This document shows positions 1 to 64,000 of a stretch of 64,000 nucleotides of DNA, piece after piece. The notes beneath the pieces were generated by a model, which did not search any database, was not told where the DNA came from, and saw nothing but the letters and a program-made list of their open reading frames with translations. Source of the DNA: Eledone cirrhosa (lineage: Eukaryota); NCBI GenBank assembly GCA_964016885.1, contig OZ024740.1, positions 210,986,001-211,050,000 of the forward strand, written 5' to 3'. The translations under genes were made by a program, and so were the position numbers. How positions within the stretch are numbered: position 1 is the stretch's first letter; each line of letters starts with the position of its first letter.

Positions 1-118
1 GAAAGAGAGAGAGAGAGGTGAGAGAGAGAGGTGAGAAGTGAGAGAGAGAGAGAGGTGAGAGAGAGAGGTGAGAAGTGAGAGAGAGGTGAGAGAGAGAGAT
101 AGGTGAGAGAGAGAGATA

Positions 119-152
<34 letters not shown>

Positions 153-672
153 GAGAGAGAGAGAATAAGAGACTCATAGTAAGACCAGACAAAAGAATGA
201 GAAATAACATAAGAGGTGATTAAGAATTAGCAGTATCCAACAATAGCTGGCAGTGTCGAGTGGAGCTATGTTAGCCATTACACTGACACTGGAAGCAGTA
301 TACTTTCTACGAGGTTCAGGAAATTGATATGTACAGAAAGTACACAGACAATATCACAACTGAGAATTAAGGTGTCACCAATTTACTGGAAATGGTGAAA
401 ATACTTTCTTTTTTTTTTCTGTCTTATCTTTTGCCTGCATTTTAAATTAACTAAAATGTTGAAAACAAGATTTTTTAAAAATAGTGTATAGGGATAAAGG
501 GTAGAAATGATTTTCTAGACAGAGTGTAATTGATTTGGTCTTGAGTGAATGATTTCAGTAAGTCTGTGCATGAACTATGAAAAAAAAAATTTAAAAAAAA
601 AACATCCAAAATTTTCTCTCTCCTTAAATAAAATATTAAGATATCCTATAAAAATAAACGTGGTATTCTTTC

Positions 673-980
673 TTATCGTTCAGATTTTTGACCAATAGAG
701 TCTCTGGACACAGTTGACCTTAGTTTATATCTTCCACTTGGGATGCTCTGAAGTACTCGAGTTGCACACAGTGCATTAGGGAATATTGCCAAGATAGTTT
801 TACAATCAGAAACTTGCAGGTTGCTTGTGTCGGAATTAGAAAGCTGACTGCTATCATGTGGGACATAATGTAGGGTGACTCCCTGACAAGTCAAATCTTT
901 TAACAGTTTTTCAACTTCTCCTTGACGAAGCTTTGGACAGAGATCATAAACTTCCAAAACATTACTTCCTGCAACATTCC
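673..980 (-). CDS. R3HDM1/R3HDM2/ARPP21: R3HDM-family last coding exon, C-terminal RRM-like domain
   Basis: Acceptor ctcttcag|GG. Translation NVLEVYDL...EVEKLLKDL...TILAIFPNALCA...RYKLR resembles the R3HDM1/2 C-terminus (VLEIxxLP...IVAVFPSxxAA...FKLR). TAA at 675-673. Confidence 0.9.
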
Positions 981-1142
981 CTGAAGAGAAAAAATAAATT
1001 CATAAAAAATTTGAATAAATGGAAATGTTTCATTTATGGCAAACATTTTAAATATTAACTTAGTAACATGATAACGAAACAGAATTTAAAAAAATAAAGA
1101 GTATCTGATAGTATTGCAGTATTTATATTAGTCAGACTATAG

Positions 1143-1547
1143 AAAACATGGGCTGTGACTGCAGAGGACATGTGTAGATTGGAGAGAAGCAACCATGTTT
1201 TGTTGGATACGTAATATAAATGTGAGAGAAAGGTAGAACTTGGATGAGCTGAGGGAGAAGCTGGGTTTAAGAGGAATCCGAGAGGGTGTGCAGGAGAAAA
1301 GACTGCATAGGTATGGACATGTGATGTGTATGAATAATGATGGCTGGGTGAAGAAATGCCAGGAAATCCCAGTGGAAGGAAGTTGCAGTAGAGGTAGACT
1401 AAGAAAAAACTGGGCAGAGGTTATGAGAGCAGACCTAAAATCACTAAGACTGGCAGAGGAGATGATGAAGAAACGTGACAAGTGAAGAGATGCAGTGCTG
1501 AGGACCCATGCAAGCATGGAAATGTGAACGTAAAAACGATGATGATA
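1143..1547 (+). mobile_element. RTE-clade LINE 3' fragment
   Basis: ELREKLGLRGIREGVQEKRLHRYGHV..GRLRKNW, then the tail CCCATGCAAGCATGGAAA..(GAT)n. Related fragments at 2265-2550 (-) and 33290-33640 (-). Confidence 0.85.
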
Positions 1548-2629
1548 TACATTGTTCAGGAAATTGAGGAATATGGCAGAATATTCACTTAGATATGTTT
1601 TTGAAAAACTATGAAAAAAATTAAGAGAAAGGTTATAATTTTTAATAAGAACTATTTAATATCATCATCATCAGGTTTAGCGTCCGTGTTCCACACTTGC
1701 ATGGGTTTGGACGGGGGTTTTCCCACTTGAGGCAAGAGTGGTTGTCTTGCTCGCATAGGACTGTCTGGCGGGTTTTCTACAGTTGGATGCCCTTCCTAAC
1801 ACCAACCACATTTACAGTGTGGGGCTGGGAGGTTTTTACCGTGTTGCCTACACGGCCACATTACAGCGTGGACTGTCTGGCGGGTTTTCTACAGCTGGAT
1901 GCCCTTCCTAACACCAACCACATTTACAGTGTGGGGCTGGGAGGTTTTTACCGTGTTGCCTACACAGCCACATTACAGCGTGGACTGTCTGGCGGGTTTT
2001 CTACAGCTGGATGCCCTTCCTAACACCAACCACATTTACAGTGTGGGGCTGGGAGGTTTTTACCGTGTTGCCTACACAGCCACATTACAGCGTGGACTGT
2101 GTGTTTTTTTGTCGTGACACCTACACGATCTCATTTGTTTCGGCCTGGATGTTGTGGCACCAACATAACTTTACATTGAAAGGGGCGGTGTGGATGGGGT
2201 GGAGGTGGTGGGACGGGGGTGTGTTTTGATAGAGATGCCTACTGACTGTAGTAGGTTTTTACTTTCTATTTAGGTAAGGCGGGTCTTCTCTATTACTGAG
2301 TACCACCAAAGGTCTCGGTCCAGTGACATTGTCTTGGAGAGGTGTAAGCGTGTGAGGTCGGAATTTATCAGCTCGTCCCATGTTTTTCTGGGTCTGCCTA
2401 CTTCGTAGCTACCGTCTATCTTTATTGCCCTGCACTTTGTTATACAGCTGTCGTCTTTCATGCGCATCACGTGACCGTACCAACGTAGCCTTCTCTCGAG
2501 TAAACAACATCTGATCCCTCTTATTTCTAATTTTTTCCTTAGTTCGTTTATGTAAGACTTTATTTTTCAGTTTTTTGGGGAAATATTAGAGAAAGGTTTT
2601 AATGTATTAGAAAGATGAGTGCTTGTTTA

Positions 2630-3027
2630 AAAAATGTGTGTTATAGAAATGTAAGTGTATTTTAGAAATGTAAGTGTGTTATAGAAATGTAAGTGTTATA
2701 GAAATATAAGTGTGTTATAGAAATGTGTATTTTAGAAATGGAAGTGTGTTTCAGAAATGTAAGTGTATTTTAGAAATGTGTGTTATAGAAATGTAAGTGT
2801 GTTATAGAAATGTGTGTTATAGAAATGTAAGTGTATTTTAGAAATGTGTATTATAGAAATGTAAGTGTGTTATAGAAATGTAAGTGTATTATAGAAATGT
2901 AAGTGAATTATAGAAATGTGAGTGTGTTATAGAAATGTAAGTGTATTTTAGAAATGTAAGTGTTTCAGAAATGTAAGTGTATTTTAGAAATGTAAGTGTG
3001 TTATAAAAATGTAAGTGTATTATAGAA
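2630..3027. repeat. 16-20-bp minisatellite (TATAGAAATGTAAGTGTGT)n
   Basis: About 20 degenerate tandem units. Confidence 0.9.
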
Positions 3028-3599
3028 ACAACGTTCACTTGAGTGAAATAAAAGTCAGTCAACTCAGGATTTTGATTCAGAAAAATAAATTTCATCTATT
3101 GTTTAAATGTCAATATTTGTATAACTCCCAAACTGTGGTAAATATTGTGAAGAGAAATTGAATGAGATGGTTTGGGTTGTTGGCTGGGTGAGAGGATGGG
3201 AAGGGAAATGACAGAGGGTTGATAGAGGATGTAGACAATAGGGTAAAATAGAGAAGCTTGTCACAGAGTCTGCAAGGTTAACTGATTTAGCAGGGAAAAG
3301 GGTCTTTAAATGCTTGTTGTTCATAACTGTACAGTTTAGTAAATGGCATGAATTTATCAGCTAGAGTAGCATACCTTGTCTATGGACACAACATACTACC
3401 AATGGCAGTCATTTATGACATTTAGATCAGTAGACTAAGAAGAATAAACAACTGTGTCGAATTGAAAATTCACACACACACATATATGATAACGGTTGTC
3501 TACTCAATACAAAGCTCAATGTACGTAGAGCTCAGTTCTGGCATGAAAACCTATGTGGCCTTTTAGAACAGACATACTTTTAAAATGTCGTCCACATAA

Positions 3600-4082
3600 A
3601 TTGCACCTTATTTTCGGTTTGGTTCAACTGCCCAAGTTGTCTGATATTGATGAACCCTGAAATGTCTCTTTAGATTTGCATATTTTGTGACATATGTGAC
3701 ATTGATAAGTGTGAACTGGTTGGTCTGTTCTGAGGTCAGTAGGAAGTGTCCTACTGTGTGCTCTTAAGAGAGGTTGAAGTCCAGCTTCTGACATGCAGAT
3801 TTTGCCACAAACTGTACATGAAGAAAAAGTCCCATTAATTTCCTATTCATTTACTGCTTGGTTTTTCCTTATATTCCTCTTAATATTTACTTGAATTAAT
3901 CTATTTTGCTCAAAAGTTTTCGCACCGTCCCATATTTTTGAATGCCAGATAGAGCGATCCACTGCAAGTCTTTCCAGGTTTTTTTTATTGATTCCTACAT
4001 TCTTCAAGTTCTCCCTCAATGCATCCTTGAACCTCTTCTTTGGCTTGCTCTGTTTCCTTGTTCCCTGAGCAAGTTCTCCATA

Positions 4083-4085
<3 letters not shown>
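3600..4085 (-). mobile_element. RTE (BovB-like) LINE 3' fragment
   Basis: Minus-strand GELAQGTRKQSKPKKRFKDALRENLK and a C-terminal CTVCGKICMSEAGL..RAH zinc-finger remnant. Confidence 0.7.
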
Positions 4086-4117
<32 letters not shown>

Positions 4118-4518
4118 GGTACCATACATATTAAAGTAGCCAAAATGGTAGGTATAAAGCCACAGTCAATGTCAGAGTGTATTCAGCTTCATCTATGCTA
4201 GACTTGACTTTACTTTCCATTCCTCAAGGATCAATAAAGTACCAATGCTATCATCATTATTATTACCTTCACTGCTTAATATCCATTTTTCCATGCTAGC
4301 ATGGGTTAGATGGGTTGTCACGTTGTGAGACAGGTCAGATCAAATGACCGTGTCTTGCTCATACAGAAGTTTCTGGCTGGGTTTCTACGGCTGGATGCTC
4401 TTCCTAATGCCAACCACATTTACAGTGTGGGCTGGGTGCTTTTTGTCATGACACCTACATGACCACTTTACAGTGTGGACCAGGTACTTTTTGAAATCAA
4501 TTTGATTAACCAAACCCT

Positions 4519-4861
4519 GGAGGCACATGGCTTAGTGGTTAGAGCATTGGCCTTGCAATCGAAAGGTTGTGAGTTCAATTCTCAGACTGGGTGATGTGTT
4601 GTTTCCTTGAGCAAGGCACTTTATTTCACATTGCTCCAGTTTACTCAGCTGTAGAAATGAGATGATAGGGACTGGGGTCCCTATCATTCCACTGCAAAGT
4701 GGTCGTGGGGGTGCCATGGCAAAAAAGCACCCAGCACTCACTGTAAATGAGGTTGGTGTTAGGAAAGGCATCCAGCTGTAGAAATCAAGCCAGAATCAGT
4801 TCCCGTCCCACCCTTGCAAGCAGGGAAAAGCGGACGTAAAATGATGATGATGATGATGATG
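4519..4861 (+). mobile_element. tRNA-derived CORE-like SINE with RTE-type (GAT)n tail
   Basis: A box TGGCTTAGTGG (4528) and B box GAGTTCAATTC (4571), CORE-like CCTTGAGCAAGGCACTTTATTTCACATTGCTCCAG, tail ...GGACGTAAAA(TGA)n. Partial relatives at 1663-2110, 4252-4490, 11255-11570, 17955-18395, 21062-21275, 36390-36620, 43690-43920, 44285-44437 and 53257-53545. Confidence 0.85.
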
Positions 4862-4952
4862 AAGCCCATTTCCTGAAAACCTTTGTTTAATGTAAAAAAT
4901 ATATTCTAACTGAAATGTATCTAAAAAAAAGCGAGAGAAATTTGTTTCACAC

Positions 4953-5110
4953 CTCTTGAGTCTCCATCATTACCAGTAGATGATTGGTTCCCTGTGCAAC
5001 AGTCTTTGCTAATACCACGAGGTGATTTTTTGTTTTTCACTTTATTTCCAATAGAGTTATTAGTATTACCAACAACTCCAAAGCTGCTGTTATACTGGCA
5101 GTTTGGAGGA
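4953..5110 (-). CDS. R3HDM1/R3HDM2/ARPP21: R3HDM-family exon (PPNCQYNSSFG...KVKNKKSPR...GDSR), 158 nt
   Basis: Long pyrimidine tract plus tttcag|T acceptor, AGAG|gtgtga donor. A basic patch precedes the C-terminal domain, as in R3HDM proteins. Confidence 0.85.
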
Positions 5111-5189
5111 CTGAAACGACAGAGAAAGAAAACAGAGAAATATTTAATAACAATGGTAATATCAGTATTGGAACTTGGCAAAAACTAAC

Positions 5190-5545
5190 AGAATGAAGAA
5201 GTAACAATATTTAGAAATATTCTTGAAATTTTGGGTCTGAAAAGATCGCCAATGTGGAATTGCTAGGTAAATGCTAACAGGAGAATATGTCAGCAATCCT
5301 TCTCAGAAGAAGATGGAAGTGGATAGGGCATGTTCCCAGAAGAGAGCAAGACAGCATCATAAGAACAGTCCTTCACTGGATACCAGAAGGAAAGCAAAGA
5401 TGAGGAAGGTCAAAGAACACCTGAGGGAGAGATGAAGTGCTGGCAACATATACGGGGTACCATCCAGAAGCTGGCCCAAGACAGACAGGAGTGGAGAACC
5501 TTTATTGCTGACCTACATGTCAGTGGACATAATGGGCACTAGAGA
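5190..5545 (+). mobile_element. RTE-like LINE 3' fragment
   Basis: RRRWKWIGHVPRREQDSIIRTVLHWIPEGK..GRSKNT remnant. Confidence 0.75.
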
Positions 5546-5612
5546 GATATTTAGAAATTACAAAATATTTTGGTTATCTATTCTCTGTAAAAATTGGACA
5601 GTTAAATTCATA

Positions 5613-5960
5613 CATCTTTCCGCAGGGGTAGGCCCCTCATCGGGGATGTCACATGCTGTGAAACCTACTCATATGGAAACCTGGTGCATTCAACTACCAG
5701 TCCAGGCTCTGCTGACCACCAAGCCAAAGAGGGAAAACTGTCAAAGTATCAGCAGCTCTCTGGTAGGTTTGTGGTAGAGCCTGTGGCAGTGGAGACTTCC
5801 GGCATTTTTGGCCCCTAGACTACATCCCTACTGACTACTATCAGGGCGGAGTTGGCTGCCCGCATGTGTGAGCCCCACGAGATGGAGTGGCTGTTACAGC
5901 ATGTCTCCCTTGCCATCATCCAGGCTAAGTAAGCTGATAGTCGAGGATGTCACTTCAACA
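5613..5960 (+). mobile_element. CRE-clade LINE 3' fragment (second copy)
   Basis: Nucleotide similarity to the reverse complement of 50040-50385 (CAGGGGTAGGCCCCTCATC; GAGCCTGTGGCAGTGGAGACTTCCGGCATT). Confidence 0.8.
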
Positions 5961-6287
5961 ACTAAAATATATTTACATCTTTGTATGATAATTTATCTCC
6001 TGATTCATGACAAAATGGTAAAATTTAAGTTAAATTAGATTCAACTTTTCTTAATGTTGGTTTTCTAATTATCCAATCGTAGTTTAAAATTTCTTGGATT
6101 CTATGGTAAATATTGGTTTATTGCAATGCTTTACACACACACAGGAGCACACATTATATATGTAAAAGACCCCAAGGCAAAATAGAAAAGAAAATGTATA
6201 ATTGTATTTTCACAGAAATTTAATTAATTTTTAAGTTGACAACAAATATTTCATTTGATGGTTCAAATAAAGGAAGAAAATCAATAC

Positions 6288-6360
6288 CGAGTTCGTTGAT
6301 GATTCAATGGTAAAGGTTGAACTTGTGGCCGGAATCCTGGACTAATGAACCGCAAAGAAT
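6288..6360 (-). CDS. R3HDM1/R3HDM2/ARPP21: R3HDM-family exon (DSLRFISPGFRPQVQPLPLNHQRTR), 73 nt
   Basis: Acceptor gacaccag|AT, donor CTCG|gtattg. Its phase 1-2 is needed to link exon 19035 (phase 1) with exon 5110 (phase 2). Confidence 0.8.
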
Positions 6361-6600
6361 CTGGTGTCAATTACAAATAAAATAGAATTTATGAGCAAGA
6401 CTGCAACGTTAGAGAGAGTGAGACAATTAGAAAGAGATAAAAGGTGTGTGCATGTGTTTGGAACTTGATATTTTCATTCAGGAGGAAAAAACAAACAGTT
6501 TTTTGGTCATTTGTATAATTATTCTAAAACAGTTTCAAATCATACGTTTTTCTGCCTTGAATATGAATACTATTTTTTATATCCTTTCAGCATAAACAGT

Positions 6601-9600
6601 GTTATAAAGGCTGCCACATAAACTAATGGACTGTGGAACAGAGTTATAAAGGCCACCACATAAACCAATGGACTGTGGAACAGAGTTATAAAGACTGCCA
6701 CATAAACCAATGGACTGTGGAACAGAGTTATAAAGACTGCCACATAAACCAATGGACTGTGGAACAGAGTTATAAAGGCTGCCACATAAACCAATGGACT
6801 GTGGAACAGAGTTATAAAGGCTGCCACATAAACTAATGGACTGTGGAACAGAGTTATAAAGGCCAGCACATAAACCAATGGACTGTGGAACAGAGTTATA
6901 AAGGCTGCCACATAAACTAATGGACTGTGGAACAGAGTTATAAAGGCTGCCACATAAACCAATGGACTGTGGAACAGAGTTATAAAGGCTGCCACATAAA
7001 CTAATGGACTGTGGAACAGAGTTATAAAGGCTGCCACATAAACTAATGGACTGTGGAACAGAGTTATAAAGGCTGCCACATAAACCAATGGACTGTGGAA
7101 CAGAGTTATAAAGGCCACCACATAAACCAATGGACTGTGGAACAGAGTTATAAAGGCTGCCACATAAACTAATGGACTGTGGAACAGAGTTATAAAGGTC
7201 ACCACATAAACCAATGGACTGTGGAACAGAGTTATAAAGGCCACCACATAAACCAATGGACTGTGGAACAGAGTTATAAAGGCCAGCACATAAACCAATG
7301 GACTGTGGAACAGAGTTATAAAGGCTGCCACATAAACTAATGGACTGTGGAACAGAGTTATAAAGGCTGCCACATAAACCAATGGACTGTGGAACAGAGT
7401 TATAAAGGTCACCACATAAACCAATGGACTGTGGAACAGAGTTATAAAGGCCACCACATAAACCAATGGACTGTGGAACAGAGTTATAAAGGCTGCCACA
7501 TAAACCAATGGACTGTGGAACAGAGTTATAAAGGCTGCCACATAAACCAATGGACTGTGGAACAGAGTTATAAAGGCCACCACATAAACCAATGGACTGT
7601 GGAACAGAGTTATAAAGGCTGCCACATAAACTAATGGACTGTGGAACAGAGTTATAAAGGCCACCACATAAACCAATGGACTGTGGAACAGAGTTATAAA
7701 GGCTGCCACATAAACCAATGGACTGTGGAACAGAGTTATAAAGGCCACCACATAAACCAATGGACTGTGGAACAGAGTTATAAAGGCTGCCACATAAACT
7801 AATGGACTGTGGAACAGAGTTATAAAGGCTGCCACATAAACTAATGGACTGTGGAACAGAGTTATAAAGGCCACCACATAAACCAATGGACTGTGGAACA
7901 GAGTTATAAAGGCCACCACATAAACCAATGGACTGTGGAACAGAGTTATAAAGGCCACCACATAAACCAATGGACTGTGGAACAGAGTTATAAAGGCCAC
8001 CACATAAACCAATGGACTGTGGAACAGAGTTATAAAGGCCTCCACATAAACTGGTGGACTGTGGAACAGAGTTATAAAGGCCACCACATAAACCAATGGA
8101 CTGTGGAACAGAGTTATAAAGGCCACCACATAAACCAATGGACTGTGGAACAGAGTTATAAAGGCTGCCACATAAACCAATGGACTGTGGAACAGAGTTA
8201 TAAAGGCCACCACATAAACCAATGGACTGTGGAACAGAGTTATAAAGGTCACCACATAAACTAATGGACTGTGGAACAGAGTTATAAAGGCCACCACATA
8301 AACCAATGGACTGTGGAACAGAGTTATAAAGGCCACCACATAAACCAATGGACTGTGGAACAGAGTTATAAAGGCTGCAACATAAACCAATGGACTGTGG
8401 AACAGAGTTATAAAGGTCACCACATAAACTAATGGACTGTGGAACAGAGTTATAAAGGCCATCACATAAACCAATGGACTGTGGAACAGAGTTATAAAGG
8501 CCACCACATAAACCAATGGACTGTGGAACAGAGTTATAAAGGCTGCCACATAAACCAATGGACTGTGGAACAGAGTTATAAAGGCCACCACATAAACCAA
8601 TGGACTGTGGAACAGAGTTATAAAGGCCACCACATAAACTAGTGGACTGTGGAACAGAGTTATAAAGGCCACCACATAAACCAATGGACTGTGGAACAGA
8701 GTTATAAAGGCCACCACATAAACCAATGGACTGTGGAACAGAGTTATAAAGGCCACCACATAAACCAATGGACTGTGGAACAGAGTTATAAAGGCTGCCA
8801 CATAAACCAATGGACTGTGGAACAGAGTTATAAAGGTCACCACATAAACTAATGGACTGTGGAACAGAGTTATAAAGGCCACCACATAAACCAATGGACT
8901 GTGGAACAGAGTTATAAAGGCCACCACATAAACCAATGGACTGTGGAACAGAGTTATAAAGGCCACAACATAAACCAATGGACTGTGGAACAGAGTTATA
9001 AAGGCTGCTACATAAACTAATGGACTATGGGACAGAGTTATAAAGGGTGCCACATAAACTAATGGACTGTGGGACAGAGTTATAAAGGGTGCCACATAAA
9101 CTAATGGACTGTGGGACAGAGTTATAAAGGGTGCCACATAAACTAATGGACTGTGGGACAGAGTTATAAAGGGTGCCACATAAACTAATGGACTGTGGGA
9201 CAGAGTTATAAAGGGTGCCACATAAACTAATGGACTATGGGACAGAGTTATAAAGGCCACCACATAAACTAATGGACTGTGGAACAGAGTTATAAAGGCT
9301 GCCACATAAACCAATGGACTGTGGAACAGAGTTATAAAGGCTGCCACATAAACCAATGGACTGTGGAACAGAGTTATAAAGGCTGCCACATAAACCAATG
9401 GACTGTGGGACAGAGTTATAAAGGCCACCACATAAACCAATGGACTGTGGAACAGAGTTATAAAGGCTGCCACATAAACCAATGGACTGTGGGACAGAGT
9501 TATAAAGGGTGCCACATAAACTAATGGACTGTGGGACAGAGTTATAAAGGTCACCACATAAACTAATGGACTGTGGAACAGAGTTATAAAGGCTGCCACA

Positions 9601-10417
9601 TACACTAATGGACTGTGGAACAGAGTTATAAAGGTCACCACATAAACTAATGGACTGTGGAACAGAGTTATAAAGGCCACCACATAAACCAATGGACTGT
9701 GGGACAGAGTTATAAAGGGTGCCACATAAACTAATGGACTGTGGGACAGAGTTATAAAGGCTGCCACATAAACCAATGGACTGTGGAACAGAGTTATAAA
9801 GGCCACCACATAAACCAATGGACTGTGGAACAGAGTTATAAAGGCTGCCACATAAACCAATGGACTGTGGAACAGAGGTAAAAAGGCCACCACATAAACT
9901 AATGGACTATGGGACAGAGTTATAAAAGCTGCCACATAAACTAGTGGACTGTGGAACAGAGTTATAAAGGCCACCACATAAACCAATGGACTGTGGAACA
10001 GAGTTATAAAGGCCACCACATAAACCAATGGACTATGGGACAGAGTTATAAAGGGTGCCACATAAACCAATGGACTGTGGAACAGAGGTAAAAAGGCCAC
10101 CACATAAACTAAAGGACTGTGGAACAGAGTTATAAAGGCTGCCACATAAACTAATGGACTGAGTTATAAAGGCTGCCACATAAACCAATGGACTGTGGAA
10201 CAGAGTTATAAAGGCTGCCACATAGACCAATGGACTGTGGAACAGAGTTATAAAGGCTGCCACATAAACTAATGGACTGTGGGACAGAGTTATAAAGGCT
10301 GCCACATAAACCAATGTACTGTGGAACAGAGTTATAAAGGCTGCCACATAAACCAATGTACTGTGGAACAGAGTTATAAAGGTCACTACATAAACCAATG
10401 TACTATGGGACAGAGTT
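6601..10417. repeat. 42-bp minisatellite (GTTATAAAGGCYRCCACATAAACYAATGGACTGTGGAACAGA)n, about 90 units
   Basis: Direct tandem repeat; an 11-bp deletion near 10160 breaks the frame. Confidence 0.97.
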
Positions 10418-10981
10418 CAAATCTTACTAGAATCATCTTCGTTTTTTATCTTGTTGCAATCAATACAATAGGAAGCAGATCAATATAATATACACAGCAT
10501 TTGTTGATTCAATCAACCATTTGCCTTTCCCCATAAGTATTTATCTTGTTGAATTAATTTGTGAACAGTTTGTAATCCAGGTTTGATTCCTGGTTATAGG
10601 TGTTTTTATTTCATTTGTCTTATTAACAAACTATGACCCTTCAAGACCCCAACAGGGCCAGTAATACATCTAATTGTTATGGTTGTTTGATAAACTATGT
10701 TATAGATAATATATTGTGGATATAATAAAGACTTCTTAGATCTTTATGTACAAATGACAGATTACTCTAAGCTGTAAACGATGGAATTCTAATATTAATA
10801 TGATTGACAGCTGTGATGTGATTTCATTCATTTATTTAGAATTTGATAGATGCAGTAAAATATTCTAATGAGTTAGTGTTTTGTTTTATTGCCTCAAAAC
10901 TGTTGTTCAGAGACAGTAAAAGACAGAAATATATAACAAAATTTGAATTTGGTTTTTCACTCTAACACAGCGGATACATAA

Positions 10982-11238
10982 ATATATTTGTGAGTTTTAT
11001 ATTGAATACTAATAACATTTGATTCGTTTGCAAGCAAACAGCCTCATTGTGCTATGTTTTTTTAGATGAACATTATCATTGTTTTGTTCTAGCAGTGACA
11101 GAGCGAAAAATCTGATTGCTTCTCTCTGTCACTGCTAGGATGGTGATGGTCATCTATAAAACACACAGCATAATGAAGCTGTTTGCTTGCAAATGAATCA
11201 AATATTATTATTATTCGTTATAAAATCCATAAATATAT
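10982..11238. repeat. Imperfect ~120-bp-arm fold-back
   Basis: TTTGATTCGTTTGCAAGCAAACAGC...CTAGCAGTGACAGAG pairs with CTCTGTCACTGCTAG...GCTGTTTGCTTGCAAATGAATCAAA. Confidence 0.8.
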
Positions 11239-11590
11239 AATTTTTAACAATTCATCATCATCTATTTTCCATGCTAGCATAATTTAGAAAAGTTCTGTTG
11301 TGAGACAAGTTAGATCAGATGACTGTATCTTGCTCATGCAGAACTGTTTCTGGCTTGGTTTCTATGGCTGGATGCCCTTCATAAATAAACCACTTCACAG
11401 TGTGGACTGGATGCTTTTTATTGTGGCATCAAAACAACCAGTTTACTGTATGGACTGGATGCTTTTTATTGTGGCACCAAAACAACCACTTTACAGTGTG
11501 GACTGGATGCTTTTATTGTGGAACCAAAAGGACTGCTTTACAGGGTGGACTGGGTGCTTTATTGCCATGACTTCAGACACAGAATCCTAT

Positions 11591-14500
11591 TACACAAACA
11601 TTGGTATAATCAAAAGACTAACTATTGTTATTACTAACACACACATTGGTATAATCAAAAGACTAACTACTGCTACTACTAACACACACATTGGTATAAT
11701 CAAAAGACTAACTACTGCTACTACTAACACACACATTGGTATAATCAAAAGACTAACTACTGCTACTGCTAACACACACATTGGTATATTCAAAAGACTA
11801 ACTACTGCTTCTACTAACACACACATTGGTATAATCAAAAGACTAACTACTGCTACTACTAACACACACATTGGTATATTCAAAAGACTAACTACTGCTT
11901 CTACTAACACAAACATTGGTATAATCAAAAGACTAACTACTGCTTCTACTAACACACACATTGGTATAATCAAAAGACTAACTACTGCTTCTACTAACAC
12001 ACACATTGGTATATTCAAAAGACTAACTACTGCTACTACTAACACACACATTGGTATATTCAAAAGACTAACTACTGCTAACACACACATTGGTATAATC
12101 AAAAGACTAACTACTGCTTCTACTAACACACACATTGGTATATTCAAAAGACTAACTACTGCTTCTACTAACACACACATTGGTATAATCAAAAGACTAA
12201 CTACTGCTTCTACTAACACACACATTGGTATAATCAAAAGACTAACTACTGCTTCTACTAACACACACATTGGTATATTCAAAAGACTAACTACTGCTTC
12301 TACTAACACACACATTGGTATAATCAAAAGACTAACTACTGCTTCTACTAACACACACATTGGTATATTCAAAAGACTAACTACTGCTTCTACTAACACA
12401 CACATTGGTATAATCAAAAGACTAACTACTGCTTCTACTAACACACACATTGGTATAATCAAAAGACTAACTACTGCTACTACTAACACACACATTGGTA
12501 TAATCAAAAGACTAACTACTGCTACTACTAACACACACATTGGTATAATCAAAAGACTAACTACTGCTAACACACACATTGATATATTCAAAAGACTAAC
12601 TACTGCTACTACTAACACACACATTGGTATAATCAAAAGACTAACTACTGCTACTACTAACACACACATTGGTATAATCAAAAGACTAACTACTGCTACT
12701 ACTAACACACACATTGGTATAATCAAAAGACTAACTACTGCTACTACTAACACACACATTGGTATAATCAAAAGACTAACTACTACTAACACACACATTG
12801 GTATAATCAAAAGACTAACTACTGCTACTACTAACACACACATTGGTATATTCAAAAGACTAACTACTGCTACTACTAACACACACATTGGTATAATCAA
12901 AAGACTAACTACTGCTTCTACTAACACACACATTGGTATAATCAAAAGACTAACTACTGCTTCTACTAACACACACATTGGTATAATCAAAAGACTAACT
13001 ACTGCTACTACTAACACACACATTGGTATATTCAAAAGACTAACTACTGCTACTACTAACACAAACATTGGTATAATCAAAAGACTAACTACTGCTACTA
13101 CTAACACACACATTGGTATATTCAAAAGACTAACTACTGCTACTACTAACACACACATTGGTATAATCAAAAGACTAACTACTGCTTCTACTAACACACA
13201 CATTGGTATAATCAAAAGACTAACTACTGCTTCTACTAACACACACATTGGTATAATCAAAAGACTAACTACTGCTACTACTAACACACACATTGGTATA
13301 TTCAAAAGACTAACTACTGCTACTACTAACACACACATTGGTATAATCAAAAGACTAACTACTGCTACTACTAACACACACATTGGTATATTCAAAAGAC
13401 TAACTACTGCTACTACTAACACACACATTGGTATAATCAAAAGACTAACTACTGCTTCTACTAACACACACATTGGTATAATCAAAAGACTAACTACTGC
13501 TACTACTAACACACACATTGGTATATTCAAAAGACTAACTACTGCTTCTACTAACACACACATTGGTATATTCAAAAGACTAACTACTGCTTCTACTAAC
13601 ACACACATTGGTATATTCAAAAGACTAACTACTGCTACTACTAACACACACATTGGTATATTCAAAAGACTAACTACTGCTAACACACACATTTGTATAA
13701 TCAAAAGACTAACTACTGCTACTACTAACACACACATTGGTATAATCAAAAGACTAACTACTGCTTCTACTAACACACACATTGGTATAATCAAAAGACT
13801 AACTACTGCTACTACTAACACACACATTGGTATAATCAAAAGACTAACTACTGCTTCTACTAACACACACATTGGTATATTCAAAAGACTAACTACTGCT
13901 ACTACTAACACACACATTGGTATATTCAAAAGACTAACTACTGCTAACACACACATTGGTATAATCAAAAGACTAACTACTGCTACTACTAACACACACA
14001 TTGGTATAATCAAAAGACTAACTACCGCTTCTACTAACACACACATTGGTATAATCAAAAGACTAACTACTGCTACTACTAACACACACATTGGTATAAT
14101 CAAAAGACTAACTACTGCTTCTACTAACACACACATTGGTATATTCAAAAGACTAACTACTGCTTCTACTAACACACACATTGGTATATTCAAAAGACTA
14201 ACTACTGCTAACACACACATTGGTATAATCAAAAGACTAACTACTGCTACTACTAACACACACATTGGTATAATCAAAAGACTAACTACTGCTTCTACTA
14301 ACACACACATTGGTATAATCAAAAGACTAACTACTGCTACTACTAACACACACATTGGTATAATCAAAAGACTAACTACTACTAACACACACATTGGTAT
14401 AATCAAAAGACTAACTACTGCTAACACACACATTGGTATAATCAAAAGACTAACTACTGCTACTACTAACACACACATTGGTATATTCAAAAGACTAACT

Positions 14501-17183
14501 ACTGCTTCTACTAACACACACATTGGTATAATCAAAAGACTAACTACTGCTTCTACTAACACACACATTGGTATATTCAAAAGACTAACTACTGCTTCTA
14601 CTAACACACACATTGGTATAATCAAAAGACTAACTACTGCTACTACTAACACACACATTGGTATATTCAAAAGACTAACTACTGCTTCTACTAACACACA
14701 CATTGGTATATTCAAAAGACTAACTACTGCTTCTACTAACACACACATTGGTATAATCAAAAGACTAACTACTGCTACTACTAACACACACATTGGTATA
14801 TTCAAAAGACTAACTACTGCTACTACTAACACAAACATTGGTATAATCAAAAGACTAACTACTGCTACTACTAACACACACATTGGTATATTCAAAAGAC
14901 TAACTACTGCTACTACTAACACACACATTGGTATAATCAAAAGACTAACTACAGCTTCTACTAACACACACATTGGTATAATCAAAAGACTAACTACTGC
15001 TTCTACTAACACACACATTGGTATAATCAAAAGACTAACTACTGCTACTACTAACACACACATTGGTATATTCAAAAGACTAACTACTGCTACTACTAAC
15101 ACACATTGGTATAATCAAAAGACTAACTACTGCTTCTACTAACACACACATTGGTATATTCAAAAGACTAACTACTGCTACTACTAACACACACATTGGT
15201 ATAATCAAAAGACTAACTACTGCTTCTACTAACACACACATTGGTATAATCAAAAGACTAACTACTGCTACTACTAACACACACATTGGTATATTCAAAA
15301 GACTAACTACTGCTTCTACTAACACACACATTGGTATATTCAAAAGACTAACTACTGCTTCTACTAACACACACATTGGTATATTCAAAAGACTAACTAC
15401 TGCTACTACTAACACACACATTGGTATATTCAAAAGACTAACTACTGCTAACACACACATTTGTATAATCAAAAGACTAACTACTGCTACTACTAACACA
15501 CACATTGGTATAATCAAAAGACTAACTACTGCTTCTACTAACACACACATTGGTATAATCAAAAGACTAACTACTGCTACTACTAACACACACATTGGTA
15601 TAATCAAAAGACTAACTACTGCTTCTACTAACACACACATTGGTATATTCAAAAGACTAACTACTGCTACTACTAACACACACATTGGTATATTCAAAAG
15701 ACTAACTACTGCTAACACACACATTGGTATAATCAAAAGACTAACTACTGCTACTACTAACACACACATTGGTATAATCAAAAGACTAACTACTGCTTCT
15801 ACTAACACACACATTGGTATAATCAAAAGACTAACTACTGCTACTACTAACACACACATTGGTATAATCAAAAGACTAACTACTGCTTCTACTAACACAC
15901 ACATTGGTATATTCAAAAGACTAACTACTGCTAACACAAACATTGGTATAATCAAAAGACTAACTACTGCTACTACTAACACACACATTGGTATAATCAA
16001 AAGACTAACTACTGCTTCTACTAACACACACATTGGTATAATCAAAAGACTAACTACTGCTACTACTAACACACACATTGGTATAATCAAAAGACTAACT
16101 ACTACTAACACACACATTGGTATAATCAAAAGACTAACTACTGCTACTGCTAACACACACATTGGTATAATCAAAAGACTAACTACTGCTACTACTAACA
16201 CACACATTGGTATATTCAAAAGACTAACTACTGCTTCTACTAACACACACATTGGTATAATCAAAAGACTAACTACTGCTTCTACTAACACACACATTGG
16301 TATATTCAAAAGACTAACTACTGCTTCTACTAACACACACATTGGTATAATCAAAAGACTAACTACTGCTACTACTAACACACACATTGGTATATTCAAA
16401 AGACTAACTACTGCTTCTACTAACACACACATTGGTATATTCAAAAGACTAACTACTGCTACTACTAACACAAACATTGGTATAATCAAAAGACTAACTA
16501 CTGCTTCTACTAACACACACATTGGTATAATCAAAAGACTAACTACTGCTACTACTAACACAGACATTGGTATATTCAAAAGACTAACTACTGCTTCTAC
16601 TAATACACACATTGGTATAATCAAAAGACTAACTACTGCTTCTACTAACACAAACATTGGTATAATCAAAAGACTAACTACTGCTTCTACTAACACACAC
16701 ATTGGTATATTCAAAAGACTAACTACTGCTTCTACTAACACACACATTGGTATATTCAAAAGACTAACTACTGCTTCTACTAACACACACATTGGTATAA
16801 TCAAAAGACTAACTACTACTAACACACACATTGGTATAATCAAAAGACTAACTACTGCTACTACTAACACACACATTGGTATAATCAAAAGACTAACTAC
16901 TGCTACTACTAACACACACATTGGTATAATCAAAAGACTAACTACTGCTTCTACTAACACACACATTGGTATATTCAAAAGACTAACTACTGCTACTACT
17001 AACACACACATTGGTATAATCAAAAGACTAACTACTGCTTCTACTAACACACACATTGGTATAATCAAAAGACTAACTACTGCTACTACTAACACACACA
17101 TTGGTATAATCAAAAGACTAACTACTGCTACTACTAACACACACATTGGTATAATCAAAAGACTAACTACTGCTTCTACTAAC
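11591..17183. repeat. 45-bp minisatellite (AACACACACATTGGTATAWTCAAAAGACTAACTACTGCTWCTACT)n with 39-bp variants, about 125 units
   Basis: Direct tandem repeat; a 2-bp deletion near 15100 shifts the frame. Confidence 0.97.
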
Positions 17184-18513
17184 TCCTCCATTTTATTTCA
17201 TCTATTTTCCTATAAGTAAAATCTAAATATCTTATAGCAAGTCCTCCTTCCCATCCTACAGCTTTAGTATCTATTGTTAAGGTCATAACTTTTAACATGT
17301 CTTTATCTATTCCATCTCTATATCTGTGTAGCTAATCTATTTCACATAGAGAAAGAGAAATATGTTTTTATGTCTACTTTTCCATGTTGGCATGGGTTGG
17401 ATAGGAATTTTTTAGGTAGTGATTTATGGCCAGATGCCCTTTCTAGCATTAACCCTTTTAGGCACTTTTTACAACTTTCAGGACACCTATTCTAAAATCT
17501 GGAATACACATACATATGGTGCATATCCTTTCCAAGGATGATGGAACCAATCCCCTATTTTTATTGATGACATATTCTTTTGTTTTCATTGTTTAGTTAG
17601 GAAAAGAAGGGTCATTCTCATATGACCCTTTTCCTGAACTGAGACTGGAAGTTGGAAGGAAGATACTGTCAAACCTAACCAGAATCCTTGCAACAAAGGG
17701 TACTGTGCTAAAGTCACCCAAAGGCTAGGTGATGGTGTTAATCTGAGTGACAGATTAAGTAGGCCACAGCAGGATTTAACTCAGAATGTCAAGAATCAGA
17801 ACTTTGCAAAGTATCTTGTCCCACATTCTAATAATACCATCAAACCATCACACCATCACATTGGATTGTCATTTTATTTTATCAACCCCCAATGGCCCTG
17901 CAAATTTGTTGCTTAACAGGTGAGGTGAAATCTGAGAGCAAAGAAATCAAATTTTACGACAAAAAGCTCCCAGTCCACACTGTAAAGAGGTTGTGTAGGC
18001 ATCATGACAAAAAACACCCAGTCCACACTGTAAAGTGGTCATATAGGTGTCATGACAAAAAGCACCCAGTCCATGCTGTAATGTGGTTATGTAGGTGTCA
18101 TGACAAAAAGCACCCAGTCCCCACTGTAAAGTGGTCATGTAGGTGATATGATGAAAAGTCCAAACTGTAAAGTGGTTGTGGAGGTGTGATGACAAAAAGC
18201 ACCGAGTCCAAACAGTAAAGTGGTCGTGAAGGCATCACAGCAAAAAGCACCCAGCACACACTGTAAATGTGGTTGGCGTTAGGAACCAAGCCAAAATCAG
18301 TTCTGTGTAAGTGAATCACGGTTCTCCGACCTGATCTCTCACAAAGGAACAGCCTGTCCTACCCATGCTAGTGTAGATGGACATTAAACAATGATGTATA
18401 TACATAGCCAATGTCTCAGACTTTCGTGAAGCGCTGAGGGGATAAAGTTAATATAAAGAGTGGTGTTCATGCATGGAGATGCTATAAAATAGCTGATAAA
18501 ATGATCGCGTTAA

Positions 18514-18734
18514 CCCTTTAGCATTTAAACTGGCCATATCTGGCCAGAATTCTCTCACCTCCTTCTGTTCAGACCGACTGTAACCAGCTGTTCATACTGA
18601 TGTTAATGTATTGTTCACAAAATAAATAATATCAAAATTTCATAGATACGATGTTATGCGAGATAATTATGTGATGTAAAGCCTTTACTGTGAAAATACA
18701 ATAGTATATATAGGGTAATGTAAATGCTAAAGGG
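18514..18734. mobile_element. 221-bp piggyBac-like MITE
   Basis: TTAA TSDs (18510-13, 18735-38) and TIR CCCTTTAGCATTTA. A second copy lies at 33889-34109. Confidence 0.9.
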
Positions 18735-19034
18735 TTAAAGACGAATGGCAACCTCTTTTTCAATCTTTTAAGGGTCTTCACCCTACTTTATAAGCTATTT
18801 TATAACATCTCCACATATTAGCACACCACTGTTTATATTAATAATTGTTTCTACTTTTGGCACAAGGCCAGCAATTACCCAGTGCATTACTGGTACTTTA
18901 TTTTATCGACCCCGTAAAGATGAAAGGCAAAGCTAACCTCAGCGGGGTTTAAACTCAGAACTGTTTATATTAATAATGAAACCTATTTTTGAAGATATGT
19001 TAGCAGTCGTTAAAAATTAAAAAAGACAACTTAC

Positions 19035-20049
19035 CAGCATTTGATCTTAGCATGGTTCCAGTACCAGGTGCAGCAACGTTAGCTGTATTATTAACAAATT
19101 CCTTATTACAAACATGTGTATGCTCAGACAATGCAGAGTCCATATTTCCACAGGGTGGCCCACTGTTACTACTGGCTTCTCCACAACTGGTGCTACCTGA
19201 GGCAATCTTTGACTGCAGTCGGCTGAGATCGGTGAAATTCTTGATGCAAATTGGAGTAGTATGCATTGGTTGAGCTGCTAGGGCTGTAGCATTGCTCTGA
19301 TTAGTGGGGGGAGGTGCTGCTGCAGCTGTAGGGGGCATCGGCACATTTATTTGCATATTTGGCCGCATCACTGGGTATGATTGAGGAGCTGATGCATGAA
19401 CTTGGGTTGTGGAAAACTGCATTATTTGAGTGTTAGGTGCACGAGGTTGTTGGGCTGGGGCGTAGTGAGGATAGTTATGATATGGAACATACTGGCTTTG
19501 GAGTTGTGTAGCATTAGCTGTAGGACTATTTCCAGTTGGCTGTCCAATACTAATTGGTGGTCCAACATTCAAAGGTACGTTTGAAGTGGATACAGGAGCT
19601 TGACTAGGAGGTGTGGTGGGTCGATATGTTCCAGTACTATTGAAGTTATAACCTATTTGTGGGCTAGACGCAGCCATTGTATAATATTGTGGAGTTTGAG
19701 GGGTGTAGTTATTTTGTCCATAGGATGGATAACTAGATGGGCAAGTGGTATAGCCTGGTATCGCAGAATCAACTTGGCCAACAGTTGGCTGTGGGACATA
19801 ATTGGAGTTTGGATAAGCTTCAGTATTGGGTGGTGATGTGACCGACTGATATGGATAGCTTGGCACTCCTGTAATAAAGGGTTGATGATACTGGCCAACA
19901 TTAGTAGAGCCAGGTTGAGCAGCTGCTGATTGGCTATCTATAGCAACAGCAGTAGGATTCTGGCCTTGTTGTTGGCCAGATGATAGGAGAGGAACTGGAA
20001 GCATGTAGCGGAAAGCTTGTCCACTGACACCATGAGTAGTTGGGTAGCC
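19035..20049 (-). CDS. R3HDM1/R3HDM2/ARPP21: R3HDM-family large Q/P/Y/S-rich low-complexity exon, 1015 nt
   Basis: Stop-free for 338 codons inside ORF 19000..20160. Acceptor atttacag|GGC, donor GCTG|gtaagt. Confidence 0.9.
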
Positions 20050-21347
20050 CTGTAAATAAATAACATAGAATAACATTTGCACATTTTTGAAACTATGTTT
20101 AATTTTACAGGATAAAAGCTGTTTTAAGACAGAAGATAAATGATAATGATATAACCTCATTATTTGAAATAAGAATACTGGCAGTGTATGACAGGAGAAG
20201 GTTGACAGTCAATAGAATGTTTATAAAACACTCAGTAATGGAACAAACCATTCCAAGTATTGCAAAACAACAAGAGCATCCATTTCCCATATGAAGTCCA
20301 TGATGCAATAAAATAATAGCTAGGTTTTACAGGAAAGTTTAAGAGATCTGCCAAAGAGGAAATTATATCTTGATAATCATTTTCTGAATCACAGAATCTA
20401 TAAAACTAATGCTTATCTCCATAATGAGGAATACACTTCTCATTGGATATGGTGCTGTTTTATCAGATCACTTTACTTGCTAGAACAATTGAACTTCATA
20501 CAGCAAAGCAGTTGATCCCTAATCAATTCCACAACAATGTTGCTACCAACCAGTGTGATATCTAATGAGGGTTAAGTGACCTGCTATCAAACAACAATGT
20601 GTTGGTGACAAGATATAAATGACCATCCATTGCTGATATACATTGGTGAAGGATAAAGACACATGTACACATACAATGAAGTTCTGCACAGTTTCTAATA
20701 ACTAAATTCAACTCGCACGGTAATGTCAATTCAACACTATGACAGACAGAACAACATTGGTTGTGAAGTGACCTTAAGTACACAGCCATGATACATAAAC
20801 AATATAACAGTGCTAGTACCAATGTTATGCACTCAATGCAGAAACTAAAAGCTATGATAAACACACTTTCATATTTCTATAAATTTCAATTTTGAGTAGA
20901 CCATTCCTGTACAATTTTATTTCAACCCTTTTAATACCAACCCAGCCAAAACCAGCCCTGGTTCTATGAAAAAAACCATCTATTTCAAACAATTCCTATA
21001 TAAATTTATATCTTCTGGCATGATATTGTACAAGAACCATATTTTAAGTTAATATATTAGTCTAAAGTCTGTCTCATGCCAGGAGGCTCCTCAAGCTAAT
21101 GCTTTTCCCGGTTTCGTGGCATGAAGTGACCGAGAGTACAAGAGTTCCCCTGGACAGGACACCTGTCCATCGCAAGGTTAAACCCCCAGCTATTTTGCTG
21201 GTACTACTCATTCCAGCTGAGTATACTGGAGCAACGTGAAATGAAGTGTTTTGCTCAAGAACACAACATGCAACTCAATTAATTAATTGAAAGAGAGGAT
21301 ATTTGATTATAAATACAGCAATGTTAAACTAATATATTGGAGCTTAC

Positions 21348-21608
21348 CTGTTGATACGCAGCAGTAGGTTGAGTGCAACTAGTTTGTACTTGGTTTGTAG
21401 CTGTGGAATTACCATATAAAATTTGCCTCGATGCACCAGGAAGTTCATTAAGACCATCAGTCTGTTGTTGCTGCTGCTGCTGTTGTTGTTGTTGTTGTTG
21501 TTGCTGCTGCTGTTGTTGTTGTTGTTGTTGCTGCTGCTGCTGCTGCTGCTGTTGACTCAAACTTACTGATCCTAACTGTTGTGATAATTCAGTCATTCCA
21601 TTGGAATC
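21348..21608 (-). CDS. R3HDM1/R3HDM2/ARPP21: R3HDM-family exon with 31-Gln tract (DSNGMTELSQQLGSVSLS-Q31-TDG...AYQQ)
   Basis: Acceptor aaacag|GAT, donor CAG|gtaagc, phase 0-0. ELSQQLGSVSL resembles the family's LxxQFGxMxL motif. Confidence 0.88.
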
Positions 21609-23923
21609 CTGTTTGAATATTCATCAAAACAAAATGGATGTAAAACGATGATGATGAATTATAAAACATGATATATTTATCATGAGAGGTTTAAGAGATA
21701 TATATCTATACGATACAGAGTTATTTGTTGTTGCAATGTAAATATTAGGATATTATATGGTGTATATAAAGAATTATTAGACATTACATTTCGGTATAAC
21801 AAATGTCTATGTGTGGTGCCATAACACCTGAGGGAGTCATAAGGACGCTGTAGTGACATATGGCATTTCTTGGGTATTTTTCAAGCCTTGCAGAGCCCAT
21901 CTCTCCATATCTGATCACAGCAGATTTCTTCCAGAGAAGGATAGGGATTAAGAGAATGGAAGCGAGAAAGAGATATAGAGGAAAAATCGACCCCAGTACA
22001 AGACTGGTATTTTTTTTTTTTTTATCGACCTCGAATGGATGAAAGGCAAAGTTGATCTCGGCAGGATTTGAAACAAATACCACAAATTAATCTATCTGAC
22101 ATTCTCACAAATGTCTGCCTATAATAAATGTCTAGAGAATGCAATTATTCTATGGCCTATTTAGAATTTATTAATTCTAGCTAGCTACCATGTAGTAACT
22201 AGTTAATTCTAGCTAGCTATCATGTAGTAACTAGTTAATTCTAGCTAGCTACCATGTAGTAACTAGTTAATCCTAGCTAGCTATCATGTAGTAACTGGTT
22301 AATTCTAGCTAGCTATCATGTAGTAACTAGTTAAGTCTAGCTAGCTATCATGTAGTAACTAGTTAATTCTAGCTAGCTATCATGTAGTAACTGGTAAATC
22401 CTAGCTAGCTATCATGTAGTAACTGGTTAATTCTAGTGAGCTATCATGTAGTAACTGGTTAATTCTAGCTAGCTACCATGTAGTAACTAGTTAATTCTAG
22501 CTAGCTATCATGTAGTAACTGGTTAATTCTAGCTAGCTATCATGTAGTAACTGGTTAATTCTAGCTAGCTACCATGTAGTAACTAGTTAATTCTAGCTAG
22601 CTATCATGTAGTAACTGGTTAATTCTAGCTAGCTATCATGTAGTAACTGGTTAATTCTAGCTAGCTATCATGCAGTAACTAGTTAATTCTAGCTAGCTAT
22701 CATGAAGTAACTAGTTAATCCTAGCTAGCTATCATGTAGTAACTAGTTAATCCTAGCTAGCTATCATGTAGTAACTGGTTAATTCTAGCTAGCTATCATG
22801 TAGTAACTGGTTAATTCTAGCTAGCTATCATGTAGTAACTAGTTAAGTCTAGCTAGCTATCATGTAGTAACTGGTTAATTCTAGCTAGCTATCATGTAGT
22901 AACTGGTTAATTCTAGCTAGCTATCATGTAGTAACTGGTTAATCCTAGCTAGCTATCATGTAGTAACTGGTTAATTCTAGCTAGCTATCATGTAGTAACT
23001 GGTTAATTCTAGCTAGCTAACATGTAGTAACTAGTTAATTCTAGCTAGCTATCATGTAGTAACTGGTTAATTCTAGCTAGCTATCATGTAGTAACTGGTT
23101 AATTCTAGCTAGCTATCATGTAGTAACTAGTTAATTCTAGCTAGCTATCATGTAGTAACTAGTTAAGTCTAGCTAGCTATCATGTAGTAACTGGTTAATT
23201 CTAGCTAGCTATCATGTAGTAACTGGTTAATTCTAGCTAACTATCATGTAGTAACTAGTTAATTCTAGCTAGCTATCATGTAGTAACTAGTTAAGTCTAG
23301 CTATCTATCATGTAGTAACTGGTTAATTCTAGCTAGCTATCATGTAGTAACTAGTTAATTCTAGCTAGCTATCATGTAGTAACTAGTTAATTCTAGCTAG
23401 CTATCATGTAGTAACTGGTTAATTCTAGCTAGCTATCATGTAGTAACTGGTTAATTCTAGCTAGCTATCATGTAGTAACTAGTTAATTCTAGCTAGCTAT
23501 CATGTAGTAACTAGTTAATTCTAGCTAGCTATCATGTAGTAACTGGTTAATTCTAGCTAGCTATCATGTAGTAACTGGTTTTCTAGCTAGCTATCATGTA
23601 GTAACTAGTTAAGTCTAGCTATCTATCATGTAGTAACTGGTTAATTCTAGCTAGCTATCATGTAGTAACTAGTTAATTCTAGCTAGCTATCATGTAGTAA
23701 CTGGTTAATTCTAGCTATCTATCATGTAGTAACTAGTTAAGTCTAGCTATCTATCATGTAGTAACTGGTTAATTCTAGCTAGCTATCATGTAGTAACTGG
23801 TTAATCCTAGCTAGCTATCATGTAGTAACTGGTTAATTCTAGCTAGCTATCATGTAGTAACTGGTTAATTCTAGCTAGCTATCATGTAGTAACTGGTTAA
23901 TTCTAGCTAGCTATCATGTAGTA

Positions 23924-25961
23924 TGGTAGATAAAGTAGAAGAGGCACTTAGGAGTGGCAATGTAGCCAGCGTGCTAATGACGAGAACGGCCTTGGACCAG
24001 TTCTTTGACGCAAAGCACGAAGGCTGCGTTGTCAGGAGCAAAATACATGCTCCGGGAAATGAGGAAGCCAAAGCTGTTAGCTGGGCCAGAGTGACGGAGG
24101 CGAAAAGCGGCAACAAGTCCATGATTCAATATTTGAGGGACCAAGATGGACGAGAATAAGGGAGATGACATAGGCAACTTCCGGCCCATAACTCTGTTAA
24201 ACACAGAGTTACAGATTTTGGTCAAGGTGTTGGCAAAGAGGCTGGCGCTTGTCGTCAAAAACCTGGTGGGAGAAGCGCAGACATGCGCAATCCCAACCAG
24301 GTCCATACACGACAACCTCCACCTCATGCGATACATCATAGAGAGGGTAGGGTGTAAACCCAGCTTCGGTGGGGCCCTGATCAACTTGGATCAGTCTAAG
24401 GCTTTTGATAGGGTTGACCATCGTTACCTGGATGCGGTGCTCGAGGCGGCAGGCTTCGGACCTGTGTTCAGGGGCTGGATTGTTGCAATGCACAGCAGCA
24501 ACATCTGCTCAAGGGTCAAGGTGAACACCTCTCAGAGCTGTTCCATATCACGCGATCGATCTGACAGGGATGCCCTCTCTCCTCCCTTCTGTACGTACTG
24601 ACTCTCGAGCCACTACTACGGAAGTTGGAGCTATTGCAGGGCATCCCTTTGGAACCGGGACTGCGAAAAGCCGCGTCGGCCTACGCCGACAACGTGACAG
24701 TAATGGTGTCGAGCACCTCGCAAATCGGGGAGGCCGGCACCTTACTGAAGGAATATGAAAGGTTCACGGGAGCGAAGCTGAACCGGAACAAATTCGTCGG
24801 TTTGCAACTCGGAACGTGGAGAGTCAAACCGATGCCTTCCGGTGGCGTCGTCGGACGCTGGACAGAAGGACCGGTAAAGCTGTTCGGAGTCTGGTTTGGT
24901 CCGGACCTCCAGGTGGAGAAGAACTGGAACAAGATGACGGCTAAGGTGTTTGCGTTCACCCAGAAGTGGGCCGAGTGCAAACTATCCTTGACAGGTCGAG
25001 CGGAGGTGGCGAACACTTTTATAGCATCTGTCATCTACTACCGCTTGACCATCGTGCCTTGTCCAGCCAAAACGCTCACCAAAATGGAGCGCGCGCTCTT
25101 CCAATTCCTTTGGAAGAAATGAGCTCCTTTGGTGAGAAGATCCATCTGCTGCCAACACTCTTCAAACGGAGGGCTGGGAATGCTGTGGCTGACGATGCGC
25201 AAACATGCGCTCAGCCTGCGGCACCTCCACGTATTCTTCACTGGACAACTGGTGTGGGCCCCATTCGTGAGGCGAGCCTTCCCACGACTCGTCTCGCTGA
25301 CCGAGCTGCAGTCCTGGGTCAAGCAAAGACCGAGGAAAATGGGCGACTGGCACATGGAATGTGCTCAGGCGCTCACAGTCCTCTGGCAAATGGACCCAGC
25401 GATCAGTGGAGACTCCACTTTGTCATTCTATAGAGGGTTGGTCCGCAGCAAGTGCGACGACGCGCTCGGAGAAACTCTAGGCGTAGAGGAGGATGAACTG
25501 GCCAGTCTGTTCAGTAGGACCTTCCGTCCGGGACCAATGGACAACTTCCAAAAGTCCCTGGCCTGGCAGTGCTACCGAGGAGCTCTACCAGTTCGAGACA
25601 AGCTCTACAGACACGGGCGCCCGGGCAGGGACCCTTCGTAAAAGATGTCCGAGATGCGTGCGCGACAAGGAAACCGTTGCGCACGCATTTGTACACTGCC
25701 CGGGTGTTACCGACCTGTGGGGCTATGTAGAACGACTATTGAGGAAGAGAGGAAGGGAGTACTCGCTCTTGGTGCTCCTGGAGATGAAGGTTGTACATTT
25801 TTTCGGGGTGTGTACAACCCCTGTGTAACGCCTCCCCCCTATTGGGGATTTCAATTGTTATTTGTTATTTTATTAATAGTTTTATTTTCATATACCTCTA
25901 TGTAAACTCCCCATTTGTATTTGTCCCCTTCTTTTGTACCCTTGAGGCTAATAAAGAAATT
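23924..25961 (+). mobile_element. 5'-truncated, decayed Tx1-clade element (related subfamily) in the same minisatellite
   Basis: Collinear with roughly 28700-31480, but has two internal deletions, a 4-bp frameshift near 24527, premature stops (24562, 25120, 25639) and YADD>YADN. Flanked by a 12-bp TSD TATCATGTAGTA (23912-23923 and 25962-25973); ends AATAAAGAAATT. Confidence 0.95.
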
Positions 25962-26593
25962 TATCATGTAGTAACTAGTTAAGTCTAGCTAGCTATCATG
26001 TAGCAACTAGTTAATTCTAGCTAGCTATCATGTAGTAACTGGTTAATTCTAGCTAGCTATCATGTAGTAACTAGTTAATTCTAGCTAGCTATCATGTAGT
26101 AACTAGTTAATTCTAGCTAGCTATCATGTAGTAACTAGTTAAGTCTAGCTAGCTATCATGTAGTAACTGGTTAATTCTAGCTAGCTATCATGTAGTAACT
26201 GGTTAATTCTAGCTAGCTATCATGTAGTAACTAGTTAATTCTAGCTAGCTATCATGTAGTAACTAGTTAAGTCTAGCTATCTATCATGTAGTAACTGGTT
26301 AATTCTAGCTAGCTATCATGTAGTAACTAGTTAATTCTAGCTAGCTATCATGTAGTAACTAGTTAATTCTAGCTAGCTATCATGTAGTAACTGGTTAATT
26401 CTAGCTAGCTATCATGTAGTAACTGGTTAATTCTAGCTAGCTATCATGTAGTAACTAGTTAATTCTAGCTAGCTATCATGTAGTAACTAGTTAATTCTAG
26501 CTAGCTATCATGTAGTAACTGGTTAATTCTAGCTAGCTATCATGTAGTAACTGGTTAATTCTAGCTAGCTATCATGTAGTAACATCCATTCTC

Positions 26594-27748
26594 ATGAAGG
26601 ACAGGGACACAGCAGTGAAACTGTCCATCAAACCAATCACATCCACCGCATACACCTTCTACCCTACGTACATGGGTAGAAGAACACAAAAAATAAAAAT
26701 CCACACCATCCTGCCGATTATGGACATATGGTGGGTTTTGACAGGTTTTCTGGACCTGGAGGATGACATGCTGGTGTCCATGGGAAAGGCATCGGGTGAC
26801 GCGTTCAGTGGAACGAGCCTCGAACTTGTAGTTCAAATGAGGCCCGAAAGGATCGCCCAGATCCCTGAACGCGTCATACTGGATGATCTAACCTTCATCA
26901 ACATTACCGTTGAGGGTAGACGGCCCTCGTGTTACCTCTGCGGAACCAGAGGTCACCTGAGGGCTGTCTGTCCCCAACTTAATAAGAAAACCCCAATCCT
27001 GCCTACACCACCAACAACTGCACAACCAACACAATCACCACAACTACCACTACAAAAACAACCACCACAGCTCAAACCAAAACAAAACAATGTCCAACCC
27101 ATCCCCTCCACTCAAAAAACAAAAACAATTTCCAAAACACCCGTACCGCAAACACAACCCGAAAATATACCCCTCCCCTCCAACGCGGAAGATGACCCTA
27201 GTTCGTCGTCAGACGAGGAGGAGCACTTCCACACAATCAAAAGAAAAAAAAGAAAACACACCTCAGACACACAAATGAAAAAAACCCCTCCCCAAAACAT
27301 AACACTGACACCAACACAAAAGAGCTCACAACAGCAAACAAAAAACACCACACAAAAACAAAAACATGCATACACATACATAAATACAAGAAACAAAAAA
27401 CTGTTAAACATTGTGTACAACAACAATCTAATAAAAACACAAGGGCCTAACTTCACCCAGGCAGGGGATTTCCCCCACCTCAAAATGATTAAGGCCCCAC
27501 AGGACACCTATAAAACTTTAAAAAACAATTTTAAAGAGGACGTGGGTCCCCCCTGCGTCGGGCCCATTAACCGCGTCCTCCTAAAAAACTATCCCACCCC
27601 CTCCCCAAACACCCTCACAACTCCAAGCTCCCCAACCAGACAACACACTGATGCCCCCACACTTCCACAAACCACCACCCCACCCAACAACCCATCGCCC
27701 ACCCTAATGGAAATTGTGCAGCCCGATACCCGGGACGCAGAGAGGTAA
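26594..27748 (+). CDS. Tx1/L1 ORF1 (gag-like nucleic-acid-binding protein, probably N-terminally truncated)
   Basis: CX2CX4HX4C zinc knuckle (CYLCGTRGHLRAVC) after an RRM-like segment, followed by a P/T/Q/K-rich tail with an acidic patch and KRKKRK. Confidence 0.9.
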   Translation: MKDRDTAVKLSIKPITSTAYTFYPTYMGRRTQKIKIHTILPIMDIWWVLTGFLDLEDDMLVSMGKASGDAFSGTSLELVVQMRPERIAQIPERVILDDLTFINITVEGRRPSCYLCGTRGHLRAVCPQLNKKTPILPTPPTTAQPTQSPQLPLQKQPPQLKPKQNNVQPIPSTQKTKTISKTPVPQTQPENIPLPSNAEDDPSSSSDEEEHFHTIKRKKRKHTSDTQMKKTPPQNITLTPTQKSSQQQTKNTTQKQKHAYTYINTRNKKLLNIVYNNNLIKTQGPNFTQAGDFPHLKMIKAPQDTYKTLKNNFKEDVGPPCVGPINRVLLKNYPTPSPNTLTTPSSPTRQHTDAPTLPQTTTPPNNPSPTLMEIVQPDTRDAER

Positions 27749-27772
27749 GTGCCTTTTCTCTTCACCACCAAC

Positions 27773-30700
27773 ATGGCTATGCTAAGAGTAGGCTGTTTAA
27801 ATGCGCGTGGCCTGGGCTCAACTTGGAAGCAAGCAATGCTTCTAAATGACCTCAGGTCACAACGTATAGATGTGATGGTTATTTGCGAGGCTCGGATCAG
27901 CAACATGCGACAGCTGGCCCCCACCTTTGATGACTTTGAGATGCACGCATCTCTCTGTCAGCCCGGAGGTGGGGGTGGAGTTGTCGTTCTGCTGCAAAAA
28001 CATCTGGGTCTCGCAACACAGATGGTACATTTGGACCCGGAGGGTCGACTAGTGGTTCTGGACCTTGGCAGTGGTAAAGGCGGAGCGTTTAGGTTGGTAG
28101 CCGCCTACGGCCCTTTCGGGTCAATGCGGCCGGACTTCTTCCATCGTCTGGAGACTTTTCTAGGGACGTCCCGCTCCTTGCTATTAGTGGGGGACTGGAA
28201 TGGTATCCTAGATGCACGCTGGGACTACGTAGGGGCCTGCCCCGATAGAGAGGGGTGTAATAGCCTCAAAGGGTTAATCGGTCGATTTGACCTAGCCGAT
28301 AGATATCGACTAGATTTTCCGACTGCGCCAACCTGGACTTGGGCAAATCGTAGCGGATCATCTAGGTCGTACCTAGATAGGTTCTTAGTTAGAATTAAGG
28401 ATAAGGACCTTTTAAGTTGTCCAAAAATGCGCATTGTTGGCTATTCAGACCACAAATTAGTGACCTGCATGGTCAACCTTGACAGAACTCATAGACAGGG
28501 CCCCGGTTACTGGAAGCTCAACTTGTCCTTGCCGGCAAGTAGAGCCTACAGGAATCGGATTAGTACGTTAGTTAAGGAACGGTTGACTGGAGCGATCGTC
28601 AACAGCAGGTGGTGGGTATCTCTAAAGAGAGAGATTAGAGTAGTCTCGATAGAATTTAGTAAGGTTCTAGCTGCGGATAGGAATAGGAAGGAAAGGGAGC
28701 TAATAGATAGAGTAGAAGAGGCAGTTAGAAGCGGCGACGTGGCCAGAGTGCTAGCGTCGAGAACGGCTTTGAGCCAGTTTTTCGACGCGAAGCACGAAGG
28801 CTGCGTTGTCCGAAGTAAAATACGTGCTCTAGGGAACGAGGGGACCAAAGCTGTTAGCTGGGCCCGCGTGACAGAGGCCAACAGTGGAACTAAATCCACC
28901 ATCCGGTCTTTGCGAGACCTGGATGGACGGGCGATTCTTGAGCCTAAGCAGATGTGTGAGGCCTTTCAAAGGCACTTTGCCCGACTGTTCGGGAGGGGCG
29001 GGGAGCCGGTTGGGAACGTGGACTTCGGTCCATACCTCAACGGCCTGCCGCACCTCTCGGACAGGGAGGCGAAGTCCTGCGAGGAGCCGATTTCGGCCGC
29101 TGAGATAGAGGACGTGCTGAGCCAATGCGGCAAACGCAAATCCCCGGGTCTCGATGGTCTTCCTTACGAATTATATCTAGCTATGCCGGACTTGTTCCCC
29201 GATCTCCTCGAGGCGGTCTACTGCAACTGGCAACAGAACGGGAGAATTCCCTGTACTGTGACCAAGGGCGTAGTCACGCTAGTGAGGAAGGACGAGAACA
29301 AGGGGGACGAAATAAGTAACTTCAGGCCCATAACACTGCTAAATACAGAGTTACAGATTTTGGCCAAGGTGCTAGCAAAGAGGTTGGCGCTTGTCGTGGG
29401 CAACCTGGTGGGAGATGCGCAGACATGCGCTATCCCGTCCAGGTCCATCCATGACAACCTCCACCTCATGCGATACATCATAGAGAGGGTTGGGAACGAA
29501 CCCGGCTTTGGTGGGGCTCTGATCAACTTGGATCAATCTAAGGCGTTCGATAGGGTCGACTATGGTTACCTGGATGCGGTGCTAGCGGCGGCAGGCTTCG
29601 GACCCGTTTTCAGGGGCTGGATCACTGCTATGCACAGCAGCCGCATCTGCTCTAGGGTCAAGGTGAACGGCTACCTCTCGGAGCCGTTCAAAATCGCGCG
29701 GTCCATCCGACAAGGGTGCCCTCTCTCCTCCCTTCTGTATGTGTTGACTCTCGAGCCACTACTGCGGAAGTTGGAGTTGTTGCAGGGCATCCCTTTGGAA
29801 CCGGGATTGCGGAAAGCGGTGTCGGCCTACGCCGATGACGTGACAGTAATGGTGTCGACGGCCTCCGAAATCGAGGCGGTCGGCACCTTACTGGAGGAGT
29901 ACGAAAAGTTCACAGGGGCTAAGCTGAACCGGGACAAGTCGATCGGTTTGCAACTCGGCACGTGGAGGGGCAGACCGATGCCCTCCGATGGCGTCGTCGG
30001 ACGCTGGACGGAGGGCCCGGTGAAGTTGCTCGGGGTCTGGTTCGGACCGGACCTCCAGGTGGAGAAAAACTGGGCGGAGGTTACGAACAGGGTGTTTGCA
30101 CTGACCCAGAAGTGGGCCAGTTGCAAACTATCCCTGAAAGGTCGGGCGGAGGTGGCGAACACCTACATAGCGTCCGTCATCTACTACCGACTGACCGTAG
30201 TGCCCTGCCCAAGGGAAACCCTCACCAAGATGGAGCGCGCGCTCTTCCAATTCCTTTGGAAGAGGCGGGCTCCTATGGTGAGGAGATCCATCTGCTGTCA
30301 ACACCCTTCGAAAGGAGGGCTGGGGATGCCGTGGCTAATGATGCGTAAACACGCATTAAGGCTACGGCACCTCTACGTATTCCTCACCGGACAACCGGTG
30401 TGGGCCTCGTTTGTGAGACGAACCTTTCCCAGACTCGTCTCACTCACCGAGCTGCAATCCTGGGTCAAGCAAAGACCGAGAAAACTGGGCGCCTGGCACA
30501 CAGAGTGTGCCCAGGCGCTCACCGCCCTCTGGCAGGCGGATCCGGTTATCAGTGGAGACTCCACCGCAACATTCTATAGAGGGCTGGTACGCAGCAGGTG
30601 CGACGACGCCCTCGGAGAAGCCCTAGACATGGAGGAGGACGAACTGGCCAGCCTGTTCGGTAGGACATTCAGCCCGGGACCTATGGACAACTTCCAGAAG

Positions 30701-31216
30701 TCCCTGGCCTGGCAGTGCTACCGAGGGGCTTTACCCGTTCGAGAAAGGCTCTACAGACACGGGCGCCCGGGTAGGGAACCCGCCAAAAAGATCTGCCCCA
30801 GATGCGTGTGCGACGAGGAAACCGTTGCACACGCATTAGTACACTGCTCGGGCGTAGCCGATCTGTGGGGCTATGTCGAACAACTGCTGTCAAGGGTGGG
30901 ACCGATCCAGTTGACCACCGAGTCTATTGTAATGATCAAGCCGCCTCCCCCCTTCAAAGATGAAGATGAAGCAGAGGCGGTGTTTCTGTGCGTAATAGCC
31001 ATGGCGAAAGAGGTTGTATGGTGGACGCGTCTGAAAGGACTGAGGTCGGGCACCTTTCTCTCTGGCCAACAACTGGTCCGTTTCTTCCGATATCATTTCG
31101 GAAGAAGGATCAGGATGGAGAGAGAGGTGCTGCACCCCAGCCGTTTCTATGAAAGATGGGTGAAAGTGGCGAGAATGGCCCGTGTGAATGGGCCTTCACT
31201 CTACATCAGACTATAG
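27773..31216 (+). CDS. Tx1/L1 ORF2: APE endonuclease + reverse transcriptase + C-terminal CCHC zinc finger, intact
   Basis: APE motifs: CLNARGL, DVMVICE, GDWN, SYLDRF, YSDH. RT motifs: KSPGLDG, FRPITLLN, LDQSKAFDRV, QGCPLS, YADD. C-terminal CPRC..ETVAHALVHC. First ATG at 27773 in ORF 27749..31216. Confidence 0.97.
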   Translation: MAMLRVGCLNARGLGSTWKQAMLLNDLRSQRIDVMVICEARISNMRQLAPTFDDFEMHASLCQPGGGGGVVVLLQKHLGLATQMVHLDPEGRLVVLDLGSGKGGAFRLVAAYGPFGSMRPDFFHRLETFLGTSRSLLLVGDWNGILDARWDYVGACPDREGCNSLKGLIGRFDLADRYRLDFPTAPTWTWANRSGSSRSYLDRFLVRIKDKDLLSCPKMRIVGYSDHKLVTCMVNLDRTHRQGPGYWKLNLSLPASRAYRNRISTLVKERLTGAIVNSRWWVSLKREIRVVSIEFSKVLAADRNRKERELIDRVEEAVRSGDVARVLASRTALSQFFDAKHEGCVVRSKIRALGNEGTKAVSWARVTEANSGTKSTIRSLRDLDGRAILEPKQMCEAFQRHFARLFGRGGEPVGNVDFGPYLNGLPHLSDREAKSCEEPISAAEIEDVLSQCGKRKSPGLDGLPYELYLAMPDLFPDLLEAVYCNWQQNGRIPCTVTKGVVTLVRKDENKGDEISNFRPITLLNTELQILAKVLAKRLALVVGNLVGDAQTCAIPSRSIHDNLHLMRYIIERVGNEPGFGGALINLDQSKAFDRVDYGYLDAVLAAAGFGPVFRGWITAMHSSRICSRVKVNGYLSEPFKIARSIRQGCPLSSLLYVLTLEPLLRKLELLQGIPLEPGLRKAVSAYADDVTVMVSTASEIEAVGTLLEEYEKFTGAKLNRDKSIGLQLGTWRGRPMPSDGVVGRWTEGPVKLLGVWFGPDLQVEKNWAEVTNRVFALTQKWASCKLSLKGRAEVANTYIASVIYYRLTVVPCPRETLTKMERALFQFLWKRRAPMVRRSICCQHPSKGGLGMPWLMMRKHALRLRHLYVFLTGQPVWASFVRRTFPRLVSLTELQSWVKQRPRKLGAWHTECAQALTALWQADPVISGDSTATFYRGLVRSRCDDALGEALDMEEDELASLFGRTFSPGPMDNFQKSLAWQCYRGALPVRERLYRHGRPGREPAKKICPRCVCDEETVAHALVHCSGVADLWGYVEQLLSRVGPIQLTTESIVMIKPPPPFKDEDEAEAVFLCVIAMAKEVVWWTRLKGLRSGTFLSGQQLVRFFRYHFGRRIRMEREVLHPSRFYERWVKVARMARVNGPSLYIRL

Positions 31217-31883
31217 GTGAGGAAGATGAAAGACCAAGGGAGCACCCCTTCTCTGTGCTCCTGAGGAGAAGGGTTGCACACTTTTTTCGGGGGTGTGTGC
31301 GACCCCCCAAGGCGCCTCCTCTCTATTGAGGATTTTGTTAAAAATTTTATTTTTTGTTATATCTTATTTTATTTTTATATTTTGTTATTGCCTCCTCCTT
31401 ATTGAGGACGCCTTTTTGTGTAAACTCCCCCCTTTGTACTTGTCCCACTTTTGATGCCCTAGTGGCAAATAAAAGAAATATATCATGTAGTAACTAGTTA
31501 ATCCTAGCTAGCTATCATGTAGTAACTGGTTAATTCTAGCTAGCTATCATGTAGTAACTAGTTAAGTCTAGCTAGCTATCATGTAGTAACTAGTTAATTC
31601 TAGCTAGCTATCATGTAGTAACTGGTTAATTCTAGCTAGCTATCATGTAGTAACTAGTTAATTCTAGCTAGCTATCATGTAGTAACTAGTCAGCAGGTAT
31701 TACTATTTTCCACTGATATTTGATTTCATCGTAAATTCTTATTGAATGGACATATTTTACAACAAGCACTTGTACGTTTTCATGTACAAGAGTTCTATCA
31801 ACAATTCTGATTCAGATGATGATCGCGGAATTAAAGTGAAGTCTATTAAAGATTTTTCTATGCATGAGAGGGGGGAGAGAAGG

Positions 31884-31934
<51 letters not shown>

Positions 31935-32065
31935 TGTGTGTGAGTGAGTGTGCACATGTATTTGTGAATTTCTAAAAACGCCTATTAGAAAGATGTGCTG
32001 AAAAAGACGTATCCAATCCATGCAAGCGTGGAAAAACAGACGTGATGATGATGAAATAAACGTAC

Positions 32066-32205
32066 AGGATATTGTCGAGCATCCATGACAAATTGGTGTT
32101 GAGAAAAGATAGGAGGTCCAGCAGGACTGAAAGAAACAGATGCAGGAAGAGTTTGATTGGGATTGTGTCTGTAGATAGTCCCATCTGCATTCAGATAAAC
32201 CTGAC
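32066..32205 (-). CDS. R3HDM1/R3HDM2/ARPP21: R3HDM-family exon (GQVYLNADGTIYRHNP...DARQYP), 140 nt
   Basis: Continues the family motif GQPFxNPDG from the previous exon. Acceptor ttcttgcag|GT, donor CCT|gtacgt. Confidence 0.9.
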
Positions 32206-32496
32206 CTGCAAGAAGAAAACAAATAAAAAATAGTGGTTGATATAAGAAGTTATTACTTGTATCATAATAATCTTTCAGTTTAACATAAAACATTTTATTA
32301 GAGAGATTAGTTTATAAACCAACAAATCAAAACCAAACTGTAAGAAATGATAAGCAAAGCCACAAGATATATTAAATATCAATATAATACATTTGAAAAC
32401 AACTGAAAATGAAATTATTTCTGTTAATAGAAACGTAGAAGCCTGTCACATCTCTCTCTCTCTCTCTCTCTCTCTGTATATATATATATATATATA

Positions 32497-32905
32497 TATC
32501 ATAAATCATGTCTTTAGAATTATTAGATAAAATATATATACCGTTTCGAGATATAATTACGGTATGTACACATTCCTTCTAAGTTTAATTTTACACCTAA
32601 TTGTGTATGGTTGATGATATATTTAGTCAGTTTCTACATGCTGTCGAAATGTTGGATAAATATACTATATTGGGGCCACCGCGAAGAGGCCACTTTCGGT
32701 TATTTGTCGAAGATTTCTTCATAAGAGCCTTTCTTCTTATAGCTTGGTTTAATTGATTTTTTATATGGTTAATTATGCTAATTGGAAGAAGAAACGGTAT
32801 ATATTTTATCTAATAATTCTAAAGACATGATTTATGATATATTGCTCTGATTATTTAATTTATTAATTCTTCATAGAGCTTAAAAGTGAGCGGCTGCAAC
32901 ATATA
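32497..32905 (+). mobile_element. PLE-like remnant with ~50-bp inverted arms (32497-32549 / 32791-32841) and unpaired tail
   Basis: ATCATAAATCATGTCTTTAGAATTATTAGATAAAATATA..CCGTTTC and its reverse complement. The tail starts ATTGCTCTGAT. Confidence 0.65.
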
Positions 32906-33045
32906 TATCTATAACTTTATGTATATGTATATGTAAACCCTTATATATATATATATAGTGATCAACCGTGAGCTAATCAATCACAAAATGCACATCACAC
33001 CTGAATAAACTTAATGAAAATTTGACACTCCATCCATACTTATTA

Positions 33046-33078
<33 letters not shown>

Positions 33079-33888
33079 TGTATATACTCAAATATAAGCA
33101 AAGGAATATGTGATCCCAAAAAGGTTGATGGTAAATTTTGAGTGGGGAGGCTTATATACACCATCTAAACAATGAGTAGAATAGCTGCCTCAGCTTATAA
33201 ATAAGGTTTGGATTTTTGCTCATTTCTCAGGCATAAATCGGGAGGGGAGGGGGAGTGCATATATTCAAGTATGTATGGTATATATACATCATCATCATTT
33301 CTATATTGACTTTTCCATGTTTGCATGGGTTGGATGGGTCTTTTCCAACACAGATTCCCTTCACTTGTTTTTTATTGCATCCCTTCATCTCCTCCTCTGT
33401 GAAGTTCAGAATTTTGAGATCTGCTCTCAACACATCTGTCTAGATCTTCCTCTACACCAGTTTCCTTCCACTGGCAGCTCTCTTGCCATGTTTTCACCCA
33501 ATAATCACCATTCATGTGCATCACATTTTCATATCATTGCAGTCTTCTCTCTTACAAACTACATCTGATTCTTCTTATACTCAGTTTTTCTCTCAGCTCA
33601 TCAATGTTTCACAGTTCATTCACATTAACATTGGGATCACCCATTGGCCTAATAACAGCACTAGTTGCATTATAAGGCATTCTCATTTTCTGCTAAAAGT
33701 TTTCACTGTTTATATGGGCCACAAGCTTATAACCCAAACTCACATCACTAATTCTAGTGAAATTCTGTCCTTGTAAAGTATTTTGTTTCATTTAGTTTTG
33801 AAACATTTTTTCATTAGACATTGTATAAAATTCTAAGTTCATGTCTTCGATTAACCAACTGTTTCAGCAAAGCAACAGTTTATATTAA

Positions 33889-34109
33889 CCCTTTAGCATT
33901 TAAACCGGCGATATCTGGCCAGAATTCTCTCACCTCTTCCTATTCAAACCAGCCATAACTTGCCACTCATACTGATGTTACGGTATTGTTCTCAAAATAA
34001 ATAGAATCAAAATCTCATAGATTCAATACTATATGAGATAATTATGTGAGGTAAAGCCTTTACCATGAAAATACAATAGTATATATAGAGTAATGTAAAT
34101 GTTAAAGGG
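33889..34109. mobile_element. 221-bp piggyBac-like MITE (second copy)
   Basis: TTAA TSDs, same TIR and interior as 18514-18734. Confidence 0.9.
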
Positions 34110-34127
34110 TTAAGTTGTGTATTAGCT

Positions 34128-34260
34128 TTAGAATCCTAGCATAAGACCAGATCCATTAGAATCCTAGCATAAGACCAGATCTGTTAGAATCCTAGCATAA
34201 GACCAAGTCTATTAGAATCCTAGCATAAGACCAGATCCGTTAGAATCCTAGCATAAGACC
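34128..34260. repeat. 28-bp tandem repeat (TTAGAATCCTAGCATAAGACCAGATCCA) x ~5
   Basis: Read directly; period 28. Confidence 0.9.
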
Positions 34261-37067
34261 ATGCCCAGCTTATATAATCTAAGACAATAGAGTGGTTATG
34301 GTTTGTCATCAATGAAGGCCACCCGTCTGTGTGCTGGATATTACAAAAAAACCTATTCTATAACAAAGAGTGATGGAAATATATTCATTTCTTTTCTTTT
34401 CTAGGTTGAGAACCAAAACATACAAATGCCAACTTTTCTGTATATTCTGCATATTCTGCATATTAGAAGGTTATTTTCTAGTTTAATGCTCTTCTGGTAT
34501 TCATCAAGTTTATGAATTGGTTGGTTGTCTTCAATAAGCTACTTTGGTAATCAGAAAATTATCTGGTACATATGAATTATCCAGTACATATGAATCAGGT
34601 TTCATTTCTCAACCTACTCATGCTTAGTAAATGTATTCCACATGCTACCACCATAAATGAAACTTAAGGGTCAGTTCATCTCTTTGGTCCCGGCCATGAT
34701 CCTTTTGGAAACTTGCTCTCTTGAATGACTTATTAAACAATATATGTGAATTGTTTCTTGTTGATAACAACTGGTAATATTTTAAGATAATTGCCACTTG
34801 AGGCTTCCTTTAAGTGCTGTTATAGACATACACCATATCTCTTCCATCTATGAAACATTGAACACAAATCAAGTGTTACAAGTCTTGTCTTGTGCAACAA
34901 GTCTCTTAAAACTGACACCTATTTTGTAGCTTTGACAATATTTTTATCAATCTGATCCACATTTGTGTATGGTATTATCATTATTGCAAGAGTAATGAAA
35001 GTTTTTTTTTTTTGTTTATCATTATAAAATATCTTTTTATTGTCCCCAACTCCCAATTGTCTATGGAACTAACACCAATACATTTCTCTTCAATATCATC
35101 AACGATAGAGTTTTTCATTTAATAAAATAATTCACATTGCCTGAAAAGAAGTGCAAACAATGTTTTACTTTCAAGTAAAATTGCCATCTATTAGAATATA
35201 TATTCAATTTCAGAAAATCTTTTCCATCTTTGTGCTCTCATTGTCATTGTAAAAATGTAAAGTATTCTATTCATTGAAATAGCATGGAAGTGGCTGAGTA
35301 TTCCACAATAACCATAACATAATTATTAGGAAGAACCAGGATGACTGTGTGATGAGGCTGGTAATCTATCTGATGGACAAAAGTCTATTTGAGTCTATGG
35401 TAAAAGACACCCAGTACGTACGATGCCATGCAACGGAAACAAACTGTGAGCTCATTATTTCAAAACAAACTTCTAACGACACTGCCATGGTGAGTATAAG
35501 ACATTCATACAAAGTCTGGAATATCTTATAATTATAAGGGAAAAGTCTGCTCATTTATGAAGACGATAAATATGATGGGAGTTCAGAGAATTACACACAT
35601 ACACAAATATATATATAGAGAGCTTCTAGTGGTAAGAAATGATGGGAGTTTAGAGAATTGCACACACAAATATAAATATAGCTTCTGGTGGTAAGAAACT
35701 TTCAGGAGTTTCTTACCACAAGAAGTTTCTACATTTTATTAATATTAAATTTTTAAAAGACTAATTACTTTACAGAATTTAACAAAACAATTTTCAGCCT
35801 ACAGATTATTCTTTTACAGAAAATTAGCTTAAAATAAATTCTAAACAGTCTCAATATATTTTTGAATGAAAATATGGTTTATTTTGATTACAATAAACAA
35901 TGTTGAGAAGAAGAAGAATTTTTCATTGTAGAATTTTGTCATTTCCTACATTAATTCTCTGGATATTTTAAGTGGTTTGCTAAAAACAAAATTCCATTCC
36001 TGAATCAGAATGAAATGAAGTGAATCAGTAAATGAGGTGAATGGTTAGAAGGTATTTACTTGCAATACTTCAATTCCTAATTAACAGTACGGGTCAGTGA
36101 AGTTCACAGGTAAACAGAAACAATAAGAACAATAAGATCAATAGAGCTTTACCACCTCCACATTACTTCAGGAACTAAACATCATATAATAGAATACAAA
36201 GAAGCATCATCATCTTAATGAATGTAAGAATGTAACATTTACACTGTTGTTTCACAGCACTTCCTGTTTAGAAGATCTAGAAAATGTTATCAGTGTCTTT
36301 TTTCTTTTAAATTATGGAAATTTACGTTTTCTTTGATTAAGTTCAAAGCCAATTGTCATTTGTTTGTGTATGTGTGTTATATATATATCATTGATTAATG
36401 TATCTTCCACGCTAGCATGGGTTAGACGGGTTTGTTCCATTTAGAGGCAAGGTGTGTCGGATGACCGTGTCTCACTCATATAGGAGAGTTTCTGGCTGGT
36501 TTTCTATGGCTGGATGTCCTTCCTAATGCCAACTATATTGACAGTGTGTGCTGGGTGCTTTTTGCTGTCTTTTACTCGTCCACTATACAGTGTGGACTGG
36601 ATGCTTTTTGTCGTGACACCTAGTGTATGTGATTCAGTGAATTACTAGTGGTGGTACCAAACCAAGCACCCTATACACAGGCAGAGTGTATATATTCAGA
36701 AAAATGATGAAGTTTCATTTACATGTAGTTTTCTATTGTGTATCGATCGACCTGTTACATTTTAAAGGTGAAAAGCTTAGTATGGTTTAATGAACTTTAA
36801 AAACAAGGAAATCATAAAACATGCTTTTAAAAACTTTTGAAAAGTAAGGCAAAACCCCCAAAAAATCAACAATAAAAATCAACAATAAAAAAAAAACTAA
36901 AAAAAAAAAACAATCACAAAAATACAATATATAATCGAGGTTAAAATTCACCCCGAAATGGAATCGATAAAACAAAGGGATTATAGAACATAGTTAATAA
37001 TAAGCAATGTTTAAAGGTAAAATTAAGTGTAAGGAATCTGAACCCTAAGCTAATATAGTTAGAATTT

Positions 37068-37387
37068 ATTGTGTGGATCTGTCTGATTCTGGACCCGCAG
37101 GTTCGACGGACACGTCTAATGATTTCGGAGCATATTCTCTCACCAGAGAGAATATGCTCCGAAATCATTAGACGTGTCCGTCGAACCTGTGGGTCCTGAA
37201 TCAGGCAGATCCACACAATGATCGTGTCTCGAGCTGTCCGCCGGCGAAACAATTGTAACACACAATAAATTGAGTCCAGATGCATCACTGATTTTTCGTT
37301 TTCTATTATATCACACTCTGCTCTGCAAGAGCATAGAGTGCTCAACTAGCATACCGCCTATGGAAGCATCTTAGCTACCATCAGACA
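37068..37387 (+). mobile_element. Solo PLE-like pLTR fragment with 74-bp fold-back (37068-37219, loop ACCA)
   Basis: 74-bp arms with 3 mismatches. The sense part matches 60740-60985. Confidence 0.8.
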
Positions 37388-37409
37388 TATATATATATAT
37401 ATATATATA

Positions 37410-37533
37410 CACGCACAGGGTTTTAAAATGCCATGAATGTGATTTTAAATATTTTTTAGCAGAATGTCATTTCAATTGACATTCTGCTAAAAAATATTTA
37501 AAATCACATTCATGGCATTTTAAAACCCTGTGC

Positions 37534-37536
<3 letters not shown>
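37410..37536. repeat. Perfect 60-bp-arm palindrome (7-nt loop) embedded in (TA)n; fold-back MITE-like
   Basis: 37410-37469 is the exact reverse complement of 37477-37536. Confidence 0.9.
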
Positions 37537-37578
<42 letters not shown>

Positions 37579-37939
37579 TATATATATATACACACACATA
37601 TATATATATACACATATATACATATATATACACATATACATATATATACATAGATATATACACATATATACATACATATATATACACATATATACATACA
37701 TATACATATATATACACATGTATACATATATATACATATATATACACATGTATACATATATATACACACACACATATATACACACACACACACATATATA
37801 CATATATATATACACATATATACATATATATACACACACACATATATATATATACACACACACATATATACATATATATATACACACACACACATATATA
37901 CATATATATATACACACACACATATATACATATATATAT

Positions 37940-37976
<37 letters not shown>

Positions 37977-37991
37977 GTTATAGTTATATTT

Positions 37992-40160
37992 GGGGAGGGT
38001 TATATTGTTATGATATTGCCAGAAATAATAATAAAACACACTCACTGTTTGGTTCAGATTGGTTTTCGCTTCTGTATATTTTATATCCCTATAGTTAATT
38101 TAGCTGGCAATCAATGTTTATCTTTGATTGACCAATGGTTAAAAATATAGATATAAATATATATATAGTCTATCAAAGTTCTTTCATCACACACCTGTGA
38201 CATCATCAGTGGTATTATTATGTTTCCTCCCATTGTATTGTAATGTCTACTCCATTTTTATTTTTATTTTATTTATCTATTTATTCGAAACAACACCACA
38301 GACACACGAGGAAAGAGAAAAGATCCTCAATGCTCACGTGATGTGGACCAACATCCTGAAACCAAGTAGACACACAGCCAATAATTTCCAAGCCTCTAAC
38401 AATGACATACCAACCTTGTATGGGCTCTGCAAAGACCATAAAACAACTAACGGCCCTATGACAGGACCACCAACAAGACCTGTATGTGGAGCCAATATTG
38501 CCAGCAACTACAGGACTTTCTACTTCCTCTCTATGATTATAATTAAGATGTCCCAGATATATGTGACAGCACAGAGGACCTCCTCAGTAGAATCAATGAA
38601 TGCAACAACAATGAAAATTTAACCAACTGCATAATAGGCAGTATGGATGTAGTGTCCTGTACCCATCCATTGACATTGATTTGGCTGTGGAAAAATGTGT
38701 GGAAATAATCAGTGAGAGTGAGGTGGAGTCCTGCGATGTTGACACGGATGAACTGGGCCTCCTACTTATGACAATGAATACTTAAATAATTATGACCATA
38801 GCAGTTTCTGCCCCAATAGGCCAATAAGAGGTAGATGTCCAATAGTGCTAAGTTTAATATTCTGATCGCAGACTTGGTAAGAGTGATGAAGAATGTGTCT
38901 CGCATGTGCGACCCAACTGAACTGGAAAGACACATAGAACACTTCAGCAATCGCATATAGTTCTCTGGCTACAACCAAAGAGACAGAATCAGGGCTACAA
39001 AGGCACCACGGAGAAATATAAGACCCTCATAGAAATGGACATGAAAGGAATTTACCCATTGTACAGGAGAAAATCATGGAATAGCGTAGATAAAACTAAA
39101 CATTAGATAGGGAAAGCCACTTCATGGTACGACAACCAGAGATACCGGAGTGTCATGATCATGGATGCAACCCCTGGAGGGAAATTAGCTAACCAATTTA
39201 GAGAGGCCCTAACAAAGAAGCATCTAAAGATTAAAGTGGTAGAAAAGCCAGGAACTACCATAAAATCCCTGATCAGCAAAACATACTCCTGTAAGAAAAC
39301 CCACTGTACTAAGGAATGGGTGTTACATGTAGAATAAATCTACAAGTAAATTGTAAAACTAAAAATGTAGTCTATAGCATAAGATGTACAGAGGGTACTT
39401 GCAGAAACATGACAACATACATAAGTGAGACAGTTCGAAGCATAGGGGAGAGATAGACCAACACTGGGGTGAACTAAAAGGACAAAAAGACGGTTCAGTA
39501 CTATATGAACACGCCAGACAAAGACATGATGGTAATATAGGCAAGATAGAAATTAAAATAATATCTAAACATAGAAATGACTCAACAAGTAGACAAATTA
39601 CGGAAGTAACTGAAATAGAACTAAGAAAACTGAAGTTGAACAGAAAAAAAAATATGGAATAACAACAACAACAACAACAACAACCACCATACACAAACAC
39701 ACAATACTGACCTAAGATAAATATAAATAAATATAAACAGATACAATAACAACACCCACACATATACACACACTAGTGACCAAACAGAAAACATACACAC
39801 AAGCGTGTGCGCAAACAAAGACAGAGACAAGAATAAATAAAGAAATAAAAATAAAAATGGAGTAGACATTACAATATGAGAGGAAACATAATACCACTGA
39901 TGATGTCACAAGTGTGTGATGAAAGAACTTCGATAGACTATATATATATATATATATATATTTTTTTAAACCGTTGGTCAATCAAAGATAAACATTCATT
40001 GCCAGTTAAATTAACTATAGAGATATAAAATACACAGAAGTGAAAATCAATCCAAACCAAACAGTGAGTGTGTTTTATTATTATTTCTGGCAATATTATA
40101 ACAATATGACCCTCCCCTGTTTGTTGCAACGCATGATTTCATATCAAAAACGTTGCAAAA
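37992..40160 (+). mobile_element. Decayed Penelope-like element (possibly Nematis-like) with inverted pseudo-LTRs
   Basis: Frameshifted RT remnants (IPTLYGLCKDHK..GPPTRPVCGA; IIGSMDV), linker (DATPGGKLA..IKVVEKPG) and GIY-YIG remnants (NVVYSIRC..; SVLYEHAR). An ~290-bp inverted repeat pairs 37992-38285 with 39831-40117, followed by a terminal hairpin TTGCAACG..CGTTGCAA. Confidence 0.85.
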
Positions 40161-40748
40161 AATAAATAAATAAATAAATAAATAAAAAAAAAATATATAT
40201 ATAACCACAGGGCTTTCCTGGTGATTTCTTTTGAATCAAACAGTTCTAGTCCTGTAGACGATATTTCTATATTAAATATGATGTTTACACTCAACTAATG
40301 TATTAAGTACATTACTAACTGTGGTTACCCCCAATTGAACCTGGGACTCTCACACACATTCATATATATATATACATTGTTTCTGAGGAAGACAGTGAGC
40401 AATTATGTGGCTAGAAGGAAGGTGAAGTTTCGATGCTCTAGTTTGTTTTTAGGTTTTTCAACTTTACTTTCTCCATTGTTATCCCATTCTTACTTCTCCA
40501 TCTCAACATATATACTCCATCACTCTCTCTCTCTCCCTCCTAACTTTTTCTCTCTCTTCTTCTTCTCTGACAGCTCTTCCATTCATGAAGAGGTTTTGTT
40601 TAACCCAACTCTTTGCTATGATCATCTTAGCAGCTGGCTGTTTTACAGCTATTGCTGTGTTCAAGATTCCTACAATTTTACAAAATATTTACACACTCAA
40701 CACTCTAAATCCTTCCAAATCATGTTTACAAATACACACACACATATT

Positions 40749-40788
<40 letters not shown>

Positions 40789-41273
40789 TGCAGCTATATA
40801 AATATATATAAAATGTGGGTAATAATACATATTACCCAATTACAAGCATGAAAATAGCTCAATGTAAAATAACAAGTACAGAGCTGAAATATGTGTATTG
40901 ATAACACTTCAATCTATATGTGATATTTTACTTTAATGACTGAATTACATAATTAAAAATATTTTTTGGAGATGTATTTCTAAAATTATATTTGAATTGC
41001 ATGCCTTCTCTTAACTTTATAAAATTTTTTAACTACTTAGGATATATGTTTTTCACTGTACTTAACTTTTCTCTAACAGCATGCTTTTTATTTTTTAATT
41101 TATAATTTTTAATGCTTTTATCTGCTCCTAATTTTTATTGCATTTATCTGCTCCTATTCTTATGCTTCTTCCGCCTCTGTTATCTTATATACATCTTGAT
41201 ACTTATTCTTATCTAGCCTCTCAATGTTCTTGTGACAAAGTTTTGATATTATATTTGTGTTTGACCTTTGTTA

Positions 41274-41330
41274 TCTACTCTGATGATTCCAGCCTGGTGT
41301 TAGGATGAAACGATCAGAAGTGATTAAATG
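41274..41330 (+). ncRNA. Candidate minimal type-I hammerhead ribozyme (PLE pLTR remnant)
   Basis: CTACT-CTGATGA-T-TCC..GGA-T-GAAA-CGATC-AGAAG: conserved core boxes, short stem II, 4/5-bp stem I, downstream ATTAAA. Confidence 0.5.
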
Positions 41331-41359
41331 TTTTAAACAATATTTGATTTTCATTGTGT

Positions 41360-41458
<99 letters not shown>

Positions 41459-41934
41459 ACCTAGGTTAAGAAATGGTGAGTGGAATTTGAAAATTGAATT
41501 ATTAGATTTCGCCTTAACTTTCACTAAATAAAATAGTCTATGTGGCAACATGGATACGCCGGAGATCCAAACTTGGACATATCTTGGATATGATTACCAG
41601 GAAGAAAGAGTTCCATGTAAGTATTTGTACCAGTATGGCAATGACAGCCATGAAGAACCAAATGAGAGATAATACGGACGAACAGAACACAACTGCCAAG
41701 ACATCAAGAATAAAGATAACAGTGAAATGAGAGAAAAGAGATTTGAGGAAAACCTTCTGAAAACTTGAAAACATCTTCAGTAATTTGTTATAGAAAGGAT
41801 TTCAAAAGTTTAAGTAAAACGAAAGCCAAAACCATGCATTAAAATTGGTTTAGTAGTTACATCAGAGAATACTATAATTAATTAAGAGTAGAATTATTTT
41901 AATGAGTTGTAGAACTAGAATAAATTCTCATGCT

Positions 41935-42695
41935 CACGCCACACCACACCACGTCACACCACACCATGCCATGCCACACTGCACTACACTACAGTATAGT
42001 ACAGTACACAACACCACACCACACTACACTATACTACACCACACTACACTATACCATACCGCACTATACCACACCACTTTACACTATACTACCACACCAC
42101 ACTACACACCACAGTACAGTACACTACACCCCTCTACACTATACTACCACACCACACTACACTACAACACACCACACCACTCTACAGTACACTACATCAC
42201 ACCACTCCACACTACAGTACACTACATCACACCACCCCACACTACACTACACCACACCACACCACACTATACTACAGCACACCACACCACACTATACTAC
42301 AGCACACTACACTACAGTAGACCACATCACACCACACTACAGTAGACCACACCACACTACACCAAACCACACCACACTAAACTAAACCACACCACACTAC
42401 ACTACACCAGACTACACTACACCACACCAGACTACACTACACCAAACCACACTATACTACACCACACCAGACTACACCACACCACACCAGACTACACTAC
42501 ACTACACCAGACTACACTACACCACACCACACCACACCAGACTACACTACACCACACCACACCAGACTACACCACACCACACCAGACTACACTACACTAC
42601 ACCAGACTACACTACACCAAACCACACCACACCACACCACACCAGACTACACTACACCACACCAGACTACACTACACCACACCACACCACACTAC
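41935..42695. repeat. Degenerate pentanucleotide satellite (CACTA/CACCA)n, just downstream of exon 42756-42857
   Basis: Read directly. Confidence 0.9.
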
Positions 42696-42755
42696 AGAGA
42701 GAGACAGAGCAATGTAAGGAATGGCAGGAACGGTGTTTAAGCAGCTGCTGTGTAC

Positions 42756-42857
42756 CTGTGCGAGGATTTATTATCATACTTCCTGCTGGAATGGATTCAT
42801 AACCAGACACCACCAAAAAGTACTGGGGTTTATTTTGTTGCACTGGTGATGACACAC
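42756..42857 (-). CDS. R3HDM1/R3HDM2/ARPP21: R3HDM-family exon (GVSSPVQQNKPQYFLVVSGYESIPAGSMIINPRT), 102 nt
   Basis: IPAGSMIINPRTG matches the family motif PPGSILxNPxTG. Acceptor ttatcag|GT, donor ACAG|gtacac. Confidence 0.9.
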
Positions 42858-43271
42858 CTGATAACGGAATAAGATAACCAACTTCACAAATCAAAAGAAA
42901 GAAAACGATGACAAACTAAACCTAACTTTCAATTTAAACAAAACAAAACATTTAACAACCAAAATATTCTTTTCAAAATAAAATTATCATCAACTTATTT
43001 AAATATAATTACAAAACTGACATTTACTAAAGATATATTGAGTGAAATTGCTATGACAATAATATATGTGTATGAGTGGAAGTCTGTGTGTGTATGTGTT
43101 CATGAGTGTAAGTGTATGTTTGTGTGTGTGGTGCATGAATATCAGTCAGTGTGTGTAAGCATGTATGCGTTAGCATGTGTGCATACATGCGCATTTGTAT
43201 TTGTGTGTGTGTCTGTGGATGTTTAATGAAATACAAAGCTAATGTAATTCTTAGTGTCTATCTCAGTATTA

Positions 43272-43453
43272 CATAGGTTGGCTGAAAAGTTCATAGGCTC
43301 ATTATGAAGAAGTGATGCTAGAGCTGTGAAATCCTGCAAGCTTGAATTTCAACTTTTATTAATAACTGTATTGTTTCTTTCCAGAGACTACGTTGAAAAT
43401 TAAACCTCATTTGGTCATTCCATGAGAGTATCTTGGTCTGCTCAGCCAATGAA
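43272..43453. mobile_element. Tc1/mariner-like MITE
   Basis: TIR GGTTGGCTGAAAAGTTCAT / ATGAACTTTTCAGCCGACC with TA flanks. A second copy lies at about 45717-45915. Confidence 0.8.
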
Positions 43454-44451
43454 CTTTTCAGCCGACCCTCATACATTAAAAAGTTACCTTACAATATATT
43501 TGATTTGAGGTGTTTCCAGAGTCATTAAAAAATAAAGGCTTTTGTTGGTTTTTTTTTGTTTACAACCTAGCAGAAACAATTTTCTTTCAGGTAGACAATT
43601 AAACAAACTTAGTTGTTATTTAGATATTAGCATGGAAGATAGATGTTAAATGATGATGATGATCTAAATAACTTCCAGGTATGTTTCTTGTCTAAAGTCT
43701 GTCTCAAGCCTGGAGGCTCATCAGGCCGGTGCTTATCCCTGTTTTAGTGGCGTGAAGCAACCGACCCTCTGGACAGGATTTGCTGGTACTCGTTTTCAGC
43801 TGAGAATACTGGAGCAACACGAAATGAAGTGCTTGCTAAAGAAGACAACATGCAACCCAGTCCAGGAACCGAACCCATGACATTCTAATTGTCAGTCTTA
43901 CCACTAGGCCACACAGCTCCACAGAACAGAACACACAACCCACTCCAGGAATCGAACCCATTATAATCGTAGGTCCCTTACCATTATAAAAATAGAGAGT
44001 AGAATGAGATGATGTGAGTTAACATCATATATATGAAGTCATGTTAATGACTGCTGTAACACAACAACTTGAAATTGAGAAGACCAAATATATTTTTTTA
44101 AATATGGTCCATTTTTCTTCATTATAAATTTTTAAATTTTAATAATAATAAAAAAATAAGTTAATTATGTACAGTGGTATATTCAATACAAAAATATTCA
44201 AATGACAAAGATTTTAAAAGTAAAAGTCCTTTACACGAACCCCCCCCCCCCCCCCTCATACACAAACACATATACATATATAATATGGTTGGCGTTAGGA
44301 AGGGTGTCCAGCAATAGAAACCAAGCCAAAATCAGTTCTGGGTGAGCAAAATACTGTCCTCTGACCTGGTTATCCCACAACGGGACAGCACAACCTACCC
44401 ATGTTAGTGTGGAAAATGGATGTTAAACAATGATGACAACATATATATATA

Positions 44452-45022
44452 TATAATATATTATAAAGAAAGAAGAAACATTAGATATAAATAAAAAGAT
44501 ATACCATACCTAAATTCCTTCATTATCCTCGATTACGTAGTTTCGTGGCTATTATGCAAAAACATTGCATCATAGAGATGCAGTATTTTTGTGAGGTTTG
44601 CCGACTTATCAAGAGGATACCTCATTTAGAGTTTCAAAACACCTCCGTAGGACACGAGATAGAATCCCGAAAAGCGGGGGGGGGGGGGGGGGGGGGACCT
44701 TATCACGTGATAAGTTCCCCCTCCGCCTTTCGGGATTCTATCTCGTGTCCTACAGACGTGTTTTGAAACTCTAAATGAGGTATCCTCTTGATAAGTCGGC
44801 AAACCTCACAAAAATACTGCATCTCTATGATGCAATGTTTTTGCATAATAGCCACGAAACTACGTAATCGAGGATAATGAAGGAATTTAGGTATGGTATA
44901 TCTTTTTATTTATATCTAATGTTTCTTCTTTCTTTATAATGTATTATAATGCTCTGATATTGAATCAATCTAATCCATTCGGATTATTTTGTCCCTATTA
45001 TTCCTAGAGCAACAACGGATAT
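44452..45022 (+). mobile_element. Spacerless ~500-bp palindrome (44452-44948) plus unpaired ~70-bp tail; PLE-like pLTR fold-back
   Basis: Centre CTTATCAC|GTGATAAG at 44706/44707. Arms near-identical except for a G21 run. Tail reads ATGCTCTGAT...AGAGCAACAACGGA. PLE origin is inferred. Confidence 0.75.
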
Positions 45023-45716
45023 ATGTGGGTATATGCATGTATATGTATGTATTCGCATGTGTCTGTGTATTTCTTTGTATTGTATATATATATACATACA
45101 CACACACTCATAAAGATTCTATTCTATGAACTGGAAAAATAATAAATGAGGAAGAGAGAAAAAAATAAACACTTTCTTATACTCATATTGACATTTCAAA
45201 TATAAAATGATAAAAAAAAAGGAAAAAAAGAGTATTTTAAACCTGGCACAGCTCATTCCCCTCACTATGTCTGAACATTGAGAGAGAGAGTGGTAGAGAC
45301 GAAGAATCAACTAGAGAGAGTGGTAGTAGAGAACAAGTATCAACTCCAGTACTAGTCTGCTACATTCTTTTATCCACCACGAAAGGATGAAAGGTGAAGT
45401 TGACCTCGGTGGATTTTGAACTGAGAGGCAGAGAACTGGAAAGAATGCTGCAAATCATTCTACATGATGTACTAAAGACTGTCAAATTGCTGCCTATAAT
45501 TATTTCTATAGAATACTTTAATTTAAAATAATCCTACAGCAGTGTCCAGAGGGACTTTATTTCACTTTTTGTTAAACTACCAGAGTGTTGGATAGTTAGG
45601 ACATTTTTAGAATATGTAAGAATCCTAAATGCAAAATAACTGTAATGACAGTCAATTTGCTTTAATTATAGCTTAGAAAATTGGATAAAATACCCCTTTG
45701 TACAGAAAAAGTGGTC

Positions 45717-45915
45717 AGAGGCTGGGCTGAAAAGTTCAAAGGCTGGCTATGAAAGAGTGATGCTAAAGCTGTGAAATTTTGCAGGCATTAAATTCAACTC
45801 TTCTTATTAATAACTGCATTGTTTCTTTCCAGGGACTATGTTGAAAAATAAACCCCATTTGATCAATCCAAGAGAATATCTTGGTCAGCCTATGAACTTT
45901 TCAGCTGTGCCTTGT
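45717..45915. mobile_element. Tc1/mariner-like MITE (second copy)
   Basis: GGCTGAAAAGTTCA...TGAACTTTTCAGC; interior homologous to 43272-43453. Confidence 0.75.
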
Positions 45916-48049
45916 AGCTCAATGGCTAGAGCCACTGAGCCAAAATTTGAGAGATATGAAGTTCGATATTGTTGTTAAGGACATTGAGCTGTAAAACCCA
46001 AGCCAATAATTGGAATGTATGTGTCAGATGCGCAGTCTCTGTGTCAACATACCTAAGAGGGCAGTAATGTTGAATAAGAACTGAATTAGACTGTAAAAAC
46101 TCATCTAATCCATGCCAGTATGGAAATGATGAAGTAAAATTAAATGAATATATATATAATTCAAATTTTAAGAAAACCAAGGATAGTATTATTATTATTT
46201 ATTAATACATCACTGCGTATGTTTCAACATGGCTAGAGTATCGCATTTATTTGTGGAGAGAACTGGATATTACCAGTTAATTATTACACTATAACCTTAT
46301 ATATATATTAAAAAAGCTGTTTCATTCCAGATATTGTTAATCTTAAAAAATTGTTTCATTTCCAGCTTTTTTCCTTTTTGTTCTTTGTAAAAATATGATG
46401 AGTATGTTTTCTATTAAGTAGTGGATATTTTGTGTCAATTTTTGAAAGAATACTTTTAACCCATTGTACATCAGAAGTACTGGGGTCAATTCTTCCTTTA
46501 TATCTCTGAGACAGCGAATTAGCAGTCATTAGAACATCGGATGGTAGGCTTTGCAGCTCTCTACGCTCAAATCCCAGCGAGGTCAACTGTGCCTTTCATC
46601 CATTTGAAGTCGATAAAAAAAGTATCTGTCTAGTACTGGGGTCAATTTTTCCTCTATATCTCTTTCTCACTTTTTTCTCTCACTCTCTCTATCCTTTGGT
46701 GGAAAAAGTCTGCAGTATTTAGACCTGGAGATGAGATGCATTCCACCAGATTTTAAAATGCTATAACTGTATAGAAAACAATTGCAATCCAAGAGATAGA
46801 CATGCATGTCATTTGGGATTGCAATCTCAAATATATTTTTTTTTTTATAAAAAAAAAAAGATATATTGTTTTAAGTTTAATATAACCAGCACACCAGTTT
46901 CTTATCTTGATGACAAGAAAAATAGTGTATAATAGTGCATATATATATACATATATATATATATATAATGCAGAAGAGATTTATTACAAGCTGATATGCA
47001 TGACATAGATTACTAACTGTCATTATGCTTATTTGTAAAGTACAATCAAAATTATGTGATGCAGAAATATTTACAGATACCATACAGAAATGGAGAAAAC
47101 ACACACACACACACACACATGGAATACACTTATATCCCTAGTCTGAGATGAGTTGGGCATAATGATGCTGGTGCAATGTTTCTGACTTTAATCCACCATT
47201 CCAGGTCTTAAACATTTCACTTCTACAGACTCAGCAATGGAAGTACTAACAGAACAAGTTACAAAGCAGAGATGTTGCAACAATGATACAGATACCACTC
47301 AAAGTTAATTTTCTTGACATTTGCAAACATAAAGGCTTCTGGTTCTAATTAACCTGTAAATGACCTCTCATAGGTCTGCTATAAAGAAATCAGTGTCTCA
47401 CTGTTTAACTAGCGTTTGTCTTACAAAAACTATAATTATCTATTTTGGATGGGTTTTTCTGTATTGTACATATGGAAACATTTAATTCATCATTTCAATA
47501 AGAAACAATGGTTCCCAAAAACTTTAAAGTATATAATAATTGTTTCTACTTTGGCACAAGGCCAGCAATTACCCAGTACATTACTGGTACTTTATTTTAT
47601 CGACCCCGTAAGGATGAAAGGCAAAGTAAACCTCGGCGGGATTTGAACTCAGACCGTAAAGTGACTTAACTATACTGGAAAGCATGGCATCCGACTCTCT
47701 ACCGATATAATAATGAGTATCTGCTTCATTCATTATTTTTTTCCTTGTGTTAAAATCTTACAGGCATTATCTAGACATAAATTATAATAATGTTTTCTGA
47801 TTTAGGCACAAGGCCAACAGTTTTGGGGAGGGGAAAGTCGATTAAATCGACCCCAGTATGTTACTGGTACTTTATTTTATCGACTCCATAAGGGTGAAAG
47901 GCAAAGCTAACTTCGGCGGGATTTGAACTCTGAATATAAAGGGCCGTAACTTTATGCTGCAAAGCATAATGTCCAATTCTCCAACTATACTGCCAATCCA
48001 CCACCCTAATAAAATATAATAGTGAAGTAAGTAAATATTAGAGCAAATG

Positions 48050-48330
48050 AGGCCTACAAAGCTTAACTTGGAAATAAGTCCTCCTTCTTGCACTTGCTGT
48101 AGAAGCAGGCATGAAAAGTTGCAGTGGAGACAATAAAGGTGTCCAAAGTTAAGACAAGGGAGGATTTTGGGGTTAAGCTAGAATCTGACTTCAGATCAGC
48201 AAATAAAGTATTCTGGCAGACAATCTACCAACTTCATAAGACGTTCTCCCCCATACCTGCTCAAGAACACATCTGGGGTTCTCCTCTCTACAGAGAGGTA
48301 CATCCTTATAAGGTGGAAGAAGAAGAGTAT
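48050..48330 (+). mobile_element. RTE LINE internal fragment; related 3' ends at 52470-52800 (-) and 57520-57710 (+)
   Basis: EDFGVKLESDFRSANKVFWQTI; VEPLLL.IERSQLRYYGHVIRM on the minus strand near 52660-52710. Confidence 0.65.
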
Positions 48331-49618
48331 ACTACTAAATGTTAAACTATGAAGAACTGCTAAACTATTGCTTATATTATCCAAAATGCTAAGGCAGCAT
48401 CTAATCAAGTTATAAGAGGAATACTGTGGTGTAGATAGTTAAACATGAGACAATGAAAATGAAATAATGCATGCATGATTGGAGATAAGACTGATGAGTT
48501 TTAGAAAGAATTATCTAAAGAAAGAGAACCAAAAAATATAGAAATGAGTGAAAGGTAAAATGATATATATCAATATCTGGATATATATCCACATTAACAC
48601 ATATATCGATCCTTAAAGTTACTTTACATATATGTACGGAGCAACTTAATGTCAAATATATAAGTTAATAAGCATTCATATTTTGTATATCTAGTAATAT
48701 ACGGTATGTTTCCAAATAAACATTTTGAAAGCCTTCAGCTATGAATTTGGAAACTGATAACATAGCACAATCTAGCAGATTCCAGCAGAAGCAAAGAGTG
48801 GATAACTGACAACGATGATGTCGTTTCTGACTCTGGTCATTATCAAGTCAGTACTACCTTACCCTGCTCTCTGTTGGAACTCAATATAGGCAAAAACATA
48901 TAGTTACTAAGCTCTAGTAGCTTACTACCAACTAATAACATTTATATTCCCATCTACAATAAACTATTCTTTAATGTGAATATTAGAGCATTCACTTTTA
49001 AATTACATTGCTCGACAGTTCAATATAAGTTTTACAAAATAGCTCTCAAAATCAATTGATCATTAAAAAATATAAACAAAAAAAATATTTTCAAAATCAA
49101 ATGAATCAATAACTATTAGCATATCCTTTGTTGGTTGTTGATTGATAGCCTTAGTAATTGATTTTAGTGGGTTTATATTTTCACTTGGAGAAAATTGAAC
49201 ACATAAGTAGCAGAGTAAAATATTAGTCACCAATAAAGGTTGAACTTCAATAAGTAGGTTATAATAACAACTCTTTTATAAATAGTTAAAATTGTTGCCT
49301 TTGTGTATTATTCCCCTGTTTGAAAAGTAAAAATAAACCTGTTGATTACTAGTAATATAGAACAGATAATGCATTAAAAGTAATTGAAATATTTTAGAAA
49401 TGTTTCAATAGCATAAAAACATCAACTGTAGTATATATTTCAATAATGAAAGGAGTACAGTAGATTACTGCATGTTGAATGAGTTTGTATTTGTCAAATA
49501 TTCAATTGAAAGTTTTTCCAATGTTTGATATTAGAATACTGTGAAAGGGTTACATACTTTTGGGGGTTTGTTGTTTTTTTACCTCCAATAAAAAGATTTG
49601 AATGAAAATATTATTTAC

Positions 49619-49768
49619 CTGCAGAGTTAGTTTGCAGAGGGGATTGAATAGGAGCTGATGCAGTACTGCTCCCTATAAAATGTGGACTGACACTACTTCG
49701 TGGAGGGGTACAAGGAATAGTTGGCATTGGACTTCCAAGGCAGCTGGATGTTCCACTGCTAATAGAAT
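49619..49768 (-). CDS. R3HDM1/R3HDM2/ARPP21: R3HDM-family exon (DSISSGTSSCLGSP...TNSA), 150 nt, phase 1-1
   Basis: Pyrimidine tract plus catag|AT acceptor and GCAG|gtaaat donor. Ser/Pro-rich and in frame with both neighbours. Confidence 0.85.
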
Positions 49769-50019
49769 CTATGAAAAAGAAAAGAAAAGAAAATCTTAAA
49801 TCCACAAGATGTTCAAGATGAAGCATATATTAGTGTAATGTTTATACTTGGTTCTAAAACTACGGTGATCATATCAGATTCTGGAGCTGAAATATTAAAT
49901 ATCAAAAAAACAGAAAATAACAAAAAATGATATAGAACGTCTATGAACAGCTTTAAACATTTTTTTTATATAAACTCATTGGACTGTGTAAGTGGTTGAG
50001 TATGTGTATATATGTGTGA

Positions 50020-50525
50020 CGTCTGAACAAGCACCCCCCACTTCCAACTAACTTACCCTTGGCTGACAGGATGGAGAAAACATTGCCTTGGAGGACAGTG
50101 AGGGAGACGCGCTGGAACAGCCACTCCACCTCGCACCTATAAGCAGCCAGCTCTGCTCTGATAGAAGTGAGCAGGGATGTGGTCCAGGGGTCCAAGAATG
50201 CCGGAAGTCTCCACTGCTACAGGCTCTACCACAAACCTATCAGAGAGCAGCTGATATTTGGACAGTTTTCCGTCTTCGGCATGGTGAGCAGCAGAGCCTG
50301 GACCAGTAGCCAAACACACCATGTTGCCACTAGAGGTGTCACAGCATGTAGCATCTCAGATGAGGGGCCTACCCCTGTGGAATGGGAAGATTGTCATGCT
50401 GTCTGGTCTTTTACCATCCCCTTAGTCCAGCCTCACTGGCTCAAGCTTGGAAGGGAAGCCTGCACCATCCAGGCCATGCTTTATGATCATGTTGAAAGCA
50501 GCATGGCATGGGAGGTGGCCAACAC
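50020..50525 (-). mobile_element. CRE-clade LINE 3' fragment (restriction-like endonuclease end)
   Basis: DGKRPDSMTIFPF.RGRPLI*DATC..PVAVETSGILGP..WLFQRVSLTVLQGN. A homologous copy lies at 5613-5960 on the + strand. Confidence 0.8.
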
Positions 50526-51915
50526 TATAATGTCTATTACATAGAACTTAAAATAACTTAAATAACTAAACTTTTAACTTTCACCCTACATCTAAGAATA
50601 TTAAGAAAAGCTCTACTGAATCTATTTGGAAGTGAATGTTATATTGTTTTTATAAGTTAGACAGAAGTAATTATAAGTCTCTGTAGTGTGTAGAAAACTC
50701 TCGAGGAAATTAAAACAGTTCAGGTTAATTATAAATTGAGGCTGATTAGAGAATAGGGAGACATGATGGATGAGAAGGGAGTCACAGATGGAAATAACTC
50801 AAAAGAAAAAAAAATTGAGTAAAGTTTGATTTTTTAAAATAAATTCACTCCTATTCATTAATGTTTAGAAAGTATAATTTTTGCTGCATTCAATGATAGA
50901 ATAACACCACCACCTCTTCCTGGAGTGTCTTTAGCAGAGTTCATATTGTTGCAAAACTGCATATCAGACCCTTGATTTTCTCCCTGTAGATGTTCAGACT
51001 GGGTATTACAGCCTCAGAGACTGTTAGTTACAGTCTTGGAGACTCTGGCAATTACCTTTCCTCTCCTGATTACATTTTCAAAAAATGATCTAAATAAAAA
51101 CCTCAAGTAATAATTTAGATAAAGCATTATTTTTAGTTTAAATTAATCAAGTGTCTGAAATTTTAATATGTTTATATGTTTACAGTTTTGTAACGATATC
51201 TACTTCCAGCTTTTCTTTGGTAATTACAGATAGGTATGGAGTTTTGGAATTCTACTATGTCATGATAATGTGACTTCCAAAGACATAAGCAATATAAGTC
51301 AAAAGAGGAAACTCCAAACTGAGAATGACTGTGTTGCAGAATGACTAATGTGATGTAAGAAGTTACAATATAGGACACATCATAAAGCAAAATATTTTCT
51401 TTAAAATGTTTTCTTATAATTATATTTACTTGAACAAGGTTTCAGAAATTATTTCGTTAATAATATAATTAAACTAAAAGTAGTTTAGTCATTTCAATAC
51501 ATTGCAAATTGGATACATTTTAAAAAGTTGGACTGAAATGTATGATGTCCAATAGGTTCTGCATTTGTTTCTGAAATAGTTTCTGCATTTGTCAATGTGT
51601 TTTTTGAATGAGGATGTTTGTGTGTTGAGATGTTCTTTAATGCCAATGTTGTTTAGCAAAAATAAAAATAGCTCAGTATTTTAATTAAAAATATTGTTCA
51701 GTAAACATGTACCATAAGATCTGCCAATTTTAAATAGTACTGGAATTATAAACATTGTTACTACATTTTAGGATTTATTTTTAATGGATATTAAAATGTA
51801 GTAATATTTCAGTAATGAAATTATTTTTCTGTATCACTGATAAGGTTAGAGAGAAAACTAATTACTACACTGAAATATTATCTAGAAATATAGAAAATGG
51901 TAAAAGATAACAAAC

Positions 51916-52127
51916 CTGTTTTTGATAAACTTGCACCCCTGTAGATGCCAGTCTTAACATTATGAGAACTAGAGAAGCCACCAAAGCTACCAGCTTTTGT
52001 AACTGGCATTCTGGATTTAACTGAGCTATCTGTACCATAGCCACTAGAGGAGTCCGTACTGCTCCAAGGTCTGGAACCAAGATCTTCCTTACTGCCACCT
52101 AAGCTAGCAGGTCGAGACAGCTTTCTC
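51916..52127 (-). CDS. R3HDM1/R3HDM2/ARPP21: R3HDM/ARPP21/encore-family exon with conserved RPWSSTDS / TKAGSFGG motifs
   Basis: Translation RKLSRPASLGGSKEDLGSRPWSSTDSSSGYGTDSSVKSRMPVTKAGSFGGF...LSKT resembles the post-SUZ block of vertebrate R3HDM1/2 and ARPP21 (RPWSSTDS...TKxxSFxG...LSKT). Acceptor tttccag|G, donor ACAG|gtttgt. Confidence 0.9.
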
Positions 52128-54318
52128 CTGGAAATTAGGAACAAACATTACATTGAATTTATTAATAATACTGGTTTCATGGCATATTATAAATATGTAG
52201 CTTATCATCATCATTTAACAGTTATTTCCCTGCTAGCAAGGGTTGGACAGGTCTTCACAAACTAAGTCAGTAGCCAAGAAGGGCGACAGACCTCACAGAT
52301 GGACTAGGAGGCCTAATATTTAAAGATATATCTTCTGACTTCCTGTATTACATAAAACATATTTCTAAATAGTTTCTACTAAATCATTGTAGGATGCTAA
52401 GAAGTCAGATATAACAGAGTTATGTTGTAAATATTGTTTAAATAATGCTGGTTTCACTGCTGCTGCTGCTTCTTCACCCATTTATTCCTGGGAGGGTCGT
52501 GGGGCAGAGTTCTCAAATATGACTTCAAATTGATCTGACTTCATCCCCAAGTGAGACCTGCCAAGCTCAAGGATGTTATCTATCCCTGGGTCTCCTGCTG
52601 GTTGGTTTTGCCCATAAAATCTGTCCAGCGATTCTTTCTTAAAACATTCTAATCACATGCCCATAGTATCGGAGCTGTGATCTCTCAATTCAAAGAAGAA
52701 GCGGCTCTACCTGGAGTGACTCTCTGATCTTTGGCCTACACACTATGTTATTTCAAAGACCCTTCAGAGGAGCTCTATTTCAGCCACTTGTATTTGCGAT
52801 GGTTTCATGGCATATTATAAATATTCATATTTAAGGATTATCATGATCGTCATTGTTTAACAGATATAACTCTTAACTTCTTTCACAGAAAACCACATTT
52901 GCAAAAAATTCTCCAAGATTATTAAGCTGTACTAAGACTCTATACCACATTTAAAAAATTAACATTTTCTGTTTTAGTGCAAATTTTCACAAAAATCTGT
53001 CCATTAGTAAAGATACTATAAACATTTGAATTAACAAACATGTTTTTGAAATACCTTCTACTAAATCATTGCAGTGATATCAAGTGTTAAGTAGGATGTA
53101 ACTAAATTATGTTGTTTTAGAGGATGGTATTTCTAAAACCAGTTATTTTGCCTTCCCTAACTTATGTTTTCTACATCAAAACCAATATCACTATATATCG
53201 GTATCATCACCATCATCATATTGGTATCTAAAGGATTATACATTTCCTTCTCTTATTAACTGGCACTCTGTCGCTTATGACGACGAGGGTTCCAGTTGAT
53301 CCGATCAACAGAACAGCTTGCTTGTGAAATTAATGTGCAAGTGGCTGAGCATCCACAGACATGTGTACCACTAATGTAGTTCTCAGGGAGATTCAGTGTG
53401 ACACAGAATGTGACAAGGCTGACCCTTTGAATTACAGGTACAACTCATTTTTGTCAGCTGAGTGAACTGAAGCAACATGAAATAAAGTGTGTTGCTCAAG
53501 GACACCTTATGATTGTGAGCAGAATACCCTAACCACACACCTTCATTTCCTTCTCTTATAAACTAATTAAAACTTACAACATAAAAACAAAATTTTATAT
53601 TTCCTTTGGAGAAAATCTTTTTCGCCCAAATTCCAGTTATAAAAGTAGATAAAGCTATTAATTTCATCATTTAGTATTATTTACTTGGTAGCTTTCCAGA
53701 CACTAGTTGATGTAAAGCATATTGAATCTCAAAGTTTCCTTCTTAACAGAAACCCAATCTTTTTTTCAGATTCCTTTTACATATTCAACATTCTGAACTT
53801 ATTTCTCTCTGTTGCTAGTATATAATATATAGTTTTGTTTAATGTTTATTTTAGCATTAAAACAATTACAACAATCAATCCTGTATTTATTACCACAAGT
53901 TTAGAAATCACTTATCTAAGATACAATTTACTACTCTCATTTGCCAAAGATTGTTTATTAAAGAAAAAAAAACAACTATTTTTAGTATGCTTCAAATGAA
54001 AATACATATTATAGTAGAACCCCCCCCCCCCCGTATCGCTGGCCATTTTTTACAGGGTGCAGCCCCAACACCACCACACTCTAGGCCCATCACCATTTCC
54101 TTTTCCCTCTCCTTTTCTTCTGTGGCCCTAGAGTCCTTGCTTTTCCCCTCCTTTTCCTCTCATTTATGGCGTTTATAGTTCTTTCCTCTACTTTCCCACA
54201 CAGCCAGATCTGCCGTTCTTTACCCCTTCCCCATTTGTATACAATTGTAAATAGAATCGAAGTTTTTTTTTATGTATGATAGAAAACAATTCTACAGAAA
54301 TAAAAGAAGAGAACTTAC

Positions 54319-54359
54319 ATAATATTTAGCTGTGGATCTTCAATTGATGCTTGAGGAGA
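54319..54359 (-). CDS. R3HDM1/R3HDM2/ARPP21: R3HDM/ARPP21/encore-family gene, 41-nt exon (SPQASIEDPQLNI-M), most 5' exon found in window
   Basis: Minus strand reads tttttgtttattccag|TCTCCT...AATATTAT|gtaagt. Phase 0 start and phase 2 end join exon 52127 in frame (AT|G). Supported only by splice signals and phase; no ORF-track support. Confidence 0.6.
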
Positions 54360-54980
54360 CTGGAATAAACAAAAACAGACAATTAATAAAAGATCACTAA
54401 ATACTAACATTTTATAGTGCCAAGTTGTATCAACCTTTGTCTTTCCCTTGGATGACATTGGTGGCATGGAGAGGGGAGACTGGTATGTATGGGTGACTGT
54501 TAGACTTGTGCGTCAGAGGAGAACTTTCCAGTTGTAAATCCGAAAGGGTGTATTTACCCTACATATGCATGTATATATGTATATATGTGTGTGTATGTAT
54601 ATATATATATATATTTGTGTGTGTGTGCATATATATATATGTGTGTGTGTATGTGTATATATGTGTGTGTGTGTGCGTGTATATATATTTGTATATATAT
54701 ATATATATAAAACAGTTGACTTAAGAAGAGGCACTGTGAATATCTAAAATATGTGTGTCCCAACACAAATGACCAAACTAATAATAATCAATCACTATAA
54801 ATAAGGTAAGAAAATTATGAAAGCAGCCCTGGAGACATAAAATGTGGATAGTCATCTGCTGGATATCTGGTATGTACATTAACCACTATAGTATAGAGCC
54901 CCTGGACACTAATTCTATCTATTTAGAAGATTTTTACATCTGTTGATTTAGAAGCAGTGTGAACATTTGAAATCTGACCC

Positions 54981-57165
54981 TAATAATTGTTTCTACTTTT
55001 GGCACAAGGCCAGCAATTACCCAATGCATTACTGGTACTTTATTCTATCGACTCCGGAAGGATGAAAGGCAAAGTTAACCTCGGCGGGATTTGAACTCAT
55101 AATGGAAAAGGCCGTAACTCTTTGCGTCAAAGCATTGCGTCCGACCCTCTACCGATACTGCCAATAATATTAGTAGATTTCTTCCGTGTAGTTACAAGGT
55201 CCTTTTTGGAGGTGAAATACCAGTAATACATGTCACTAGTTAAACAGGTAGTGTAAGGATGCTAGTTATTGTTCCAAATTCCATAAAAAGAATACATTAA
55301 TACACAAATAACTATAATTGTTTCTACATTTGGCACAAGGCCAGCAATTACCCAGTGTATTACTGGTACTTTATTTTATCGACCCCATAAGGATGAAAGG
55401 CAAAGTTAACCTCGGTGGGATTTGAACTCATAATGGAAAAGGCCATAACTCTTTGCGTCAAAGCATGGCGTCCGACCCTCTACCGATACTGCCAATCCAC
55501 AAATAACTATAATAACAGGAAGAAATGAGTGCTATCGTATGAATATTACAGCCACTGAAAACATGACATATTTTACATGACATTACAACATATATTACAT
55601 GACAACATGCTTTGCAGCACAGTTATGTCCCTTTATGGACTGAGTTCAAATCCCACCGAGGTTAACTTTGCCTTTCATCCTTACGGGATTGATAAAATAA
55701 AGTACCAGTAATGCACTGGGATAATTGCTGGCCTTGTACCAAAAGTAGAAACAATTATATTACATGACATTATATATGGGTGAATTGGCAGTATCGGTAG
55801 AGGGTCAGACCTGCTTTCCAGCATAGTTCTGAGTTCAAATCGTTCTGAGTACGATCTGAGTTCAAATCCCGCCGAGGTCGATAAAATAAAGTACCAGTAA
55901 TGAAGTGGGATAATTGCTGGCCTTGTACCAAAAGTAGATACAATTATATTACATGACATTATATATGGGTGGTTTGGCAGTTTCGGTAGCCGGCCGGACG
56001 CCATGCTTTGCAGCATAGAGTTACGGCCCTTTATGGTCTGAGTTCAAATCCCGCCAAAGTTAACTTTGCCTTTCATCCTTATGGGGGTCGATAAAATAAA
56101 GTACCAGTAATACACTGGGATAATTGCAGGCTTTGTGCCAAAAGTAGAAACAATTATATATATATTACATGACATTATATTAGTGGATTGGCAGTATCGA
56201 TAGAGGGTCGGACGCCATGCTTTGATGCATATAGTTACGGCCCTTTCCAATCTGAGTTCAAATCTCGCCGAGGTAAACTTTGCCTTTCATCCTTACCAGG
56301 TCGATAAAATAAAATACCAGTAATGCATTGGTTAATTGCTGGCCTTGTGCCAAAAGTAGAAACAATTATTTTTTCTAGTTAGAACCTAGTGACAAAAACT
56401 TCTCAATATGTTACAATGTCTGACAATCGTCTAGCATTCCTAACAAATAATCATATAATACAGAATAACGAAAGATTCTAAAAAATAAGGGGAAAAAAAC
56501 ATTTTCAAAATCTTGCACAGACAAACATGCAAACAAATTTTGACTAATTCATGCATATAAACATATATAGAAATAGTTACAGTATATACACATGCATACA
56601 TTCACAAGAATTATACATATATACTCATGTCAGCAGAAGACTTGCTGAAGTTAAATAAGGAGGAGTATTGGGAATATAAGAAAACCATGTTCTTCTTGGG
56701 TGTAGATAATTGTTACAAAATCTTTTATTATTTAAAAATATATTTACAAACGTTTATAACCAATAACAATAAAACCAAGCCCAAAGGGTATAAGTAATCC
56801 CTTAGTAACATGCTATAATAGAGATGAGTCATATTTCACTTTAAACAACCCAAAACATTTACATCTTAACGAGGAATGGGACATCATATATTTCACTCTC
56901 AATATTTTGTACCACTACACAAGGGCGGTCGATTGGCAGTACCAGTAGATCACTGGACAACATACTTTATGGTAATAATTGTTTCTACTTTTGGCACAAA
57001 GCCAGCAATTACCCAGTACATTACTGGTACTTTATTTTATCGACCCCGTAAGGATGAAAGGCAAAGTTAACCTTGGTGGGATTTGATCTCAGACCATAAA
57101 GGGCCGTAACTCTTTGCTGCAAAGCATGGCGTCCAACCCTCTACCGATACTGCCAATCCAATGGT
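54981..57165. mobile_element. Cluster of about 7 tRNA-derived SINEs with Meta-like central domain (- at 54983, 55314, 56973; + at 55607, 55780, 55970, 56182)
   Basis: B box GAGTTCAAATCCC followed by TTTGCCTTTCATCCTTAYGGGGTCGATAAAATAAAGTACCAG, similar to the Meta/Sauria SINE core. Other copies at 18841, 21985, 45345, 46510, 47535, 47790 and 58450. Confidence 0.85.
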
Positions 57166-58594
57166 AATAATAACAATAATTTGGAATTGTTTCTATTATT
57201 TATCAAAACCTATAACTATAGCAGCAGGTTACAAACACACAATCTAACTTCCTGAACAAAAGATTTTCTTCTTTCACAGTAATTTTAATTTTTCTTTTAT
57301 TTTTTTCATTTATTTCATTCAATGATGAGGGAAAATATCAACATTTTTACAATCTCTCTAGGGTGAAGTTAAAGTTATATTAAGCTGGAACTCTTTGGTG
57401 ATTGGAGGGAAAACATTGAAGGAATTCAAGAGGTATGGAATTCTGGTTTAAAATGATTAGACACAGTGTTTAAGTTCAAAAGTCTGCAACAGGAGTGGAG
57501 CTGAACTGGAAATTTCTTTTTGTCTTGTAGGGTCAAAATTAACCGGCAGGAGACCCAGGAGTAGACCCCGAGCAACATGGCTGGATAACATCCATGAGCT
57601 TGGCTGGTCTCACTTGGGGATCCAGCCAGATCAATTGGAGATGTTTGCTTCTGAGAGGACTTGCTGGAAGGAGTGTTTGAGGACCCTGCTCCTAAGACCC
57701 TCTCAGGAATAAGTGGGCAAAGAAGAAGAAGAAAAAGAACAGGTCAAGGTGAATGAAAAAAAAAATGAAACCATGGAAATAGCTTGTTTTTGTTTTAATT
57801 ACTTTAAAGTTTTTCACCAGTGATATAAAAAATATGTAAATACCATAACATGATATAATTACGTTAATAAAAATTTCTTTTGCTAAGCCACAATAGACTG
57901 AGAAAAATCTATAACAGCATGATAGGAGGTCACTATAAAAATGGAACTTTTCTTTTTTATCAATACTGAATTTTATTCTTGGATAACCAAATATAGATAC
58001 GGAAAACAAAGATTTTTGTATGCAATATCACATATCTAATGAAGTCGGCAGGCTGCATGAAATGAAATTGCAGGCTAGATTTGGCACATAGGCCACAGTT
58101 TATCAACTCTTGCTCTATATGATGAGACAGTAGTGATGGAGGACCTTCCTACTGCCAACCACCTTACAGGCTGTACTGGGTACATTTTATCCTGGCACCA
58201 GCACTAAAAAAATTGTGTTATGCACAGCCAGACAAGAAAGTCCTCGCAAATATATATATATATACACATATATACGGTATGGTCCTATAACTCCTTATGA
58301 AGTCATAGCAGGCACCACAGTGGCATACAGTATTTCTTGGGGCATTTTAAAGCCTGGCAAAACCCATCCCTCTTCAGATCTGAACACAGCAGATTTCTTC
58401 CAGTGAAGGATAGAAAGTGAGAGAGAGGAATTAAGAAAGGGACATAGCGGAAGAATTGACCTCAATACTTGACTTATGCTTTTTTTTATCAACCTGGAAT
58501 GAACGAAAAACAAAGTTGACCTCGGCAGGATTTGAACTCAGAGAGCAGAGAGCTGGAATGCCACAAAGCCTTCTAATGACTGCCAATTCACCCC

Positions 58595-58658
<64 letters not shown>

Positions 58659-59226
58659 CATATTCATAATTTAATATTAATTTGATTATAAAACATTTGG
58701 TATCTCATATATCTGTATTTGCATATATCTATAAAAATAACGAAAGTTGAATGCTTATTATTATAATATAAAAAGAAGAAACATTAATACAAATTAATAA
58801 CTGAATACACAAATATCAAAGTTTGATCACGAAAAGATTGATTTATATACTTTTTATATCTATATGTTAGTGGTATATGCCACTAACATATCAAACTACA
58901 AACATAATACTGGAAATATTGTTTTTAGAGGAGATAAACAACAGTTACCATAGCTTTTATAAAGATCTTGATATTATGTTTATGGTGATTGACACAGACA
59001 CACACATAGGTATATGTACATACATGATGGGCTTTCAACAATTTTTGTTTACCAAATCCATAGCCAAGCCAATGGTTAGTGGAAGACTGAACCCCAAACC
59101 ACATGATTCTAAAGCAAACTGCTTAACCACATAACATCATTATTTTTAACATTTGTTTTTCCTTTTCTTCTACAAGCTGACTTCCTGAAACATCAGAAAT
59201 ATAGATATTTCTATAAATGTATTGTT

Positions 59227-59257
<31 letters not shown>

Positions 59258-59259
<2 letters not shown>

Positions 59260-59452
59260 TGACAAGAAGTCATCAGATTTGCAGCTTGATATGAACCTTT
59301 ATTGCATATTACAATTGTTTCGATATTGATCAGGCAATCAGATCCGGACTCTTAATCGACAGTTCTTCAGATATACCCGAGCTGATCGATATCGAAACAG
59401 CTGTAATATGCAATAAAGTTTCATAACAAGCTGCAAACCTGACTTCTTATTG

Positions 59453-59457
<5 letters not shown>
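59258..59457. repeat. Imperfect ~75-bp-arm fold-back between microsatellites
   Basis: GTGACAAGAAGTCA..TTTGCAGCTTG..TTGCATATTACA..GTTTCGATAT pairs with its reverse complement at 59382-59457. Confidence 0.8.
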
Positions 59458-59517
<60 letters not shown>

Positions 59518-59636
59518 TCTCTAAACTACAGTCGCCTTAAACCTGGAGCATAACCCAACAAGAGACGGACCCCGTAACAGCATCGAGTGCTTTGACCAGC
59601 GTCACCGTAAATAACCACAGGTTACTCAAATAATAA

Positions 59637-59698
<62 letters not shown>

Positions 59699-59909
59699 TA
59701 CCTATATATACACATGCACACACACCTATATATACACACACACACACACCTATATATACACACACACACACATGCCTATATATATACGCACACACACACA
59801 CATACCTATATATATATACACACACTCACATATATATACACACACGCACATATACACACACACATATATATACACACATACACACACACACATATATATA
59901 TATATATAT

Positions 59910-60993
59910 GTGTGTGTGTTTAATGGCAGCTATGATGCTTCCATAGGTGGTATGCCAGTTGAGCACTCTATGTTCTTACAGAGCAGAGTGTGATATAATA
60001 TAAAACAAAAAATCAGTGATGCATCTGGACTCAATTTATTGTGTGTTACAATTGTTTCGCCAGCAGACAGCTCGAGACGCGATCATTGTGTGGATCTGCC
60101 TGATTCCAGAACTGCAGGTTCTTCGGACACTGGCAATAATTTCGGAACAAATTTTCTCACTGGGGTGTTAGCTTCAAAAAACATCTTCCTCGTTTGTCCT
60201 GCTGTTGGCTGTTGTTTTTCTACGTCATCATAAACTCTGGTCAATAGTTGCTGCCACACTGTCCATCAGCTACTCTCCGTCCGACACACTTCAATGAATT
60301 CATGTTGGGCTTGGTATTTCACAAGTCGACTCACACACACATACACACATACATATACACACACACATACACATACACACACATATGTATACATACATAT
60401 ATATATACACACACATGTATATATATGTGTGTGTATATGTATATGTATATACATATACACACACTCACATACACACACACACATGCCCACGACCATATAA
60501 CTAACAACATGGGTGTGTATATATACATGTGTGTGTGCGTGTGTGTGTATATGTATGTATGTGTGTGTGTGAGTGGACTTGTGAAATACCAAACCCAACA
60601 TGAATTCATTGAAGTGTGTCGGACGGAGAGTAGCTGATGGACAGTGTGGCAGCAACTATTGATAAGAATTTATGATGACGTAGAAAAACAACAGCCAACA
60701 GCAGGACAAACGAGGAAGATGGTTTTTTGAAGCTAACACCCCAGTGAGAAAATTTGTTCAGAAATTATTGCCAGTGTCAGAAGAACCTGCAGTTCTGGAA
60801 TCAGGTAGATCCACACAATGATCGCGTCTCGAGCTGTCTGCCAGCGAAACAATTGTAGCACACAATAAATTGAGTCCAGATGCATCACTGATTTTTCGTT
60901 TTATATTATATCACACTCTGCTCTGTAAGAACATAATGTGCTCAACTTGCATACCGCCTATGGAAGCATCATAGCTGCCATTAAACACACACA
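59910..60993. repeat. ~1.08-kb inverted repeat: two ~430-bp arms of a PLE-like 3' end/pLTR around a CA/TA microsatellite spacer
   Basis: 59910-60340 is the reverse complement of 60560-60993 with scattered mismatches. The right arm is homologous to 37142-37387. Confidence 0.9.
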
Positions 60994-61000
60994 TATATAC

Positions 61001-62900
61001 TACGCTCCTCCACAAGTAGAGCACTTACAGCGTTTCGCCATGGAAAAATTCAATTACTCTTCCTCCTTAAAAGACATCCCGATCCAGTCTGACAGCACGT
61101 ACATGGGTTTACTGATACACCACACCAACTCTTTCGTTAGACGCATGAGATGGCGCGCATTTCACCACGACAGAAGGAGACAACAACACGCACCTGATAT
61201 CCCCCAGGACCGCCTAAAGTGGATTTTTAGATCTAGACGACACCCACCACATAATGCACAGCTAGAAGAATTTGAGAATTGTATCATCAACAACGTCCGT
61301 AACATCAAGTTCCGTAGGAATAGTAAACGACATACAAAATACCTCAGGAGACTCAACTCCACAATCAAAAGCATGGAAGAATGCCAGGATTTACTTGTTC
61401 CCTCAGACAAAACTGGTAATGTATACATGCTTGCCCGTCTTACATACAACGACTGCATCGGGAAAGAGATTAGGAAAAATTACAGGACCACAGGACAGGA
61501 CAACTTAGATAACATTAACGCCACAACCAAAAAAATAATGACGGGGCTAGGAATAGATGATAGGACCGAATTATATGTACCTAGAAAACCTCGGATATCT
61601 ATTAAGGACCATAAATTAGACTTTAAAACAAAACTACCGGTTAGGTTAATAGCACCCTCCAAATTCGACATAGGTAGGACCAGCAAAAATATCATAGACA
61701 GGATACTACTGGTACTTAGAAACAAAACTAGGCTTAGCTTATGGACCTCCACTAAGTAGGTAATTGACTGGTTCTCGTTAATAGGTAACAAGCAGCAGGT
61801 AAATTTTATTCAATTAGACATAGATAATTACTACGCGTCAGCATCCCCTGTAATAGTGAACAAGGCCCTCATGAGCGCCATGGCCAAGTCCAACCTCACT
61901 AGGGAGGCGGCTAACCTCCTAGCACTAAGACGGTGAATTTCCTGGACGTTACCCTGGAAATGAATACGATCAACCACTCACCTTATCACAAGCCCAACGA
62001 GAACCTGCAGTATGTCAACAGGCAATCGAACCACCCCAGGTCAATCATAGAAGCAATAGTTAAAGGGGTATCAAAACGCGTATCTACCCTGTCGGCCAAC
62101 GCAGACGTGTTTAAACAGCACGCCGAATACTATAATGAGGCACTGCACAGGACCGGTTACACAGATAGCATAGTGTATACCCCAGACAAGGAAGAGCCTA
62201 GCGCCGAGGCATGCAGATACGGCAATAGCGGGGGCACTTCCATAGGTAGAAGAAATGACCCGGCACTAGTCTCTAAGAACACGAGTAGCAACACAGTTCA
62301 CCTTAATAACACAGGACCGACAATAGGACGGAGGAAGGCACACATGGGAGCTAGACCACCCAGTACACATAGGCATGCGCCCGGCACACACACTATATGC
62401 ATCGCGGTAACTGGGACTAGGGACAGGGTAACAAGTACGGCCGTGGTACCCGCTAGAGGGAACACGGTTTAACGCACCATACTCTAGGCATGTACGCACC
62501 AACGTGCCAGGTCTTTTTTTCCAAGCGTTAGTCGAGTGCTTCCCGCCGTCGAACAAATACGACAAGATTTTTAACCGCCACACGGTGAAGTTTTCCTTCT
62601 CCACAGCACCTAACATGGCAGACTACATGGCCAAAACCAACGCGGTAAAGATGGGGAACATCGACCGTAAACCACGGCGACAGAACGACCGTCTATCGGA
62701 GCGTGGAGGACCCTTTGGGTACCAGCCTTCAAATAACCTGGCCCCGAGGCAGCCACCATGCCCGCGGAAGACGATACAATCCAACGCCAGGAGGGACCAA
62801 AATAACCCAAGATGCATACCTGACTCTGCACGGGACCATAGGCAGGAACATCGCCTGAGCTAGGACAGGTTGACCTGGGTTCCACGGTCACTCAGTCAAG
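61001..62900 (+). mobile_element. Decayed Penelope-like element of Naiad type (RT with internal deletion; no GIY-YIG seen)
   Basis: ATG at 61040. Motifs: SLKDIPI..FVRRMRW, VPSDKTGNVY, IKDHK..VRLIAP, FIQLDIDNYY, NFLDVTL..YHKPN..SNHP, KIFNRHTVKFSFS. Stops and frameshifts present; the RT core YxDD region is missing. Confidence 0.85.
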
Positions 62901-63551
62901 TACCTTACACCTATAGGACAACACACCTCAAACACAATGACATACCCCAATATGACTGGGCTACGGGCCCCCATGCATGTGTACCTTTTCAATCATGAAT
63001 ACATACTCTCCACGTACTCCATTTTGGAATACATATTATTTGTTCCGTACACAGACCTAAGTGTGCATCTCATACTCCCCATATGTAATATTTCACACGC
63101 ATACACATACCTTCTCCTTTCTCCTCTCTTTTTCTTATATATCTCTATGTGACATTATATGCATATTTTAATATATTGTATATTTATTTTATTGTTTTTA
63201 TATGTGTGTATATCCGTAGGCGTGTGTGTACGTAGATATATATGTGTGTATATATGTGTGTCATCATCATCATCATCAACATCATCGTTTAACGTCCATT
63301 TTCCACGCTAGCATGATGTGTATATATATATATATATATATATGTTACGTGAATGTGTATGGATGTATTGTATATATATTTTATTGTATATTTATTTTAC
63401 TGTTGCTTTTATATGTGTAAGCGTATGTGTGTATATACGTATATATATATGTGTATATATATATATATAGATATATATATGTATATATGTGTGTGTGTAT
63501 ATATATGGGTGTGTATGTGTGTGTATATATATATATGTGTGTGTATGTGTA

Positions 63552-63617
<66 letters not shown>

Positions 63618-64000
63618 CACACATATATATACACATATATATATACACACACATACATACACATCTATAAAAAAAACCTACAATATACTAAAATATACAT
63701 CTAACTTCATCCATTAAAAGATGTATCTCGTACTAAACATGCACATATGTATCTGTATATAGACATATACATTCATTTATTTTTCTATTTATTTATTTAT
63801 GTGTATATGTATGCATGTATGTGTATAGATGTATGTATTTGGTTACATTGTTTATATTTGTGCATGTATAACAAGATGCATCCTTTCATGGATGACCCTG
63901 TATGACCTTTTGTGCAGATTTATATGACTGAGTATATCACATTTGAGTACGGACAGATATATGTATGCGTGTATGTATCTTTGTAGATGTACGTGGGCGC

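Follow-up and report, generated by a model that had tools for sequence, protein, structure and literature searches.

Organization of the locus

The window (i.e. the whole stretch of 64,000 nucleotides analysed) contains a minisatellite of 32-bp units, 2,585 bp in total, that is divided into three segments by two LINE copies, here termed E1 and E2 (Table 1). The 3' ends of both copies adjoin TATCATGTAGTAAC, at CTAGCTAGC^TATCATG, and examination of the junctions confirmed the original prediction that both lie on the + strand and end at the identical base of the 32-bp unit. Target-site duplications of 12 and 14 bp had also been proposed. The 14-bp duplication of E2 was upheld. The 12-bp duplication of E1 was seen, with a less certain length because the AACTGGT preceding the truncation point in the subfamily of E1 resembles the unit continuation AACT(A/G)GT; microhomology combined with a loss of 2 nt is a possible alternative. 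Two other long frames within the window produced no Pfam match.

Table 1. Positions in the window of the minisatellite segments and of the two LINE copies inserted in them
Feature	Position	Strand	Remarks
Minisatellite segment 1	22171..23923	+	54.8 units of 32 bp, one C^TATCA site per unit; single-locus array
E1 target-site duplication, 5' copy	23912..23923	+	12 bp; length uncertain (microhomology)
E1	23924..25961	+	Older, 5'-truncated, decayed LINE copy (part of ORF2 and 3' UTR); AATAAA at 25950-25955; 3' duplication at 25962-25973
E1 internal lesions		+	Two deletions, near 24150 and 25740; frameshifts and stops
Minisatellite segment 2	25962..26583	+	19.4 units; E1 3' duplication at start, E2 5' duplication (26570-26583) at end
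E2	26584..31480	+	Young LINE copy
E2 ORF1 remnant	26585..27748	+	387 of 593 codons, a single CCHC knuckle (zf-CCHC of Pfam at E 0.03, short of the curated cut-off)
E2 ORF2	27773..31216	+	1,147 aa, open; APE 23-227, RT 512-755 (YADD at 686), C-terminal CCHC
E2 3' UTR	31217..31480	+	AATAAA-AGAAA and two variable bases at end, without poly(A) tail
Minisatellite segment 3	31481..31690	+	6.6 units; E2 3' duplication (31481-31494) at start

Anatomy and classification of the element

Relative to a 5.7-kb full-length copy, E2 is without ~824 nt of the 5' end (i.e. the 5' UTR and ~206 codons of ORF1), a loss that probably leaves it unable to move by itself. Its ORF2 was found to be intact, as anticipated: the open frame of 1,147 aa lies in the frame of ORF1, 24 nt after the ORF1 stop, and matched Exo_endo_phos (E 1e-7), RVT_1 (E 6e-25) and zf-RVT (E 4e-5, below the cut-off) of Pfam. 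As compared to most of 38 open copies, this ORF2 exhibited nine residue differences and a two-residue insertion, none of which fell in the catalytic motifs located. E1 has decayed by frameshifts and three stops, and carries two private deletions of ~350 and ~330 nt that are missing from its subfamily mates.

The 3' end of the family has the form AATAAA..GAAA-NN, with the AATAAA 6-8 nt from the end. No A tail was present in any of 97 position-ordered ends of C1 (103 matches, from which three duplicates and three without a parsable end had been removed). The domain order of ORF2 (N-terminal APE, RT and C-terminal CCHC), 5' truncation, the fixed 3' end and a variable target-site duplication correspond to an APE non-LTR element of the L1/Tx1 type, in keeping with the anatomy originally described. 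A zinc knuckle in ORF1 and a 3' end without poly(A) are features of the Tx1 clade; both were observed, the former as a weak Pfam match (E 0.03). The element is an L1/Tx1-type LINE, and its anatomy provisionally assigns it to the Tx1 clade. Among the 120 listed of 844 protein matches, the closest named relative was a protein of Argonauta hians (66% over the RT region), which points to an octopod host; no named Tx1, Kibi or Koshi sequence was found among these 120, in the eight clusters looked up or in the Atlas.

Family size and genome-wide flanks

Genome-wide counts were obtained by sequence-pattern and protein searches. The protein search yielded 57,559 candidates, and the best-scoring 150 of these were all at least 99% identical, many having a full open ORF2. 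One pattern for the 3' UTR matched 5,207 times, and a pattern for the 3' end matched 16,381 times as compared to 0 matches for a reversed control; the latter count is a lower bound, as the pattern misses mutated ends, that of E1 included. The family is very young and large.

The sequence-specific integration and the TATC core that had been predicted were both evident in the flanks, the core forming part of the target. An NN-TAT(C/A)T flank was present at 13,925 of the 16,381 ends (85%). The commonest extension, TATCTATCT, followed 9,226 ends (56%), which bears out the fallback of the original prediction, namely that copies followed by (TATC)n would redefine the target as a microsatellite. Other flanks were TATATATAT (495 ends), TATCA, which is the window's own (64 ends, 0.4%), and TAGCT (13 ends); reversed-pattern controls for these flank counts were 0. 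In the 97 ordered ends, the first five flank bases were T in 95, A in 95, T in 96, C in 80 and T in 96, and conservation dropped afterwards. Insertions per million sites were ~11,600 for TATCTATCT, 4.5 for TATATATAT, 8.8 for TATCA and 3.4 for TAGCT, these rates being orders of magnitude only, as the baseline of 20 arbitrary 10-kb stretches (200 kb) is small and clumped (53 TATCTATCT sites). Copies were stacked in tandem: 21 of the 97 ends had a second family copy within 400 nt, and all 21 were in the same orientation.

Target motif outside microsatellites

Duplications were analysed for the young subfamilies alone, because boundary searches failed on diverged subfamilies or overran into microsatellites. 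The sample comprised 61 of the 72 young-subfamily ends at which the flank departs from the repeat after TATCT. A duplication starting at TATC was observed at 43 of these 61 ends with non-repeat flanks, several being short or inside repeats, and no duplication was detectable at the other 18. Duplication length was 5-27 bp with a median of 11 bp (37 truncated copies), and the repeat was present on both sides of truncated copies. TATC is a pre-existing target and not a 3' tail.

The base before the cut was C in 35 of the 43 rebuilt empty sites as compared to 69 of 418 baseline sites. The consensus of the rebuilt sites from -8 to -1 was TATCTATC, partly because many sites border repeats, and G at -2 occurred in two of the 43. 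The window site, TAGCTAGC^TATCA, has the -1 C and fits six of eight upstream and four of five downstream consensus positions. The -1 C was likewise present at all four further TATCA sites that showed duplications (11-15 bp), among 29 loci viewed with 1.5 kb of upstream sequence. The sampled copies have A or T as the corresponding terminal base and cannot pair there, which implies that the -1 C is recognised in the DNA itself, the endonuclease being the simplest candidate. The last two bases of the element matched the two upstream bases of the target in one of 43 cases, a scarcity that is partly by construction, since TC, the pair found most often at targets, had been left out of the search pattern. 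The target motif is C^TATCT, to which (TATC)n/(GATA)n microsatellites offer the best match.

Insertions into minisatellites

Insertions at one and the same base of a minisatellite are common in this family. Arrays with units of 12 to 55 bp were also entered at their TATC position, and identical junctions will arise wherever each repeated unit offers a single best site. Examples were a 32-bp array on C17 (five junctions representing four distinct 5' ends), a 44-bp array on C7 (two junctions) and a 24-bp array on C12 (two junctions). Minisatellites made up 13% of baseline DNA, and contained 156 of the 418 baseline sites and 19 of the 61 insertions. They are a reservoir of sites and are not favoured, their use being roughly proportional to the sites that they hold.

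The window array has received more insertions than would be expected from its core motif. An A at +5, as in the window site, occurred in one of the 97 ordered ends. By hand arithmetic from the genome-wide CTATCA rate, ~0.0035 insertions were expected in the 76 sites of the array as compared to the two observed. Arrays with two insertions were expected ~0.015 times genome-wide, likewise by hand arithmetic, a figure that undercounting of ends could raise about tenfold. The true TATCA rate is lower still, because six of 30 inspected TATCA junctions resemble mutated (TATC)n tracts. Our best guess at the reason for the local excess is the CTAG-CTAG-CTAT run, in which the 4-nt periodicity of (CTAT)n is preserved. 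With a 16-position weight matrix, the position 4 nt upstream outscored the used site, which tied for second place among 64; with a 6-position core matrix, the used site ranked first.

Origin of the two insertions

The locus is best explained by two independent insertions of an abundant L1/Tx1-type family whose insertions occupy C^TAT(C/A)T and fall for the most part within (TATC)n/(GATA)n tracts, a reading to which we assign a probability of roughly 0.85. E1 and E2 are likely to share a base because that base is the closest mimic of C^TAT(C/A)T in the minisatellite unit. The original prediction had put the chance of a match in position and strand at about 1/64, which is the wrong null; from the measured preferences of the family the chance is about 1 in 4, by hand arithmetic over the five TATCA/TAGCT positions among the 64 of the unit.

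The independence of the two insertions, and their origin from related subfamilies, had been proposed and was borne out. E1 and E2 were 84.5% identical over 1,599 nt, with a dS of 0.52, a dN of 0.095 and a dN/dS of 0.18 (602 codons; three stop-bearing codons omitted). In a tree of 87 rows, built from E1, E2 and, out of 120 fetched loci, the copies spanning 1,500 nt or more of the RT segment, E1 fell in a clade of eight (support 100/99, terminal branch 0.038) and E2 in a clade of 47 (support 100/100, terminal branch 0.002). These are two separate insertion events of different subfamilies, E1 being much older. There is next to no likelihood that a single old insertion was copied along with the array, or that (TATC)n is nothing more than a tail of the element itself. 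Copying of an insertion along with its array is seen at another locus, where L299 and L300 on C17 share one truncation point. For E1 and E2, the single-insertion and tail readings are refuted by the tree, in which each copy is closer to copies elsewhere (92-93% identity for E1 and 99.5% to the nearest fetched copy for E2) than to the other; by the dN/dS, which is far from the value of ~1 predicted for a duplicated insertion; and by the duplications in unique DNA, which begin at TATC on both sides of copies. The proposal that the family is specific for the 32-bp minisatellite or its GCTATC core, which formed the centre of the original prediction, is very improbable. One base of the array was used by two subfamilies, the two insertions exceed the average CTATCA rate (to which the CTAG-periodic context may contribute) and GC precedes the cut in three other rebuilt sites (L268, L281 and L201). 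Against this, all 64 exact matches to a 23-mer of the unit in the 3.0-Gb assembly lie inside this array, the scarcity of G at -2 applies to the rebuilt sites as a whole, and just 64 ends are followed by TATCA as compared to 9,226 by TATCTATCT. The single locus and these counts rule out the minisatellite as main target; its apparent role as a target is a by-product of the preference for C^TATCT/(TATC)n.

A different division of labour between DNA and RNA is a further alternative. A weakly specific endonuclease could nick AT-rich DNA, with priming only where a (UAUC)n stretch prolonging the RNA can pair with the 3' end of the nick, so that pairing mainly sets the site. The fall in conservation after the first five flank bases fits such a scheme, as do four junctions at which TATC is present and missing from the 5' side (L086, L121, L279 and L296), and the closeness of AATAAA to the end, which would place 3' processing in the flank. 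For R2Ol, pairing of flank-derived RNA is described in the available text of PMC6795142 as improving accuracy. Weighing against it, the -1 C lies outside any pairing open to these copies, and the cases of TATC that look untemplated are few and short. We regard pairing as the main determinant of the site as rather unlikely; DNA recognition and RNA pairing are not mutually exclusive.

Proposed mechanism of integration

Under the preferred reading of independent insertions at C^TAT(C/A)T sites, the APE endonuclease of ORF2 would cut the bottom strand opposite C^TAT, at ATA/G, and so create the nick from which reverse transcription would be primed, as in established target-primed reverse transcription. 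The transcript probably runs a few bases into the flank, because AATAAA lies so near to the end, and these flank-derived bases (UAUC) probably pair with the nicked strand; such pairing would account for a 3' junction that is exact and without a tail. A second nick, loosely placed ~5-20 nt downstream, would generate the variable duplication length. As each insertion would retain the site at its own 3' end, later copies could stack head to tail.

A further possibility, which we consider tentative and on balance unlikely, is that the RNA of the element bears pieces of the target at both ends (3' UAUC, and 5' (CUAU)n from the upstream flank of the donor), so that it seeds and lengthens GATA microsatellites as its own landing pads and ranks among the principal sources of the GATA tracts and LINE stacks of octopods. 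Of 14 full-length copies with fewer than two TATC units in the 3' flank, four (L133, L168, L175 and L270) were extended at the 5' junction by two to four CTAT units, the clearest case being L168, which lies in an unrelated 32-bp minisatellite. The remaining 10 had no extra CTAT unit, one, or an ambiguous junction. Together with the junctions whose TATC is missing from the 5' side, the extra units are at most suggestive hints of an RNA-borne target.

Relation to known elements and significance

L1 copies carry a poly(A) end and insert preferentially at TT/AAAA. Human LINE-1 ORF2p was the best solved relative of E2 ORF2 (PDB 8sxt and others; E 7.5e-48 over residues 7-857) and has the same APE-RT-CCHC order; unlike human LINE-1, the present family is without a tail and its ORF1 has a zinc knuckle. 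R2 proteins gave a weaker PDB match (E 4e-18).

A 2004 study by Kojima and Fujiwara reportedly bears on the comparison with microsatellite-targeting elements. Those described are Kibi, in (TC)n, and Koshi, in (TTC)n, of teleosts and the crocodilian Tx1-1_Crp group, in (TTCC)n/(TTTC)n (PMC4494074, PMC3812793). Like these, the present family is of the APE non-LTR type and prefers a pyrimidine-strand microsatellite, the 56% of ends followed by TATCTATCT lying far above the criterion of >20% of flanks in one repeat (PMC4494074). Unlike these, its unit is (TATC)n/(GATA)n, which is not among the targets named in the available text of PMC4494074 and PMC3812793. It also differs in having at least 16,381 ends, in tolerating isolated C^TATCT sites and minisatellites and, probably, in having an octopod host; its kinship with these elements is putative. 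Sequential insertion at one site, giving tandem copies that sandwich a duplication, is shared with crocodilian SINEU-3/Tx1-Mar, whose target is a Mariner transposon and not a simple repeat (available text of PMC4494074). In the genome of Octopus vulgaris, 421 insertions have been described for 13 L1-Tx1 families of recent activity; the main text of PMC13282606, as available, does not use the word 'target' and names none for them. No Tx1 element targeting TATC/GATA was found in the largely open-access literature searched; such a target may already have been recorded, for example in Repbase. The (TATC)n/(GATA)n repeat is an apparently unreported, new target for a known kind of microsatellite-targeting Tx1 element.

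One review (PMC3812793) describes the way in which APE elements target microsatellites as poorly understood. The window is an instructive side case and not a new system. The (TATC)n/(GATA)n target joins a short list for microsatellite-seeking LINEs, and the thousands of copies of this family, together with dozens of off-consensus sites like the window array, amount to a natural specificity profile.

Organization of E2 and other features of the window

In E2, the longer of two copies of the LINE family in the window's 32-bp minisatellite, ORF1 and ORF2 share a reading frame, with one TAA and 24 nt between them (window 27749-27772), an arrangement also present in full-length family copies. Pfam searches of two other open frames (402 and 276 codons) gave no matches. 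Neither the 42-bp nor the 45-bp consensus unit of two further large minisatellites contains TATC on either strand, and no family copies were found in these arrays when the window was searched with E2. These arrays provide a weak internal control.

Features of the window and family loci elsewhere in the assembly (G000)
Feature	Position	Strand	Size
Minisatellite	window 6595-10417		42-bp unit x 91
Minisatellite	window 11592-17183		45-bp unit x 126
Open frame	window 19003-20208	-	402 codons
Open frame	window 60929-61756	+	276 codons
L126	G000:C1:42261712-42270022		three copies
L298-L302	G000:C17:4.79-4.84 Mb		five junctions

Insertion sites of other family copies

Four different arrays with family insertions (L104, L168, L298 and the window array) have a 32-bp unit, and a short GT/TACTGTGTTAA stretch is common to the L104 and L298 units. 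At L298-L302, five family junctions were observed at one base of a 32-bp minisatellite distinct from the window array; two of the copies there have the same truncation point and probably arose by duplication of the array together with its insertion. At L126, three young copies were directly stacked at a single site, the 3' end of the previous copy being followed by an 11-20 bp duplication and then the 5' end of the next.

Two insertions with different 5' ends (L267 and L305) occupied the same base within near-identical flanks. These flanks resemble coding sequence from another repeat; the target may be another retroelement. One small subfamily (L092, L151 and L158) was flanked by TATATC rather than TATCT in all three copies, a pattern that could reflect a shift in specificity.
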